NCBI GenBank assembly: GCA_021162615.1
Contig: JAGGYH010000080.1
Coordinates: forward strand, 34,899-98,898
DNA from: Candidatus Aminicenantes bacterium
GTDB taxonomy: Bacteria; Acidobacteriota; Aminicenantia; Aminicenantales; Aminicenantaceae
Direction: 5' to 3'
Length of the DNA stretch: 64,000 nucleotides
In this document: positions 1 through 64,000 of the stretch, piece by piece
Layout: each line of letters begins with the position of its first letter
Position numbering within the stretch: position 1 is the first letter of the stretch
Position numbers and translations under genes: made by a program
The notes under the pieces: model-generated
The model's input: only the letters and a program-made list of their open reading frames with translations
What the model was told of the DNA's origin: nothing
The model's database searches: none

Positions 1-29
1 AAAGAAAAAAATCATCAATACTTTCCCAA

Positions 30-995
30 TTGAGTCAAATCGGATTTCAAAAAAAATTACTTAAGAACGAAATCATCCTGAACCAGACAAAACTCAAAAA
101 AGCGAATCAGGAACTTTCAGTATTAGAGAAAAAAATTCCCTCTATTCAAAAAAAACTGGAAGAAGAAAAGCAGGCTGTTGAGAAAATACTGGTAGCTTTG
201 TACAAGCTTGGGAAAATAGACTATTTTGAACTCATGCTCAAAGTTAATGACGCTGCTGGATTTTTAATTGAAAACAAACATCTCACCCTTATAGCAAGGC
301 ATCAAGAAAAAAAAATATCCGAGTATCTATATACTCTGGATGAATTAAACGAATCTCTTTCCGAAGCAGAAAAAAAGAAAAAAGAAATAAAGGCTCTGGT
401 CCTCAGTTCCGAGCAGAAGAATCAAGAACTCATTTCCCAGGAAAAGAGATACACTTCACTTATCAATAGAATAAACAGCAACAAAGAATCCTATCAAAAA
501 ACCATAAAGGAACTGCAAGAAAGATCTGAACAACTGCAAAATCTAATGGAGAAAATACTTAAAAATCCGAGTTCCATTCCTGTTAACCTTATTCCCATGT
601 ACGAAAAAAAAGGATCCCTGCCGTGGCCCATACAAGGAAAAGTCATATCATCATTCGGACTTAAAAGGCATCCGAAATTCAACACCATAACAAAAAACAA
701 CGGCATAGAGATATCACCGGGGGGAAATTCTGTAGTAAAATGCATACACCCGGGCATAGTCGTGTATACAGACTATTTCCAGGGATACGGGAATCTCATA
801 ATCATAGACCATGGGATGTCCTATTATTCTCTTTATGGTCACTGCTCGAGTTTCATCGTTTCTAAGGGCGATGCCGTGAATTCAGGCCAGCCTATTGCCA
901 TAGTGGGAGATACCAGCTCCCTATCCGGAAAAAGCCTGTATTTTGAGGTCCGCTATAAGACCAAACCTCTAGATCCCTTGAAATGGCTGAAATAA
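30..995 (+). CDS. envC: Murein hydrolase activator EnvC-like: N-terminal coiled coil plus C-terminal M23/LytM peptidase domain. Reading frame is open to position 1, so the gene may start upstream of the window.
   Basis: ORF-track protein has a long K/E-rich coiled-coil N-half and a C-terminal LytM-like block (GNLIIIDHG..YYSLYGH..IAIVGDTS..LYFEVR). TTG start at 30 with no upstream in-frame stop. Followed by S41 peptidase and a yibQ-like gene, as in the enterobacterial envC neighbourhood. Confidence 0.7.
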   Translation: MSQIGFQKKLLKNEIILNQTKLKKANQELSVLEKKIPSIQKKLEEEKQAVEKILVALYKLGKIDYFELMLKVNDAAGFLIENKHLTLIARHQEKKISEYLYTLDELNESLSEAEKKKKEIKALVLSSEQKNQELISQEKRYTSLINRINSNKESYQKTIKELQERSEQLQNLMEKILKNPSSIPVNLIPMYEKKGSLPWPIQGKVISSFGLKRHPKFNTITKNNGIEISPGGNSVVKCIHPGIVVYTDYFQGYGNLIIIDHGMSYYSLYGHCSSFIVSKGDAVNSGQPIAIVGDTSSLSGKSLYFEVRYKTKPLDPLKWLK

Positions 996-1032
996 AGATG
1001 GTACAATCAGATAGCATCAAGGATGTGAGACC

Positions 1033-2175
1033 ATGGGCTTTATGAAAAAAAGAATTTTTCTTTTTACTCTATTAGGCGCTGTCAGCGTGTTTTTTATCCT
1101 GGAAGGGAATCTTTTAAAAAACCCGAACACACTTCTGGAATCAGATAACAGTTTCATCATCCTGGCCAGAGCCATAAACCTCATCAGAAGCGAGTATGTT
1201 GAGGAACCAGCTCCCGGCAAAACAATGGAAGGTGCCTTTAAAGGGCTGGTCAATTCTCTTGACATCCGTTCCAGTTACCTGGATGAAAAAAGTAAGGAAA
1301 AATTCAAACGCCTCAATGGAACCCCAGCTTATGAAACCGGCCTGGTTCTGTATAAAACCTATAACTCTTTTCCCGTGGTCATAGGGATCAAAGAAAATTC
1401 CCCGGCAGAAAAACAGGGAATCGAACTGGGAGAGAGCATCGGGACGATTAACGGTATGTCTACTTTAGAAATGAGTATGATAGAGGCTGATCTATCACAA
1501 AAAAGTGAAAAAGCCGATAGTATCACCATCAAAATCCTTAGAAGAACAAAGGATGAAGAAATCACGCTCAAGAGAGAAAGAGTAAACCCAACGTTATATT
1601 CCTTTGAGCCTGAAAAAGGACCAGGAGGGATTTTAAAGGTCCATGTTCTGTTCCCGCCCGCAGTCAAAGAGATAAAAAAGAATGTGATCCCTCAAATCTC
1701 AACCGCCAACTCCCCTTTGATCATTGACCTAAGATGCTGTCACGAAGGTACCCTGGAAGAAGCATGGGGCCTCATAAACATCTTCATGCAAAAAAAGGAC
1801 ATCGGGTATATGGAGACAAAAGGAAACAAAAAACAAGCTGTCAACTGTCTGGAGACCGCACTGCTTCCTGAAATACCCCTTCTTTTATGGACAAACCAGG
1901 CAACAATAGGAGCTTCAGAAGCAGCGGCCTTTGTTTTGCAGAAATACAGAGATGCGACAGTAATCGGGATGAAGACACCCGGCCTTATGTCAGATGAAAA
2001 ACTCATCTCCTTAAACGACGGAACGGGAATTGTCCTGACCACGGGTATATTTCATCCATTTTCAAAAGCTGAATCATGGAATCAAGGAATCGATCCTGAC
2101 ATAACACTGAAAAAAACCGACTTAAGTTTAAAAGCCTATCTCGAAGCTTCCCTCAAGTCGCTTTCTAAAACATAA
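1033..2175 (+). CDS. S41 family C-terminal processing peptidase (tail-specific protease) with signal anchor and PDZ domain
   Basis: N-terminal hydrophobic segment, PDZ-like block (GLVLYKT..PAEKQGIELGESIGTINGMS) and S41-like catalytic region (TNQATIGASEAAAF). 380 aa is typical of CtpA-type enzymes. Confidence 0.7.
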   Translation: MGFMKKRIFLFTLLGAVSVFFILEGNLLKNPNTLLESDNSFIILARAINLIRSEYVEEPAPGKTMEGAFKGLVNSLDIRSSYLDEKSKEKFKRLNGTPAYETGLVLYKTYNSFPVVIGIKENSPAEKQGIELGESIGTINGMSTLEMSMIEADLSQKSEKADSITIKILRRTKDEEITLKRERVNPTLYSFEPEKGPGGILKVHVLFPPAVKEIKKNVIPQISTANSPLIIDLRCCHEGTLEEAWGLINIFMQKKDIGYMETKGNKKQAVNCLETALLPEIPLLLWTNQATIGASEAAAFVLQKYRDATVIGMKTPGLMSDEKLISLNDGTGIVLTTGIFHPFSKAESWNQGIDPDITLKKTDLSLKAYLEASLKSLSKT

Positions 2176-2182
2176 AACTCAA

Positions 2183-3319
2183 TTGAACAGAGACAATCAC
2201 AAAATCCTGACTCTTTACCTGGTATTGACTTGTTTAGCCATTATCTCGTTTCTTGGCCTCGATTATATTGACTGGAGAAAAGGAAACATTTCGGTTGTTT
2301 TTTCCGCTTTTTCCAGGAAGGAAAAAATCCCTGAGAGAAAAAAAAATCTGGTCCGAATCGTCGAACAAACAGTCCTTACTCAACAGATCCCGCAAAAAAA
2401 TATAAGCAAATACACAGATGAATATGGAGTATGTCATATTATGATCGGCCTGGATATGAAAAAATACAGTCTCCTAGAAAAAACCCTTGAAGAAAAATTC
2501 CGAAAAATAGATGCCTCCATCCAAAAAAAAAGTGAGCAGCAGAAAAAGGATAGAAACTATCTTCTATGGGAAGTGGATAAAAAAGGAGAAACATCCCTCT
2601 CTCTCCTTTTTTCTATTGAACCTGAAAAAAAGACAGAAAAATTACATATCCCCCAAAATCAGGCTGCTCTCATCATAGATGACATGGGATATTCCATGGA
2701 AAATATGGAAGATATCTGTTTAATGAAAAAAGACCTGACCGTCGCTATCCTCCCTTTCAGCCCTCATGCTGAAGAGACAGCTGAGGTTGCAAGAAAAAAC
2801 GGGATTGAAATCATCCTTCATCTGCCTCTTGAATCAATGAACAATACCTATGACAACGAACACACGGAAGGGCTCATAAATTCCAGGATGAGCCGGAAGG
2901 AAATCATAGATATTTTAGATTCCAATCTGAAACAAGTCCCTTTCATCTCAGGTGTTAACACTCATATGGGATCTAAAGTAACCAAAGACAAAGTGCTTAT
3001 GGAAATCATCCTTGAAAACATAAAGGAGAGAGACCTTTATTTCATAGACAGCCGGACCACAGCCGATTCAGTAGCCTATGAAGTGGCCCAAAAAATGAAT
3101 ATTCCTTCTGCCTACCGGCAAATTTTTCTCGATAGTGAAACCGAACCGGAATTTATAAAGAACCAGCTCATCAAGCTTTTCAAAACAGCTGAAAAAAAAG
3201 GGAAAGCGGTAGGCATATGTCATCCCTTCCCGGAGACCATGAAAGTTTTAAAGGAAAATATATACAAAGCAGAAAAGTATAACGTAAGTCTTGTGTTTGC
3301 ATCCAAAATAGTTCATTGA
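2183..3319 (+). CDS. Divergent polysaccharide deacetylase family protein (YibQ-like) with N-terminal TM anchor
   Basis: TTG start, TM helix (ILTLYLVLTCLAIISFLGL), then a YibQ/DUF610-like C-terminal region (LIIDDMGYS..VAILPFSPHAEE..GVNTHMGSKVT..GICHPFPETMK). Synteny after envC-like gene. Confidence 0.6.
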   Translation: MNRDNHKILTLYLVLTCLAIISFLGLDYIDWRKGNISVVFSAFSRKEKIPERKKNLVRIVEQTVLTQQIPQKNISKYTDEYGVCHIMIGLDMKKYSLLEKTLEEKFRKIDASIQKKSEQQKKDRNYLLWEVDKKGETSLSLLFSIEPEKKTEKLHIPQNQAALIIDDMGYSMENMEDICLMKKDLTVAILPFSPHAEETAEVARKNGIEIILHLPLESMNNTYDNEHTEGLINSRMSRKEIIDILDSNLKQVPFISGVNTHMGSKVTKDKVLMEIILENIKERDLYFIDSRTTADSVAYEVAQKMNIPSAYRQIFLDSETEPEFIKNQLIKLFKTAEKKGKAVGICHPFPETMKVLKENIYKAEKYNVSLVFASKIVH

Positions 3320-3399
3320 ACAGATTATGGTTATTGATCTGGATTAAGTATTTGCTAAATGACAAAGCTTTATCTATATTTAATGATGAGGAGGAAAAA

Positions 3400-3969
3400 A
3401 TGAAAAAAAGAAGCCCGTTTGCCACCGCTACTTCCCTCTTTTTTCTTTTAACAGCATTAATGACCCTGGGAAACAGTTGTACGAAGGCAATGAGTCCTGA
3501 AGAATTGAAATCTTCCATTGAACTAACGGATATCGAGACAAGATGGGAAAAAAAATATTACCAGCCCTGGCCTCCCAAGCTGATTCTGGTCCCTGCCATT
3601 AGTTTCAAAGTCAAGAACATAGGAGAAGAGCCTTTATCCTATATCTACTTCAACGGGATATTCCGTTTTGTTGGAGAAAAAGAAAACATGGGAGATAATT
3701 TCTTAGCAGGGATACACGGAAAACCTCTTATGCCCGGAGAGACAAGCGAAGACATAACACTGCAGAGCAACTTTGGTGTGGAGGGCGATAATGTGAATCA
3801 TTTTAAAAACAATCCTGAATGGAAAACAGCTGAAGTGAGGATATTTGCCAAATCAAAAGGTGCCCAATATGTACTTCTGGATGAATACACCATATCAAAA
3901 AAGATCAATTTTAAAGAACCGGAACCAGTAGGAAAAGGAGAAGAAAAAAAGAAGAATCCTAAAAAGTGA
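3400..3969 (+). CDS. Hypothetical secreted/lipoprotein-like protein
   Basis: ORF 3316..3969 trimmed to the internal ATG at 3400, which is preceded by AGGAGG. Signal-peptide-like N-terminus (MKKRSPFATATSLFFLLTALMTLGNSC). No recognisable domain. Confidence 0.45.
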   Translation: MKKRSPFATATSLFFLLTALMTLGNSCTKAMSPEELKSSIELTDIETRWEKKYYQPWPPKLILVPAISFKVKNIGEEPLSYIYFNGIFRFVGEKENMGDNFLAGIHGKPLMPGETSEDITLQSNFGVEGDNVNHFKNNPEWKTAEVRIFAKSKGAQYVLLDEYTISKKINFKEPEPVGKGEEKKKNPKK

Positions 3970-4043
3970 AACAGAGAATTTAATCCATACGAAACTGATT
4001 TTTTTCAAAGAAACAAAAAAAATAAAATAATGGAAAACGAACC

Positions 4044-5369
4044 ATGAGTAATAAAAAAAAGAAAATCAGCAGAAGAAAGTTTTTAAAGAATGCATCACTG
4101 GCAGCGGCCGGCCTCGCTGCATCTCCCTACATCATACCCTCGTCTGTAATGGGGTTAAAGAAAAATACGCCTCCGAGCGATAAAATAGTCATGGCCGGAG
4201 TCGGCTTCGGAATGATGGGTATCCCAAATATGCAAAACTTTCTGAGTAAGGATGAAGTACAGTGGGTCGCTGTTTGCGATATAGACCAGAATCATCTCAT
4301 CCAAGCAAGAGATATTGTGAATGAGAAATACGGAAACAAAGACTGCGCCGCTTATCATAACTTCAGGGAACTTTGCACAAGAGAGGACATCGATGCTGTT
4401 TGTCTGGCTTTACCGGATCACTGGCATGCGATCGCTGCCATATACTGCGCCCGGGCTGGGTTTGACATATACGGAGAAAAGCCTTTCACCCATAGCCTTA
4501 GGGAAGGCCGCGCCGTATGCAATTCCATTAAACGATATAGCCGCATCTGGCAGACCGGAAGCTGGCAGAGATCTGTCGCCAATTTTCATAGAGCAGCCGA
4601 ACTTGTGCGCAATGGACGTATAGGGAAAGTGAAAAAAATCGAGGTCGGTCTTCCCCAGGGGCACCATGACTTTGCCGGAACAAAGGGCCAGGAAACAATG
4701 GGGCCTCCTCCAGCTTATCTGGACTATGACTTCTGGCTGGGCCCAGCTCCTTACGCTCCCTATTGTCCGGCACGGGTGCATAGAAACTGGAGATGGAACA
4801 TGGATTACGGTGGAGGCCAACTCATGGATTGGGTGGGCCACCATGTGGACATCGCTCACTGGGGGATGGGATATGATTCGACAGGACCTGTGGAAATCAA
4901 AGGAACCGCACAGTACGATCGCGCTGGAGTCTGGAACAGTCCGACTCGGTATTACATTGAACTCAAGTATGCGGACGGAACCCCCATGACCGTAGCCGGA
5001 GGTTATCCTGAAATCCGGAGCGGGACAAAATGGATCGGTGAACACGGGTGGGTATGGTGTGATAGGGGCGGTTTTGAAACCCATCCTGCATCACTGATCA
5101 AGGAATTTATTGGGCCGGATGAGACAAAACTATATCAAAGCAGTGACCATTATCAAAACTTTCTGGACTGCATAAAAACAAGAAAAACGACCATAACCCC
5201 TGCTGAAACAGCTCACAGATCTGCTAGTGTGGGTCACCTTGGAGTGATCGCTATTGAAACAGGACGCAAAATACACTTTGACCCGGAAACAGAGACCATA
5301 AAGAATGACCCAGAAGCTCAACGCCTTCTAAGCCGTTCCTTTCGTAAACCCTGGCAACTTCCAGAATGA
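4044..5369 (+). CDS. Gfo/Idh/MocA family oxidoreductase, Tat-exported (putative periplasmic glycoside/sugar dehydrogenase)
   Basis: Twin-arginine motif SRRKFLKNASLAAAGLAASP. Rossmann VMAGVGFGMMG, CDID, and the GEKP motif typical of this family. Confidence 0.8.
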   Translation: MSNKKKKISRRKFLKNASLAAAGLAASPYIIPSSVMGLKKNTPPSDKIVMAGVGFGMMGIPNMQNFLSKDEVQWVAVCDIDQNHLIQARDIVNEKYGNKDCAAYHNFRELCTREDIDAVCLALPDHWHAIAAIYCARAGFDIYGEKPFTHSLREGRAVCNSIKRYSRIWQTGSWQRSVANFHRAAELVRNGRIGKVKKIEVGLPQGHHDFAGTKGQETMGPPPAYLDYDFWLGPAPYAPYCPARVHRNWRWNMDYGGGQLMDWVGHHVDIAHWGMGYDSTGPVEIKGTAQYDRAGVWNSPTRYYIELKYADGTPMTVAGGYPEIRSGTKWIGEHGWVWCDRGGFETHPASLIKEFIGPDETKLYQSSDHYQNFLDCIKTRKTTITPAETAHRSASVGHLGVIAIETGRKIHFDPETETIKNDPEAQRLLSRSFRKPWQLPE

Positions 5370-5397
5370 ATGGAATCCCATATCAAAGAGGCGAAAC

Positions 5398-7377
5398 ATG
5401 AAAAGAAGAAAAAACAACATAACATATTTGATCCTAATCGGTATCCTGTTTTTTGGATTTTCAGGAGCCTTCCTTTGTTCAGCCCAGGGAAAAAAGCTCT
5501 TATCTCTTCTCAAACAGCTTGAAACATATGAAGAGGGTGAAAACGACAATCTTGTTCTTGAATTAAACGCCTATATCCGCTCTCACAGAGCCACAAAAGA
5601 ACAACGCCTGGAATGCGAACGCCAGCTCCTTTCTTTCCTCAAAACAAATGCCTCTGAAACCGCAAAAATGCTGGCCTGCCGTCACTTGAGGATCATCGGA
5701 ACTAAAGAATCAATCCCTGTACTTAAAGACATGCTTTTAAAAAAGGAAACCACGGATATGGCGAGATATGCTCTGGAAAAAATACCGGATAGGGCTTCTG
5801 ATAAGGCCCTGTTAAGTGCCCTACACAACAGCAGCGGCCTTATCAAAGCGGGGATCATTTCTTCTTTAGGGCACAGAAAAGTCTCCGAGGCGGTCCCCTC
5901 CCTTAAAGAAATCCTGAATGAAAACACCGGTTCATCCCTATCCCTTGCTGCTGCTGCAGCGTTGGGGCATATAGGAAATTCTGGAGCCGCAGATGCGCTT
6001 TCCCTTGCCCTTTCTCAGACTGAAGGAGAGCTTAAGGTTCAGGTTGCAGGGTCGCTTTTAAAATGCGCGGAGCAGTATCTTTCAGATGGAGATAATGAGC
6101 AAGCCGCGCATATCTATGACCGGATCCTTACCGCAGACCTTCCGTCATCCCTGCACAACAGTGCAGTCAGAGGGAAAATAAATGCAGCGGGTGAAGAGGG
6201 AACAAAGTACATTCTTGAAGCCCTTAAAAACAAAAAAAAAGAAATCAATCCTTCCTGTATTGAGATGATCCCGGAATGTTTTGATTCTTCAAATATCGCC
6301 AGTGTGTGCGCTCTGCTCCCTACACTGCCCCCCTCGGCAAAAGCCCAACTGATCTCAGTCCTTTCCCTGTACCCGGATAAGGGAGTGCGGCAAGCTGTCC
6401 TTGATTCAGCACAAAACAGTTCCCCAGCCGTAAGGATCGCTTCTCTGAAAACTTTAAAGCAAATAGGTGACTCATCTACGGTCGCTTTCCTCGCTCAATA
6501 TGCGGCCTCCTCCCAAGGAGAGGACCAGCAGCAGGCCCGAATAAGCCTTTTGGGGCTTAAAGGGGACGGCATTGACAGCACCATCATCTCAAACCTGAAC
6601 AGCGAAAAAACTCCTGAGATACAAATAGAATACCTCAAAGCCTTGGAACAAAGGCAGGTGTATTCAGGAAAGGATGTTGTTTTTGAAACATTAAGCTCTT
6701 CAATCCCGGAAGTACGGCTTCAGGCTATCAAATCCATAAAACAAATATCCTCTCCGGGGGACATCCCGAGGCTCCTTGAATTCCTCATAAAAACGGAAAA
6801 CGATACGGACAGGGAAGAAATGATAAACACCATTGTTTTCACAGCTTTAAAAATACAGGACCCCCTGCACAGAGGAGAGTCCGTCAAAACAGTCCTCCCT
6901 CAAGTCCAAGATCCCCGTGCCCGCTCATCCCTTTATCTTCTCCTCGGAAGGATAGGCGATGACAGCACTCTTCCCGTACTTCGGTCAGGATTGAGTGAAA
7001 AAAACGAGATGGTTCATGACTCAGTCACGAGAGCCTTTGCCAGCTGGCCCACTTCCACAGCCGCGGAAGACGTCCTCTATATTGCCGAAACATCCAATAA
7101 ACCGGAATACCGGATCCTCTGCCTCAGGGCCTATATAAGAATGGTTGAAATGGAGCCTTATCAAAGGCCTGAGGCTGCGGTCCGATCCTTAGAAAACGCC
7201 CTGAACCTCACTGAAAGGGTCCAGGAAAAGGTCTTGATTCTGGGAGCGCTTCAAAAATTCCCATGCGATCGCGCGGCAAACGTTACGGAGCGGCTCACGA
7301 AAGACGGCGATGTTGAACAGGAAGCCAAAAAAACACTTATTCTTATTAAAGATAAACTAAAGAAAGGGGGAGAATAA
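5398..7377 (+). CDS. Secreted HEAT-repeat (PBS-lyase-like) protein
   Basis: Signal peptide, then many about 30-aa repeats of the HEAT-like pattern A..ALG.IG...A...L. No CxxCH motif. AGAGG RBS before the ATG. Confidence 0.6.
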   Translation: MKRRKNNITYLILIGILFFGFSGAFLCSAQGKKLLSLLKQLETYEEGENDNLVLELNAYIRSHRATKEQRLECERQLLSFLKTNASETAKMLACRHLRIIGTKESIPVLKDMLLKKETTDMARYALEKIPDRASDKALLSALHNSSGLIKAGIISSLGHRKVSEAVPSLKEILNENTGSSLSLAAAAALGHIGNSGAADALSLALSQTEGELKVQVAGSLLKCAEQYLSDGDNEQAAHIYDRILTADLPSSLHNSAVRGKINAAGEEGTKYILEALKNKKKEINPSCIEMIPECFDSSNIASVCALLPTLPPSAKAQLISVLSLYPDKGVRQAVLDSAQNSSPAVRIASLKTLKQIGDSSTVAFLAQYAASSQGEDQQQARISLLGLKGDGIDSTIISNLNSEKTPEIQIEYLKALEQRQVYSGKDVVFETLSSSIPEVRLQAIKSIKQISSPGDIPRLLEFLIKTENDTDREEMINTIVFTALKIQDPLHRGESVKTVLPQVQDPRARSSLYLLLGRIGDDSTLPVLRSGLSEKNEMVHDSVTRAFASWPTSTAAEDVLYIAETSNKPEYRILCLRAYIRMVEMEPYQRPEAAVRSLENALNLTERVQEKVLILGALQKFPCDRAANVTERLTKDGDVEQEAKKTLILIKDKLKKGGE

Positions 7378-7468
7378 AACTTTAAAATTTTTGAAAAATT
7401 TAAGGACATGGATTAAACTATTATTCTCTCTGACAAGTTTTTTTATCCTATGAACAGGAGGTCAAATA

Positions 7469-8641
7469 ATGACCCAAATAAAAAAACAAAACAAGCATCC
7501 TAAAAAACTGACATACGGCATGGTCGGAGGAGGAGAGGGGGCTTTCATCGGAGATGTGCACCGGAAAGCCATCGCCATGGACGGAAAAGCAGAACTTGCT
7601 GCAGGGTGTTTCTCCAGGGATTTTGAGAACACCAAAAACACAGGCCAAAGGCTGGGACTGGACAGCAGCCGGTTATACCCCACATACAAAGACATGTTTG
7701 AAAAGGAGAGCCAAAGAGAGGACGGCATTGACTTTGTGGTCATTGTCACTCCTAATAACACCCACTTCTCCATTTCAAAAGCTTCCCTGGAGCACGGAAT
7801 CCATGTGGTGTGTGACAAGCCCCTCACCATATCCAGCCGGGAGTCTGAACAGCTGGCTGAGATATCAGACGAAAAAGACCTCTTATTCTGTGTGACATAC
7901 ACCTATACCGGTTACCCCATGGTCAAGCAGATGAAAGCAATGATAGCCAACGGAGAACTGGGAGAAATCCGCTTCATAAACGCAGAATACCCTCAGGAAT
8001 GGCTGGCGGCCTCTATAGAAAAAACGGGGCAGAAACAATCCGTTTGGAGAACAGATCCCTCCCAGTCCGGTGCCTCGAACTGCGTGGGAGATATAGGGAG
8101 CCATATCGAAAATATGGTCTCTTATCTAACGGGCTTAAAAATCACATCTCTTTGTGCCCGTCTGGATACCTTTGTGGAAGGCAGGATTCTTGACGACAAT
8201 GCATCCATACTGGTGGAATATGACCGCGGGGCTAAAGGCCTCTATTGGAGCAGCCAGGTCGCCATTGGACATGATAACGGACTGAAAGTCAGAATATACG
8301 GGAAAAAAGCTTCCATTGAATGGTTTCAAGAAAATCCCAACTCCTTCAGGATATCTTATCTTGATAAACCCACAGAGATCATATCGCGAGGAAGAGACAA
8401 GATGGCCCTCTCCGCAGAAAGAGTATCGCGTGTCCCAGCTGGCCACCCTGAAGGCTATTTCGAAGCCTTTGCCAATATATACAGCACATTCCTCACAGCA
8501 CTTGACAAAAAAATCAATAAAATACCTCTAAAGGAAGAGGACGCAGACTATCCGGGTATCAAAGAAGGATATCAAGGAGTGAGGTTTATAGAAAGATGCG
8601 TTGAAAGTTCCCAGAAAGGAACGGTATGGGTTGACTTTTAA
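7469..8641 (+). CDS. Gfo/Idh/MocA family oxidoreductase (cytoplasmic, no signal peptide)
   Basis: GMVGGGEGAFIG Rossmann motif and CDKPLT motif. AGGAGG RBS. Confidence 0.8.
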   Translation: MTQIKKQNKHPKKLTYGMVGGGEGAFIGDVHRKAIAMDGKAELAAGCFSRDFENTKNTGQRLGLDSSRLYPTYKDMFEKESQREDGIDFVVIVTPNNTHFSISKASLEHGIHVVCDKPLTISSRESEQLAEISDEKDLLFCVTYTYTGYPMVKQMKAMIANGELGEIRFINAEYPQEWLAASIEKTGQKQSVWRTDPSQSGASNCVGDIGSHIENMVSYLTGLKITSLCARLDTFVEGRILDDNASILVEYDRGAKGLYWSSQVAIGHDNGLKVRIYGKKASIEWFQENPNSFRISYLDKPTEIISRGRDKMALSAERVSRVPAGHPEGYFEAFANIYSTFLTALDKKINKIPLKEEDADYPGIKEGYQGVRFIERCVESSQKGTVWVDF

Positions 8642-8664
8642 TACGCACATAAAAGGAGGATAAA

Positions 8665-9660
8665 TTGGAAAGACCCGTCACATTATTTACCGGACAATGG
8701 GCAGATATGGCTTTTAAGGATATCTGCAAAAAAGCAAAAGAATGGGGTTATGACGGCCTTGAGATCGCTTGCTGGGGCGATCATATGGAAGTGAATAAAG
8801 CTGATAAAGATCCTGATTATATCAGCAGGAAAAAACAAATACTGGAAAAAAACGGGCTGAACTGCTGGGCTCTCGGAGCTCATCTGGCAGGCCAGTGTGT
8901 GGGCGACCTTTATGATGACCGCCTGGACGGATTCGTCCCGGATAAAGCAAAAGGAAATCCTGAAAAAATGAGAGCGTGGGCCATTGAGCAGATGAAAACA
9001 ACAGCCAAAGCCGCCAAAGATATGGGATGCTCGGTGGTCAACGGTTTTATGGGTTCCCCTATTTGGAAATTCTGGTATTCATTTCCCCAGACTACAGAAC
9101 AAATGATAGAAGCGGGTTTTAAAGAGATAAAAAAACTCTGGACGCCGATTTTAGATGAATTCGACCGCTACAAAGTCAAATTCGCTCTGGAGGTCCATCC
9201 CACTGAGATTGCATTTGATTTCTATACCACGCAAAAACTGTTCAATGTCTTTGAACACAGACCCACCCTCGGATTGAACTTTGACCCCAGTCATCTGGTC
9301 TGGCAGGGAATGGACCCAAAACTTTTCATACGCGAATTTTCCGATCGGATCTATCATGTCCATATGAAAGATGTGGCCGTGACCCTTGACGGAAAATCCG
9401 GCATACTGGGCTCTCACCTTCCGTTCGGCGACCTCAGAAGAGGATGGAACTTCAGGTCACTTGGCCACGGAGATGTTGACTTTGAAGAGATCATACGGGA
9501 ATTGAACGATGCCGGATACACAGGCCCTCTATCAGTGGAATGGGAAGATAACGGCATGGACCGGGAGTACGGAGCACAGGAATCTGTGGAATTTGTCAAA
9601 AGCATCAATTTTTCGCCATCAGAAGTCGCTTTTGATAAAGACATGAAAACTGAAAAATAA
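8665..9660 (+). CDS. Sugar phosphate isomerase/epimerase (xylose isomerase-like TIM barrel)
   Basis: TTG start 8 nt after AAAGGAGGA. TIM-barrel-like sequence (YDGLEIACWGDHMEV.., metal-ligand-like E/D/H pattern). Common partner of Gfo/Idh/MocA enzymes. Confidence 0.6.
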   Translation: MERPVTLFTGQWADMAFKDICKKAKEWGYDGLEIACWGDHMEVNKADKDPDYISRKKQILEKNGLNCWALGAHLAGQCVGDLYDDRLDGFVPDKAKGNPEKMRAWAIEQMKTTAKAAKDMGCSVVNGFMGSPIWKFWYSFPQTTEQMIEAGFKEIKKLWTPILDEFDRYKVKFALEVHPTEIAFDFYTTQKLFNVFEHRPTLGLNFDPSHLVWQGMDPKLFIREFSDRIYHVHMKDVAVTLDGKSGILGSHLPFGDLRRGWNFRSLGHGDVDFEEIIRELNDAGYTGPLSVEWEDNGMDREYGAQESVEFVKSINFSPSEVAFDKDMKTEK

Positions 9661-9710
9661 AGATTACCTTATTCAACGACCGGCCCGAAAAAGAGACAAG
9701 GAAAAGAAAG

Positions 9711-11084
9711 ATGTCTGACAAAAACAAACCAAAAAAATCCGGTTCCCTGTCCAGAAGAGATTTTCTGAAATCATCTGCATGGGCAGGCCTGGGAACAGCC
9801 CTTTCTTCACGGATGCTGAAAGCAAAGTCACCCGCAGCCGTACAGTCTGCCCAAGAATCATCTGACAGAATCAATATCGCTGTCATCGGAGTAGGAACTC
9901 AGGGCAGAGTGCTTGTGGAATCATGCCTCCGCATTCCTGATATCCATTTTCAAGCCATCTGCGACATATGGGAATACAGCCAAGTCTATGCCAGCCGTTA
10001 TCTGCAGAAATACGGATATAAGGTCAATATCTATGAAGACTACAGACAGCTTCTTGAAAAAGAAAAGGGTCTTGATGCAGTGATCATCGCAACCCCGGAT
10101 TGGATGCACGCTGAACACGCCAATGCCTGTATGGAACAGGGACTTCATGTTTATTGTGAAAAAGAGATGTCTAATTCCCTGGAAAAAGCACAAAGCATGG
10201 TAAGGACATCAAGGCGAACGGGAAAGCTTCTTCAGATCGGTCACCAGCGCCGGAGCAACCCCAGATACATCCATGCCATAGACAGGCTGATCCATGAAAA
10301 ACAGCTTTTAGGTCGGGTATCCCAATCATACGCTCAATGGAACAGATCTAAAAGTGATATGCTTGGCTGGCCCAAAAAATACACGATACCGCCTGAAAAA
10401 CTCGAGAAATACGGATACAGATCCATGACTGAGTTCAGGAACTGGCGGTGGTTCAAAAAATACGGTGGAGGACCTATCGTAGACCTGGGGTCTCACCAAA
10501 TAGACCTGTTTTCGTGGGTCTATGGCACCAATCCCTCCTCTGTCACCTCCTGCGGGGGAACCGATTATTATGATAAAAGAGAATGGTACGATAATGTGAT
10601 GGCGATCTATGAATTCAAGACTGTCCAAGGAACATGCCGGGCCCTTTATCAAGTCCAGACAACCACCAAATACGGAGGTTTCTACGAAGCCTTCATGGGA
10701 GATAACGGGACCATCGTGCTTTCAGAAGTCCCTCAATTCGGAAATTGGGCTATGAGAGAAGCCCATGCCCCGGAATGGGATTCCCTGGCAAAAGACGGCC
10801 TTTTGGAATCAGAAACTCCGCCTATCCAGAAAGTGGATACCAAAAACGTATTCCTTGATGTGAGGGTCACACAGGAAGCCGGCAGATGGCCGCTCCCTGT
10901 GGAACTGGCCAAACCTCCGCACCAGCCGCATCTTGAAAATTTCTTCAGCGCCATAAGAGCCGGAGCGTCTCTCACATGTCCTGGAGAAGTGGGGTATGAA
11001 ACCGCTCTAACAGTCTTAACTACAAACAAAGCTGTTGGATCACCGAGGAAGCTCAGATTTCAAAAAGAACAGTTCAAAGCATGA
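9711..11084 (+). CDS. Gfo/Idh/MocA family oxidoreductase, Tat-exported
   Basis: SRRDFLKSSAWAGLGTALS Tat motif, VIGVGTQG Rossmann motif, CEKEM motif. Stop overlaps the next start (ATGA). Confidence 0.8.
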   Translation: MSDKNKPKKSGSLSRRDFLKSSAWAGLGTALSSRMLKAKSPAAVQSAQESSDRINIAVIGVGTQGRVLVESCLRIPDIHFQAICDIWEYSQVYASRYLQKYGYKVNIYEDYRQLLEKEKGLDAVIIATPDWMHAEHANACMEQGLHVYCEKEMSNSLEKAQSMVRTSRRTGKLLQIGHQRRSNPRYIHAIDRLIHEKQLLGRVSQSYAQWNRSKSDMLGWPKKYTIPPEKLEKYGYRSMTEFRNWRWFKKYGGGPIVDLGSHQIDLFSWVYGTNPSSVTSCGGTDYYDKREWYDNVMAIYEFKTVQGTCRALYQVQTTTKYGGFYEAFMGDNGTIVLSEVPQFGNWAMREAHAPEWDSLAKDGLLESETPPIQKVDTKNVFLDVRVTQEAGRWPLPVELAKPPHQPHLENFFSAIRAGASLTCPGEVGYETALTVLTTNKAVGSPRKLRFQKEQFKA

Positions 11085-13417
11085 AACAAAAACCAATACA
11101 AATCATCTTTTTCCTTATCTTTTTAACCGGACTTTCTCCTGCTTTCGCACAGGAGAAAAAAAAGATACCCTGGGACGGCAACAGAACGGTCCCTGTGCAT
11201 AACATTCCTTTAAGGGACGAATTCAATGAAACGATCATTCCCACAGAATCTTTCCCTCTCCCTTATTCTTCCAGATACACATGCGAACCCTGCCATGCCT
11301 ACGGCCGGATAAGCCAGGGGCTTCATTTCAATGCCTTCTCTTCTGACAGGCACGGAAGACCGGGAGAACCATGGATATGGGTTGACAGGGATACAGGATC
11401 CTCAATCCCTGTTTCCTACCGGGACTGGCCGGGCGTCTTTCGTCCTGAGGAACTCGGCCTGACTTTCTGGGAATTCACCCTGCTTTTCGGAAGGCACATG
11501 ACCGGCGGAGGCGTCGGAGAGCCGGCCGTGGATGAGAGAAGCCCTGATTCAAGGTGGAATGTATCCGGGACACTTGAAATCAACTGTCTCGCCTGCCATA
11601 ATAATTCCAGAAAACAGAGCCACAGTGAATGGGCTTTCCAAATACTCCGTCAAAACTTCCGCTGGGCAGCCGTTGCTTCTTCCGCCCTTGGAGAAGTGGG
11701 AGGCATGGCTTCAAGACTATCCGGAACATGGGATATCTATGACGGATCAAACCCGGATGACTCCGAGTATGCCATTGCCCCTTATGTCCGGTATGACAAG
11801 ACCCAGTTCAACAGCAAGCACGAGGTGTTCTTTGACATCAACCACAAACCCAATGACGAACGCTGTCTTGCCTGCCACTCTGTTTCACCTGCTTCGCAAA
11901 GCCAGTTCCTGGCAGAAAGCGATGTGCACACCGCAGCAGGCATTAAATGTGCGGACTGTCATAGAAATGACATATCGCACACCATGATAAGAGGTTATGA
12001 AGGGGAATCCGAGCAATATAAAAATCCGTCTGCCTCTGATTTCACATGCCGCGGCTGTCATTTAAGAGAAAAAAAATCACAAAAACAAGGCGTCTCCTCA
12101 GGCCGGTTGGGAGCTCCTTATCCCATTCATAAAAAAATCCCCCCGATCCACATAGAAAAACTCTCCTGCACAGCATGCCACTCAGGATCCCTTCCTCAAA
12201 AGAAATTGACCCGGGTAAAGACCTCACGGGCCAACCGCTTGGGGATCTACGGTATAGCCCGCTGGGACATGGACTTTCCTGCTGTTCAGGAGCCTGTGTT
12301 TCACAGAGACTCAAACGGCAGGCTGACTCCAAACCGCCTTGTCTGGCCGAGTTTCTGGGGATGCCTTGAGGGAGAAGAGATCAGCCCATTAAGGCCTGAG
12401 ACTGTAAAAAAGGCTGCCGGTCCGATACTCTATCCGGAGTCAGAGGCCGCAGAAATCCTATCCGCGCTCTCTATGATCCCTAATCTCAAAGGCACGCCGG
12501 TTTTTGTCTCTTCCGGAAGGGTCTATGAATTAAACTTTGACGGAGAACTGGATGCCTCTGAATATTCCGGAGAGATACCTGAAGTAGGATTATTCTGGGC
12601 CTTCAAAAAAAACAATTCCCTGTCCCCCCTCATTCCTGAGTTTGACAGGGAATCAGACGCCCTTGACAGGGAAATAGAATACAGGATCCAAGATACTCTG
12701 GAAGCTTTAAATAAAGTTAAAAAACAGCTTTATGAGCCTTCCGTGATCTACGGAAACAAAGTCTATCAAATATCAGAAGGATACTTTGAGATAAAGGAAT
12801 GGAATGGAAAAACACAGGATTTCCCGAGACTCTGCTGGCTTAAAGACAATGAGATAAAAAACCTGATTTCTGAATTCAATCTGAACGCCATTAAAGAAAC
12901 AGTAGGATACTCCGAACTCCTAAGTGAAGAGCAGGTTAAAAAAATCCTTACAGCCCTTTCTGAAGCAGATGCCTCTCAAGACTCTGAAACAAACAAAGAA
13001 TATGTCTATATATCCAACGGGAAGATGTTTCGAATCAACCAGCAAGGTTCCCTGGAATCATCCGAACATCCGGCATCAGAACCTGTCTTGTGGCCCCTGG
13101 CCCATCAGGTAAGGCCTGTCCAGCAGTCCCTTGGGATCAACGGATGTTCGGACTGCCATTCATGGGATTCAAATTTTTTCTTCGCTGATGTAACGGCCGC
13201 AGGCCCTTTGAACACAAAAATTTCAGCTGAGCGCTCTGCTCATTCCTTTATGGGATTGGGGGGACTTTATCAAAAAATATTCGGCCTTTCCTTTTATGCC
13301 CGTCCATTTTTAAAGGTCATCCTCTTTATTGCCGCACTTTTTTTGGGATCTATCCTTATCATAACTTTTGTCAAAACTCTGGGCTTTCTCACAGGCCTGC
13401 TTGAGAAAAGGAGATAA
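11081..13417 (+). CDS. Heptaheme c-type cytochrome with signal peptide and C-terminal transmembrane anchor
   Basis: Seven CxxCH motifs seen in translation: CEPCH, CLACH, CLACH, CADCH, CRGCH, CTACH, CSDCH. N-terminal signal peptide and a hydrophobic C-terminal helix (FLKVILFIAALFLGSILIITFV). Translationally coupled to the upstream dehydrogenase. Confidence 0.8.
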   Translation: MKQKPIQIIFFLIFLTGLSPAFAQEKKKIPWDGNRTVPVHNIPLRDEFNETIIPTESFPLPYSSRYTCEPCHAYGRISQGLHFNAFSSDRHGRPGEPWIWVDRDTGSSIPVSYRDWPGVFRPEELGLTFWEFTLLFGRHMTGGGVGEPAVDERSPDSRWNVSGTLEINCLACHNNSRKQSHSEWAFQILRQNFRWAAVASSALGEVGGMASRLSGTWDIYDGSNPDDSEYAIAPYVRYDKTQFNSKHEVFFDINHKPNDERCLACHSVSPASQSQFLAESDVHTAAGIKCADCHRNDISHTMIRGYEGESEQYKNPSASDFTCRGCHLREKKSQKQGVSSGRLGAPYPIHKKIPPIHIEKLSCTACHSGSLPQKKLTRVKTSRANRLGIYGIARWDMDFPAVQEPVFHRDSNGRLTPNRLVWPSFWGCLEGEEISPLRPETVKKAAGPILYPESEAAEILSALSMIPNLKGTPVFVSSGRVYELNFDGELDASEYSGEIPEVGLFWAFKKNNSLSPLIPEFDRESDALDREIEYRIQDTLEALNKVKKQLYEPSVIYGNKVYQISEGYFEIKEWNGKTQDFPRLCWLKDNEIKNLISEFNLNAIKETVGYSELLSEEQVKKILTALSEADASQDSETNKEYVYISNGKMFRINQQGSLESSEHPASEPVLWPLAHQVRPVQQSLGINGCSDCHSWDSNFFFADVTAAGPLNTKISAERSAHSFMGLGGLYQKIFGLSFYARPFLKVILFIAALFLGSILIITFVKTLGFLTGLLEKRR

Positions 13418-13423
13418 ATCCAC

Positions 13424-14062
13424 ATGTTCTCAATGATAAGTTTCGTTTCCTTTATATCAGTGGCCGCATTCCTTGTCACTTTCAGTTACACAAAACAGAA
13501 AAAAGCAAAAAAAGAAAGCCCGGACAAAAAGCAAGCCCAAAATTTTTCAGACTGGCTTGTCAGCGGACTTCGTTCTTTTTTTAAAACTTCTCTTAAGAAC
13601 CGGATAAAAAAAATCAACCGGAAGCATCTCATCTCAGAACTATCCATAACTGAAAAAATTATCTGGGGAGGCCTTGTGTTCAGTTTTCTTTATCTTTTCC
13701 TGAGCGGATTCTTCTTCTCTCTCTTCAGTCTGCGCCAAATGTTTGGGGTTCCTCTTCTATTCCATATCGTCCTTGGCGGTCTTTTTGCAGTGTTTCTTTG
13801 TGTTTGTTTGTTTCTCTCTGCCGAAAAATTCAGTCTTTCCTTATCATTCAGCTTCAAAAATATCCTCTTCTGGATTTTCATGTTATCAGGCCTTTTTCTT
13901 GCCGGCACTTCTTTATGCATGATGGTCCCCCTCTTTACGTACCGAACACAGCTGTTCCTCTTCGAACTTCACAGATACAGTGCGCTCACAGCAACTCTTG
14001 CTGCTGTCCTTTTCCTGTATACGGTATTCTCAAACAATGAAAAAAGAAAAAATCGGGGATAA
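13424..14062 (+). CDS. Small polytopic membrane protein (possible b-type cytochrome or quinone-side partner of the multiheme cytochrome; function unknown)
   Basis: Five or six predicted hydrophobic helices with conserved-position His residues (FHIVLGG, ELHRYS). GGAG RBS. Confidence 0.45.
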   Translation: MFSMISFVSFISVAAFLVTFSYTKQKKAKKESPDKKQAQNFSDWLVSGLRSFFKTSLKNRIKKINRKHLISELSITEKIIWGGLVFSFLYLFLSGFFFSLFSLRQMFGVPLLFHIVLGGLFAVFLCVCLFLSAEKFSLSLSFSFKNILFWIFMLSGLFLAGTSLCMMVPLFTYRTQLFLFELHRYSALTATLAAVLFLYTVFSNNEKRKNRG

Positions 14063-14933
14063 ATCTGTTCTCCGTTTTTCCCACGAGGCCATGGGGACCT
14101 TCTTTGAAATCCTTCTCACTGATATAGACCAGGGTTACGCCCGGCAGGTCTCACAGGCAGTTTTTAATGAAATAGATAGATTAGAAAAAGAACTCTCCCG
14201 GTTCAATCCGAGCAGCGATATAGGTCAGATAAACAATCTAAAACCAGGACAGTCCTGCGCTGTTCAGGTGGACGTGTTTGAGTGCCTTCAAAAAGCATGC
14301 CGTATCCAGCATGAGACCGGCGAAGCCTTTGCCATAAATTATGCTTCCTCTCTGCGTTATTTTAAGAAGCAAAAAACAGCCGGCCTTCCGATAAAAATGT
14401 CCCGTTCCTCGGGGAGATTTAACATAACCTTTGAAAAAAGGGAGGTATTCGCAGGAACAGAAAGCCTCATGATTGACCTGGGAGGCATTGGCAAAGGTTT
14501 TGCCCTGGACAAAGCCGCAGACCTTTTGCTGGACTGGGATGTCTCCAAAGCCCTGCTCCACAGCGGCACCAGCACAGCTCTGGCTGTAGGAGCCCCCAAC
14601 GGTAAGGAAGGGTGGGCCATAGGCGTCATAGGAAATGGAGACAGTCCTTTTGTTCCCGGAAGAATCATGGTCAAAAACCGCGCTGTCAGCGGTTCGGGAA
14701 AGCAGGTAAAAGGGGAGCACATCATAGACCCCAGAACAGGAGCCCCTGCCTCAGGTCATGAGGCCGCATGGGTGTCTCATCCCTCCGCAGCCGCAGCCGA
14801 TGCCCTTTCCACTGCTTTTGTGGTGATGAAGACCCCGGAAGTGGAGACATTCTGCCTTGAAAACAAGCATCTCTGGGCTGCAGTGTTAACAAATGGAGGG
14901 CATCATAAAATTTTTAACCAAAATAGTATATAA
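14037..14933 (+). CDS. apbE: FAD:protein FMN transferase (ApbE family)
   Basis: DLGGIGKGFALDKAADLL and C-terminal ADALSTAFVV signature blocks of ApbE. Start placed at the internal ATG (MKKEKIG) rather than ORF-track 13980 to limit overlap with the upstream gene. Confidence 0.75.
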   Translation: MKKEKIGDKSVLRFSHEAMGTFFEILLTDIDQGYARQVSQAVFNEIDRLEKELSRFNPSSDIGQINNLKPGQSCAVQVDVFECLQKACRIQHETGEAFAINYASSLRYFKKQKTAGLPIKMSRSSGRFNITFEKREVFAGTESLMIDLGGIGKGFALDKAADLLLDWDVSKALLHSGTSTALAVGAPNGKEGWAIGVIGNGDSPFVPGRIMVKNRAVSGSGKQVKGEHIIDPRTGAPASGHEAAWVSHPSAAAADALSTAFVVMKTPEVETFCLENKHLWAAVLTNGGHHKIFNQNSI

Positions 14934-14953
14934 TGCCTTTAAAGGAGTGTGTC

Positions 14954-15652
14954 ATGATAAGAAAAGTTTGTATATCCCTATTCATATTGATCATCTCTCT
15001 GTCCTTTTCCGGAGCCGCATGTTTATTCGGTCAGGAAAAACAGGATAAACAGGATAAAAAAGAAGTCCTGCAACTGGAGCTTCCCAAACCCATGTTCGTG
15101 GGAACACCCACCAATATCCGCACGCCTAACCTTGAGAAAATAACAGGAAAAAGGAGGGGGCCGTTTTATGTTCCCAAAGGAACCAAGCTCCTTTCTCTCG
15201 ATAAATCCGTGACTTCCAGCGATATGATGCCCATCATAGGAGAGATCGAATACGTGACAGACGGAGAAAAATCAGGAGAAGCCGGTTATTATGTGGAACT
15301 CGGTCCCGGCTCCCAGTACGTTCAGATAGACCTCGGCGCTTCTTATGCCATCCATGCCATACTTGTGTGGCATTTCCACAGCCAGGCCCGGGTTTACAGA
15401 GATGTGGTGGTGCATGTAAGTGATGACCCTGATTTTATATCTGAAGTCAAAACCGTATTCAACAACGACCACGACAACTCCTCCGGACTGGGGATAGGAA
15501 GAGACAAGGAATATATCGAGACCAATGAAGGCAGGCTGATCGATACAAGAGGGATCAGCGGGCGCTATGTGCGCCTTTACAGCAGCGGCAACACATCCAA
15601 TGATATGAACCATTATGTTGAAGTGGAGGTCTACGGCACTGAGGTGAAATGA
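14954..15652 (+). CDS. Secreted discoidin (F5/8 type C)-like domain protein
   Basis: ATG at 14954 preceded by AAAGGAG (ORF-track start 14933 is less likely). Signal peptide, then a beta-sandwich-like region ending RYVRLYSSGNTSNDMNHYVEVEVYG. Confidence 0.5.
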   Translation: MIRKVCISLFILIISLSFSGAACLFGQEKQDKQDKKEVLQLELPKPMFVGTPTNIRTPNLEKITGKRRGPFYVPKGTKLLSLDKSVTSSDMMPIIGEIEYVTDGEKSGEAGYYVELGPGSQYVQIDLGASYAIHAILVWHFHSQARVYRDVVVHVSDDPDFISEVKTVFNNDHDNSSGLGIGRDKEYIETNEGRLIDTRGISGRYVRLYSSGNTSNDMNHYVEVEVYGTEVK

Positions 15653-17202
15653 GCAGAAAAGTCTTCGCCGGCCTGTTTGCCCTCATAGTGCTGCTGGGGC
15701 TGTTCTTTCGCTTCTTTAACCTTGATCTGCGGCCAGTGCATCATGATGAGGCGAATCAGGCTGTCAAATTCGGAGTTCTTCTGGAAAAAGGAGAATACAC
15801 ATACGATTATTTTGACCACCACGGGCCTTCTCTCTACTATATGACACTCCCTTTGGCTCTGGCCTTCACAGGAAAAGACTTTGCTGCGCTCAACGAAAGC
15901 ACCCTCCGTTTTCTTCCCGCCCTCTTCGGATCAGGACTCCTTCTTCTCCTCCTCCTCCTTAAGGGCCGATTGGGATTAAAAGCGGTTCTGTTTTCAGCTC
16001 TCTTTATAAGCCTCTCTCCCCTAATGGTCTTTTTCAGCCGCTTTTACATTCAGGAAATGCTTCTCGCCTTTTTTACCCTTGGATTTATCATATCACTCTG
16101 GCTGAGTCTGGATACAAAAAAAATTCACTGGTATATAACAGCCGGATTAATGGCTGGCTTTATGTTCGCCACAAAGGAGACCTCCCTTATCCTCTTCGGT
16201 TCCCTGCTCGGCTCATTTATTCTCTTAAAGATCTCCCATGCTTCCGGATCAAAGAGCAAACACATCTCCCATTCCCTCCTTTCCCTTAATACCTTTTTCT
16301 TTCTCGGGGCGGCCTTTGTCGTATGGCTGCTCTTTTATTCCTCCTTTTTCCATAATATGAACGGACTCTGGGACTCCATCCGTTCTTTAGGAGTCTATTT
16401 CAAGCGCGCCGGTGAGGCAGGAGCTCACGCTCATCCCTGGTATTACTATCTCAAAATGCTGGCCTTTTCCCGATACGGCAACGGACCTTTATGGAGCGAG
16501 GCTTTGATCCTGGTTTCTGCTCTTATAGGAAGTATCTCCGCATTCACTAAAAAGGAAAAGGCACGCCATGATACCTCTTTTATCCGCTTTGTCTTTTTCT
16601 ATACCCTCATTTGCACTCTTGTTTTTTCTCTTGTATCCTATAAAACTCCCTGGAACATCGTCCCTTTTTATCTGGGGATGCTGGTGCTAGCCGGGTGCGG
16701 GATTTCCTTTCTCATTGACTTGTGCCAAAAAATCTGGCTTAAGTCAGCGGCCTTATCCCTGATTTTCATCGGCATCTTTCATCTGGGCTGGCAGAGCTGG
16801 AGAGCCAATTTTGTCTTTTACGCAGACGTCCGGAATCCCTATGTCTATGCGCAAACCAGTACGGACTTTCTTAACCTGATCCGCAGAATAAACCATATCT
16901 CCAAAGTCCATCCGGAACACAAGAATATGCTGATCAAAGTGATCGCTGATCCTCATATGATATGGCCTCTACCCTGGTATCTCCGGGAATTCAAACGGGT
17001 TGGTTACTGGACAGAGGCCGAAGAGGCGGGTCCCATAGAGGGAACACCCGTTTTAATCAGCTCCATGGAACAAGCCAAACGCATCGGGCCTCTGGTCGGG
17101 GACCGGTATGTATCCGAATTTTACGGACTTAGAAATGAAGTCCTTCTATCCGTGTATATAAGACTTGATCTGTGGAACCGGTTTTTAGAAAATAGGCGCT
17201 GA
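15649..17202 (+). CDS. GT-C fold membrane glycosyltransferase (PMT/ArnT-like; polyprenol-phosphate-sugar dependent)
   Basis: Polytopic. First periplasmic-loop HHDE motif right after TM1 (FRFFNLDLRPVHHDEANQ), as in PMT/ArnT/TIGR03663-type GT-C enzymes. Start overlaps the previous stop. Confidence 0.6.
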   Translation: MSRKVFAGLFALIVLLGLFFRFFNLDLRPVHHDEANQAVKFGVLLEKGEYTYDYFDHHGPSLYYMTLPLALAFTGKDFAALNESTLRFLPALFGSGLLLLLLLLKGRLGLKAVLFSALFISLSPLMVFFSRFYIQEMLLAFFTLGFIISLWLSLDTKKIHWYITAGLMAGFMFATKETSLILFGSLLGSFILLKISHASGSKSKHISHSLLSLNTFFFLGAAFVVWLLFYSSFFHNMNGLWDSIRSLGVYFKRAGEAGAHAHPWYYYLKMLAFSRYGNGPLWSEALILVSALIGSISAFTKKEKARHDTSFIRFVFFYTLICTLVFSLVSYKTPWNIVPFYLGMLVLAGCGISFLIDLCQKIWLKSAALSLIFIGIFHLGWQSWRANFVFYADVRNPYVYAQTSTDFLNLIRRINHISKVHPEHKNMLIKVIADPHMIWPLPWYLREFKRVGYWTEAEEAGPIEGTPVLISSMEQAKRIGPLVGDRYVSEFYGLRNEVLLSVYIRLDLWNRFLENRR

Positions 17203-17203
17203 A

Positions 17204-17932
17204 ATGATTGACCTTTCACTTGTGATTCCTGCCTATAACGAAGAAAACAAAATAAAAAAAGACATAGAGAGGGCTGCGTTTTTCTTAGAGGAAAACCACA
17301 TGGTGGGAGAAATCATTGTCGTGGATGACGGAAGCCGTGACAACACCTCTGCCGCTGCTTCCAAAGCTTGCACAAATCCCTCGGTTGAATTGAAAATCAT
17401 CCGGCTTGAGAAAAACAAAGGCAAAGGATTTGCGGTTAAAACAGGAATACTGGCATCCAAAGGTGAGGTCGTGCTTTTCGCGGACAGCGGGACCTGCATC
17501 CCCTATGAAAACGCCCTTCCCTTTATCAAGAAAATCAGGGCCGGGGAAGTGGCTATCGCCCTGGCTTCTCGATATGCCAAAGGCACGGTCATCCGCAGAA
17601 ACCGTCCTCTTTCAAGGCGCATCCTTTCCAGACTCTTTCACTGGGCTGCGGTTTTTATAGCCGGCCTTCCAAGAAAAATCACAGACTCTCAATGCGGATT
17701 TAAAATCTATAACGGAGACGCTGCCAGGAAGCTCTACAGTCAGTGCGGGCTCCATGGTTTTCTTTTTGACCTGGAGATATTGATTCGGGCCCTCAGAGAA
17801 GGACACAGTATCACTGAATTTCCTGTTGAATGGACCTGCGACCTGGACTCTCGCCTGCGCCCAGCCTCTGAAGCCGGAGATATACTCAGAGACCTCTTTG
17901 AGGTAAGAAAGATAGCCAAAAAAAAGTTATGA
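17204..17932 (+). CDS. GT2 polyprenol-phosphate glycosyltransferase (Dpm1/GtrB-like)
   Basis: LSLVIPAYNEE..IIVVDDGSRDNT..EKNKGKGFAVKTG motifs of dolichol-P-mannose-synthase-like GT2 enzymes. Soluble form (no C-terminal TM). Confidence 0.75.
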   Translation: MIDLSLVIPAYNEENKIKKDIERAAFFLEENHMVGEIIVVDDGSRDNTSAAASKACTNPSVELKIIRLEKNKGKGFAVKTGILASKGEVVLFADSGTCIPYENALPFIKKIRAGEVAIALASRYAKGTVIRRNRPLSRRILSRLFHWAAVFIAGLPRKITDSQCGFKIYNGDAARKLYSQCGLHGFLFDLEILIRALREGHSITEFPVEWTCDLDSRLRPASEAGDILRDLFEVRKIAKKKL

Positions 17933-18712
17933 GATTTCGCGTATCCAGATATTTCTGTAACGAACCGGGTTTCCGTGGTCCTGCAGGGAAAGAGGAAGTT
18001 TCTCCGGATGAGCTTTGTAGGAAGGCCTTTTTTTCCACGCTGTAGGGCCCGTCAGCACCACATCATTATGGATGAGAACATGGTTGTGAAACACGGTCAT
18101 GCGGGCCGGCTCTTTTAATTGTCCGTTCTCATTAAAAAAGGGAGCCGTAAAGATAATATCAAAACACTGCCATTCACCCGGAGGACGGCACACATTGACC
18201 AAAGGAGGATACTGCCCGTACACAGCTCCGGCCATGCCGTCTGCATATGTCCTGTTCTCAAAGTTATCCAGCACCTGTACTTCATAGAGCCCCATTAAAA
18301 ACACACCGCTGTTTCCACGGCCCTGTCCTTCTCCGGATACTTCCGCAGGGGATGCCCACTCGATATGGAGCTGGCAGCTTCCAAACTCTTTTTTTGTCTG
18401 GATGGAGCCTGTTTTTTTCACGACTTCCAAATATCCGTTTTCCACCTTCCATTGAGCCTCGTTTCCTTTGCTGTCTTCCCATTGGGAAAGGTCTTCCCCG
18501 TCAAAAAGAACTTCCGCATCTGAAGGCGCAGGAACAGGAAGCATTGAAGGGCCCGGATCCACAACAGGGGGCAAGGGCCTGTCTTTGTCGTGTATTTTCC
18601 ACTTCTTTACAGAAGCCATTTCCGAATTCACTTCTTCATTCTCCTGACAGTTAATGACACCAAAGAGAAAAAAAACAAAAACCAGCAAGACAAAACCCAC
18701 TGCTTTTTTCAT
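17927..18712 (-). CDS. DUF1080 family protein (3-keto-disaccharide hydrolase-like), secreted
   Basis: Signal peptide plus concanavalin-like DUF1080 region (GNSGVFLMGLYEVQVLDNF..HNHVLIHN..HGNPVRYRNIWIREI). AAAGGAG RBS. Confidence 0.7.
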   Translation of the reverse strand: MKKAVGFVLLVFVFFLFGVINCQENEEVNSEMASVKKWKIHDKDRPLPPVVDPGPSMLPVPAPSDAEVLFDGEDLSQWEDSKGNEAQWKVENGYLEVVKKTGSIQTKKEFGSCQLHIEWASPAEVSGEGQGRGNSGVFLMGLYEVQVLDNFENRTYADGMAGAVYGQYPPLVNVCRPPGEWQCFDIIFTAPFFNENGQLKEPARMTVFHNHVLIHNDVVLTGPTAWKKRPSYKAHPEKLPLSLQDHGNPVRYRNIWIREIS

Positions 18713-18729
18713 GACCAGCTCCTTTTAAC

Positions 18730-20118
18730 TTAAAGAGACCAACCTTTTCGGTATTCAGTATGAAGAAAATTGTTGGCTTCCGGAAGGTTTTTGAATTCCA
18801 TTTTCTTCCCGTCCCATTCCAGCTTGGTGTTTTTTGCCTTTGTGGCTACGGCTACATTTCCCAAAAGCATGACTTCAGTCAAAGTCCCGGAGTATGAAAA
18901 ATCCGTAGTGGATTTTTCGCCTTTTTTAATGGCTTCCACCCATTCCTCGTGGATGCCTGGAGAGCGCGGAATTGTTTTTTCCGGTCTTTTGTATTCCTGC
19001 ATCTTTGATTCCGGAATAATACGCGGATTGTTTCCATAAGTGCTATACATTAACATCCCTTTATCACCCACAAACAATCCTCCTCCTCCGGAGTCGCCCA
19101 TCATGCGGCCATCTTCCAGTTCAGCCGGCCTGGGAGGCATGATCCCTCCGTCATACCATTTGAGGGTTACAGGCGGCATTTTCCCCCTGGCCGGGAATTC
19201 ATAAGTCACCACCTCAGCAACAGGATAAGAGTCCTTGGTGAATTTGGTGGAACTGGCCTGAACAGATGTGGGATGTCCCAGCTTTAGGGCCCAAAAGGGG
19301 TGGTCCAGTATGTGAGCTCCCATATCTCCCAGAGCTCCTGTTCCAAAATCCCACCAGCCTCTCCAGCTAAAGGGATGATAAGCCGGATGATAGGGCCTGT
19401 ATGGAGCCGGTCCAAGCCAAATATCCCATGCCAATTCATCAGGCACAGGAGGCGTATCTTTGGGAGCCTCAATGCCCTGGGGCCATATGGGCCGGTTTGT
19501 CCAGCAGTGGACTTCCCTTACATCGCCTATGGCTCCGTCCCAGATCCATTCATTGATCAGACGGCCACCTTCTCCGGCATGACCCTGGTTGCCCATCTGG
19601 CTGACGATCCCTGCTTTTTTCGCAGCCTGAGCCAGCAGCCTCGCCTCTTTTACAGTGTGGGTCAAAGGCTTTTGAACAAAGACATGCTTGCCTCTTTTTA
19701 TGGCATTCATGGCGATCACAGCATGGTTGTGATCCGGGGTCGTAACCGTGACTGCATCTATGTTTTTCTCTTTATCCAGAAGCACCCGAAAATCTTGATA
19801 CTTATTCGCTTTCTCATACATAGCCTTCTGTTCGGGAGTGTTATGTTCCGAACCCAGGAATTTGGCCATTTCCCTGTCATCCACATCACACAACGCCACA
19901 ATATTTTCTGAACTCACGCTGCGGATATCAGAAGAGCCTTTTCCTCCGACCCCGATGCTTCCTATATTTAAGGTGTCACTGGGTGCTTTATACCCGGCTC
20001 CTCCCAGGACGTGACGGGGAATAATCATAAATCCAGCGGCAGTAGCCGCGCTTCGTCCTATAAATTCTCTTCTGGTTAAGGTTTTTTTTGATTCGCCTTT
20101 TTCTTTCTTGTTTTTCAT
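18730..20118 (-). CDS. Gfo/Idh/MocA family oxidoreductase, Tat-exported
   Basis: TRREFIGRSAATAAGFMIIP Tat motif, GSIGVGGKGSSD Rossmann motif, VQKPLT motif. Start trimmed to MKNKKEK (ATG at 20118, RBS AGAAGGGTG) from ORF-track 20154. Confidence 0.8.
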   Translation of the reverse strand: MKNKKEKGESKKTLTRREFIGRSAATAAGFMIIPRHVLGGAGYKAPSDTLNIGSIGVGGKGSSDIRSVSSENIVALCDVDDREMAKFLGSEHNTPEQKAMYEKANKYQDFRVLLDKEKNIDAVTVTTPDHNHAVIAMNAIKRGKHVFVQKPLTHTVKEARLLAQAAKKAGIVSQMGNQGHAGEGGRLINEWIWDGAIGDVREVHCWTNRPIWPQGIEAPKDTPPVPDELAWDIWLGPAPYRPYHPAYHPFSWRGWWDFGTGALGDMGAHILDHPFWALKLGHPTSVQASSTKFTKDSYPVAEVVTYEFPARGKMPPVTLKWYDGGIMPPRPAELEDGRMMGDSGGGGLFVGDKGMLMYSTYGNNPRIIPESKMQEYKRPEKTIPRSPGIHEEWVEAIKKGEKSTTDFSYSGTLTEVMLLGNVAVATKAKNTKLEWDGKKMEFKNLPEANNFLHTEYRKGWSL

Positions 20119-20171
20119 AATCACCCTTCTTTCATCTAAAGTTTGAAAAATCAAGTCTAATGATAACTATA

Positions 20172-20200
20172 ATATATATAGTTCTAAAAGCTCGAGTCAA
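20172..20200 (-). promoter_or_regulatory. Putative sigma70-type promoter for the Gfo/Idh/MocA gene
   Basis: On the minus strand: TTGACT, 17-nt spacer, ATATAT/TATAGT, about 45 nt upstream of RBS and start. Confidence 0.3.
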
Positions 20201-20247
20201 CAAAATAATCATATATATCACATGAAAGATCTGTTATAACTAGCCTG

Positions 20248-20961
20248 GATGATGAACGAGTCGAGGTTGCTGTGTTATTGCGAAGAACAAAGTGATGAAG
20301 CAATCTCATTGTGAAACGAAGCGTCATGAGATCACCACGCCGCTGCGCTCCTCGTGATGATAAGGGAGCTCAGGCCACGCCACCTTTTAACCTTGCGAAA
20401 TTCAGGTATGGCCTGTGCTCCCTTCAGATTTTTAACGCCATTCTTCTTCGTTTTTCTCGGCTCCTGCGTAACTCCCCCCGTCCGTGGGTCAGACATACTC
20501 GGAGCCCGGCTTAGCCGGGTTCCCTCAAAAAGCCTCATCCGAAGGCTAAATCTTCAATGTCGCCACGTCCACACCTGGTTTTCGTAAGGTTAACGTTTAT
20601 CCTATAAGATAAATAGTATTACGCACAATCCCAACTTTCAGTCAGGCTGGGTGGTTCTGAAGTCATCCGGAGGCGAGCGGGCATGGTTCCTCGCAGAGGG
20701 GAGCGAGCCGAGGAATAAGCTGATTTTACTCGCTGGGGAAAATCAGCGGGCTGAAGAACCAGCTTGCCTGATGAAAGCCGGGAGCACAGACCGCGCCTGA
20801 ATTTCACATCGGCTTGCCTCAAAAGTAAAAAAAAGACGATTAAAATGAAATACCTAACCAGGAAAAGAGCTGCTATCGTCATTCTTAATATAATCTTGCA
20901 TATCGCTGGAACAAAATGAATAATAAATACATCGCCATTTTATTATGAATAGGTCAGGCTA
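20248..20961. repeat. Copy 1 (longest, about 714 bp) of a mosaic non-coding intergenic repeat family (modules A-B-C-D-E plus an internal inverted copy of C/D)
   Basis: Shares a 5' module GATGAT..AGTCGAGGTTGCTG, an internal CAACTCCCCCCGTCC(A/G)TGGGT module, about 110 nt of near-identical sequence (GAGCGAGCCGAGGAATAAGCTGATTTTACTCGCTGGGGAAAATCAGCGGGCTGAAGAACCAGCTTGCCTGATGAAAGCCGGGAGCACAG) and a 3' terminus CATCGCCATTTTATTATGAATAGGTCAGGCT with copies at 33716-33977 and 44894-45254. No credible ORF. Confidence 0.8.
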
Positions 20962-20970
20962 AAGACAGGT

Positions 20971-21774
20971 ATGATGATTCTAAAAAGGAATGAAGCCGGG
21001 CTGGCTCTGGGCAGCGGTGCAGTCAGAGGCTATGCCATTTTCCCCATTATCAACAGAATAAAAAAAGAAGGCATCAACATAACAGCTGTGAGCGGTTCAA
21101 GCATCGGAGCCTTGATAGGAGCCTATTACGCTCTTCATGGAGAGGCCGACTCGCTCCTGAAACAGGCCGTAAAATTAAGGAAAAAGGACTGGTTAAGACT
21201 CGTTGACCCCAACAAACCAAATATTTCCCTCATCAAAGGAGAAAAAATAAAAAAATTTCTCTCAAACCATTATTATGGAGACGCAACCTTTAAAGACACC
21301 AAGGTCCCTCTGGTTGTATGCGCCACTGACCCGATTAAGAGAAAAAGCGTGTATCTCGACGGAGGGAAAATCATTGATGCGGTCATGGCATCCATATCCA
21401 TCCCCGGGATTTTCCCTCCTTATAAGATCAATAACCGGTTGTTAAATGACGGCGGGATCCTGGACCCTGTCCCGGTCAAACCTCTCAGAGATATGGGGAT
21501 AAAGAAAATCGTGGGCATAAACCTTATGGGATATATAGAGCCGAATCCGGATAAGGATATGGACCTCATCTCTTCCCTTTTGAACACATCCTATATGATG
21601 ATGGAGCAGATCTCAAAAAGAGAGGGAAATAAAAATCTCTTTATACTCGAGCCGAAATTCACTCCAGACCCTCCCCATATGCTTTCCTTCTATAAATGGA
21701 AGGACAAGCATAAAATCGGCCGGCAACTTATAGATAAGAAGATAAACGAATTAACAGCCTGGCTTAAAAAGTAA
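20971..21774 (+). CDS. Patatin-like phospholipase
   Basis: Oxyanion GSGAVRG, nucleophile elbow GSSIG, and catalytic Asp in LNDGGILD. Confidence 0.8.
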   Translation: MMILKRNEAGLALGSGAVRGYAIFPIINRIKKEGINITAVSGSSIGALIGAYYALHGEADSLLKQAVKLRKKDWLRLVDPNKPNISLIKGEKIKKFLSNHYYGDATFKDTKVPLVVCATDPIKRKSVYLDGGKIIDAVMASISIPGIFPPYKINNRLLNDGGILDPVPVKPLRDMGIKKIVGINLMGYIEPNPDKDMDLISSLLNTSYMMMEQISKREGNKNLFILEPKFTPDPPHMLSFYKWKDKHKIGRQLIDKKINELTAWLKK

Positions 21775-21787
21775 AAAGGAGGTCAGG

Positions 21788-23884
21788 TTAATTAAGCCCT
21801 CTCTTCTCCAGCAGATACTTGACATCAGGCTCTTTTCCTCTGAAGTTCATGTACAGCAGCATGGGATCCTGGGTCCCGCCTTTTTCAAGAACATTGGTTC
21901 TAAAAGAAAGCGCTGTTTCCTTATCAAAAAGGCTGGTCTCCTTAAAGGCATGAAAAGCATCGCAGTCAAGGACTTCTGACCAGATATAGCTGTAATACCC
22001 GGATGCATATCCTCCTGAAAAGATATGCTGGAAATAAGGAGTCCTGTAGCGCACTACGATCTCTGGAATCATTCCGATCTTCTCCATGGACTTGTTTTCA
22101 AATTCCAAAGCATCGTATTCCGCAGGCTCGGACAAAATGTGCCAATCCATATCCAGCAGCGAAGCAGCGACATATTCCACAGTGACAAATCCCTGGTTGA
22201 AATGTCCGGCTTTTTCAATCTTATCAATTAATTCCTGCGGAATCGGCTCTCCGGTCTCATAGTGTTTGGCGTAGATTTTCAGCACATCCGGTTCCGCTGC
22301 CCAGTGCTCCATGATCTGAGAAGGAAGCTCTACAAAATCCCTGGGAACAGAAGTACCGGAAAGTCTCGGATAGGTGCAGTCAGAAAGCAGCCCATGGAGC
22401 GCATGCCCGAATTCGTGGAAGAGGGTTGTGGCCTCATCAAATGTCAGAAGCGTGGGGCTTTCGCCGCTGGGCTTGGTGAGATTCAAATTGTTTGTCACAA
22501 TAGGAGTGGTCTCTTTTCCTTCCAGCCTGTACTGCTTCCGAAAACTGTTCATCCATGCCCCGCCTCTCTTGGAAGCTCTGGAATAATAATCGGCAAAAAA
22601 GATCCCGATATGGGAGCCGTCTTTTTCTTTGACTTCAAATACTTTTACATCGGGGTGGTATTTTGGCAAGTCCGTCCTTTCAACAAACTGAATGCCATAA
22701 AGCTGATTGGCTACGTAAAAGGCTCCTTCTCTCACATTGTTCAGTTCAAAATAGGGCTTGATCATCTCATCAGAAAGGTCGTATTTTTTCTTTTTTAATT
22801 TTTCTGTATAATACCACCAATCCCAGGGCTCGAGTTTAAAATCTTTGCCTTCCTCACGTATCAATTTCTGGAGCTCGCTTCTTTCCTGTTTTGCTTTTTC
22901 CAGAGCAGGTTCCCATATTTTGAACAGCAGGTCATATACATTCTCCGGCTTCTTGGCCATGTTTTCTTCCAACACATAATGCGCATGCGTTTCATATCCG
23001 AGAATATGAGCCCTTTTCGCCCGAAGATATGCGATTCTGGATGCGATCTCCTTGTTGTCCAATTCATCGTCGTGGTTGCCTTTGTTTATATAAGCTTTGA
23101 AAATCTCTTCTCTCAAGCCCCTCTTTTCTGAATAGGTCAAAAACGGAGTGATGCTTGACCGGTGAAGAGTAAAGACCCATTTCCCGTCATGACCTCTGTC
23201 TTTGGCTGCTTTGGCTGCTCCATCGATCACAGATTGGGGAAGGCCGGCAAGGTCTTCCTCGCTTTCTACAACCAATTCATAACGGTTGTTTTCCTTCAGC
23301 ACGTGCTGGCCGAACTTCATAGTGAGATTCGAGAGTTCTTCATTGATTTTCCTTAATTCAGCTTTGTCTTCCTCGCTCAGATTGGCACCGCCCCGAACAA
23401 AATCCAGATAGTATTTTTCAAGAAGAGTGGCCTGTTCCTCTGTCAAATCAAGCTCCGCTCTCTGGTCATGAACTGTTTTGATGCGTTGGAAAAGCGCCTC
23501 ATTAAAAAGCATGTCATCCCTGTGATTGGATAAAAGAGGCGTGACCTGCTCGTCGATTTTCTGCATCTCATCATCTGTCATGGATCCGTTCAATACATTG
23601 AAGACACTGGACACTTTCCTCAGAAGAGCCCCGCTTTCTTCCAGAGCTTCTATGGTGTTTTCAAACGTGGGTTCGCTCTGGTCGGCGACAATTTTCTCAA
23701 TATCTCCTTTTTGCTGTTCGATACCCTTACGAAAAGCAGGAAGGTAATGCTCCTTGCTGATCTGGTCAAACCGAGGGACCTCAAATTCAGTCTTCCACTC
23801 ACTAAAAAATGGATTCTTTTCCTGTTTGGTGCAGGTGACCGCACAGAGACAAGCGATTATGACCATAATAAACACCTTCTTCAT
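21788..23884 (-). CDS. M3 family metallopeptidase (peptidyl-dipeptidase Dcp / oligopeptidase A-like), secreted
   Basis: HEFGHALH zinc motif, about 700 aa M3 architecture, signal peptide. Confidence 0.8.
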   Translation of the reverse strand: MKKVFIMVIIACLCAVTCTKQEKNPFFSEWKTEFEVPRFDQISKEHYLPAFRKGIEQQKGDIEKIVADQSEPTFENTIEALEESGALLRKVSSVFNVLNGSMTDDEMQKIDEQVTPLLSNHRDDMLFNEALFQRIKTVHDQRAELDLTEEQATLLEKYYLDFVRGGANLSEEDKAELRKINEELSNLTMKFGQHVLKENNRYELVVESEEDLAGLPQSVIDGAAKAAKDRGHDGKWVFTLHRSSITPFLTYSEKRGLREEIFKAYINKGNHDDELDNKEIASRIAYLRAKRAHILGYETHAHYVLEENMAKKPENVYDLLFKIWEPALEKAKQERSELQKLIREEGKDFKLEPWDWWYYTEKLKKKKYDLSDEMIKPYFELNNVREGAFYVANQLYGIQFVERTDLPKYHPDVKVFEVKEKDGSHIGIFFADYYSRASKRGGAWMNSFRKQYRLEGKETTPIVTNNLNLTKPSGESPTLLTFDEATTLFHEFGHALHGLLSDCTYPRLSGTSVPRDFVELPSQIMEHWAAEPDVLKIYAKHYETGEPIPQELIDKIEKAGHFNQGFVTVEYVAASLLDMDWHILSEPAEYDALEFENKSMEKIGMIPEIVVRYRTPYFQHIFSGGYASGYYSYIWSEVLDCDAFHAFKETSLFDKETALSFRTNVLEKGGTQDPMLLYMNFRGKEPDVKYLLEKRGLN

Positions 23885-23969
23885 TTTTTTACTCCTTTAT
23901 AAAATTAGGGGGAAATTCCGTATAACCATCAGATTCATTATATTTATTTCAATTTTTTTTATCAATGCC

Positions 23970-26162
23970 TTATTTGTTTTCTTTTGAATCCCTCATTTCC
24001 TTTATATAATCCAAAATCTGCTCTCTTTGATACTCATCCTCAATGAACACCAACGCCCTCTCCAGCAAAGACATCACTTCATCTCCTGAAAGCCCGTTGC
24101 AAAGAGGTTCGGGCAGGGCGATTTGAGCCATCACACCTGCCGCCTGTTCTCTCAGCTCCTCATTTTCCAGAAAAAAAGCCGCCTCTTTCATAGAACAAAG
24201 CGTCTTTATCTCTCCCAGACCTGAAAGAAAAAGTCTTTTCTCTTCGACCTCCTGCGGTATGCCTTTGACCCTGTGCATCATGGCTGATTTTTCCTCACCA
24301 TCCAGTTCTGATCCGGTTACAATGCGGATATAAGACCTTAACGCCAGATATCTGTATTTTTTATCAGAAGTTTCCCTGCATGCGGCGAGCAGTTCATCTG
24401 ATGCTTCAAGTCCTTTCCACTGAACCAGAGCAGAGAAGGCTTCCAGGCTCACTTTCGGGTTTTTACTCTGCCGCGCCTCTAAAACAGCGTCCAGGGCTTT
24501 TATACCTCCGATTTCCGAGAGCGGCCTGAGAAAGAGAAGCTTTTTCTCGCCCTCTGCTTCAGCCAACGCGCTTATGACCTTATCAGCCCGCATCTCCGGA
24601 GTCTCAATGAAACCACAGGCAGATTGCAGCGCCTTTTGGAGCCAAAGTATCTCTTTTTTATCAGCCGCCTGCCCCAGAAGATCAATGAGCATTGAAATAT
24701 CGTCTTCATCCACAATGCTCTCCAGGCTCAAAAGAGCGGTCTTTCTCAGATCCTCATCTCCGGTCTCAATCTGAGAAACAACCAAATCAACACAGTCAAA
24801 AGCACGCTTCTCGGAAATCACCTCCATAAGAGCCATGCGGGCCTTCACAGGCATTTCTTTAAACCTTGTTTTTATCTCCGGAATCACAGCCTCTGCCTTA
24901 AAACCAAGAAGCGCCTTTTTGACAAGCTGTATCTCCTCCTCTTTACCAGAGCGCAGAAGTCCGAATAAATCTGTAACTGCCTTTTGCCCTTCACCAGCAC
25001 ACAGCGGCATCACAGCCGCCATCCTAATGACATGGCTTTCGCTGTGAAGTTTTTTCCGAAAAAAAGGAGCCAAAGATTTATCATCTGTTTTCCCGAGCAT
25101 GGTCAGGATTTCGGCCTGTACTTCAGGAGACACTTCCTTTGTTTTCTGTATCCATTTCTCCCTCATTCCAGCACTGTAAAGGCCCAAGGACAGTTCAAGA
25201 GCCTTTCGACGCAGTTCCATATTCTGGCTTCCCGCAGCTTCCAGAAGGTCACCCCTGGCCTCTTCCCCGGCAATGCTCACAAGCAGATCCAGAGCAGAAC
25301 ACGAAATCTGGCTTTCATCCTCTGCTGTATAACCGGCTATCATATCCCTGCAAATATTCATGCTTATCTCTTTATAACCAGCCTCTGCGAGGCGGCTTAC
25401 ATAAAGAAGATAAACAAGGGGAGCTCTTTTCCTTTCATATACGGATGATCTGAGCCTTGCCTTCCCCATCAAATCCATACAGGAAGGATCTCCTGTATTT
25501 GCCAGGGCAAATAAAGATACTCTTCGGAGATCGCTGTCCTGGCTTGAAACATAAGGCCTGATTTTCTTAACAGCTTTTCTGCTGCGAAGCTCACCCAGAG
25601 CTTTGATCACCGTGACAAGCCGATCACCGGAAGCCGTATCCAGGGATTTAATGAAAGCCTTTTCCGCTCTTTCTGTTCCTATTGAAAGCAGGACTCTGGC
25701 CGCAGGTTCACACAGTGTCCTGTCTGTCAAATACCGGGCGACCGGTTTCACTGCCTCTCTTTTTCCGATGAGCTGAAGCTGACTGAGGATAAATCCCTTT
25801 GTGTTCTTGTCTTTCAAAAATTTTAAAGATCTGATAAAGGCCTTGGAAGCCAAAAACCGGTCATCCTCTCTCAAAAATCTTGCTGTTGAGACCGCCAAGC
25901 CGTGAACCGCATATTCAGCGCTTGTTCTTTTTGCTTCTTCATCGCTCTCAAGCATCAAACACAGATCGACAATTCCGTCTCTGCCGAGTCCCAAGATCTC
26001 AGAAGCCAATTCTTCCATATCAGCGGAACTCTCAGCAGGAAATTCAGCAAGTATATTGATGATATCTTCGGGGGATGCTTTTTTAAGCACCGATCCATAG
26101 ACAGAGGCGGTCATAAAAAAGAGAGTCGTGACAACAGCTAATGTTCTTGTCCCTTTTCTCAT
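23970..26162 (-). CDS. Secreted HEAT-repeat protein (paralogue of 5398-7377)
   Basis: Signal peptide. Repeated A..ALG.IG..A...L units (for example ALANTGDPSCMDLM). No CxxCH. Confidence 0.6.
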   Translation of the reverse strand: MRKGTRTLAVVTTLFFMTASVYGSVLKKASPEDIINILAEFPAESSADMEELASEILGLGRDGIVDLCLMLESDEEAKRTSAEYAVHGLAVSTARFLREDDRFLASKAFIRSLKFLKDKNTKGFILSQLQLIGKREAVKPVARYLTDRTLCEPAARVLLSIGTERAEKAFIKSLDTASGDRLVTVIKALGELRSRKAVKKIRPYVSSQDSDLRRVSLFALANTGDPSCMDLMGKARLRSSVYERKRAPLVYLLYVSRLAEAGYKEISMNICRDMIAGYTAEDESQISCSALDLLVSIAGEEARGDLLEAAGSQNMELRRKALELSLGLYSAGMREKWIQKTKEVSPEVQAEILTMLGKTDDKSLAPFFRKKLHSESHVIRMAAVMPLCAGEGQKAVTDLFGLLRSGKEEEIQLVKKALLGFKAEAVIPEIKTRFKEMPVKARMALMEVISEKRAFDCVDLVVSQIETGDEDLRKTALLSLESIVDEDDISMLIDLLGQAADKKEILWLQKALQSACGFIETPEMRADKVISALAEAEGEKKLLFLRPLSEIGGIKALDAVLEARQSKNPKVSLEAFSALVQWKGLEASDELLAACRETSDKKYRYLALRSYIRIVTGSELDGEEKSAMMHRVKGIPQEVEEKRLFLSGLGEIKTLCSMKEAAFFLENEELREQAAGVMAQIALPEPLCNGLSGDEVMSLLERALVFIEDEYQREQILDYIKEMRDSKENK

Positions 26163-26191
26163 CTATACATCTCCAGATGGAATGAGAGGCG

Positions 26192-27466
26192 CTACATATG
26201 CCATGGCGCCCTCATTGGCTGATGGAGAAGCCTGTCGGCCTGCGGGTCTCCGATAAAACACTGCTTATCAGGGTCAAACCTCAGAGGCCTTCCTAAACGC
26301 ACGGCTATCTTGCTGAGATTTACGATAGTGCATGACCGGTGCCCGTTTTCCTCGTTCAAAGCAAATTTTTTTCTCTTCCTGACAGCGTTCGAAAAATCAG
26401 TTTCCTGCTGCGCAGGATCAGGAAGCCGGGCTAATCTTTGTTTGAAATCCAATATATCTGATCGGATTCCTCTGAATATCTTTCCTTCAGGCCCTTCAAT
26501 AAAAGGCACTTTTTTATCCCTGTTCTCTCCATCCAGGATGATCTTACACCCATCCGCATATTTCAGCTCGATCCTCCTCCATGTGAGGCAGGCATCAGGA
26601 TGCTGCTGAGAGCAGTCAGCCTCTATTTCAACGGGGCTGGTCCCGTCTTTTTCCAGAATGTACTGCACCGGGTCAAGGTAATGCATCCCCATATCTCCAA
26701 GTCCTCCTCCGTCATAATCCCAGTAACCCCGGAAAGTGGTATGGACCCGGTGAGGGTGATAAGGCTTCAAAGGAGCAGGCCCGAGCCAGAAGTTGTAATC
26801 AAGCTCCTTTGGTACGCGCTGAGGCTTTAAATCTGTCCTGCCCTTCCAGTAAAACTTCCAATCAAAACCTGTGACTCCGCTCACCGTCACTTTCAAAGGC
26901 CATCCCAACATCCTGTTCATCACTGCTTTTTTAATGGGCTGCACAGTAGACCCCAATTTATAAAAAGGATCACTGAATCTGAACCAGGTGTTCACCCTAA
27001 AGATCCGCCCGTTCTTCTGAACAGCCCGGACGACTTTTTTCCCTTCCTCTATGGTGCGGGTCATAGGTTTTTCACACCAGATGTCTTTTCCTGCTTCAGC
27101 AGCGGTTTTAGATATAATGCCATGCCAATGGGGAGGTGTGGCTATATGAACGATATCTATATCGCTTCTTTCCAGTACTTCACGAAAATCCTTATAACCC
27201 TTAACATCCGGCCCAGCCATCTCTAAAGCAAGTTTCAGGTGTTTCTCATCCACATCACAGACAGCCATCAACCTCGCTCCGGGGTAATGCAAATGGACTC
27301 TTCCCATACCTCCCACGCCTATGACAGCTTTGGTCAGCTGATCACTTGGGGAAGTGAATCCCTTACCACCCAAAACAGCCCTGGGAACGATGACAGCAGC
27401 TGCCGCAGCCTGGATCCCTTTTTTTATAAAAATTCTGCGGCTGACGGATCTGTCTCTGTCTGACAT
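26192..27466 (-). CDS. Gfo/Idh/MocA family oxidoreductase, Tat-exported
   Basis: VSRRIFIKKGIQAAAAAVIVP Tat motif, IGVGGMGRVH Rossmann motif, CEKPMT motif. Confidence 0.8.
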   Translation of the reverse strand: MSDRDRSVSRRIFIKKGIQAAAAAVIVPRAVLGGKGFTSPSDQLTKAVIGVGGMGRVHLHYPGARLMAVCDVDEKHLKLALEMAGPDVKGYKDFREVLERSDIDIVHIATPPHWHGIISKTAAEAGKDIWCEKPMTRTIEEGKKVVRAVQKNGRIFRVNTWFRFSDPFYKLGSTVQPIKKAVMNRMLGWPLKVTVSGVTGFDWKFYWKGRTDLKPQRVPKELDYNFWLGPAPLKPYHPHRVHTTFRGYWDYDGGGLGDMGMHYLDPVQYILEKDGTSPVEIEADCSQQHPDACLTWRRIELKYADGCKIILDGENRDKKVPFIEGPEGKIFRGIRSDILDFKQRLARLPDPAQQETDFSNAVRKRKKFALNEENGHRSCTIVNLSKIAVRLGRPLRFDPDKQCFIGDPQADRLLHQPMRAPWHM

Positions 27467-27640
27467 TTTTTCTCCGGATGGTTATCCAAGACCAATTTTA
27501 CTGTAAAGACAAAAAAAATCAATGATTGAATTTGAGTAAAAAGCATTTCATGAGAGGTTCTGCGTTTATGACCTTGAATTGATTGTGAAAAAAAAATAAT
27601 ATGAGAAGGCTAATCATTTCAAATCCATAAGGAGCGTTAA

Positions 27641-28387
27641 ATGAAAAGAATATGCGCAGTCCTTTTTATCTTGTTATGGACCGGTATCACTCTCCAATCA
27701 TATGAAAATCGAGATACAGAAAAGAGAACAGCCCTTTTCGTCTGGGGAGGATGGGAAGGACACGAACCAAAGAAATGTGTAGATATTTTTGCTCCCTGGC
27801 TTGAAAAACAGGGATTTGATGTTGAGATCTCAAACACTCTGGATTCTTATCTTGATGTTGAGAAGCTGAAATCACTGGATCTTATCGTTCAGGCTGTTAC
27901 CATGTCATCCATCACTTCCGAGCAGGAACAAGGGCTGCTGGAAGCAGTCAAAAGCGGCGTGGGACTAGCAGGATGGCACGGAGGCCTCGCCGATTCATTC
28001 AGGCAGAACACAGAGTACCAATTCATGGTCGGCGGCCAGTGGGTGGCTCATCCGGGAGGTGTCATCGATTATGAAGTCACTATATCAAACAAAGAACATC
28101 CCATAACCAAAGGCCTGTCTGATTTTAAAATGCATTCAGAACAGTATTATATGCATGTAGATCCCATAAATCATGTCCTTGCCACTACCACCTTTTCCGG
28201 CCAGCACGCCTCCTGGATCAAAGGCGTTGTCATGCCCGTGGTATGGACAAAAAAATATGGAAAAGGCAGGGTCTTTTACACATCCCTCGGTCATGTCTCA
28301 AAAGATTTCGATGTGCCGGAAGCCAGGGAGATCGTGAAAAGAGGTATGCTTTGGGCTGCTGGATGCCTCAATGAAAAGAATGATTAA
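27641..28387 (+). CDS. ThuA family (trehalose-utilisation, GATase1-like) protein, secreted
   Basis: [26 protein letters not shown] blocks typical of ThuA. Signal peptide. AAGGAG RBS. Confidence 0.7.
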
Positions 28388-29381
28388 AGAGTTCGGAGAA
28401 TTCTTTATAAGGATCCGGTATTTTAATCTCTATATAACTTTTTTCTCTCAGTTCTTCCAGGTATTTAATCGTCTTTTCCTGACGCTCCCTCTGAAAGATT
28501 CTGTTTTCGATCTCTGCTCTGACTTCATCAAAATCCTTGACATGTTCCTCCTCTTTATCAACCAGCTTCAACAAATACCACCCATTGCTTGTTTGTATCC
28601 AAGGCGTGACTTCTCCGACTTCGATTTTCTCCACCGCTTGCTCCAGAGTTCTGTCCAAGGTCCCCTTTTTGAAACTGCCTAATTCTCCCCGGTTCTCTTT
28701 ATAAGGACCTTCAGAATATTTTTCCGCCAGGTCCTCAAACATCTCCCCAGCATCTAATTTGCCTTTGATCTCATCCATCTTTCCGTTGAGTTCTTCCTGA
28801 ACTTTCCCTGTGCCAGAAAGATATATGGCTTTCAGCTCAAAACTAGCCGGCTCTATGAATTCCTCCTGATGCTGTCTGTAGTAATTAATGACCTCCGTAT
28901 CATCCACCACAATGTCTTTGCCGAACGAATAAAACAGAACACCCTCTTTCAGAAGCTCTCTCTCCTGATGATCCAGCCAAATATCATAATCGACCCCATG
29001 CTGCCCCATCGCCCTTCTAAGATCTTCAATAGAACTAAAGCCATACTGTTCCATCATGTCCTCTACCATTTTTTCCTTCTGTGTGTTCACATCAATTTCC
29101 TGTTTTTTTGCCTCCTGAACAAGCAGAAAATCCGTGATCATCCCGTCCAGAAGATTTTTTTTGCTCTTCTCATATGCCTCCCTGAGTTCCTCTCCTCTAT
29201 ATTGAGATGCCAGTGACTGATACAGGATTTCATCCTGCTTCTTGAAATCAGACAAAGCAATGATATCCCCGTTAACGACAGCGACGATGGCATCTATGAC
29301 TTCATTTCCGCTGACTTGCAATCCTGCGCATATCAGAATCATTAAAATGGCTGCTGTTTTTATGTTTCTATTCATATTCAT
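28368..29381 (-). CDS. Peptidyl-prolyl cis-trans isomerase, SurA/parvulin-like, secreted
   Basis: Signal peptide, SurA-like chaperone region, then parvulin block ([21 protein letters not shown]). 3' end overlaps thuA by 20 nt (convergent). Confidence 0.7.
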
Positions 29382-30357
29382 TCCTCTGATAAGAAAAGCT
29401 CAGCCTATCAGGATAAAAATTCCAATCAAGATCTGATTTCAACTTATCTTGGTAATTGTGCATAAATTCATTTATCTTTTGATTAAGGATCTTCATTTCT
29501 ATTTTTGAAGAAATCTCCTCGTCAGGTTTATCAGGCAAAGGAGCGCTTTTTATGATCTCATCAACCCGAAAAATGTGATAACCGTATTCAGATTCTATGA
29601 CCTGACTTACCTGTCCCTGTTTCAAAGAGAAGACCACTTTATCCATCTCAACAGGGAGTTGGCCTAATTCAAAAATCCCCATCACTCCTCCCCGGGAAGC
29701 TTCCACTCCTTCAGACTCTTCTCTGGCGACCTGCTGGAATCTCTCTTCTGACGCTCCCTTAACCAGTTTATATATTTCTATGGCTCTCTCTTCGGTCTTC
29801 AGAAGGATCTGACTGACCCGCCTCTGTTCATTTTGTAAAAACTCTCTTTTGTTTGAGCTGTAATATTCCCGTATTTCCTCAGGATCCACACTTATATCCT
29901 CCACAAGACCAAGAGTGAACTTTTCTATGAGAAGTTTCTCTAAAAGCGTGTCTATCTTGACTTCTTTTTGAATCATTCTCTCACTCAGTTTGAATTCATT
30001 AGAAAGCCGGGCTATATATGCTTTTTTTTCTTCGTCTGTTAAAAACATTCCCTTGCCTTTGGCAGCCTCTAATAAGAGTTTTTCCTCTACGAAACTATCC
30101 AACATCCTGCTTAAACTCAAATCCGGCATCTCTCCATAACCTTCTCCCACGGTCAATAAAAGATAATCCTTAAAATCAGAATTTGTGTAAAATGAATCCT
30201 CTATCTTCAATATGACCTCATTCTCCTGAGTGTTATAATGAGAATCCTCTACAGCCTTTTCTTCAGGGGCTTTTCCTGCACACGTCACAAGCACAAAGCA
30301 GACCACTGCCAGCAAAGCGTCCTTTTTCAACTGAAATAAACTCATTTCTATTCTCAT
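29368..30357 (-). CDS. Peptidyl-prolyl cis-trans isomerase, SurA/PrsA-like, secreted
   Basis: Signal peptide plus parvulin block (RGGVMGIFELGQLP..EYGYHIFRVDE). Confidence 0.7.
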   Translation of the reverse strand: MRIEMSLFQLKKDALLAVVCFVLVTCAGKAPEEKAVEDSHYNTQENEVILKIEDSFYTNSDFKDYLLLTVGEGYGEMPDLSLSRMLDSFVEEKLLLEAAKGKGMFLTDEEKKAYIARLSNEFKLSERMIQKEVKIDTLLEKLLIEKFTLGLVEDISVDPEEIREYYSSNKREFLQNEQRRVSQILLKTEERAIEIYKLVKGASEERFQQVAREESEGVEASRGGVMGIFELGQLPVEMDKVVFSLKQGQVSQVIESEYGYHIFRVDEIIKSAPLPDKPDEEISSKIEMKILNQKINEFMHNYQDKLKSDLDWNFYPDRLSFSYQRNEYE

Positions 30358-30383
30358 GCTATCAAGAGTCCAGCCTCATTATA

Positions 30384-33300
30384 TTACAATAAAGTTAACT
30401 GCTTCAAGATACATATCGTTTCATGCAGTATGTTTGACTCATTTTCCGATCCCAACATTAATGTCACTATTCCCTGCGGAGTCATGGACCCGGAATATTT
30501 CTCAACCAGGCCGATTAATTTTGAAACATCGGCGGTCGAATCCGCAAAAAATTTAAGAACGATCTTGTTTCTCATTCTGTCTAAAGTTTCTATTCCTGCT
30601 TTTTGGGCAAGCAACTTTATCTTTCCGTAATCAAACAGGTTCATAACGCTCTGAGAAAAAGAACCGTACCTGTCCCTTATCTCCTCCTTTATCTTATCCA
30701 GTTCAGAGAGCTCTTCTATGGAAGATACACGCTTGTACAGATCCATTCTTAAGCTGAGCTGGGGAATATACGCATCAGGAATCCTTATATTGACTTTCAA
30801 ATCAATCCGGCTCTTTCTGGGTTCTGTTTGCTCTCCTCTCAGCTTCTTGACTGTTTGGTCCAGAAGGAACATGTAGTATTCAAACCCCACGGCTTCCATG
30901 AAGCCGTGCTGTTCCTCGCCAAGAAAATTTCCGGCTCCTCTTATTTCAAGGTCTTTTGCAGCCAGTCTGAAACCTGAGCCCAATTCAGCAAACTCCTGTA
31001 TGGCGATCAGCCTTTCCTTGGCCTTTCTGGTGAGTTTGGAAGAAGGGGAGACCAAAAAATAAGCAAATGCCTGACGTGATGAACGCCCCACTCTTCCCCG
31101 GAGCTGGTACAGCTGGGCCAATCCAAACCTTTCCGCCCTGTTGACGATAAGAGTGTTTACCAGCGGGATATCAATCCCGTTTTCAATGATTGTCGTAGAA
31201 ATCAGGACATTGTATTTCCCCTGAATAAAATCAAGCATTCTTTTCTCTAACTGCGCCCCTCTCATTTTCCCATGGACAGTAACCACATGGGCCTGAGGAA
31301 CCCACTTTTTTATCATCCCGGCCATTGTATCAATATCCTCAACTCTATTATGAACAAAATAAACCTGCCCATTTCTGTTCAATTCCCTTTTTATGGCAGA
31401 GGAAATCAGTTTTTTACTGTAAAGAGTCACGATGGTGTGGATAGCCAGTCTGTCCTTTGGGGGAGTTTCAATAAGGCTGATGTCCTTGAGCCCGCTCAAT
31501 GAAAAATTTAAAGTCCTTGGGATGGGAGTCGCTGTCATTGTCAAAACATCTATATCTGACTTCATCTTCATTATCTTCTCTTTGTGTTTCACGCCAAATC
31601 TCTGTTCCTCATCAACGACCAGCAATCCAAGGTCTTTGAACTCCACATCCCCGGAAATCAGTCTGTGGGTGCCTATGACGATATCGACTAAACCTTTTTT
31701 GATGTCCCTCACGATATTTTTCTGGACACTTTGAGACTGCAGCCTGGTCAATCCTTCAACCCTCACCGGAAAAAGGAGCATCCGGTTCTGGAATGTCTTT
31801 AAATGCTGGCTGGCGAGAACAGTAGTGGGGCAAAGAACAGCTACCTGTTTGCCATCCATAACCGCTTTAAAAGACGCCCTTAAAGCGACTTCTGTTTTTC
31901 CATATCCCACATCTCCGCATAAGAGCCGATCCATGGGCAGAGATGATTCCATATCATCCATGACTTCTTTTATGGCGAGTTCCTGGTCACCGGTTTCCTC
32001 ATATTCAAAGGTTTTTTCAAAATCAGACTGCCACATTCCTTTCTGGCTGAAGGCGTACCCTTCCTGAGCCATTCTCTTGGCATAGAGGTGCAGAAGCTCC
32101 TTGGCCATTTTTTCAATACCTTTTTTAACCCTCTCTCTTGATTTGACCCACTGTGGGGAACCGAGTTTGCTCAGGTTAGGGAAAGCAGCGCCGACTCTTG
32201 AATATCTCTGGACTAAGTTCAAATCCTGAACAGGAACAAATAGTTTGTCATCATCCCTATAATTGATTTCTATAAACTCCTGCTTCCCGCCGTCCACCCC
32301 CATCTCTACCAAACCTTTAAAAATCCCTACGCCATAATCTGTATGCACCACATAGTCACCAGTCTTCAAGTCCTGAAAATGTGAAAGAAAGGCTTTGGTT
32401 TTAGGACGGCTTACAAGAACCTTCTCTTCTGTAAAAATATCATTCTCGGAAAAATAATTGATTTTCAGCTCAGGATAACTGAAACCCCGGCCCATTTTGC
32501 CTATCAGTAAAACAACGGATCCATCCTTTGCTTCAATAAAAGGGTGGTCTGCTTCCAGGAACGGAATCTCATTTTCCGATAAAATGAGAGAGACCTTTTC
32601 CCTAACTCCTTTGCTGGAGATATAAATCGCGCTTCTCTCCGATTCCTTCTGCAGCTTCTTTAAGTAGGTGAGGAAGAAGGGAATCTTATTTTTAAAAGTG
32701 GGGACAGACTGAAAGGAAAAAGCAATATGTTCCTTTAGGCTCGAGGAAGGTATTTCATTCAGACGTACTGCGCTGTCCTTCACTTCATCCAAGAAAGGGA
32801 ATTCGAAAATTTCTTCGGGGGATAGAGAGAAAATATTTCTTTTTCTGAGCTTTTCATATTGTTCCTTAAACTCTTTCTGGAGCTGTCCCCACTCCTTCTT
32901 GACCTCATCATAATCGTCAATGACATATATACAGTCCCCAAGGTATTCTTTCAAACGGCAGAAAGGCTGCTCATTGACTTTACTGTGGAAAACAAAACAA
33001 GGTTCAGAATCCTTTGCGGCCGGAAATTCTCTCATGGAAGGTATGTGAAGAAAATCAATTCTCTCGACCGAACGCTGGGAAGATGTCTCGAATTTTCTCA
33101 GAGACCTGACTGTCTCTCCGCTGAATTCAATGCGGAAAGGGTATGATTCCAGAGGAGAAAAAACATCAACAATCCCGCCCCTGAAGGCATATTCTCCATG
33201 CGAATTGATGATATCCTGTCTCTCATATCCATAGTTTTCAAGGACCCCAATCAGGTCCTCACGGTCCAATGTGACTCCATTTTCTATCTCCAGGAACAGC

Positions 33301-33713
33301 TTCTTCAGGGCTTTCTTACAGGGAACCGGCATCAACAGCGCAAGCAGATTGGTTATGACTATGGAGTTCTGTTCCTGGTTCCATTTCCGAAAAAACCTCA
33401 TTCTTGAAGAGACTGAATCCATAGAACAAGGAGTATCCTGATAAGGGCTGTCAGCCAAATGAGGGAAAATGTCAGACTCCTGATTCATCGACAACTGGGA
33501 AAGAAAAAAATCGCATTTTTCCTTAACGTTTTGTAGCGATGAGCTCACAGGGCAGAGAAACACAATGTTTTTCTCAGTCTCCCTCTTTATTGAAGACAAA
33601 AAATAAGGTTTTGCCTGATCAATGACCCCGGATATACTGAGGGCCTTTCCACTGCTTAATCCGCTTATCAGCTTCTTAAATTCTTCTGTTTTTGTTATAA
33701 AATCAATACTCAT
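30384..33713 (-). CDS. mfd: Transcription-repair coupling factor Mfd
   Basis: UvrB-homology N-region, RNAP-interaction domain, helicase motifs GDVGYGKTEVA / DEEQRFGV, TRG region. Start trimmed to MSIDFIT (ATG at 33713, RBS AGGTGA). The ORF-track extension to 33791 would read through a conserved repeat module. Confidence 0.85.
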   Translation of the reverse strand: MSIDFITKTEEFKKLISGLSSGKALSISGVIDQAKPYFLSSIKRETEKNIVFLCPVSSSLQNVKEKCDFFLSQLSMNQESDIFPHLADSPYQDTPCSMDSVSSRMRFFRKWNQEQNSIVITNLLALLMPVPCKKALKKLFLEIENGVTLDREDLIGVLENYGYERQDIINSHGEYAFRGGIVDVFSPLESYPFRIEFSGETVRSLRKFETSSQRSVERIDFLHIPSMREFPAAKDSEPCFVFHSKVNEQPFCRLKEYLGDCIYVIDDYDEVKKEWGQLQKEFKEQYEKLRKRNIFSLSPEEIFEFPFLDEVKDSAVRLNEIPSSSLKEHIAFSFQSVPTFKNKIPFFLTYLKKLQKESERSAIYISSKGVREKVSLILSENEIPFLEADHPFIEAKDGSVVLLIGKMGRGFSYPELKINYFSENDIFTEEKVLVSRPKTKAFLSHFQDLKTGDYVVHTDYGVGIFKGLVEMGVDGGKQEFIEINYRDDDKLFVPVQDLNLVQRYSRVGAAFPNLSKLGSPQWVKSRERVKKGIEKMAKELLHLYAKRMAQEGYAFSQKGMWQSDFEKTFEYEETGDQELAIKEVMDDMESSLPMDRLLCGDVGYGKTEVALRASFKAVMDGKQVAVLCPTTVLASQHLKTFQNRMLLFPVRVEGLTRLQSQSVQKNIVRDIKKGLVDIVIGTHRLISGDVEFKDLGLLVVDEEQRFGVKHKEKIMKMKSDIDVLTMTATPIPRTLNFSLSGLKDISLIETPPKDRLAIHTIVTLYSKKLISSAIKRELNRNGQVYFVHNRVEDIDTMAGMIKKWVPQAHVVTVHGKMRGAQLEKRMLDFIQGKYNVLISTTIIENGIDIPLVNTLIVNRAERFGLAQLYQLRGRVGRSSRQAFAYFLVSPSSKLTRKAKERLIAIQEFAELGSGFRLAAKDLEIRGAGNFLGEEQHGFMEAVGFEYYMFLLDQTVKKLRGEQTEPRKSRIDLKVNIRIPDAYIPQLSLRMDLYKRVSSIEELSELDKIKEEIRDRYGSFSQSVMNLFDYGKIKLLAQKAGIETLDRMRNKIVLKFFADSTADVSKLIGLVEKYSGSMTPQGIVTLMLGSENESNILHETICILKQLTLL

Positions 33714-33715
33714 AA

Positions 33716-33977
33716 GTGATTCACCTGTAATATTCACAAGTCGAGGTTGCTGCAGATGCGAGGCCCAGGGTGCGAAGCTGTGGTCCTTCACCGCGAGTGC
33801 CCTGTAACGAAGCAGATGCAGTGAGATCGGCTTGCCTAAAAGGTAAAAAAACGGCGATTAAAATGAAAGTGAAAAAAGCAATAACATTTCATTTATCATT
33901 TTTATAAAAAACATGTCTATCCTGTAAAGCAAAACAAAAAAATACTCATCGCCACTTTTTTATGAATAGGTCAGGTT
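33716..33977. repeat. Copy 2 (shortest, about 262 bp) of the mosaic intergenic repeat family (modules A, partial middle, D, E)
   Basis: GTGATTCACC..AGTCGAGGTTGCTG at the 5' end, ATCGGCTTGCCTAAAAGGTAAAAAAACGGCGATTAAAATGAAAG (module D) and CATCGCCACTTTTTTATGAATAGGTCAGGTT (module E), matching copies 1 and 3. Its 5' end lies 3 nt from the mfd start codon. Confidence 0.75.
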
Positions 33978-34092
33978 CATTATAAAAGATTTTTGTTTGG
34001 GAGGCTAGGGGTGTTGCCTTAGTGACAGGTAATAAGGGTTGAAAGAGTGTTGGGAAAAGTGTAATGTTTTGATTGAAAGAGCCAGGGACCTT

Positions 34093-34365
34093 ATGAAAAA
34101 GAAAAAAGACTCTGTTCCCAAGGCGGATAAACCATGCGCCCAATTTTATTCAGGCTATAAAAGCCATGAGACTCCGAGGTCAATAATCATCGGAGAGAAG
34201 GAATACCCCATAAAAAAAATCACGGAACAAAAAAGAATAACAGATTTTAAATCAGGGGAGAGATACAATCTGTTTGTTTGTGAAACAGAGAACAAGACCT
34301 ATTCCATCAAAGTCTTTGATTCCGGAAAAACAGATAAGGTGGATGTTTATAAAGGAAAAAAATAG
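34093..34365 (+). CDS. Hypothetical small protein (start uncertain; ORF-track TTG at 34039)
   Basis: Only ORF support. No recognisable domain, K-rich. Confidence 0.3.
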   Translation: MKKKKDSVPKADKPCAQFYSGYKSHETPRSIIIGEKEYPIKKITEQKRITDFKSGERYNLFVCETENKTYSIKVFDSGKTDKVDVYKGKK

Positions 34366-34425
34366 AGAATATCCATAGATTGAAAAAATGAGGAACAAAG
34401 GAATTCGATTAAATTGAGGTGCAAC

Positions 34426-35592
34426 ATGACAAAAAGAAACATAGTCAGCGGTCTGCTTTTATTATTACTAACTTTTTTTCTTTTCTGCGGAACCCCTGCT
34501 CCCGAACACGAATTAAATTATTTTGACAGAGACTCGCTTCCCACAGAAAATATCCGATTATCCATACTCTATCCTTCTCCAGGCAGCCTAAACTCCCTAA
34601 TAAAACTGAAGGAGAGAGGAATATTCGGCGACGAAAATTTAGAGATAGTGGGTATTTTTCATCAAGATGAACGTACGGATTATCAAAAATCCCTGGCCCT
34701 GGTCAAAGAAAAAAATCTCAACTGGATAAAATTCCACAGATTGACAGGAAGCCTTACCAAAGACAGTCTTTTTCAAGAAAATGAATTGACACCTGAATTC
34801 AAAAAAATCGTTGCCCGCTCCGATGGAATGATCTTCTTCGGAGGAGCTGATATTCCCCCTTATATATACGGAGAGAAAACAAATCTGCTTACTTCCATAA
34901 GCACGCCGATAAGGCATTTCCTTGAGCTGTCTTTTGTGTTCCACCTCTTAGGAGGTTATCAAAACAGTGATTTTATTCCCCTCCTGGAATCATATCCGGA
35001 CTTTCCTGTTCTCGGGATATGTCTTGGGGAACAAACCCTGAATGTAGGCACAGGAGGAAGCATGATCCAGGACATATGGTCAGAAAAATATGAAAAATAT
35101 TCCCTGGAGGATGTCCTGTCTCTCCACAAAAACAATTGGCATTACAATCCCTACTCAAGACTTTATCCTGAAAAAAACCTTTTCCGCTATAATCTTCATC
35201 CCATCAGATTTTCCCCGGATGGCCTTTTTGTCAGGAAATTCGGATTCAGCCCTCAGGAAACGCCTCTTATTTGCAGCTCTCACCACCAGGCGGTGGACAG
35301 CCTCGGAAAAGGAATGAAGGTTTGTGCTACGACCCTTGACGAAAATGTCATTGAAGCTGTTGAGCACGAAAAATACAGAAATGTACTGGGTATCCAATTC
35401 CATCCGGAATTTCCCCTTCTTTGGGACCAGGAGGCTTCTTTCCTCTTTTCACCCCAGGACGAAGAAGAATTCATTCCTCTGGAAACTCTGAAAAACTCGC
35501 CGCCCAGCTTTTCCTTTCATAAAAAAATCTGGTCCTGGTTCTATGAAAGCCTCAAAGAATTCCATCAAAGCAAGCTTAAAAATCAAAAATGA
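34426..35592 (+). CDS. Peptidase C26 / class-I glutamine amidotransferase-like hydrolase (gamma-glutamyl hydrolase family), lipoprotein-like
   Basis: GICLGEQ (nucleophile Cys), HHQAV and GIQFHPE motifs of the GATase1/C26 triad. N-terminal hydrophobic signal. Start set at the ATG after GAGGTG. Confidence 0.65.
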   Translation: MTKRNIVSGLLLLLLTFFLFCGTPAPEHELNYFDRDSLPTENIRLSILYPSPGSLNSLIKLKERGIFGDENLEIVGIFHQDERTDYQKSLALVKEKNLNWIKFHRLTGSLTKDSLFQENELTPEFKKIVARSDGMIFFGGADIPPYIYGEKTNLLTSISTPIRHFLELSFVFHLLGGYQNSDFIPLLESYPDFPVLGICLGEQTLNVGTGGSMIQDIWSEKYEKYSLEDVLSLHKNNWHYNPYSRLYPEKNLFRYNLHPIRFSPDGLFVRKFGFSPQETPLICSSHHQAVDSLGKGMKVCATTLDENVIEAVEHEKYRNVLGIQFHPEFPLLWDQEASFLFSPQDEEEFIPLETLKNSPPSFSFHKKIWSWFYESLKEFHQSKLKNQK

Positions 35593-35605
35593 ATACCAAT
35601 CCTGT

Positions 35606-36088
35606 TTAGTTCCTGTTTAGCTTGAGGACCTTTTCAATGATTTCGGTTGTCGAAGAACCGGGAAGATAAGGGACCACCACTACCTCTCCTCCTGCTGACT
35701 CGACCTCTTCCCTTCCCACGATTTCATCTTCTCCCCAATCCCCGCCCTTTATTAAAACATCCGGAAGGATAAGGGAAATCAGCTTTTTAGGTGTTTCTTC
35801 TTTAAAGGACACTAAAAAATCAATGGTTTCCACCGCTTCCAGAATTTCTAGTCTTTCATTCAGTTTAAAAATGGGCCTATTGGGACCTTTTACCCTTGCT
35901 ATGGAAGCATCATCATTCAGGGCAACGATAAGAACATCCCCGTATCTTTTCGCTTTTCTGAACAAATGGATATGACCTGCGTGCAGAAGGTCAAAACATC
36001 CATTTGTCATCACGACCTTTTTCCCTGAGCTTTTTAATTTCTTCCTGATGCTGAGGAGTTCTTCAATTGTTTTTGACTTTTTACCCAT
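35606..36088 (-). CDS. D-glycero-beta-D-manno-heptose 1-phosphate adenylyltransferase-like (RfaE domain II, cytidylyltransferase fold), stand-alone
   Basis: VVMTNGCFDLLHAGHIHLF nucleotidyltransferase H-x-G-H motif. 160 aa, no kinase domain. Confidence 0.75.
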   Translation of the reverse strand: MGKKSKTIEELLSIRKKLKSSGKKVVMTNGCFDLLHAGHIHLFRKAKRYGDVLIVALNDDASIARVKGPNRPIFKLNERLEILEAVETIDFLVSFKEETPKKLISLILPDVLIKGGDWGEDEIVGREEVESAGGEVVVVPYLPGSSTTEIIEKVLKLNRN

Positions 36089-37376
36089 GCTGTTTCTCTT
36101 TTTCGGATTGTTTTTTTTTAGTGATTTTTATACCTGGAGAAAATTTCCAGGAGTGCTGCGGCCTATAGATACCGCTATCAATAAATTTAGAAGAAATCAT
36201 AAAAGAATACAGATTGCGGTGATAATCATAAGGGAATCCATCCTGCCTGTGCGCCGCCACATCCAGATAATACGTGCCGTTTATAAGGTCGAGAGATTTT
36301 ATTAGAAAAGAGACCTTCCCTCTGCCCTGGACGGACTCACTTTTAAAACCTTCAAGGACCGTGTTCGTGCCATAGCAGCACACTCCCTGAGAATTGAACA
36401 TTCCTATCCCAAAAACAAAATCCTTTATGGGATTTTTTGTATGGAAATCCATTTCTATGACCATGCCGTCAGAGGGAGTAAACACACGTTTTTCCCTGCC
36501 GCTTAGGTCCATTAACCTGACTTTTTCGATCTCTATCTCCCGGTTACCCCATCTGTTTTCCCTTCGCTCCTGATCCAGATCCCCCTGAGCCTCTTCTTCC
36601 TGCTGTTTTTTTTCAAAGTCCTTCTCTTTTTTGGACTTCACATCCTGGATATACTGGTCTATAACCCTTTTCGGGTCCCCGAGTGCTTTCATTTTCCCGT
36701 TTTTCAGCCAGGCAACCCTGTCACATATTTTTTCTACTGTAATCAGGTCATGGCTGACGAAAAGGATGGTCTTTTTCCTTCGGCGGAATTCATCAATCCG
36801 CTCCAGGCACCTTGGGACAAAGGAAGCATCCCCAACGGCCAGCACTTCATCCACAAGCAGAACATCCGGATTGACATTAATGGCTATGGAAAAGCCAAGG
36901 CGCATATACATCCCTGAAGAATAGGTTTTGACAGGGGCATCAATAAAATCCTCCAGTTCAGCGAACCTGACGATATCATTGAATTTTTTGTCTATTTCCT
37001 CCCTGCTGAGTCCCAGCATCACTCCATTGATGTATATATTCTCACGGCCTGTTATCTCAGGATGAAACCCTGCGCCGAGTTCTATAAGGGCTGAAACCTT
37101 TCCATTGACGAGAACACGCCCTGAAGTGGGCTTGGAAATACCGGAGACCACTTTCAGCAGCGTGCTTTTTCCGGAACCATTTTCCCCTATGACACCAAAC
37201 GTGGTGCCTTTTTCCACTTTGAAACTGATATTATCCAGAGCCATGACTTTTTCATCGGACTTCAAGGATTTGAACAGATCTCCCTTTAAAATAGCGCTCT
37301 TGAATGTCTTGAACCGGTGCTGCTCCGAATATTTTCTGTATATTCTGGATAGGTTTTCAATTTCTATGGCAGGCAA
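36081..37376 (-). CDS. ABC transporter ATP-binding protein, Wzt/TagH-like polysaccharide exporter with C-terminal carbohydrate-binding-like domain
   Basis: Walker A GENGSGKST, signature YSSGMYMRL, Walker B LLVDEVLAVGD. About 170-aa C-terminal extension as in O-antigen Wzt. Confidence 0.8.
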   Translation of the reverse strand: MPAIEIENLSRIYRKYSEQHRFKTFKSAILKGDLFKSLKSDEKVMALDNISFKVEKGTTFGVIGENGSGKSTLLKVVSGISKPTSGRVLVNGKVSALIELGAGFHPEITGRENIYINGVMLGLSREEIDKKFNDIVRFAELEDFIDAPVKTYSSGMYMRLGFSIAINVNPDVLLVDEVLAVGDASFVPRCLERIDEFRRRKKTILFVSHDLITVEKICDRVAWLKNGKMKALGDPKRVIDQYIQDVKSKKEKDFEKKQQEEEAQGDLDQERRENRWGNREIEIEKVRLMDLSGREKRVFTPSDGMVIEMDFHTKNPIKDFVFGIGMFNSQGVCCYGTNTVLEGFKSESVQGRGKVSFLIKSLDLINGTYYLDVAAHRQDGFPYDYHRNLYSFMISSKFIDSGIYRPQHSWKFSPGIKITKKKQSEKEKQHG

Positions 37377-38246
37377 TCAAACCTCCTCAGGAAACGAATC
37401 TCGAAGTCTGTCAAACACATAATACCCGATAAAAAGCAAGATTATGGAAACCAAAAAAGTCACCCCGAGCCGCTTCCAGTGTATCAGCTCTCCATAATAA
37501 ACACAGCTCTGGTATCCCGACATGATATGAGTCATGGGATTTAGATTAAGGAACAGCTTTAGTAGGGGATGTTTCTGGACCGGCTCGAAAGTCATGGCAT
37601 AAATGATGGGGGTCGAGAAAAACCAGAACGTCAAAAGATTCGTTAAGATATCCTTGATGTCACGAAAATGGACAGTCAGAGACGAAACCAAAAAACAGAA
37701 TCCCAGGGTGAATACGTACTGGACCAGGATGACGACCGGCAAAAACAAAAGATAAGGCGTGTAGGTCTTTCCCATTAAAGGCACGAACAGCAAAAGAATG
37801 GGGAGTCCGAAAAGAAAGTGAACGAAATTACTCGTCACTGAGACAATAGGAAGGATCTCTGTCGGGAACAGCATCTTTTTGATAAGGTTCCCCTGCGCTA
37901 TGAGAATATTGGCTGATTCCTGCGATGAAGCGGCAAACCAGACCTGCCACGGCAGGATACCGCAAAAAAGAAAAAGCGCATAGGACCAGGGAGACGCATC
38001 GAAACTGGGGTCTCTGGGCCTGAGAATAAATCCAAACACAAAAGTATAGACAGTAAGCAGAAGCAGAGGATTCACAAAAGACCACACAAATCCCAGGACA
38101 GTTCCTCTGTAGCGCGCTTTGAGCTCCCGTCCGACAAGAGTCCGGATGAGGACTCTGTATTTGTACAAGCCTTTAAGTTTTTTTATTAAACGAAGCATAC
38201 GCTCTCCCGGAAAAAATCTGTTCGGCCTCTTCGGAATAACGGCCAT
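37377..38246 (-). CDS. ABC-2 type polysaccharide export permease (Wzm-like)
   Basis: Six hydrophobic helices. Conserved N-terminal LVGRELKARYRGTVLGFVW motif of ABC-2 permeases. True start may be the ATG at 38198. Confidence 0.75.
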   Translation of the reverse strand: MAVIPKRPNRFFPGERMLRLIKKLKGLYKYRVLIRTLVGRELKARYRGTVLGFVWSFVNPLLLLTVYTFVFGFILRPRDPSFDASPWSYALFLFCGILPWQVWFAASSQESANILIAQGNLIKKMLFPTEILPIVSVTSNFVHFLFGLPILLLFVPLMGKTYTPYLLFLPVVILVQYVFTLGFCFLVSSLTVHFRDIKDILTNLLTFWFFSTPIIYAMTFEPVQKHPLLKLFLNLNPMTHIMSGYQSCVYYGELIHWKRLGVTFLVSIILLFIGYYVFDRLRDSFPEEV

Positions 38247-38902
38247 CCGTATTATAGAGGATCAAAGGTTTCATATAACTCGTTTTCTCAGTCCTGAAAT
38301 CACATTCAGATAAAAAAAGATTGGACTCCTCTCCCTTATACGGAAGGATATGCCTTTCCTTTTTTATTTTAAGTCCGTTTCTGTGAACAGCCTCAATAAA
38401 ATCATCCCTCCGCCTGAATGAAAAAACAAAGTAAGCTCTTCCTTTTTCATGCAGCAGTTCAGCTGTTTTGCGCATCACATCAAAAATGTTACATTTTACT
38501 TCATGCTTTGCAATGGATATTTCCATTGACTGGCTCATCCGGCCGGTATTTTTTTCATAATAAGGCGGATTCGCAAACACAATATCATACTTTCTCCCCG
38601 GACTAAACATCCTTAAATCCTGACACATGACCTTAATGCGTTGCTGCAGATTGTTTAACGCAACATTCCTGCAGGCTAATTCAACAAGCGCCTCCTGGAT
38701 CTCCAGTGCCAAGAGACTTTTAAACGGCTTGATGCTTACCAGTAAAGATATGATGCCATTTGCTGTACCGAGCTCAATCAATTCATCTTCAGGGTAAGTT
38801 TTGATGAAGTCAGCGAGGAGAGGGGCTTCGATTGAAAACCGGTACCCCAGACTTTTCTGTATGATGCGGATTTTTCCGTGATAAAATGCATCCAGGGTCT
38901 CA

Positions 38903-40707
<1,805 letters not shown>

Positions 40708-40716
40708 TCACTGTTA

Positions 40717-43836
<3,120 letters not shown>

Positions 43837-44361
43837 TGATAGCAGACTGGAGTTCAGGGGTCATCCTTTTCCTTATCCTGTCTGCGGCCGCTTTGGTCGT
43901 TATTTCCGCTGCATACACTCTGAGCTCTTTTATTCCTGAAGCATAAAGAGAATCGATTTCCTGTTTAGTCAGTTCTTTCAGGCGTTGGGCCTCCTGCCTG
44001 GCACTCTCTATGATGTCTTCTTTTTGCTTTTTGCCTTCTGATTCGGCTTCTTCCTTCATTTTTTTTACTTCTTCGTAAATCTCCTCCAACCTCCCCATAG
44101 CTCCCTTTAACTTCTTTTCCGATCCTTTCCTGGCTTCCACAGCCTCTTTTATGGAAAGGTCTGTTTTTTTGCTTCGTTCGTCCAGATAATTTTTTATGGG
44201 TTTTCTAAGGAGTAAAAAAAGCCCGCCGAAGAGCACTGTAAAATTGACAACTTTCCCCAAAAATTCCCCTGAATTTGATGTATGGCCTGTATTCTCAGGA
44301 GACATACATAGGAAAATGGGAATAATGAATAAAAGGATCCAAAAAACGTTTTTATCGGACA

Positions 44362-44778
44362 TCATTCTAATATTTTATCTTCTATCTTTTTTGCCAGATC
44401 TCCACTCTCTTTATGTATCTTTTTTTTCAACTCATTTATCTGTTTATCCAGCACTCTTTGCGCTTCCTTGACCTGATCCCGGCACTCGGAAGATATATCT
44501 GACAGCATTTTTTCCTTTTCTTCCAGAGCTTCCTTTTCAAACTTATCTTTTATTTTAACAGAAGAATTTTTAGCTGCCTTAAGGTCCTCTTCAATCTTTT
44601 TTATGATTTTTTCATATTTCTCATCCGCCTTTTTCCCGGCTTTTGCGTCATCTGATATTTTTGAATGCCTTTTCTTCATCACATTCCGGACCGGATTGAA
44701 ATATATTTTGGTAAGAACAGCCAAGAGAACCCATATGAGGATAAAAACGACCACTAAACTTATATCGACCGAAATCAT
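44362..44778 (-). CDS. F0F1 ATP synthase subunit b' (second b-type subunit)
   Basis: N-terminal TM helix plus K/E coiled coil, directly upstream of atpF. No atpB/atpE genes follow upstream. Confidence 0.7.
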   Translation of the reverse strand: MISVDISLVVVFILIWVLLAVLTKIYFNPVRNVMKKRHSKISDDAKAGKKADEKYEKIIKKIEEDLKAAKNSSVKIKDKFEKEALEEKEKMLSDISSECRDQVKEAQRVLDKQINELKKKIHKESGDLAKKIEDKILE

Positions 44779-44893
44779 TTTAAAATCAAATTAGTGCAAA
44801 AAAATTAAAGGGGAAATGTACCACTTTTTCCCTAAAAAAGCAAGAACTCAAAGCCCCAAAAACGTGACCCCAGAAAATCATGTCTCTAACTTC

Positions 44894-45254
44894 GATGATT
44901 CACCAGTCGAGGTTTCTGCGCAACTCCCCCCGTCCATGGGTGATCCTGGTCATTCATAAAATATGGTTGCGTTTCCAACACATTTACCATGATCGGCTCT
45001 CTTATCATTCTTAATTCATTAAGAACATACTTCTTACGTTGGTACATGTAATAATTTTACTTTATGCAACCATATTTTACCTTCATAGGCGAGCCGAGGA
45101 ATAAGCTGATTTTACTCGCTGGGAAAAATCAGCGGGCTGAAGAACCAGCTTGCCTGATGAAAGCCGGGAGCACAGGCCACACCTTAATTTCAGATCGGCT
45201 CGCCTGAAATGCAAAACAATGAACATCGCTGTTTTTTTATGAATTGTTCAGGCT
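44894..45254. repeat. Copy 3 (about 361 bp) of the mosaic intergenic repeat family (modules A-B-unique-C-D-E)
   Basis: GATGATTCACCAGTCGAGGTTTCTG, CAACTCCCCCCGTCCATGGGTG, then near-identical GGCGAGCCGAGGAATAAGCTGATTTTACTCGCTGGGAAAAATCAGCGGGCTGAAGAACCAGCTTGCCTGATGAAAGCCGGGAGCACAGGCC, then TTATGAATTGTTCAGGCT at the 3' end, which overlaps the folC stop. Confidence 0.8.
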
Positions 45255-46535
45255 AACCGCTTTTTTCATCTCTCCCACAATATATAAAGATCCTGCAATC
45301 AATATGGAACCGGTCCTCCCCGCGTAACAAAGAGCCGACCTAAATGCCTGAACCGGATCAGGCTCACACGTGATTTTATGCTTATGATGGAGGGTTTCGG
45401 ACAGTATCTCTTCCGGAGAGGCCGCTCTGTAAAATCGAAATCTGGTGACAATGACCCTGTCTGCTTTTGGAAACAGTATATCAGAGATCTCCTTTATTTT
45501 CTTCCCTTTCATCACTGCAAATATCAGCACGGAAACAGAACCTGTAAATTCGTCCAGGTACTCTCTCAAAGCCTTGGCGCCTTCGATATTATGGGCGCCA
45601 TCCATAATAATCAGAGGTTTTCTAGAAATGATTTCCAGCCTGCCCGGCCATTCTGCTGACTCGATCCCTTTAATGATCTTCTCTTTATCCAGCTTCCGGC
45701 ATCTTTGATGGATCTGTTCAGCGATCCCAATGGCTATGGCCGCATTTTTTCCCTGATGAACTCCGGGTAAACATGTTGAATACCTGTACGCTTTATCATT
45801 GAGAATATAATCAAAGATAAACCGGTCCCTTATTTTTTTCTTCATAAAGCTCGTGTTATTCCCGAACACATCAAAAAACGGAGCCTTGAGCTCTTCGGCT
45901 CTCTTTTGAATGACCCTCTTCGGGTCTTCATCAATGACACCTGAGACGACAGGAACTCCCGGCTTAATGATTCCTGCCTTTTCAAAAGCGATTTGAGAAA
46001 GACTTTCCCCCAAATACTCCTGGTGTTCTCCTGAAATGGTCGTGATCGCCGTTACCACAGGGTCCACAGCTGTAGTGGCATCAAATCTTCCCCCCATCCC
46101 GACCTCCAGCACTGCCATGTCAACACAACTCTCTTTAAAATAAAGCACCGCCAAGAGGGTCATGAGCTCAAAATAGGTAGGAGGCGTTTTAAGTACACCC
46201 CTGTCTATCAGATTTTGTATTTTTTGTTTTAAAAACTCCAGCAGCCGGCAAAATTCCGTTCTGTGAATAAGGTCATCTCCAATCCTTATCCGTTCCTCAA
46301 TGTCAACCAGATGGGGAGATGTGAAAAGCCCGCACTTTATTCCATGTGAGGTCAAAATCCTTGTCACCATCGCACACACAGAGCCCTTCCCGTTTGAACC
46401 GGCGACCTGGATTGTTTTGAAGTCTTTTTGAGGATCGCCCAATTCGCTCATTACAGCACGGACATTATCAAGACCGAATTTTATGCCCAAGGATTGTATA
46501 CGTGCTAGATAACTCAGACAATCCCGGTAATTCAT
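45237..46535 (-). CDS. folC: Bifunctional folylpolyglutamate synthase / dihydrofolate synthase
   Basis: Mur-ligase P-loop QVAGSNGKGS. Central and C-terminal Mur ligase domains. Confidence 0.85.
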   Translation of the reverse strand: MNYRDCLSYLARIQSLGIKFGLDNVRAVMSELGDPQKDFKTIQVAGSNGKGSVCAMVTRILTSHGIKCGLFTSPHLVDIEERIRIGDDLIHRTEFCRLLEFLKQKIQNLIDRGVLKTPPTYFELMTLLAVLYFKESCVDMAVLEVGMGGRFDATTAVDPVVTAITTISGEHQEYLGESLSQIAFEKAGIIKPGVPVVSGVIDEDPKRVIQKRAEELKAPFFDVFGNNTSFMKKKIRDRFIFDYILNDKAYRYSTCLPGVHQGKNAAIAIGIAEQIHQRCRKLDKEKIIKGIESAEWPGRLEIISRKPLIIMDGAHNIEGAKALREYLDEFTGSVSVLIFAVMKGKKIKEISDILFPKADRVIVTRFRFYRAASPEEILSETLHHKHKITCEPDPVQAFRSALCYAGRTGSILIAGSLYIVGEMKKAVSLNNS

Positions 46536-47323
46536 GAAGCCAGATTAAGGAAAACGCGTAAGGCGCAGATAAGATAGGAACGCAGATTTTTTCTTTCCAC
46601 CACATCATCCAGCATACCATGTTCAAGCAAAAATTCAGCACGCTGGAATCCTTTAGGAAGCTTTTCTTTTATGGTCTGTTCAATAACTCTCGGACCTGCA
46701 AATCCAATCAATGCGTTGGGTTCGGCTATATTGATATCCCCAAGCATGGCATAACTTGCTGTCGTCCCTCCTGTGGTGGGATCCGTGATCACGGAAATAT
46801 AAGGAATTCCCGCCTGATCAAGCCTTCCAATAGCTGAGCTTGTCTTCATCATCTGCATCAAAGACAGAACGCCTTCCTGCATCCTTGCCCCGCCTGAACA
46901 CGAAACCACGATCACGGGAATTTTTTCATCCAGAGCCCTCTCAAAGGCCCTAGTCACTTTTTCTCCGACAACAGAGCCCATGCTCCCTCCCATAAAAGAA
47001 AAGTCCATGGCTGAGATGAGGACCTTGATTCCTCCCATGAAACCTTCTGCATTCAAAACCGCATCCTTGAGAGATGTTTTTTTTCTTTGCTCTTTCAGAC
47101 GATCCGAGTAATCTTTAGAATCTTTAAAACCAAGGGCATCCATGGAAGATATATTTTTATCATAAAGTTTATATTCTCCGTTATCATAAAGAAGTTCCAG
47201 TCTTTTTTTTGCTGATATCCTGAAATGAAAACCACAGGCAGGGCAGACATAAAGATTGTCTAAAATATCCTGTTTGTAAAGGATTCTCCGGCAGTTGTTA
47301 CACCGACTCCAGCGGTCCCCCAT
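46532..47323 (-). CDS. accD: Acetyl-CoA carboxylase carboxyltransferase subunit beta
   Basis: N-terminal C4 zinc finger CNNCRRILYKQDILDNLYVCPACGFH, then the carboxyltransferase domain. Confidence 0.85.
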   Translation of the reverse strand: MGDRWSRCNNCRRILYKQDILDNLYVCPACGFHFRISAKKRLELLYDNGEYKLYDKNISSMDALGFKDSKDYSDRLKEQRKKTSLKDAVLNAEGFMGGIKVLISAMDFSFMGGSMGSVVGEKVTRAFERALDEKIPVIVVSCSGGARMQEGVLSLMQMMKTSSAIGRLDQAGIPYISVITDPTTGGTTASYAMLGDINIAEPNALIGFAGPRVIEQTIKEKLPKGFQRAEFLLEHGMLDDVVERKNLRSYLICALRVFLNLAS

Positions 47324-47326
47324 TTT

Positions 47327-47779
47327 CTATTTTCCCTTCTTTTCCATTTGTTTGACAATTTCAATGACAGCTTCGGGCTCCAGCAAGTCGTCCTCAATAT
47401 TTACTTCATCATGAAGCAGCCTGTTTACCGCATCCAGCAGTTTTTCCTTATCATAAGGCTTCTCAAAATAAGCAGCTGCCCCAAAAGACCTTATGGCTTC
47501 GTTCCTGTACTGGGCTCCCTTGTACAAACCTGTTACAATGATAATCGGAACTCCTCCCTTGGTCTCCTTAGAAATCTTCTGTGTAAGGTCAAATCCGTGC
47601 AGTTTCGGAAGCATCGCCTCAAGGATAATCAGGTCAGGCTTTTCCTCCTTGTACTTCTCATAAGCTTTTTGACCGTCGGCGGCTTTTATGACTTCCATGT
47701 TTTTTCCTGAAACCAAATCAGACAAAGCTTCCAGACTTTCAGTGTCATAATCAACGACCAATACTTTTTTCCCAGCCAT
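47327..47779 (-). CDS. Single-domain response regulator (CheY-like receiver, no output domain)
   Basis: KVLVVDYD..DLIILEAMLPKLHGFDL..IIIVTG..K pattern with conserved Asp/Lys positions. Confidence 0.7.
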   Translation of the reverse strand: MAGKKVLVVDYDTESLEALSDLVSGKNMEVIKAADGQKAYEKYKEEKPDLIILEAMLPKLHGFDLTQKISKETKGGVPIIIVTGLYKGAQYRNEAIRSFGAAAYFEKPYDKEKLLDAVNRLLHDEVNIEDDLLEPEAVIEIVKQMEKKGK

Positions 47780-47849
47780 TATAGCGCTCGTAATAACTTA
47801 AATTTTAGAAAACAAATCTTTTAATGTCAATCGACATGAATTATCCCAT

Positions 47850-48824
47850 TCAGGAGCTTAGCCATCCCTTGGCTTTGTACCATTCAATGGTTTTGCTGAT
47901 ACCAGTTTTAAAATCATGCTCCGGTGAATAGCCCAATTCATTTTCAGCTTTGCCTATGGACAGAGGTTTTGAATGTGAAAAAAAAGCCAGTTTACCCATG
48001 GTAAGAGGAGCTTCCCTGCTTAGAGTTTTATAACCGTTTTCTAAAAGAAAAGCAACCATTTTAACAAACCACAGCGGCAGAGGGAATGAAGGGAAACTGA
48101 CTCCCGCTGCACCGGCAATCTCCTCACAGATTGCCCTGACAGTCATTATCTCATTTCCTGCCAGGTGATAGATCTGCGCTTTTTCCCCTTTATCAGCGCA
48201 AAGTACGGCCCCGTGAACAAGGTCACTGATATAGACAGGCGTTTGAAAGGCTTTCTTGCCTGTAACGAAAATAAAATTTTTTTTAGCAATAGCCCTAATA
48301 AGCTTAAACGTTCTCCGGTCTCCTGGCCCATAGACCCATCCCGGCCGTACGACCACAATACCCATCCCCCTTCTGGCAAAATCAAGGGCTATGTCCTCCC
48401 CTTCCAGCTTGCTCCGGTCATACACGTTTATCGGATTTCTCACATAATCTTCTTTGACCCCATAGGCCCCTTTGACAGAGCCAAGAACTCCTGCAGAACT
48501 AAAATGAACACATCTTCTTACTCCTTGGTTCCCAGCAGCTTCATACACAACTCTTGACCCTTCCTTATTTACCCGAAAAAATTCTTTCTCACTTACATGA
48601 GAGGCGCCCATGGCTGCTGCCAGATGATAAAGCACATCCACATTTTCCAGGGCCCTTCTCAAAGTCCGCGAATCACAGATATCCCCCTTATACACACGGC
48701 ATAGATTCTCTTCAGGCAGACCTCTTTCATGGACAAAGGCGTTCACCCTGTGATTTTCTCTGATAAGCTCTTTGACAAGAGCCCTTCCGATGAATCCGGA
48801 TGCCCCTGTTACACAAACGTTCAT
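47850..48824 (-). CDS. NAD-dependent epimerase/dehydratase (SDR superfamily)
   Basis: VTGASGFIGRALVKEL Rossmann motif and the YxxxK region. Confidence 0.8.
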   Translation of the reverse strand: MNVCVTGASGFIGRALVKELIRENHRVNAFVHERGLPEENLCRVYKGDICDSRTLRRALENVDVLYHLAAAMGASHVSEKEFFRVNKEGSRVVYEAAGNQGVRRCVHFSSAGVLGSVKGAYGVKEDYVRNPINVYDRSKLEGEDIALDFARRGMGIVVVRPGWVYGPGDRRTFKLIRAIAKKNFIFVTGKKAFQTPVYISDLVHGAVLCADKGEKAQIYHLAGNEIMTVRAICEEIAGAAGVSFPSFPLPLWFVKMVAFLLENGYKTLSREAPLTMGKLAFFSHSKPLSIGKAENELGYSPEHDFKTGISKTIEWYKAKGWLSS

Positions 48825-48836
48825 GATTTCTATGTG

Positions 48837-50006
48837 TTATCCATTTTTGTGTTTAAACGCTTTTTCTAAGACCTGTTCTATTTTCTGCTTGTATCTCGAA
48901 AATGTATAATTCTTTTGAGACATTTTCCGTGCCGCCTCTGCCCTTTCTCCCGCCTCATCACTGGAAAGCGCAAACTCAATCCCTTTGGCCATCTCTTCGG
49001 GCTCCGGTTTTACGAGAATACATATCTTTTCATTCAACACCTGTGTATGCGTCCACAGGTCCGTGGCCACCAGCGGCTTTCCTGATTTAAGATAAGAATA
49101 GATCTTAAGCGGAGTGTTTGTCCCTGATAGACGCGGGGAGACAAGCACATCGGCCAATCTTATGTATAAAGGGATCTCAGAAGGATCCACCTGTCCGGTC
49201 AAATGGATTTTCTGAAGGACCCTCTCCTGCTCTGCTTTCTTCTTTATTCTCTCCACCGATGAGCGGGCCCCCCCTACAAGGAGAAAGACCACATTCTTGC
49301 TGCGTATGCCGGATACAGCTTTAAGCAGCATCTCAATACCCTGGTAAGCCTGAAAATTTCCTGTATACAGGACTATTTTCTCCTCATTCGAACAGATTTC
49401 ACTGCGTCTCTCCATCACCTCTTCCTCGGATAAGGAGGCAGGCTCAAAATCCAGGAAATTCTCCAGCAGGACTCCTTTCTTTTCATAGCCGGCGCGCTTG
49501 ATCTGATTGTAGAGGTCTTTGCATATGACTATGACGGAATGGGAATGTTTCAGTATGAACCTCTCAAGCCAGTTGAAAAGAGATTTCATTAATTGTGATT
49601 TTGAAAAATTAAAATTTTCAAGCTGCTGGGGAAGGCTGGAATGCATATCATAGATATGCGGGAGATTCCACATTTTGGATAGAAGGACTCCAAGAAGGGC
49701 CGCCTCTTCATGAGAAAATATCAGGTCATATCTCTTCCTTAAAAGCTGAGAAAAGGCCTTAATAAAAAGCAGGAAATCAAGAGGGATCTTTGCCCATGAA
49801 GGGCCTATTTTTATATTTCTTATGGAAAAGAGATCAGCGATCCTCATGATATTGACGTTTTTGAAGGTTCTGTCTTCACCCATATGATACGTCACCAGAT
49901 CCACCTCATGGCCCAGGGAAGACAGTGCTTTCAAACGAAAATACACGCTTATCGGAGTTCCCCTCGATTGAAAATAAGGTTCGGGGGCAAACATAAGAAT
50001 TTTCAT
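48837..50006 (-). CDS. Glycosyltransferase family 4 (GT-B fold)
   Basis: GT4-like C-terminal domain, about 390 aa. Confidence 0.65.
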   Translation of the reverse strand: MKILMFAPEPYFQSRGTPISVYFRLKALSSLGHEVDLVTYHMGEDRTFKNVNIMRIADLFSIRNIKIGPSWAKIPLDFLLFIKAFSQLLRKRYDLIFSHEEAALLGVLLSKMWNLPHIYDMHSSLPQQLENFNFSKSQLMKSLFNWLERFILKHSHSVIVICKDLYNQIKRAGYEKKGVLLENFLDFEPASLSEEEVMERRSEICSNEEKIVLYTGNFQAYQGIEMLLKAVSGIRSKNVVFLLVGGARSSVERIKKKAEQERVLQKIHLTGQVDPSEIPLYIRLADVLVSPRLSGTNTPLKIYSYLKSGKPLVATDLWTHTQVLNEKICILVKPEPEEMAKGIEFALSSDEAGERAEAARKMSQKNYTFSRYKQKIEQVLEKAFKHKNG

Positions 50007-50017
50007 TTAAATCCAGT

Positions 50018-50998
50018 CTAGTCAGAACCTATTTCCGAATCAGATTCATATATGTCTCGAATATAATATATCCTTTTCCCAATGGATTCATGATATGCGC
50101 GAACGAGAATTTCAGCTAAAAGCCCCAGAGTGATAAACTGAAACCCCACCACCATAAGGAGAACAGCTAAAAGAAGTAAAGGCCGGTCAGCTATTCCCTG
50201 TTTCAGAACCAGCCTCTGATAAGAGAGAATGGCACCGATCACTCCTCCCGCCATACCGCTTATAAGGCCAAAAATTCCGAATATCTGGAGCGGCCTGGTA
50301 GCGTAGCTCAACATAAACTTCACGGTTAAAAGGTCCAGCACCACTTTTGTAAAGCGCATCAAGCTGTACTTTGATTTTCCGTGGCGTCTGGGGCGGTGGT
50401 TGACTTCAACTTCTGCAATAGTTATCCCAATATTGCTGGCAATCGCAGGGATAAACCGGTGCATCTCCCCATATAGATTGATATTCTTGACCACTTCCCT
50501 TCGAAAAGCTTTTAAGGTGCATCCGTAATCATGGAGCTTGACCCGGGTTATCACGGATATTATCCAGTTAGCCATCATCGATGGAAGGCGGCGTGTGAAT
50601 AATTTATCCTTTCTTTTTTTCCTCCAGCCGCTTACCAAATCATATCCTTCTTCCATCTTATCGATAAGCATCCCAAAGTCCTCCGGGTCGTTCTGCAGAT
50701 CAGCATCAAGAGTGATGATAATATCACCGCATGAATGATCAAATCCCGCAGACAGGGCCGCTGTCTGCCCAAAATTCTTTCTCAGCCGGATAACGCATAT
50801 TCTTGGATCTCTCTTCTGCAGCCGGATGAGCACATTCAATGAATCGTCCGTACTCCCGTCATCAATAAAAATCACTTCATAAGATTTGTTCAGCTTTTCA
50901 CAGGATACGGTGATCTCCTTATATAGCTGGTCCAGACTTTCCTGTTCATTAAAAACCGGAATAACCAGGGATAGATCACATTTCCTTTTTTTCATCAT
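50018..50998 (-). CDS. GT2 polyprenol-phosphate glycosyltransferase with C-terminal TM helices (ArnC/GtrB-like)
   Basis: LSLVIPVFNEQESL..IFIDDGSTDDS motifs and two C-terminal hydrophobic helices, as in undecaprenyl-phosphate sugar transferases. Confidence 0.75.
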   Translation of the reverse strand: MMKKRKCDLSLVIPVFNEQESLDQLYKEITVSCEKLNKSYEVIFIDDGSTDDSLNVLIRLQKRDPRICVIRLRKNFGQTAALSAGFDHSCGDIIITLDADLQNDPEDFGMLIDKMEEGYDLVSGWRKKRKDKLFTRRLPSMMANWIISVITRVKLHDYGCTLKAFRREVVKNINLYGEMHRFIPAIASNIGITIAEVEVNHRPRRHGKSKYSLMRFTKVVLDLLTVKFMLSYATRPLQIFGIFGLISGMAGGVIGAILSYQRLVLKQGIADRPLLLLAVLLMVVGFQFITLGLLAEILVRAYHESIGKRIYYIRDIYESDSEIGSD

Positions 50999-51076
50999 CG
51001 GGGTAAATATATCATAACGTTAAAAAAATGACCACCCATGTTTTTTTCTATGTGAGAAAAAGAATCAGAAGGCCTG

Positions 51077-51105
51077 GATTGACTTAAATATTTGTAACAT
51101 ATATC
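51077..51105 (+). promoter_or_regulatory. Putative sigma70-type promoter for the symporter gene
   Basis: TTGACT (51077-51082), 17-nt spacer, TATCAT (51100-51105). 23 nt upstream of the ATG at 51129. Confidence 0.35.
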
Positions 51106-51128
51106 ATAACTCTCTAAAAAAAATTTAA

Positions 51129-52361
51129 ATGAAAAAAATAAAACTCCACACCAAGATATTCCTGGGGCTGGTAGTTGGAATCATCGCCGGCATTATTTTC
51201 GGAGAAAAAATCCTTATTATCGAACCCATAGGCACTGTGTTCCTTCACCTTATCACAATGATCGTCGTTCCATTGGTCTTTGTCTCTTTGATGCTCGGCA
51301 CAGCCAGCCTGGGAGATGTCAGAAAACTTGGAAGGATAGGAGCCAAAACAGCCGCCTATTTTATCATAACCACTATTATAGCTATCGTAGTCGGTCTGTT
51401 TCTGGCCAATGCGGTCCAGCCCGGGAAGGGACTTTCTCCGGATGTCCAGGAACAGCTCTATAAAAACTTCGAAGCCAAAGCACAGGCCGGCCTTAAACAT
51501 ATGGAAGAAAAGCCTTCAATCATAGAAGTCATCGTTAATATCGTCCCTGAAAATCCCATCAGGGCCTTTATTGATGGAAACATGCTTCAGATCATATTCA
51601 TGGCTCTTCTCTTTGGGGTTGTGCTGACTCTTATCAAAAAAGACAAATCAAAACCTATCATCACCTTTCTGGACGGACTCAATGATGTTTTCATCCAGGT
51701 CGTTCACATCGTGATGAAACTGGCTCCCTACGGTGTGCTGGCGCTCAGTGCGGCTGTGGTGGGCCAGTTCGGTACGGATATCCTTATAACGCTTCTTAAG
51801 TATTCCATGGTCGTGCTGGGAGGCCTTTTTCTCTACACGGTCAGCGTCAACAGCCTTTCCATAAGGCTTTTGGGCAGGATGAGCCCTCTTCGTTTTTTCA
51901 AGGCCGTTAAAGAAGCCATAGTCATCGCCTTCAGCACATCAAGTTCCATGGCCACCCTCCCTGTAGCAATGGACGATGTCGAAAGCATTGGCGTCAAGCG
52001 TGAATACTCGAGCTTTGTAATCCCTCTGGGTGCCACGGTCAACATGGACGGGACAGCTCTCTACCAGGGAGTCTCAGCCGTTTTTATAGCACAGATATAC
52101 GGCATCCATCTGGGGATCACCGGGCAGGTCACCATAGTGCTTATGGCCGTTCTTTCCTCCATCGGTACGGCCGGAGTTCCCATGGCCGGGATCATAGCTC
52201 TTGCCCTTGTCCTGAAACAGCTGGGTATTCCCCTTGAAGGAATAGCTCTCATTCTGGGAGTAGAAAGACTTCTGGACATGGTCAGAACCAGTACAAACGT
52301 CATTGGAAATATGGCGTGTTCTGTTGTGATCCAGCAGCTGGAAGAGAAGGGGAACAAATGA
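51129..52361 (+). CDS. Dicarboxylate/amino acid:cation symporter (GltP/DctA family)
   Basis: About 410 aa polytopic protein with the conserved SSSMATLP and AxxNMDGTALY family motifs. Confidence 0.85.
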   Translation: MKKIKLHTKIFLGLVVGIIAGIIFGEKILIIEPIGTVFLHLITMIVVPLVFVSLMLGTASLGDVRKLGRIGAKTAAYFIITTIIAIVVGLFLANAVQPGKGLSPDVQEQLYKNFEAKAQAGLKHMEEKPSIIEVIVNIVPENPIRAFIDGNMLQIIFMALLFGVVLTLIKKDKSKPIITFLDGLNDVFIQVVHIVMKLAPYGVLALSAAVVGQFGTDILITLLKYSMVVLGGLFLYTVSVNSLSIRLLGRMSPLRFFKAVKEAIVIAFSTSSSMATLPVAMDDVESIGVKREYSSFVIPLGATVNMDGTALYQGVSAVFIAQIYGIHLGITGQVTIVLMAVLSSIGTAGVPMAGIIALALVLKQLGIPLEGIALILGVERLLDMVRTSTNVIGNMACSVVIQQLEEKGNK

Positions 52362-53335
52362 ATATCATAAATTACTGGCTCCGCCTTCTGAGACTGTTTT
52401 ATCACTATCAAAAGAATTCGACGCATCTCCCTTATCTCCCCATACGGCTCTGGATCGAAGCAACGAGTCACTGCAACTTCCGCTGTGTGATGTGCCCCAA
52501 CAAGGACCTTAAAAAACAGGACAAAGGATTCATGGAATTCGATGTCTACAAAAAAATTATCGATGAAGCCAAGGAATTTGTTTCTGATATAAACCTTGCC
52601 CACAGAGGAGAATCTCTCCTTCACCCTAAAATCGGCGATATGATCCGTTTGGCCAAAGATAATCACATTTATACCAAACTCCACACAAACGGATCCCTGC
52701 TTACTGAAAAAGTTTCCCGCGACATCATATCCTCCAGCCTGGACAGACTGTCCTTTTCCTTTGATGGTTTTAAAAAAGAGACGTATGAAAAAATAAGAGT
52801 GGGCGGCAATTTCAACAAAACGGTTCATAATATAAAAAGGTTTTTAGAGATAAAAAAATCACTGGCTTCAAAAAAGCCGTTTACTGTCATAGAAGTGATC
52901 AATTTCGATAATTTTCCCGAGCTGCAGTTAAAAAAAGAAAAGGAGATTTTTCTCAATCGATTTAAAGGGCTTCCTTTGGACAGCTTCATTGCCAAAGAAC
53001 TGCATAACTGGGCAGGCGAGATAGAAAAAAAGGCAAGTCAAGGGAAATACTCCAAATGCCCGTTCCCCTGGAATGCCATGATCATTTTCTGGAACGGAGA
53101 TGTTTCTCCCTGCACTCAGGACTTTTTCGGTGCCTACATAACAGGCAATGTAAAAGAAAATTCTCTAAAAGAGATATGGAACGGGCCTCCTATGGTTCAG
53201 CTCAGAAAAAAACTGGTCCGAAAAGACATCGGCGATCTCAAGACCTGTTCCAGCTGCGACAGAATCTGGAGACAGGGACTCCTTGGAGTTCCGAAAGAAT
53301 ACTTGTGGAAATTTATCACAAAGCGGATGCCCTAA
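52358..53335 (+). CDS. Radical SAM protein with C-terminal SPASM/twitch-like cysteine cluster
   Basis: CNFRCVMC (CxxxCxxC) near the N-terminus and a C-terminal Cys cluster (C..C..CSSCDRIW). Start set at the ATG overlapping the symporter stop. Confidence 0.7.
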   Translation: MNIINYWLRLLRLFYHYQKNSTHLPYLPIRLWIEATSHCNFRCVMCPNKDLKKQDKGFMEFDVYKKIIDEAKEFVSDINLAHRGESLLHPKIGDMIRLAKDNHIYTKLHTNGSLLTEKVSRDIISSSLDRLSFSFDGFKKETYEKIRVGGNFNKTVHNIKRFLEIKKSLASKKPFTVIEVINFDNFPELQLKKEKEIFLNRFKGLPLDSFIAKELHNWAGEIEKKASQGKYSKCPFPWNAMIIFWNGDVSPCTQDFFGAYITGNVKENSLKEIWNGPPMVQLRKKLVRKDIGDLKTCSSCDRIWRQGLLGVPKEYLWKFITKRMP

Positions 53336-53448
53336 TAGCCGTTCTGACGGGATTGGGATAATGCCAGAAACAATTATATTCCTGGATTTATTATCAGGAA
53401 AATTGATTGCTTTTCCGAATTCAGCTAGAATTCAATCGTGATGCTGCC

Positions 53449-55413
53449 ATGAAATATAAAAAATTCAGCTTTCTCATTTTCTGTCTCGCTGTTTTTGTTC
53501 TGGTATCAACCGGCTGCAAAAAAACACAAACCCCAGAGTTCAAGGTATACAGGTTTATCGATCATCTGGAAAAAGCAAATATCATCACATCTCCCTTCGA
53601 GCAAACAGAGATCCTGACAAATGACCTTTTCCCGATAAAATCAGCCCCCATGAATGACCTTGGAATAGGAGAAAATCCTTATCAACTGAAAAGAAAACTC
53701 AGACAGGGAAGCGGAGTCGTCAGCACGCTTTTTGCTCCCCCTGAGACTCACTACAGATTCGAGACCGAAATTCCTGAAGGGAGCATTTTTGAATTCAGCA
53801 TTGGGATCACAAAGGATGAAAACTCGGCAAAAAAAACAATCCCCGCAGATTCACAGGAGGACGGCGTTGTGTTTTTGGTCACAGTGGGTAAGGAGGCAGG
53901 AGAAAAAATTATCTTTCAAGAATACATTGATTCTCCTCCGGAAACAGACAATCCCAGCTTTTTCCAAAAATTCCACAGCATCCAGCTGCCTCAAAGCCCT
54001 AAAAAAACCTTTATTTCTATCAAGACAAAGGGAGAAAAACCCTGCTTCTCTTATTGGATAAATCCGGTCATTTACAGAAAACAAAATAAAGGAACGAATG
54101 TCATTCTTATCTCCATTGACACTCTCCGCGCCGATCATTTAGGGTGCTATGGATACAAGAGAGACACGAGCCCTCATATAGACAAATTCGCCTCCGAAGG
54201 ATCTCTCTTTATGAACTCCTTTTCCACCTCTCCGTGGACACTGCCTTCTCATGTCTCCATAATGACCTCCCTGTACGGAATCCATCACCAGGTCTATTAC
54301 AGCGGTGAAAAAATAGCTCCCTCTGTTTTAACCCTGGCGGACCTATGTAGAAAAAATGGCTTTTTCACCTGTGCGTTTACAGGCGGCGGATTTGTAAGCG
54401 CCCAATACGGCTTTGCCAAGGGATTCGATGCCTACTATGAGGGAAGGGGAGGCGTCTTCCATATGAACTCCGCAGAGCTTATCTATGACTCCTTTTCCAA
54501 CTGGGTCGATAACAACAGGGGAAAAAGATTCTTTCTTTTTCTTCACACGTACCAGACTCACAACCCTTATGTCTGCCCTCACCCTCACAACACTCTTTTC
54601 CTGGACGAAGACGCACAGTGGAAGCATATAAATTTCCTTGGTTACCTCGGCGGCAAACCAGGAATTTACAAAACACTTCCCGAGACAGAGAGAAAAAACG
54701 CCGTCGGTCTCTATGACGGAGAAATAAGCTACCTGGATGAGAACCTCATAGGACCTCTGGTATCGAAGCTCAAAGAGACAGGCTTGTATGAGAAAACAAT
54801 GATCATATTTACCAGCGACCACGGGGAAGAATTTTTTGACCATAAGGCTTGGGATCACGGGCATAGTCTGTACAACGAATCCATTAGGGTTCCGTTGATC
54901 ATAAAATTCCCTGAAGATAACTTCAGCGGTGTGAAAATCCCTTACACTATCTCCCTTGTGGATATCATGCCCACTATCCTGGAAGAGGTGGGAATCGAGT
55001 GCCCTGATACCTTCTTTGACGGAAAAAGCCTCTTTCCCCTGCTCAAAGGCAGGGAGAAGGGACACAGGACTTTTCTTGCAGACATAGGCGCTAATGTCCT
55101 GAACTCACATATCCCCCAGAAGATCTCCATGAACAAAGGAAAATACAAACTGATCCTTAATAAAGAATTCAGTCAAGAAGACTTAGGCTATTTCATCGCT
55201 CCTCCTCCTGAGACAGTGCAGATAGAGCTTTTCGACCTTTTGAATGATTTTAAGGAGGAAAACAACATTGCAGAAAAAAATCCCGGTCTCACCAATTCGA
55301 TCCTCCAGAAAATCAATGACATCTACAGCCAGGCAAAAAAAAGAAATTCAGAAAAAACAGAAATCGATGAAAAATTAAAGGAACAACTGAAAGCTTTGGG
55401 ATATATCCATTAA
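53449..55413 (+). CDS. Sulfatase-like hydrolase/transferase (alkaline phosphatase superfamily) with an extra N-terminal domain of about 200 aa; lipoprotein
   Basis: Lipobox-like VSTGC. Catalytic-domain blocks ILISIDTLRADHLG, FTSDHGEEF, ESIRVPLII. The nucleophile region reads STSPWTLPSH rather than C/S-x-P-x-R. Confidence 0.7.
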   Translation: MKYKKFSFLIFCLAVFVLVSTGCKKTQTPEFKVYRFIDHLEKANIITSPFEQTEILTNDLFPIKSAPMNDLGIGENPYQLKRKLRQGSGVVSTLFAPPETHYRFETEIPEGSIFEFSIGITKDENSAKKTIPADSQEDGVVFLVTVGKEAGEKIIFQEYIDSPPETDNPSFFQKFHSIQLPQSPKKTFISIKTKGEKPCFSYWINPVIYRKQNKGTNVILISIDTLRADHLGCYGYKRDTSPHIDKFASEGSLFMNSFSTSPWTLPSHVSIMTSLYGIHHQVYYSGEKIAPSVLTLADLCRKNGFFTCAFTGGGFVSAQYGFAKGFDAYYEGRGGVFHMNSAELIYDSFSNWVDNNRGKRFFLFLHTYQTHNPYVCPHPHNTLFLDEDAQWKHINFLGYLGGKPGIYKTLPETERKNAVGLYDGEISYLDENLIGPLVSKLKETGLYEKTMIIFTSDHGEEFFDHKAWDHGHSLYNESIRVPLIIKFPEDNFSGVKIPYTISLVDIMPTILEEVGIECPDTFFDGKSLFPLLKGREKGHRTFLADIGANVLNSHIPQKISMNKGKYKLILNKEFSQEDLGYFIAPPPETVQIELFDLLNDFKEENNIAEKNPGLTNSILQKINDIYSQAKKRNSEKTEIDEKLKEQLKALGYIH

Positions 55414-55419
55414 TCATTC

Positions 55420-57054
55420 ATGAAAAAACTTATAAATCTCTCAATAACAGATTTTCTTCATGAAGAGGCAAGGCCTTTTCCAAAAGCACTTTTCCTTATT
55501 TTGATCCTAAGCTTTGTCCTTAACATCATTGGCATTAACTGGGGGCTTCCCAGCCCCAGCTCACGGGGATGGGCTGCAGATGAAATAACACCCGTATCTG
55601 TATTAAACGGGATGGAAATGAAATTTTCCAATGGCTGGACAGCCAGGTTCCCCCCTCTTCATTTTTACACTCTTTCTCTTTTTTATCTTCCTGTTTGTTC
55701 CCTGGATGCCCTGAATATCATAAACCTGCCGGATTCACTGCTTAATACGGTCTTTTTTATTATCAGTAGACTGATCAGTGTTTTTATGGGGACAGTCCTT
55801 GTGTTTATGGTTTATCTTTGCGGCTGTGAAATAACAGATAAAAGGTCAGCTCTTTTTGCCTCGCTCATTACGGCGCTGACCCCGCCTTTTGTCTATTACT
55901 CAAAAACATCAAACACAGATATCCCTTATCTCTTCTGGTTTATCCTAGCTCTTTATTTTTTCATACGGATATTGAAATACCATCACACATTTGACTATAT
56001 TCTCTTTGCTGCCGCAGCTGTATTTTCCATCTGCACCAAGGACCAGGCCTACGCTCTCTTTGTTCTGACCCCGTTCATCATCATCATTTCTTTATTCCGA
56101 CACAATAAAGCTCACTACAAAAAGACAACCTGGCTCAAATCCGTATTCAACAGAAAAACACTATCAGCCCTTATCACGGGAACTTCTTTGTTTGTCATTA
56201 TTTATAACCTTGTCTTTAATCTCCAAGGATTCAAAAGACATTTTTCTTTGATCACGGGCGCTGCCAGGGGCGTAAGGATTTTCAGCAATGATATTTTGGG
56301 TCATTCCAGAATGCTCTGGCAGACTGTAAAGCATTTGAATTTCATCCTGAGCTTTCCGGTATTTGTCATATGCATCCTGGGTTTCCTTTATGCCCTGACA
56401 CGGAAAAAGAAAAATCCCCTTCTTTTTATTGTTTTTTTGCTGGCCCCTTCTTATTATATTTTTTTCATAAGCGTTCTGGGCAGAAATTATGTGAGGTATC
56501 TTCTCCCCGTATACATCATTTTGTCTTTTTTCGGGGGACTGTGCCTTTCCTACTTTCTCCATTCATCAAGAAGATTCAAATTTATAAAATATCTGCTTGT
56601 CATTCTTCTTTTTGTCAATTCTGCGGCCTACTCGCTTTCTGTGGATGTCATTATGGTCAATGACTCGCGGTATTATGTGGAACAATGGATGGAGCAGCAT
56701 ATCAAACAGGATGAATCCATATTGTTCATCGGCTTTTTAAATTTTCTGCCGCGCAATAAAGGCTTCACCCATGCCCGCTACATCCTCCGCCCGAGCTACA
56801 ATCAAATAATAAAGTCGAAGGCTCATTATATAGTATTCAATTCCGACCTTGTTAAATCCAAAACCCCTGTCCTGTATAAGAAAATAATAGATAATGAGGA
56901 TGAATACAAACTGGTCCTGAGATACAAGTCTTCTCCCTGGCTGGATCTTCTGCCCGAACATCAAATAAGAGAGGATGGAAACAAAACAATCATCACAAAT
57001 CTGAACCTCATAAATCCTGAAATCATGATCTTTCAAAAACAGGAAGGCTCTTAA
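55420..57054 (+). CDS. GT-C fold polytopic membrane glycosyltransferase (ArnT/PMT-like)
   Basis: More than 10 hydrophobic helices. Acidic DE motif in the first extracytoplasmic loop (GWAADEITP). Confidence 0.5.
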   Translation: MKKLINLSITDFLHEEARPFPKALFLILILSFVLNIIGINWGLPSPSSRGWAADEITPVSVLNGMEMKFSNGWTARFPPLHFYTLSLFYLPVCSLDALNIINLPDSLLNTVFFIISRLISVFMGTVLVFMVYLCGCEITDKRSALFASLITALTPPFVYYSKTSNTDIPYLFWFILALYFFIRILKYHHTFDYILFAAAAVFSICTKDQAYALFVLTPFIIIISLFRHNKAHYKKTTWLKSVFNRKTLSALITGTSLFVIIYNLVFNLQGFKRHFSLITGAARGVRIFSNDILGHSRMLWQTVKHLNFILSFPVFVICILGFLYALTRKKKNPLLFIVFLLAPSYYIFFISVLGRNYVRYLLPVYIILSFFGGLCLSYFLHSSRRFKFIKYLLVILLFVNSAAYSLSVDVIMVNDSRYYVEQWMEQHIKQDESILFIGFLNFLPRNKGFTHARYILRPSYNQIIKSKAHYIVFNSDLVKSKTPVLYKKIIDNEDEYKLVLRYKSSPWLDLLPEHQIREDGNKTIITNLNLINPEIMIFQKQEGS

Positions 57055-57059
57055 CCTGG

Positions 57060-59447
57060 TTAATAGCGGGGATTAAACTTCAGAAAAAAGGGCGCCCTTG
57101 ATGCATCTGGAGAGACCCGCTCGACCTGAATATCCACCCTGTAAAGATGGGTGTTCCTGTAAGAATAAAAGGGAAGCTCAGTAAGCGCCACGGATTTTTC
57201 TTGTTCCGTGGTCCTGCCTTTAAAAAACACCCTGTCAAAATAGCGGCATTCGACGCTGTGCTCGCCTCTTGAAGAACGGAATCCGACCTCTAATTTTTTT
57301 ATTTCCCGCCATGAGGTAAAGAAGAATTGGTAATTTCTGTTGTCTTGAGAGATCCTGAACTCACCGGGTTTTTGCATTTCAACCAAACGGCTTAATGAAT
57401 AAAAAGTCAGCTTCTCTCCTTTGGGGAAATCCGCTTTCTGGGGGTGGATCAGAACCGCTCTGGGATAAAGCGCCAGCCACCAAAAAAGAAAGATAAAACC
57501 TATGATGGTGAACACCGGCGCCGCATCTATTTTTTTCCTGAAAAAACAATCCTTCTTTATGATGTATCCTAAGAGGAAAACAAGGATGAGTCCGAGCCAT
57601 ATGTAATTCGGCACATAGGACAGATTATTGACTTTAATGAAGGAAGGAAGAAATCCGGGAACAGAGAGATTCAGGCTGCTGAGGAATAAAAACAGGTCCC
57701 CGGCTCTGAACGTATGGATATGGGTCGTGGATTGATAGAGAAAGGACGGATGGAAAAGCAGCAGGACCGCGATGATGAAACTAAAGGCACATCCAATGGA
57801 AAAAAGCCGGGAATAGACCTTTTTCCTGTTATAAACAAAAAAATAACCCACAAACACGATCAGGATCCAGGATAAAGGAGTCAGAATCCTTCCCTGGGGG
57901 CAAAATCCCTGCCTGTGAGTCAAAAAGGCGTAGTTCAAAAGAAAGGGAACGGAGATAAAGAGAAGAGCGATGAGGTCTTTTTTGGAGCGCCTGAACATCT
58001 CCACAATCCCGGTAAAGAAAAAAAAGTAAAAAGGGGCGTACAAAAGCAGGCCGTCTCTCTGGTCAAGAAAGTAATCAAAAAAACTATCAATCCTCAGCCA
58101 CACCGGGATACTCAAAACCAGGTCTTTAAAAGCCTTTAGTTTCTCCGGCGTCATCATGCCTTCGTATATGGAAATGGGATTGACAGTGCCGTAAAGGGAA
58201 TAAACAAAAGAATAAAACAGGACCACGGATACGGCTGGTAAGCTCAGAAAATAGACGACTCGCCACCTGACCCTGTGTTCTTTCAATAGAAAATAAACAG
58301 CTACCAGCAAAAGGGGCCAGAAGACCATATTGTACTTTAAACCGAACCAGAAAAAGGTTGAAAGAAAAAGTCCGCAAAGAACAAGCTGAAAAACAGATAA
58401 AGGCTTTTGAGAGCGCACTTTCCTGAACACATACAAAGAGAAAAACGCGACCACTATTTCCGGATAAAGATGTATGGAATAAAAAAGCACCGGCACTGTG
58501 AAAGAATACAGGAACCAGAAAAAAAGAGAGACTTTTTCTTTTCTCCAGAGCTCCTGGAAAAAAAGAAAAAGCTGGATTCCGAGAAGGCACGCCCAGAAGG
58601 AGAGGCTCACGCTTAAGACAAACGTGCGGGCTTCCCCATTAAAAAAACGGCTCAGCCAGTAATAAGGCAGCATAAGAACGGATATGCCGGGAAGGTTTAT
58701 GGGGTAGATGTGTTGATTCCCCTTTTTTCCGGCGCGGGCGTATATCCCCAACTTTAAATCAGGATATTTTTCTTTTGAATAAAAATGATAATAATCTTTA
58801 TTCAAATAATTGTTGGCCACGTTGATATCCTGGTCCTTATAAAGGCTGTGGGTCGTGAGAAGATAATAGGGCTCGTCCCCTGTAAAATCCCTTCCGTTCC
58901 GGATCAGAAAAAAACTGCAAAGATTATAGATGAAAAAAGAAGCTATAAAGAGGATGAAGATCTTCTTTCTCAGGGAAAACGCTCGGAACCAGCTCCCTAT
59001 TTTTTCAGCAGCTTCACGCACCCTTTCCAATCGGCTGACCTGGACCCATTTGATGATAAGAAAACCAAACACCATAAGCGCGGCAAGGATTTTCAGCCTG
59101 ACCTTTAAATCCCCTGCAGTCAGGTAATGAGAAAGGAGAAAAGGAGAGAGAAGAGAGAGGCTCAGCGGCACAAAGGCAAACAAATCCTTCCTGAGAAAAA
59201 AAGAAAAGTCCTTTTTAAAAAAGCGGCTCTCTACGGAAGCTGTGCCTTTCCAGAAAAGAACGAGCGCGATAAAAAAAACAGCGGTCAGCAGGATCAGAAA
59301 CAAAACCGAAGGATGAAAGCCGTGGTCATCTATTGTGAAAGTATTTGATTTTATACAAATAAAGAAATAAAAGGAAAGACCCACGGCAATGGAAAACAAA
59401 AAAATCAGCGCCGCAGTAAAATGTGTTTTTTTCTTGTTAAGAATCAC
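57060..59447 (-). CDS. Large polytopic membrane protein (possible GT-C-like glycosyltransferase/polymerase; function unknown)
   Basis: 795 aa and about 20 hydrophobic segments. No soluble catalytic domain recognised. Confidence 0.4.
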   Translation of the reverse strand: MILNKKKTHFTAALIFLFSIAVGLSFYFFICIKSNTFTIDDHGFHPSVLFLILLTAVFFIALVLFWKGTASVESRFFKKDFSFFLRKDLFAFVPLSLSLLSPFLLSHYLTAGDLKVRLKILAALMVFGFLIIKWVQVSRLERVREAAEKIGSWFRAFSLRKKIFILFIASFFIYNLCSFFLIRNGRDFTGDEPYYLLTTHSLYKDQDINVANNYLNKDYYHFYSKEKYPDLKLGIYARAGKKGNQHIYPINLPGISVLMLPYYWLSRFFNGEARTFVLSVSLSFWACLLGIQLFLFFQELWRKEKVSLFFWFLYSFTVPVLFYSIHLYPEIVVAFFSLYVFRKVRSQKPLSVFQLVLCGLFLSTFFWFGLKYNMVFWPLLLVAVYFLLKEHRVRWRVVYFLSLPAVSVVLFYSFVYSLYGTVNPISIYEGMMTPEKLKAFKDLVLSIPVWLRIDSFFDYFLDQRDGLLLYAPFYFFFFTGIVEMFRRSKKDLIALLFISVPFLLNYAFLTHRQGFCPQGRILTPLSWILIVFVGYFFVYNRKKVYSRLFSIGCAFSFIIAVLLLFHPSFLYQSTTHIHTFRAGDLFLFLSSLNLSVPGFLPSFIKVNNLSYVPNYIWLGLILVFLLGYIIKKDCFFRKKIDAAPVFTIIGFIFLFWWLALYPRAVLIHPQKADFPKGEKLTFYSLSRLVEMQKPGEFRISQDNRNYQFFFTSWREIKKLEVGFRSSRGEHSVECRYFDRVFFKGRTTEQEKSVALTELPFYSYRNTHLYRVDIQVERVSPDASRAPFFLKFNPRY

Positions 59448-60205
59448 GAATGATGATCCTGGCCGGATTTGTTTCTTTGTTTTACCTTTCTTGCGGGAAC
59501 ACCCACAGCAATGGAATATTCGGGAAGCGATTTGTTGACCACAGCTCCGGCTCCGATCACAGAACCCTTTTCTATGTTGACTCCATCCAAAACCACGACA
59601 GAGGCTCCCAGCCAGCAGTCATCCCTGATGCGAATGCCTCCCCTGTCCAGAGAAGGCTGCAGCATAATGGGTATATCGGTCCTGTCAAACCTGTGGTTCC
59701 CTCCGGCCACCAGATAGCAGTGACCGGCAAGAAACGTATACGCACCCACTTCAATAATGGTCTCAGAAAGAAGAGAACAATTCGCGGAAATATTGGAATA
59801 ATCCCTGAGAAATATGCTCCCGCCTTTACAGCTCAATGTGGTGTTGCGCCCGATATAGGTGTTTTTGCCGATCCTGATCCCTTCATTATCATCCCCTTTG
59901 GCATCCAGTACGGAATAGTCATCTATGAACGAATTGTCAGAGATGGATATCTTGTGAGGATGCCGGATGGTGATGTGATGTCCAAAAGCCACTCCCTTTC
60001 CCACTCTTTGAAACAGAAACGGATAAAAGATCTTTCTCATAAAGATACCCAGAGCTCCGGGCACCCAGGAAAACAGCAGGATAATAAGCTCGTATCGAAT
60101 GAAACTCCAGAGGCCGCTTTGGCCGATAAAAAGGTCCCGGTATTTCTGAGAGGCGGATTTTTCCCCGATCAGTTCTTTCTGAACACTGGCTTTGTGTTCT
60201 TTCAT
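59444..60205 (-). CDS. Hexapeptide-repeat (LbH) sugar O-acetyltransferase, WcaF-like, with N-terminal membrane anchor
   Basis: Tandem [LIV]-G-x-x-x-x hexapeptides (IGRNTTLSCKGG..VGAYTFLAG..LGASVVVLDGVNIEKGSVIGAGAVV). Confidence 0.75.
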   Translation of the reverse strand: MKEHKASVQKELIGEKSASQKYRDLFIGQSGLWSFIRYELIILLFSWVPGALGIFMRKIFYPFLFQRVGKGVAFGHHITIRHPHKISISDNSFIDDYSVLDAKGDDNEGIRIGKNTYIGRNTTLSCKGGSIFLRDYSNISANCSLLSETIIEVGAYTFLAGHCYLVAGGNHRFDRTDIPIMLQPSLDRGGIRIRDDCWLGASVVVLDGVNIEKGSVIGAGAVVNKSLPEYSIAVGVPARKVKQRNKSGQDHHS

Positions 60206-60289
60206 GCGGTCCTTCCTTAAGAGGTCAATTTATCTTACTCTAATTAACGTTAAAATTCAAAATCTAAATAACCTGGGGACATCCCATTA

Positions 60290-60494
60290 GGTACCACCCT
60301 ATAGAACCCCTATTTACGTACGTAGCTTACTACCAGAATACAAGCTTCCCTTGTCCTGCCTAATCATAACCCACTCCATGGGGGGGCTTGCGGCTGCAGG
60401 ATTGCGGTTGCGTATTAAATGGAAATATTTCAGAGGGGGATAATCTGTAATATTTTTTTAATAACCAACGGATTCAGTAATATAGGGTAGTACC
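60290..60494. repeat. Non-coding island with inverted repeats (GGTACCACCCTATAG / CTATAGGGTAGTACC) and reiterated CCCTATA(G) half-sites; contains a fragment resembling module B of the repeat family in inverted orientation
   Basis: Seen directly: arms at 60290-60304 and 60481-60494 match 13 of 14 positions as a reverse complement. CCCTATAG at 60297 and 60507. ACGTACGTA palindrome at 60316. CCATGGGGGGGCTTGCG (60376-60393) resembles the reverse complement of CAACTCCCCCCGTCCATGG. Confidence 0.5.
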
Positions 60495-60515
60495 TTGTGG
60501 AGCGTCCCCTATAGA

Positions 60516-61637
60516 TCAATCCGCTATGTATCCTGCCCGGTGGGTGATCCTGAAGCGGCCTGTTGTGACTTTTACTTCTATCTTGTGGAACTTATTATCC
60601 GCTTTGTAATCTTTGGGTGTGTAGTAGAGAAGATAATAATTCTCAGATGCGGATGAAGCACGCTTGAAGGCCAACGAGGCGTTGGCTGAGACATAGGTTT
60701 CCCCGCCTGTTGTTTTGGCGATTTCATAAAAAGCACTAAACACGTCCATGGAGATGTCTGATAAAGACCTATGCAGTCCCCCCATCTGTTGAATATCGAG
60801 CGTGCCTACCAGCTCCTTTGTTAAAAAGATAAAATGAGTGGTTATTTCAGAATCAGCAAAGATCTGTTTTATTTTTTTTGTATCAAACGGGATGCTTTCA
60901 AGCGTCTCTAGTTCCTCCATTTCTGCAGGCACGGGAATCTCCTCTTTTTGATAGAAGAGAAAGATATGCTTCTGCCCTTGAATGTGCTTAAGAAAATTTG
61001 AAACATTTTCCATTTTATGTTCATCAAAATATTTATAATCCCTAAGCCTTTTGAACATATCTTGAACGAGCATTAGGCTTATTCTCCCTGTCAGACCTTC
61101 AAAAGAAATGATATCCCGCATAAGACTTTTGTATCCCATATTTCCTTCTATGATGTCTTTCCTTAAAAGGCTCTTCAATTGACTTCCGATCTGGTCTTTA
61201 GGCATCTGCTTCAAAGCTCTTTCACTCAGATTATAGGATTTAACAGGGGTTGTGACGATCAAGTAATCTCCAGGCTGATAAACCGTATCGAAAAAATAAT
61301 CAATCAAATCATTGATCCGGGGAAGCCAGTTAATGACTTCGAACACAAGTACAAAACACCTCGAAACCTCGGGAACAGGGATTTTTTCTGTCTCCGCTGC
61401 CTTTTCTTTTCTCTGGACTTCTGTCTTTGTTATGAGATAAACCGCTTCGATCTTTTGTAAAATCCCATCTTCGTAGACTTCAAAATCCTCAATGGTCAGG
61501 CTGTCTATGAAGGCATCTCCTTTATAGACCCGAACTGGGACCTCAATGTTGATGGCCACTACTTCATGCTGTATATTTTGGAATGCGAGATTCAAAAACA
61601 ATAATAACAGGATATTTATAGATAACATGTATTTCAC
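60516..61637 (-). CDS. Secreted VWA-related domain protein (TIGR03436-like, the family first described in Acidobacteria)
   Basis: Signal peptide. C-terminal signature YYLLYYTP..KFHKIEVKV..RFRITHRAGY resembles the conserved C-terminus of the Acidobacterial VWFA-related family. Confidence 0.45.
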   Translation of the reverse strand: MKYMLSINILLLLFLNLAFQNIQHEVVAINIEVPVRVYKGDAFIDSLTIEDFEVYEDGILQKIEAVYLITKTEVQRKEKAAETEKIPVPEVSRCFVLVFEVINWLPRINDLIDYFFDTVYQPGDYLIVTTPVKSYNLSERALKQMPKDQIGSQLKSLLRKDIIEGNMGYKSLMRDIISFEGLTGRISLMLVQDMFKRLRDYKYFDEHKMENVSNFLKHIQGQKHIFLFYQKEEIPVPAEMEELETLESIPFDTKKIKQIFADSEITTHFIFLTKELVGTLDIQQMGGLHRSLSDISMDVFSAFYEIAKTTGGETYVSANASLAFKRASSASENYYLLYYTPKDYKADNKFHKIEVKVTTGRFRITHRAGYIAD

Positions 61638-61795
61638 ACTCTTTTTAAATGAAATTAACCCCTTATATTTTCATATCATATTTTTTTTAAATGCAAGTAA
61701 AAATTAAAAGTGGGCTCTTTTGAACAGGAAAATATCATTGAAAAAATAAAAAATCTCAGGTGGAATAGTAGGGGAAATAATCATAAAATAAAGCT

Positions 61796-62584
61796 ATGAA
61801 AAGGAATGACCGAAAATCTATGGGCCAGCACTTTTTGACCAATCCCTACACGCTCAACAAGATCATTGACTGCATAGCGCCCCAAAAAAAGGAACTTATC
61901 ATTGAAATAGGTGCCGGCAAAGGCTCTCTCACCCGTCTGTTGGCTGAAAAAGCCGGCCGGGTCATTGCCCTGGAAAAAGACGCATCGCTCATCCCGTATC
62001 TCGAAAAAAACAAACCCTCTAATCTGGAAATCCGGCAGGAAGATGTTCTTGAAACCGACTTCAGCAGCCTGGCCAAACAGGAGAAAACCAAGTTAGCCGG
62101 AAATCTTCCTTTCTCCATATCCTCCCAGATCCTTTTCAAACTGCTCGAAGAGCATGATATGACCCGGGAATGCCACTTCATGCTGCAGAAAGAAGTGGCA
62201 GAAAGGGTGTGCGCGTCTCCTGGTTCAAAAAAATACGCTCCTCTCTCCATTCTCCTGCAAAATATATTTTCCGCCAAAATCCGGTTTCTTCTTTCTCCCG
62301 GAAGCTTCACTCCTCCCCCCAAGGTGAGATCAGCGTTTATCACCCTTAAAAAAAGAACCGCGCCTCTTTATCCTTTTATGAATACAGACGGATTTAAAAG
62401 CTTTATAAAACAGGCTTTTTCGCAAAGAAGGAAAAAACTTAAAAACAGTCTCAAGCCCATGGGATTCGCGCCAGAGCAGATGAAAGAAAGTTTCCGGAAA
62501 TGCGGCCTGGATCCCAATATCCGAGCGGAAAAAGTATCTATAGATGATTTTGCCTGCCTGTACCTGAATCTTACAGAAGCATAA
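61796..62584 (+). CDS. rsmA: 16S rRNA (adenine1518/1519-N6)-dimethyltransferase
   Basis: GQHFLTNPYTLNKII and EIGAGKGSLT motifs of KsgA/RsmA. Confidence 0.85.
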   Translation: MKRNDRKSMGQHFLTNPYTLNKIIDCIAPQKKELIIEIGAGKGSLTRLLAEKAGRVIALEKDASLIPYLEKNKPSNLEIRQEDVLETDFSSLAKQEKTKLAGNLPFSISSQILFKLLEEHDMTRECHFMLQKEVAERVCASPGSKKYAPLSILLQNIFSAKIRFLLSPGSFTPPPKVRSAFITLKKRTAPLYPFMNTDGFKSFIKQAFSQRRKKLKNSLKPMGFAPEQMKESFRKCGLDPNIRAEKVSIDDFACLYLNLTEA

Positions 62585-62665
62585 AAGAGGCAATAAACTT
62601 CACCTCCACTCCCATCCTGGTAAATAGCTTCAATCATGTTCGTCAAATATGGTATAATTTTTGGG

Positions 62666-64000
62666 ATGGCGCAAAGAAAAAAACCGCTTAGAAAAACAAA
62701 AAAGACAAAAAAAGAATCCCAGAACCGTATAAAGCGGGATGTATCAGGTGTTCTGCTTATTCTGCTTTCTGTTTTCATCCTCATAAGCCTTTTAAGCTAC
62801 AATCCTGACGACCCGTCATGGGCCTCTGTATCAACAGTGAGCCAAAAAGTCCAGAATTACGGAGGAAAAGTCGGGGCTTCCTTATCAGAAGCACTCCTTC
62901 AGTTTCTCGGATTCACTTCATTCGTCCTTTCCATCGCCCTGATTTTCCTTGGCTTTCAAGCATTTTTCCCAAAAAAGAAAGGGGGATTCCTCTCAAGGAC
63001 AGGAGAGAGCCTTCTCATATGCCTCCTGCTCAGCCCTCTCTTCTCTATGATATTCCATACAGCTTCATGGAAGGGGAGTGACCTTTCTGCAGGAGGAGTC
63101 ATCGGAGACCTTCTTTCTTCATTTTTGATAAAATACTTCAATCATCTGGGTTCTATTCTTATCTTATTCGGCCTGCTTCTGGTTGTTATTCTTTTCTCGA
63201 CCCATATACAGATAAGAACCATCTTTTATTATTTCCTCAGGTTTTTTAAATTCCTGTTTAAAGAACTGAGGGTCAGAATCACTGACTATAAAAAGCAGAA
63301 AAACAAAGACAAAATGAGAAAAAGAGTCGTGGAGAAGTATTCAAAAACCAAACCCAAATCCAAACCCAAAAAACAGATTATCATAAAAAAACCCGGCCCT
63401 GTACAAAAGCCGGCCTCTCAAAAGGAGCCAACGTCTCCCGAGGAGGAATTCCTGTTTCCGGAAATGAAAAACAAGGGGGACTACCGGTTTCCCCCGTTAA
63501 GCCTGCTGGACCCGGGAAAGGAAGCGGACAAAATAGACAAAAACGAGCTGTATGAAAAAAAACAGATCATTGAAGATAAGCTCTCTCAGTTCAGAGTCAT
63601 CGGAGAGGTGAAAGAATACCATCCCGGCCCTATCGTCACCACCTATGAATTCTACCCAAGCCCGGGAGTCAAAGTCAGCCAGGTCTCCAGCCGGACGGAA
63701 GACCTTTCCCTTGCCCTTGGCGCAGAGTCCCTCAGAATACAGCGCATACCTGGAAAATCCTCCCTGGGAATTGAAATACCGAACAATAAGAGAGAGATCA
63801 TCAAACTCAGGGACATCATCCAAACGAAAAAATTTATGGAATCTCCCTCCAAGCTGACCATCGGTCTCGGTAAGGACATCCATGGAGAACCCTATATCAC
63901 CGACCTTTCCGTCATGCCTCACCTCTTGATAGCCGGGGCCACGGGAACGGGAAAAAGTGTGGCTTTGAACTCCATCATTGCAAGCATCCTGTACAAAGCA
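62666..64000 (+). CDS. ftsK: DNA translocase FtsK (N-terminal membrane domain, linker and start of motor domain); 3' end beyond window. Not in the ORF track because no stop is reached.
   Basis: Translated by hand from the ATG at 62666: four N-terminal TM helices, K/P-rich linker, then motor domain with Walker A LLIAGATGTGKSVALNSII. No in-frame stop up to position 64000. Confidence 0.8.
   Translation, partial: MAQRKKPLRKTKKTKKESQNRIKRDVSGVLLILLSVFILISLLSYNPDDPSWASVSTVSQKVQNYGGKVGASLSEALLQFLGFTSFVLSIALIFLGFQAFFPKKKGGFLSRTGESLLICLLLSPLFSMIFHTASWKGSDLSAGGVIGDLLSSFLIKYFNHLGSILILFGLLLVVILFSTHIQIRTIFYYFLRFFKFLFKELRVRITDYKKQKNKDKMRKRVVEKYSKTKPKSKPKKQIIIKKPGPVQKPASQKEPTSPEEEFLFPEMKNKGDYRFPPLSLLDPGKEADKIDKNELYEKKQIIEDKLSQFRVIGEVKEYHPGPIVTTYEFYPSPGVKVSQVSSRTEDLSLALGAESLRIQRIPGKSSLGIEIPNNKREIIKLRDIIQTKKFMESPSKLTIGLGKDIHGEPYITDLSVMPHLLIAGATGTGKSVALNSIIASILYKA

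Follow-up and report, generated by a model that had tools for sequence, protein, structure and literature searches.

The inverted arms of an intergenic repeat in Candidatus Aminicenantes are the ends of an element nested in a miniature transposon

Introduction

Among described systems, those closest in kind to the repeats reported here are miniature transposons and mosaic repeats such as BOX and BIME. Insertion sequences of the IS5 group have miniature elements with a 4-bp target duplication of the YTAR type. The Correia elements of Neisseria are about 100-150 bp long, and have 26-bp inverted ends, a TA duplication, and transcript hairpins that are cut by RNase III. Modular intergenic repeats made up of a few hairpin-forming modules are known as BOX elements in Streptococcus pneumoniae and as BIME/REP mosaics in enterobacteria, and the insertion of IS1397 into REP sequences is a precedent for nesting into palindromic repeats. 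Inverted repeats of 26 bp placed a few hundred bp apart are also typical of invertible DNA switches.

Here, we describe a repeat system in a window of 64,000 nt from a Candidatus Aminicenantes bacterium (contig JAGGYH010000080.1, positions 34,899 to 98,898). Motif searches of this window found three plus-strand copies of an intergenic repeat, which we call U: copy 1 (~20244-20958), copy 2 (33724-33975), and copy 3 (44890-45252). Copy 1 contains a second repeat, E, which ends in a pair of inverted arms. Miniature transposons are a good fit for U and a partial fit for E. Like the miniature elements of the IS5-group type, U is ~253 bp long and multi-copy, with 14-bp inverted repeats, 4-bp duplications, and an orthologous site that is empty. 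A search of the loci examined for elements bounded by U ends gave no autonomous partner that would name its transposase family. E has inverted ends too, but it lacks the duplication. It resembles the Correia elements in being short, non-coding, and abundant, with ends of ~26 bp that are able to pair if transcribed. This is a likeness by description. E is ~409 bp long and lacks a duplication, of TA or any other kind, and its structured interior consists of two halves of opposite polarity.

With the BOX and BIME/REP mosaics, the Aminicenantes repeats share variable combinations of modules, no linked protein gene, and end modules able to pair. Their sequences and phylum are different, however, their modules have an excess of G-U on one strand, and exchange takes place where one hairpin tip replaces another; we do not count them as members. 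Finally, E is reminiscent of large structured RNAs of bacteria that are linked to mobile elements, such as HEARO, the guide RNA scaffold of IscB, in that it is several hundred nt long, highly conserved, and multi-copy, with sharp boundaries, but it has no Rfam match on either strand and no associated protein gene.

Results

The inverted arms of copy 1

An earlier note on this DNA had claimed a 26-nt inverted duplication inside copy 1. Direct reading and a repeat finder both confirmed it: GAAATTCAGGTATGGCCTGTGCTCCC at 20397-20422 is the reverse complement of GGGAGCACAGACCGCGCCTGAATTTC at 20780-20805, with Watson-Crick pairs at 22 of the 26 positions and 2 G-T pairs, so that 24 of 26 pair as RNA when wobbles are counted. 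The two perfect 10-bp blocks of the note were found as described. The 6 nt between them are not purely a loop, however, as the central positions read, in order, T-G, A-C, T-G, G-C, G-C, and C-A, which amounts to 2 G-C pairs and 2 G-T wobbles alongside 2 A-C mismatches. Complementarity extends to 29 nt (20394-20422 with 20780-20808, 83%), leaving 357 nt between the arms, in agreement with the ~360 nt noted before. Two further partners of the 5' arm, absent from the earlier note, lie at 20362-20377 (16 nt, 94% complementary) and 20569-20593 (25 nt, 84%).

The match between the arms is not due to chance. When the intergenic region (20155-20970) was shuffled 300 times with dinucleotides preserved, the top-scoring inverted match of 26 nt without gaps had a mean of 17.2 and a maximum of 21, so that none of the 300 attained 22.

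The host element U

In copy 1 (20244-20958, plus strand), nested material has enlarged a U element from its normal length of ~253 bp to 715 bp. It is flanked by CTAG (20240-20243) and CTAA (20959-20962), and bounded by a left terminal inverted repeat at 20244-20257 (CCTGGATGATGAAC; family consensus CCTGGATTATTCAC) and a right one at 20945-20958 (ATGAATAGGTCAGG). Comparison with intact cores identified GAGTCGAGGTTGCTG at 20258-20272 as a remnant of the 5' strands (P1/P2) of the U core hairpin. The apical part of this hairpin, ~72 nt, is missing and has been replaced by 20273-20806. The replacement opens with module C (20273-20361), another repeat module of the family with matches in L077, L045, and L136, and continues with a degenerate direct copy of the arm module (20362-20390; AAGGGAGCTCAGGCCACGCC...), which forms a local hairpin with the 5' arm, followed by TTCAGATTTTT. 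Behind the replacement, at 20807-20944, come the 3' strand of core helix P1 (ATCGGCTTGCC, 20808-20818) and the tail module of U, whose small reading frame has decayed in copy 1, with its start lost and a TGA in frame. All of these features were assigned to the plus strand.

Copy 2 (33724-33975, plus strand) is a standard U of 252 bp between TTCA and TTCA, with an intact core hairpin at ~33736-33836 and an orthologue in L083. On the plus strand it is predicted to fold into a hairpin of ~100 nt (-50.7 kcal/mol, z -3.8), compared with a z of -0.1 on the minus strand.

Across the family, U has 14-bp terminal inverted repeats and a modal length of ~253 bp. We surveyed 84 distinct units bounded by CCTGGATTATTCAC ... 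ATGAATAGTTCAGG, and found an exact 4-bp target duplication in 29 of them, compared with 7.9% in a control pairing flanks from different elements. Length 4 alone gave this result, and the duplicated sequences were mostly TTAA, TTAG, or CTAA. Orthologous loci of copy 1, recognized by a Gfo/Idh/MocA oxidoreductase gene on the minus strand and a patatin-like gene on the plus strand, were available from relatives whose patatin-like proteins were 91, 87, 75, and 73% identical. In the 87% relative (L167), an intergenic region of 135 nt runs straight across the site, without the whole of 20244-20958, while the 91% relative (L165) carries a standard 252-nt U elsewhere in the same intergenic region, between TTTA and TTTA. 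From its inverted ends, its target duplication, and the comparison of an empty with a filled site at orthologous loci, U is shown to be a miniature transposon that inserts with target duplications.

An Aminicenantes MAG encodes a protein 99% identical to the patatin-like one that flanks copy 1. Many metagenome contigs with an identical copy of this downstream gene break off within copy 1, as is usual for a repeat, while two contigs of greater length are 98.7-98.9% identical across it.

The core hairpin and its distribution

Genomes, a single one for each species, were scanned for the 3' core pattern, which yielded at least 104 loci, nearly all in Candidatus Aminicenantes MAGs, with ~10 U-core loci in single MAGs among the matches listed. 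At most of these loci, the unit is intact and resembles copy 2. The core hairpin is ~102 nt long (example at 33736-33836; L009-L112), strongly covarying and strand-specific, and has conserved internal loops. For 96 distinct cores, the consensus fold reached -25.9 on the given strand compared with -8.8 on the other, with 274 G-U against 25 A-C combinations and many base pairs represented by at least two Watson-Crick types. The hairpin may be an undescribed RNA carried by the transposon.

No hits were obtained with Rfam 15 at the gathering threshold over the whole window, including all three copies, and a search by E-value of 20100-21050 and 33700-34000 gave chance-level hits only (E >= 1.9). 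Weak hits to C/D-box snoRNAs were rejected, as they reflect nothing but strings like UGAUGA and CUGA. Viral contigs scanned with the core 3' pattern and the B motif gave 0 hits. Literature searches on Aminicenantes repeats, mostly too loose to be informative, found nothing.

Downstream of the core (20819-20944, 33838-33961, and many other loci), U carries AAAGG, 7 nt, an ATG, and then a short frame. A frame of 39 codons (MAIK...SPFFYE) was considered as a toxin-like peptide, but we do not claim it as coding: it is open in just 16 of ~80 candidate frames, variation is flat over the codon positions (28.5 / 27.8 / 29.1), and other copies of U read its conserved end motif in other frames. The same region contains a pairing of ATGGCGAT ... 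ATCGCCAT and a T-run, which together look like a long terminator-like stem.

The ends and architecture of element E

The two arms are the ends of E (20397-20805; no strand assigned), a composite repeat of 409 bp in copy 1, and independent copies align to exactly that span. Because the copies were collected with a D-half probe, a 23-mer found 57 times in 52 metagenome stretches, the sample is biased towards elements having D. More than 20 copies with unrelated flanks align with 80-93% identity from ~20394-20398 to ~20775-20810 and stop there, so that the arrangement proposed in the earlier note recurs, end to end, in other long copies. E is 383-448 bp long, mostly ~409 bp. Both arms are present in at least 13 distinct full copies from Aminicenantes metagenomes, and 13 of these make up our curated alignment (mean column identity 88%); in 12 copies with distinct flanks, 18-26 of the 26 arm positions pair when G-T is counted.

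From left to right, E starts with the 5' arm (20397-20422, plus strand), which is complementary to the module at the 3' terminus of the B half. The B half itself (20397-20593, minus strand) is a structured module closed by 20397-20413 with 20567-20583, a helix that is extended in copy 1 to 20387-20411 / 20569-20593. The internal partner of the 5' arm (20567-20583, plus strand) is degenerate in copy 1 (CCACACCTGGTTTTC; family consensus AGCCACACCTGAATTTC). It is followed by an A+T-rich spacer between the halves (20594-20632, no strand assigned), which is poorly conserved among the 13 aligned copies. The D half (20633-20778, plus strand) is a long hairpin module with a closing helix of ~20633-20666 and ~20749-20778, and its 3'-terminal module is the 3' arm (20780-20805, plus strand), with which E ends on the right; the consensus fold of the family leaves this arm unpaired. 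A promoter/terminator scan of copy 1 (20000-21100) found no site of either type inside E, and no match to a sigma-70-like promoter in the spacer.

The predicted folds of the two halves point in opposite directions. For 13 copies, the consensus fold of B reached -62.4 on the minus strand compared with -39.0 on the plus strand, with 76 G-U against 5 A-C. That of D reached -52.0 on the plus strand and -39.7 on the minus strand (G-U 61, A-C 7), although this polarity is moderate, as the minus-strand fold of D likewise has 36 G-U against 3 A-C. Such a G-U excess is partly inherited from a common ancestor, and would equally fit a hairpin of single-stranded DNA.

Distances from an arm to the next inverted arm fell into only three clusters (46-52, 186-189, and 408-413 nt), plus one of 448, which indicates that E has a single left arm, and that the right-arm sequence is present twice, once internally and once at the terminus. 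In many genome loci, the arm sequence forms the last 26 nt of a conserved module, B. B also occurs alone, co-oriented with the U core and placed between the outer stem strands of the core (L019, L032, L081). We considered whether B was an inverted insertion peculiar to copy 1, but rejected this, as the metagenome copies show B plus D to be the standard unit. E is probably built of a minus-strand B and a plus-strand D, set back to back with the same module of ~26 nt at each outer edge. The module facing outward at both edges accounts for the terminal inverted repeat that the earlier note had seen, and for its correct reading of the 5' arm as an inverted duplicate of the conserved 3' module, with the arms bracketing the whole interior. 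In sum, what the two arms make up is an object of a familiar kind, the terminal inverted repeat of a repeat that is nested, and E is probably a discrete, non-coding, multi-copy repeat specific to Candidatus Aminicenantes and nested in the miniature transposon U.

Copy 3 and other variants

Copy 3 (44890-45252, plus strand) is a U of 363 bp, flanked by CTAA on both sides, which contains a truncated E without the 5' arm. Its E is reduced to a fragment of B (44916-44941), an inverted part of U (~44942-45098), and the 3' part of the D half (45089-45165), followed by the 3' arm (45166-45191). The module shared by the two copies, to which the 3' arm had been correctly assigned, extends over 20703-20836 and 45089-45222 (91%). 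From the missing arm it had been concluded that copy 1 gained its 5' arm. The direction of change is the reverse: both arms are ancestral ends of E, and copy 3 was truncated and rearranged and lost one. Full copies of E with an inverted U at the same place as in copy 3 (L156, L136) indicate that copy 3 is a cut-down E rather than the ancestral state.

For the sequence GCGAGCCGAGG at 20703, we considered a role as another "5' motif" belonging to a core unit. This was rejected in favour of a better explanation, by which the sequence is shared with the reverse complement of the 3' strand of P1 in U and is where the junction of copy 3 was formed.

Copy 3 adjoins folC (45237-46535, minus strand), the frame of which runs into the repeat. 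The last five codons and the stop (…SLNNS*) lie in the right inverted repeat of U, and the two codons before these overlap the CTAA duplication (window 45237-45256). The insertion appears to have replaced the original 3' end of folC.

Several further variants of E were observed. A 94-nt internal deletion (window equivalent 20652-20745) recurs in L004, L118, L121, and L125, bounded by the similar motifs CAGGC(T/G)GG and CAGCGGGCTG (CAGGC..GGCTG); L004 is another assembly of the locus of copy 1 itself. L133 and L060 are orthologous sites in two species, both located behind the same glycoside-hydrolase-like gene; one E is full and the other internally deleted, so that at least some copies of E predate the split of these species. 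One copy in L153 (~8120-8180) abuts an opposite-strand sequence (…GGCGAGGGACGGAATTGAACCGCCGAC…) with the look of a tRNA gene 3' end. Finally, the outer 12 nt of the arms of E (ATGAAATTCAGG / CCTGAATTTCAT; 20397-20408) resemble the terminal repeats of U (ATGAATAGTTCAGG / CCTGGATTATTCAC; 20945-20958) minus 2 nt, facing the opposite way. This likeness may be a coincidence or a shared protein-binding site.

Pairing of the arms

Three pairings of the 5' arm were compared by duplex energy on the plus strand of copy 1. The distal pairing with the 3' arm was predicted to be the strongest (-45.3 kcal/mol), followed by the internal (-35.9) and the local one (-34.9). When 20394-20808 was folded alone, the distal helix was present in both the minimum-energy and the centroid structure (z -5.7), and it was predicted in 10 of 13 isolated full copies of E. 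For 20245-20850, the minus strand also folds with the distal helix, but the minimum-energy fold of the plus strand takes the 5' arm into the local hairpin at 20362-20424, in which the arm pairs with 20362-20377 (59-63 nt, -32.3 kcal/mol, z -6.1). The folding of the whole element suggested by the earlier note thus gave the distal helix for isolated E, but the local hairpin for the plus strand with its upstream context.

Evolutionary evidence was taken from comparison of a small sample of copies of E, with a partner-shuffle control that ignores relatedness. At the distal helix, 82.5% of cells pair, compared with 81.6 +/- 0.8% after shuffling of partners, and 95 of 500 shuffles reach the observed value. 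Covariation there is 0.158 against 0.147 (reached by 108 of 500), and pairing within copies is no better than between copies (permutation p 0.13-0.2). Its mismatches, 34 G-U and 44 A-C, show no strand polarity, so that neither compensatory change nor polarity marks the distal pairing as a conserved RNA helix. The internal helix (columns 1-17 with 172-188) behaves differently: 88.2% of its cells pair compared with 84.9% after shuffling, and covariation is 0.152 against 0.090, neither being reached in any of 500 shuffles (permutation p 0.003-0.008). Moreover, when 16 copies were folded to a consensus, the 5' arm was paired with the internal site whichever strand was used. The arms are able to pair, but the marks of selection lie on the internal pairing only, which is evidence rather than proof.

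Other partners of the arm module were seen elsewhere. In L115, L147, L154, and L136, a terminal arm is followed by its inverted partner (AGGTGGTGTGGTCTGTGCTTC) and a T-run, making up a terminator-like hairpin, and window 20362-20424 at the left end of E is a hairpin of the same type. The arm thus has alternative partners, reminiscent of the choice between terminator and anti-terminator. In L041, L098, L100, and L111, the module forms a tight hairpin of 46-52 nt, ATGAAATTCTGATGTGGCT...AGCCACACCTGAATTTCAT, with a recurrent pair of U-U and A-C mismatches in a CUGAUG / CCUGA context and a kink-turn-like look; the example in L100 shows compensatory GGTT/AACC changes.

Discussion

One reading to be weighed is that the arms clamp E, or the whole of copy 1, into a giant hairpin, with a terminal helix of 26 bp enclosing the interior in a one-strand transcript. 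The arrangement is conserved, with 82.5% of cells paired, and the distal duplex is the most stable one in copy 1; the folds of 20394-20808, of the minus strand of 20245-20850, and of 10 out of 13 isolated copies all contain it. The D half, the 3' arm, and the 3' strand of P1 are also co-oriented on the plus strand of copy 1, and in B-type copies of U a helix of the same sequence closes an apical domain just inside the P1 stem, which provides an analogy. Nevertheless, covariation is no higher than column composition gives, and the polarity of G-U over A-C, seen in every well-supported helix of the family, is missing. The consensus fold favours the internal partner, the arm-bearing B half is antisense on the plus strand, and in context the upstream hairpin (20362-20424) captures the 5' arm. 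We consider such a clamp quite unlikely. Of the original proposal, then, the terminal helix predicted for isolated E stands, and its status as a selected structure does not. As for a cruciform, none is to our knowledge expected with a 357-bp spacer, and the arm pair is without support as either a selected RNA clamp or a cruciform. Two further readings take the arms as DNA sites. E could be a classical miniature transposon moved by cut-and-paste, with its 26-bp arms as the binding sites of a transposase supplied in trans. This would suit a short (~400 bp) element with terminal inverted repeats, sharp ends at the arms, no reading frame, and many dispersed copies, found in either orientation beside the same neighbouring motif in genomes that clearly host active elements of this kind, namely U.

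No consistent target duplication was found for E, however, at lengths of 3-10 and offsets of +/-4 in 12 copies with distinct flanks, while the 4-bp duplication of U was found easily as a positive control. Clean empty sites were not seen either, as the junctions are replacements; no longer or protein-coding element with the arms as its ends was present in ~1 Mb of loci; and no transposase-like or recombinase-like reading frame recurred in 156 loci, where only housekeeping-looking clusters were found. There is, moreover, a third instance of the arm sequence within E, and others lie in short hairpins. Cut-and-paste movement of E is therefore rather unlikely in our view. Still less credence, close to none, is due to an invertible switch, in which a site-specific recombinase would flip the 357-bp interior between the inverted arms. 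E adjoins an ATCGGCTYGCC motif in either orientation, but at different loci. At the locus of copy 1, the orientation is the same in the window and in L001, L002, L131, and L145 (consensus assemblies, in which a minor orientation could hide), and no recombinase gene adjoins copy 1 or recurs near other copies.

We return, then, to E as a nested repeat whose arms are its ends. The arms probably matter as the boundaries of the copied unit and as the 3'-terminal helix strand of each module, whereas pairing between them would be a by-product that forms only in a read-through transcript of the whole element. The hairpin tip of U is replaced variously by B, E, or other modules, and in some copies ~50 nt of E is replaced by an inverted U. 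Variants seem to come about when one segment replaces another at a short motif held in common, and not through clean insertion.

A bolder reading is that the U core hairpin and the B and D modules belong to a new class of structured mobile RNAs peculiar to Aminicenantes, with the 26-nt module and its partner helix as a docking or closing element. We regard this as a long shot, less probable than the clamp. The docking or closing element might then serve, e.g., in processing, in terminator / anti-terminator pairing, or in RNA-templated copying, and the terminal helix of E would form in the full-length transcript as part of propagation.

More generally, where intergenic DNA is rich in repeats, covariation should be tested across the family before an apparent long-range helix is read as RNA structure. 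The repeats also break assemblies at the locus of copy 1, where several contigs stop inside the element, and in copy 3 the final codons of folC come from a repeat. Of more interest than the arm pair is the wider family of structured modules. In a candidate phylum known solely from metagenomes, there are dozens of copies per genome of a modular repeat system, made up of a miniature transposon with a hairpin of ~102 nt that varies in a strongly compensatory manner and at least two larger structured modules, none of them in Rfam. If these modules are functional RNAs, they would represent new classes of ncRNA.

Follow-up and report, generated by a model that had tools for sequence, protein, structure and literature searches.

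Putative HEAT-repeat docking scaffolds paired with Tat-signal Gfo/Idh/MocA dehydrogenases in Candidatus Aminicenantes and other bacteria

Two dehydrogenase-HEAT gene pairs and their surroundings

The DNA analysed here, called the window throughout, is a stretch of 64,000 nt from a Candidatus Aminicenantes bacterium (assembly GCA_021162615.1, contig JAGGYH010000080.1, positions 34,899 to 98,898). It holds two copies of a unit of one dehydrogenase gene and one HEAT-repeat gene, GFO1-HEAT1 (cluster 1) and GFO2-HEAT2 (cluster 2; Table 1). A first-pass annotation had described both as a Tat-type dehydrogenase closely followed by a signal-peptide HEAT protein without haem motifs, and this description stands: the four reading frames lie where it had placed them, the HEAT genes begin 28 (cluster 1) and 29 nt (cluster 2) after the dehydrogenase genes, and neither HEAT1 nor HEAT2 contains a CxxCH motif. 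Each HEAT gene lies downstream with a strong ribosome-binding site of its own (AGAGG before the HEAT1 ATG), suggesting that it is produced in roughly stoichiometric amounts. The GFO2-HEAT2 spacer contains no terminator-like sites; in the promoter and terminator scan, counts were no higher than the shuffled expectation.

Table 1. Features of the two clusters and of related genes in the window
Feature	Position	Strand	Description and evidence
GFO1	4044-5369	+	Tat-signal Gfo/Idh/MocA dehydrogenase, paralogue of GFO2, 441 aa; PF19051 4.3e-34, PF01408
HEAT1	5398-7377	+	Sec-signal, haem-free HEAT solenoid, paralogue of HEAT2, 659 aa; PF13646 2.6e-37
Gfo/Idh/MocA oxidoreductase	7469-8641	+	No signal peptide, downstream of GFO1-HEAT1; Pfam
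Xylose-isomerase-like TIM barrel	8665-9660	+	No signal peptide, downstream of GFO1-HEAT1; Pfam
GFO3	9711-11084	+	Third Tat-signal GFO_C2-type dehydrogenase, without HEAT partner; PF01408 and TAT_signal
DUF1080	17927-18712	-	Standalone, secreted, after GFO4; PF06439 2e-41, signal peptide
GFO4	18730-20154	-	Tat-type dehydrogenase; PF19051 9.6e-21, TRREFIGR
HEAT2	23970-26162	-	Sec-signal, haem-free HEAT solenoid, 730 aa, proposed docking scaffold; PF13646 5e-27
GFO2-HEAT2 spacer	26163-26191	-	29 nt with HEAT2 ribosome-binding site; GGAG 8 nt before ATG
GFO2	26192-27466	-	Tat-signal Gfo/Idh/MocA dehydrogenase, PF19051 clade, 424 aa; PF19051 4e-136, PF01408 1.7e-21
ThuA	27641-28387	+	Secreted ThuA-family protein divergent from GFO2, candidate third component of cluster 2; PF06283 5.6e-52, signal peptide

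The divergent ThuA gene opposite GFO2 is kept, at 80-90% identity, in seven loci (L001, L005, L006 and L008-L011), and its product is 26-33% identical to the ThuA domains that are fused to HEAT proteins. Cluster 1 adjoins neither a secreted lyase nor a ThuA gene. It belongs to a gene order, GFO_C2, (ThuA-)HEAT, GFO, TIM, GFO_C2, that recurs in loci L084-L094, L108, L118 and L142; GFO3 is 23-25% identical to the HEAT-paired clades. A few genes further downstream in cluster 1 are a secreted seven-haem cytochrome, which follows the HEAT-less GFO3, and ApbE. Between the clusters, GFO4 and its DUF1080 neighbour (17927-20154), syntenic in L001, L004-L006 and L009-L011, represent the same pathway pairing without a HEAT gene.

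Two homologous protein families

Pairwise alignment established homology for both pairs: GFO1 and GFO2 are 33% identical (E 3e-68), and HEAT1 and HEAT2 are 21% identical over a single collinear alignment of 574 residues (E 4e-17). The module had initially been called duplicated, which holds in so far as the copies are homologous, but not in the sense of a recent duplication: the paralogues are ancient, and either copy has orthologues of its own that are spread across phyla.

Both dehydrogenases score above the gathering cut-off of PF19051 (GFO2, 452.9 bits, profile positions 2-253 of 254; GFO1, 118.6 bits, positions 10-253). Tat export is predicted for both, with the twin-arginine motifs SRRIFIKK in GFO2 and SRRKFLK in GFO1, and GFO1 also matches the TIGR01409 TAT signal (21.2 bits, cut-off 16.7); in the full set of 167 GFO_C2 sequences, R10, R11 and F13 each reach at least 90% conservation. 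The best solved relatives of GFO2 are 8tdf and 8tdh, which we take to be structures from the Bacteroides/Alistipes pathway study, and which have the mature N-terminus, EKP and GDMxxH in common with it. The alignment with 8tdf runs from GFO2 residue 36 to 268 and takes in both the mature N-terminus and the catalytic motifs; the Rossmann GxGxxG, the catalytic EKP lysine and the D-x3-H of both window enzymes (GxGxxG at 50, EKP at 132 and DMGMH at 258 in GFO2; GxGxxG, EKP at 145 and DWVGH at 262 in GFO1) align with the same motifs there. Against the BT_2158 model (NCBIfam NF058561, cut-off 750), GFO2 reaches 161.2 bits (positions 1-286 of 487) and GFO1 152.7 bits (positions 1-261 of 487); judged by these scores, they are related to this equivalog, not members of it.

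The HEAT-paired dehydrogenases form a separate clade within PF19051 with 27 signature positions, and their two subclades are 35% identical to each other, compared to 23-29% to unpaired GFO_C2 enzymes. Mean identity to the respective paired clade is 73% for GFO2 and 71% for GFO1, and identity does not fall below 73% in any of the best 120 GFO2-clade clusters. One signature residue, Trp161 of GFO2, is replaced by Gln in 39 of 41 unpaired enzymes and in 8tdf, a match at the level of the alignment only: with the numbering offset of the crystal construct not fixed, we do not equate Trp161 with the published active-site Gln161.

The Pfam matches of the two HEAT proteins are confined to PF13646-type repeats (94.5 and 127.4 bits, cut-off 27.7). 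Because a single profile built from both HEAT subfamilies aligns without interruption over the whole length of members of either, their kinship goes beyond repeat composition; the best 150 family representatives (50%-identity clusters) all match over their full length. Sec-type signals are found in 111 of 122 family members and an RR motif in none, and Tat 'hitch-hiking' of the HEAT protein was rejected on account of its own Sec signal. AlphaFold2 predicts HEAT2 to be an all-alpha solenoid of about 40 helices (pLDDT 90.3), for which Foldseek returned CAND1, SF3B1, karyopherin and PP2A-A at TM 0.3-0.43 and 10-14% identity, generic matches that inform the fold class, not the function.

Residues invariant across the HEAT family are Leu, Gly, Ala and one repeat-consensus Arg. 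A single Trp is conserved family-wide, and a few aromatics, such as W337 and W582, within subfamilies; the most conserved solenoid helix, HEAT2 149-163, aligns with HEAT1 117-131. No family-wide catalytic or cofactor residues and no conserved Cys, His or Met ligands were found among the conserved positions, and HEAT2 has only four His. Haem-binding HEAT/cytochrome c fusion dehydrogenase proteins occur in Planctomycetes and Verrucomicrobia, and the window proteins do not match this type, as judged by CxxCH motifs, cytochrome domains in the Pfam lists of homologues and NCBIfam matches, all of them absent. A haem or cofactor role was rejected, given that motifs, conserved ligands and cytochrome fusions are all missing.

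The only NCBIfam and natural PDB sequence matches of the HEAT proteins are PBS-lyase-type proteins (CpcE/CpcF, NblB) and YibA, which have the same short repeat type (PF03130/PF13646). The phycobilin lyase/NblB models (NF058502 and NF045915, cut-offs 330 and 300) give 28.8-30.4 bits, below cut-off, and the HEAT profile, searched against PDB sequences, matched nothing but YibA and synthetic alphaRep proteins, which gave no functional lead. PBS-lyase-type HEAT proteins and YibA are cytoplasmic and about 200-280 aa long, and we know of no link between any of them and sugar oxidation. Our literature search found no published description of the HEAT partner.

Pairing and fusion across genomes

Genome scans were run for each HEAT subfamily separately, counting loci with sufficient upstream sequence (n = 122). 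In 68 of 69 and 53 of 53 HEAT-anchored loci (121 of 122), the HEAT gene is immediately preceded by a GFO_C2 gene in the same orientation, with a median gap of 33-37 nt, and in six of six dehydrogenase-anchored loci, whose flanking genes are unrelated, the HEAT gene lies directly downstream. The paired loci fall under at least eight phylum-level labels, with varying genes around them. Only 39 other GFO_C2 genes occur in the flanks of about 160 loci; the background density of roughly one per 50 kb translates, as a rough estimate, into a 2% chance of adjacency. The pairing of GFO_C2 and HEAT genes is thus far beyond chance and near-obligate. Moreover, the partners co-diversify (r = 0.82 and 0.92), with none of 999 Mantel permutations reaching these values. 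The suggestions of the first-pass annotation that the pairing is conserved and the HEAT protein a dedicated, uncharacterised partner are thereby supported, the latter by homology, pairing, co-diversification and the literature search. As the cassette is also present in cultured Pontibacter strains, experiments are feasible. The Pontibacter locus gives no clear hint of the substrate.

In many lineages, HEAT solenoids are also found fused to one or two C-terminal DUF1080 domains, an N-terminal ThuA domain, a C-terminal TIM barrel or an F5/8 type C domain. Among 46 extended members, a census counted ThuA in 25, DUF1080 in six, TIM barrels in three and F5/8 type C in three, and neither cytochrome nor GFO fusions. 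N-terminal ThuA occurs in HEAT1 homologues of 43-45% identity, C-terminal DUF1080 or TIM barrels in others, and HEAT2 homologues are fused to DUF1080 or ThuA; two loci (L069 and L074) have a split, three-gene form, GFO-HEAT-DUF1080. About two thirds of the family, including both window copies, are unfused. DUF1080 proteins have been described as 3-keto-alpha-glucoside lyase and glucal hydratase and the TIM barrel as 3-keto-beta-glucoside lyase (bioRxiv 10.1101/2024.03.25.586180), while ThuA and ThuB have been treated as a two-part dehydrogenase forming 3-keto-disaccharides (PMC8121099). The fusions, a new observation, place the HEAT module in the glycoside 3-oxidation pathway, with its subsequent elimination and hydration steps, a pathway that the first-pass annotation had not named, and, since the fused domains are later enzymes of this pathway, the module probably holds them together. 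The fused and adjacent pathway partners also lend indirect support to a putative C3 oxidation of glycosides with tightly bound NAD by GFO1 and GFO2.

A putative docking scaffold for glycoside 3-oxidation

The closest characterised counterpart is the Bacteroides/Alistipes pathway (BT2156-BT2160; AL1-AL5), which likewise combines a Tat-exported Gfo/Idh/MocA enzyme carrying bound NAD with DUF1080 and TIM-barrel partners, but has no HEAT protein, whereas here DUF1080, TIM or ThuA is attached to a solenoid of 650-730 aa or encoded next to it. In the ThuAB system of Agrobacterium and Sinorhizobium, a Gfo/Idh/MocA oxidoreductase works with a ThuA-family partner, and a HEAT component is not mentioned (PMC8121099); in cluster 2, the ThuA gene facing GFO2 is a candidate partner, and ThuA is the most frequent fusion domain of the HEAT solenoids. 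Long all-helical HEAT solenoids like the HEAT2 model are found in eukaryotic scaffolds and wrappers (PP2A A subunit/PR65, CAND1, karyopherin-beta, SF3B1), its best structural matches, a generic likeness without sign of common descent. The family of HEAT1 and HEAT2 is bacterial, periplasmic and Sec-exported. Eukaryotic HEAT scaffolds bind partner proteins, with PP2A-A holding its catalytic and regulatory subunits at different repeats.

Of the docking, chaperone and substrate-capture roles considered for the HEAT protein, the fusion data favour a docking subunit. We consider it somewhat probable (about 55%) that it is a non-catalytic periplasmic docking scaffold of a glycoside 3-oxidation dehydrogenase clade. 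The dehydrogenase would fold around NAD in the cytoplasm and cross the membrane via Tat, while Sec would translocate the HEAT protein in unfolded form. Once in the periplasm, the solenoid would bind the dehydrogenase and hold it alongside the DUF1080 lyase/hydratase, the TIM-barrel lyase or ThuA, of which the window would supply ThuA and DUF1080 as proteins separate from the solenoid. Such proximity could allow reactive 3-keto intermediates to be handed from enzyme to enzyme, and a 3-keto-sugar returned to the reduced enzyme could re-oxidize the bound NADH where there is no free NAD pool. Contact between the proteins, the channelling, a closed NAD cycle and the nature of the substrate are features that we infer.

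The docking scaffold is supported by the near-obligate gene pairing in both directions, by co-diversification and by the fusions, as well as by the export signals, the helical fold and the absence of conserved catalytic or cofactor residues. Against it, adjacency and co-diversification would also be expected from simple operon co-inheritance, most family members are unfused, cluster 1 lacks an adjoining secreted lyase or ThuA, and a simple tether would hardly call for 650-730 aa. Moreover, the Bacteroides/Alistipes pathway runs without a HEAT protein, and a scaffold is therefore not needed in general. As for the paired dehydrogenases, their 27 signature positions might mark not a docking surface but an altered substrate pocket. 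In a more far-reaching version, which we regard as tentative, the solenoid would form the core of a periplasmic multi-enzyme assembly, binding the dehydrogenase and placing lyase/hydratase and ThuA, along with carbohydrate-binding modules, at either end of itself. A single bound NAD would then serve a closed cycle of oxidation, elimination, hydration and re-reduction. The conserved C-terminal tail of the dehydrogenase (DPxAxRLL...RxPW) would here perhaps contact the most conserved solenoid helix.

It is also conceivable, if unlikely, that the solenoid is itself a glycan-capture module, holding the polysaccharide or glycoside substrate along its groove and passing it on to the dehydrogenase, in the manner of glycan binding by SusD-like helical-repeat proteins. 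Glycan-degrading genes (GH38, GH20, sulfatase, GH29-like) neighbour several loci, a few aromatics are conserved within subfamilies, and some members carry additional domains, either F5/8 type C or beta-rich and unannotated, which we judge to be carbohydrate-binding-like. The addition of separate domains of this kind, however, suggests that the solenoid does not bind glycans itself; with one family-wide Trp, it lacks the aromatic/polar row typical of glycan-binding surfaces, its structural neighbours are all protein binders, and fusion to three different enzymes suits a hub better than a lectin. Still less likely is a transient assembly or stability factor that would assist dimer formation, protection or NAD retention in the periplasm and remain outside the working complex. 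Strict one-to-one pairing and co-diversification would suit a dedicated chaperone equally well, and the separately exported partners would first meet in the periplasm, but repeated independent fusions to later pathway enzymes are hard to reconcile with a transient chaperone, as is the stoichiometric-looking production of the HEAT protein.

The tightly bound NAD of the Tat-exported enzyme needs recycling by reduction of 3-ketoglucose, which isomerizes away in vitro, and cytochromes have been raised as a possible re-oxidant in vivo (bioRxiv 10.1101/2024.03.25.586180). The HEAT protein might be a redox adaptor docking the NADH-form of the dehydrogenase onto a periplasmic or membrane cytochrome, from which electrons would pass to the respiratory chain, a role with which the cytochrome and ApbE genes of cluster 1 would agree. 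We consider this improbable, as the window cytochrome follows a dehydrogenase without HEAT partner, cluster 2 and six dehydrogenase-anchored cassettes have no cytochrome nearby, and neither fusions to cytochromes or redox-cofactor domains nor conserved ligands were seen in the members examined. That the genes are merely co-inherited and co-expressed, with the HEAT protein serving an independent periplasmic role, seems the most improbable: all evidence for coupling is genomic, yet adjacency is 99% across at least eight phylum-level labels while the surroundings change, and the domains fused to the solenoid all come from the dehydrogenase's own pathway.

The 3-oxidation route of glycoside cleavage is a recent discovery that has left the periplasmic re-oxidation of tightly bound NAD as a question (bioRxiv 10.1101/2024.03.25.586180). 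The GFO-HEAT module appears to be a widespread variant of this route, in which the HEAT protein often carries the lyase/hydratase itself. If the docking scaffold couples the steps, it would offer a concrete answer to the question of NAD recycling and an example of enzyme organisation by repeat proteins in the bacterial periplasm. Thousands of entries annotated as 'HEAT repeat domain-containing protein' or 'DUF1080 domain-containing protein' could gain a defined pathway. Should the multi-enzyme assembly exist, the scaffold principle known from PP2A would have its counterpart in bacteria, and anaerobes such as Aminicenantes could cleave glycosides of either anomer in the periplasm without an external electron acceptor.

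Two related gene pairs and their surroundings

The first-pass annotation had described two modules in which a Tat-exported Gfo/Idh/MocA dehydrogenase (GFO1, GFO2) is followed by a large secreted HEAT-repeat protein (HEAT1, HEAT2), and re-checking of the open reading frames returned the same coordinates for both. Each spacer contains a ribosome-binding site, AGAGG between GFO1 and HEAT1 and GGAG between GFO2 and HEAT2. Both dehydrogenases match PF01408 and PF19051 (GFO_IDH_MocA_C2, here GFO_C2), the latter end to end in GFO2 (4e-136), and both carry a twin-arginine motif (SRRKFLK in GFO1, SRRIFIKK in GFO2) together with the GxGxxG, EKP lysine and D-x3-H motifs. Their partners bear Sec-type signal peptides and match only HEAT-type repeat models in Pfam; a search with the window proteins yielded no dedicated Pfam or NCBIfam model for the HEAT partner.

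Features of the two clusters (window coordinates)
Feature	Position	Strand	Remarks
ORF upstream of GFO1	3316-3969		217 aa
GFO1	4044..5369	+	441 aa
HEAT1	5398..7377	+	659 aa; 28 nt after GFO1
GFO3	9711-11084	+	Tat signal
Secreted haem protein	11081-13417		778 aa; seven CxxCH motifs
ApbE	13980-14933
F5/8 type C protein	14933-15652		secreted, discoidin-like
DUF1080 protein	17927-18712	-	secreted, standalone
GFO4	18730-20154	-	Tat-type, GFO_C2
HEAT2	26162..23970	-	730 aa; 29 nt after GFO2
GFO2	27466..26192	-	424 aa

GFO1 and GFO2 share 33% identity (E 3e-68). At only 21%, identity between HEAT1 and HEAT2 is low, yet their alignment is collinear over 574 residues (E 4e-17), and a profile built from both HEAT subfamilies covers members of either one along their whole length without a break, indicating whole-protein homology rather than shared repeat composition. 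The two pairs are old paralogues, each with its own orthologues (52-99% identity) in metagenome-assembled Aminicenantes/Acidobacteriota genomes, the probable origin of the window.

In cluster 1, HEAT1 is followed by a GFO and a TIM-barrel gene, both without signal peptide, and then by the third Tat-type dehydrogenase, GFO3, a secreted 7-haem cytochrome and ApbE; the gene order through GFO3 is kept in many HEAT1-type loci. GFO3 overlaps the start of the haem protein by 4 nt, and a 212-aa ORF without assignment precedes ApbE; the genes at 9711-14933 could provide a periplasmic sugar dehydrogenase with an outlet for its electrons. The ORF just upstream of GFO1 has no Pfam match and would have a signal-peptide-like or lipoprotein-like N-terminus if an internal Met were its start. 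In cluster 2, a secreted ThuA protein (27641-28387) faces GFO2; seven syntenic loci keep it in this position, with 80-90% identity. Some 4 kb past HEAT2, at 17927-20154, there is a pair that has no HEAT gene, in which GFO4 is directly followed by the DUF1080 gene; synteny of this pair was seen in L001, L004-L006 and L009-L011.

Conservation of the pairing

Scanning 185,579 species genomes for the HEAT2 subfamily, we found a GFO_C2 gene directly upstream and on the same strand in 68 of the 69 loci, among the best 80, that had at least 1.3 kb of upstream sequence (median gap 33 nt); the remaining locus has the gene about 1 kb upstream. For the HEAT1 subfamily, the best 80 loci from metagenome contigs gave 53/53. 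Conversely, a HEAT gene lies downstream in all six loci of GFO2-clade proteins picked solely for their long contigs, with flanking genes that vary between loci. The pairing suspected from two instances in the window therefore recurs in other genomes from either side, and this reciprocity, together with the differing flanks, marks the pair as a self-contained cassette. As the flanks of about 160 loci contain only 39 other GFO_C2 genes, we estimate chance adjacency at roughly 2%.

HEAT2-type loci are labelled as Aminicenantes, Planctomycetota, Bacteroidota (including four cultured Pontibacter species), Sumerlaeota, Omnitrophota, Hydrogenedentota, Kiritimatiellia and KSB1. In Pontibacter toksunensis (L059) the dehydrogenase gene lies at 6585-7844 and the gene for its HEAT-DUF1080 partner at 7905-11330. 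Many third-party assembled records (L004-L006, L009, L011 and others) bear the title 'uncultured Eubacteriales bacterium', which looks like a placeholder; their contigs are syntenic with Aminicenantes sequences and 58-85% identical to them.

Mean identity among dehydrogenases is 72% for HEAT2-type and 75% for HEAT1-type partners. Between the two paired groups identity is 35%, and to GFO_C2 enzymes that have no HEAT partner it is only 23-29%, which fits one ancestral pair that was later duplicated. Conservation of the GFO2 clade is unusually high: none of its best 120 clusters at 90% identity grouping (P0274-P0393) falls below 73% identity to GFO2, and the clade averages 72% across phylum-level labels, whereas the mean for the partner HEAT proteins is 39%, suggesting strong constraint or frequent cassette transfer. 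The closest solved structures, 8tdf and 8tdh, share with GFO2 the mature N-terminus and the EKP and GDMxxH motifs; with a score of 161 bits, far below the cut-off of 750, GFO2 falls outside the BT_2158 equivalog.

Architecture of the HEAT family

A confident AlphaFold2 model of HEAT2, based on a 42-sequence alignment (pLDDT 90.3, pTM 0.69), shows the signal peptide followed by some 40 helices. Its Foldseek matches, at TM 0.3-0.43, were confined to generic solenoids of the protein-wrapping kind (CAND1, SF3B1, karyopherins, PP2A A subunit). PDB sequence searches returned only synthetic alphaRep proteins and YibA. Conservation peaks in the N-terminal repeats, where the same helix is the most conserved in both subfamilies (HEAT2 149-163, LCEPAARVLL; HEAT1 117-131, DMARYALEKIP). 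Among 122 Met-starting family members, 111 have a Sec-type signal and none a twin-arginine motif.

Both window copies are unfused. Many HEAT2 relatives, 35-40% identical along almost their entire length, have DUF1080 (PF06439) fused at the C-terminus, either singly or twice. HEAT1 relatives at 43-45% identity carry an N-terminal ThuA domain (PF06283), and others a C-terminal DUF1080 or xylose-isomerase-like TIM barrel. The best 80 loci of the genome scan comprise 24 with HEAT only, 23 with one DUF1080 and 33 with two; those of the metagenome scan, 52 with HEAT only and 28 ThuA-HEAT fusions. In the best 142 family representatives, 93 are HEAT only and the rest extended. A census of 46 extended representatives contained ThuA (25), DUF1080 (6), TIM barrel (3), F5/8 type C (3, the domain also found in the secreted protein of cluster 1), DUF6807 (1) and DUF5077 (1), but no fusion to a cytochrome or to a Gfo/Idh/MocA domain. 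A ThuA domain at one terminus is combined in some members with a different domain at the other. In two loci (L069, L074) GFO, HEAT and DUF1080 are three consecutive genes, the split form of the HEAT-DUF1080 fusion. We also noted C-terminal beta-rich domains, 130-200 aa long and without Pfam match, which fall into two families and which we judge to be carbohydrate-binding-like: family X (P0178, P0200, P0243; 16 members; LELGSDDG.K.WLNG) and family Y (P0136, P0204; 4 members; DSWY..DD.P...WND).

A candidate docking scaffold in periplasmic glycoside oxidation

The enzymes belong to an already-known type of pathway. In 'alternative glycan breakdown' (bioRxiv 10.1101/2024.03.25.586180), Tat-exported Gfo/Idh/MocA enzymes oxidize glycosides at C3 with an NAD that they bind tightly, 3-keto-beta-glucoside 1,2-lyase activity belongs to the TIM-barrel protein, and DUF1080 acts as 3-keto-alpha-glucoside 1,2-lyase and 3-keto-2-hydroxyglucal hydratase. 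Recycling of the bound NADH is presumed to proceed through reduction of the product 3-ketoglucose, which isomerizes away in vitro, so that an added re-oxidant was needed there. Activity on 3-keto-trehalose has been shown for the DUF1080 protein BT2157 in a study that treats ThuAB as a 3-keto-disaccharide-forming dehydrogenase (PMC8121099). We found no description in the literature of the obligate HEAT partner or of the domains fused to it.

In the best-supported reading, the HEAT protein has no catalytic role and would act in the periplasm as a docking scaffold reserved for a single clade of Tat-exported glycoside dehydrogenases. Alignment conservation revealed no conserved catalytic or cofactor-binding set across the family; the only invariant residues are Leu, Gly, Ala and one Arg (HEAT2 R473), which we read as the HEAT-repeat consensus arginine. 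A module for substrate capture ranks lower, as does a redox adaptor; HEAT1 and HEAT2 contain no CxxCH motif, and HEAT2 has only four histidines. A transient assembly factor and mere co-inheritance of the two genes are likewise ranked below docking.

Within the two groups, dehydrogenase and HEAT distances correlate at r = 0.82 and 0.92, values reached by none of 999 permutations, with the HEAT partner diverging about 2.1 times faster. The two paired clades have 27 signature positions in common that are missing from unpaired enzymes; Trp161, for example, is Gln in 39 of 41 unpaired enzymes and in 8tdf. A C-terminal tail, DPxAxRLL...RxPW (GFO2 residues 407-424, GFO1 residues 420-441), is kept in both paired clades and absent from 25 of the 41 unpaired GFO_C2 proteins, making it a candidate docking peptide.

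As a docking scaffold, the HEAT protein would hold lyase/hydratase, ThuA or carbohydrate-binding modules beside the dehydrogenase. Export would be split between Tat for the NAD-loaded dehydrogenase and Sec for everything else, and these differing routes may be why the constant partner remains a separate gene while the variable ones fuse. Such co-location would favour the hand-over of reactive 3-keto intermediates and may return 3-keto-sugar to the reduced dehydrogenase.
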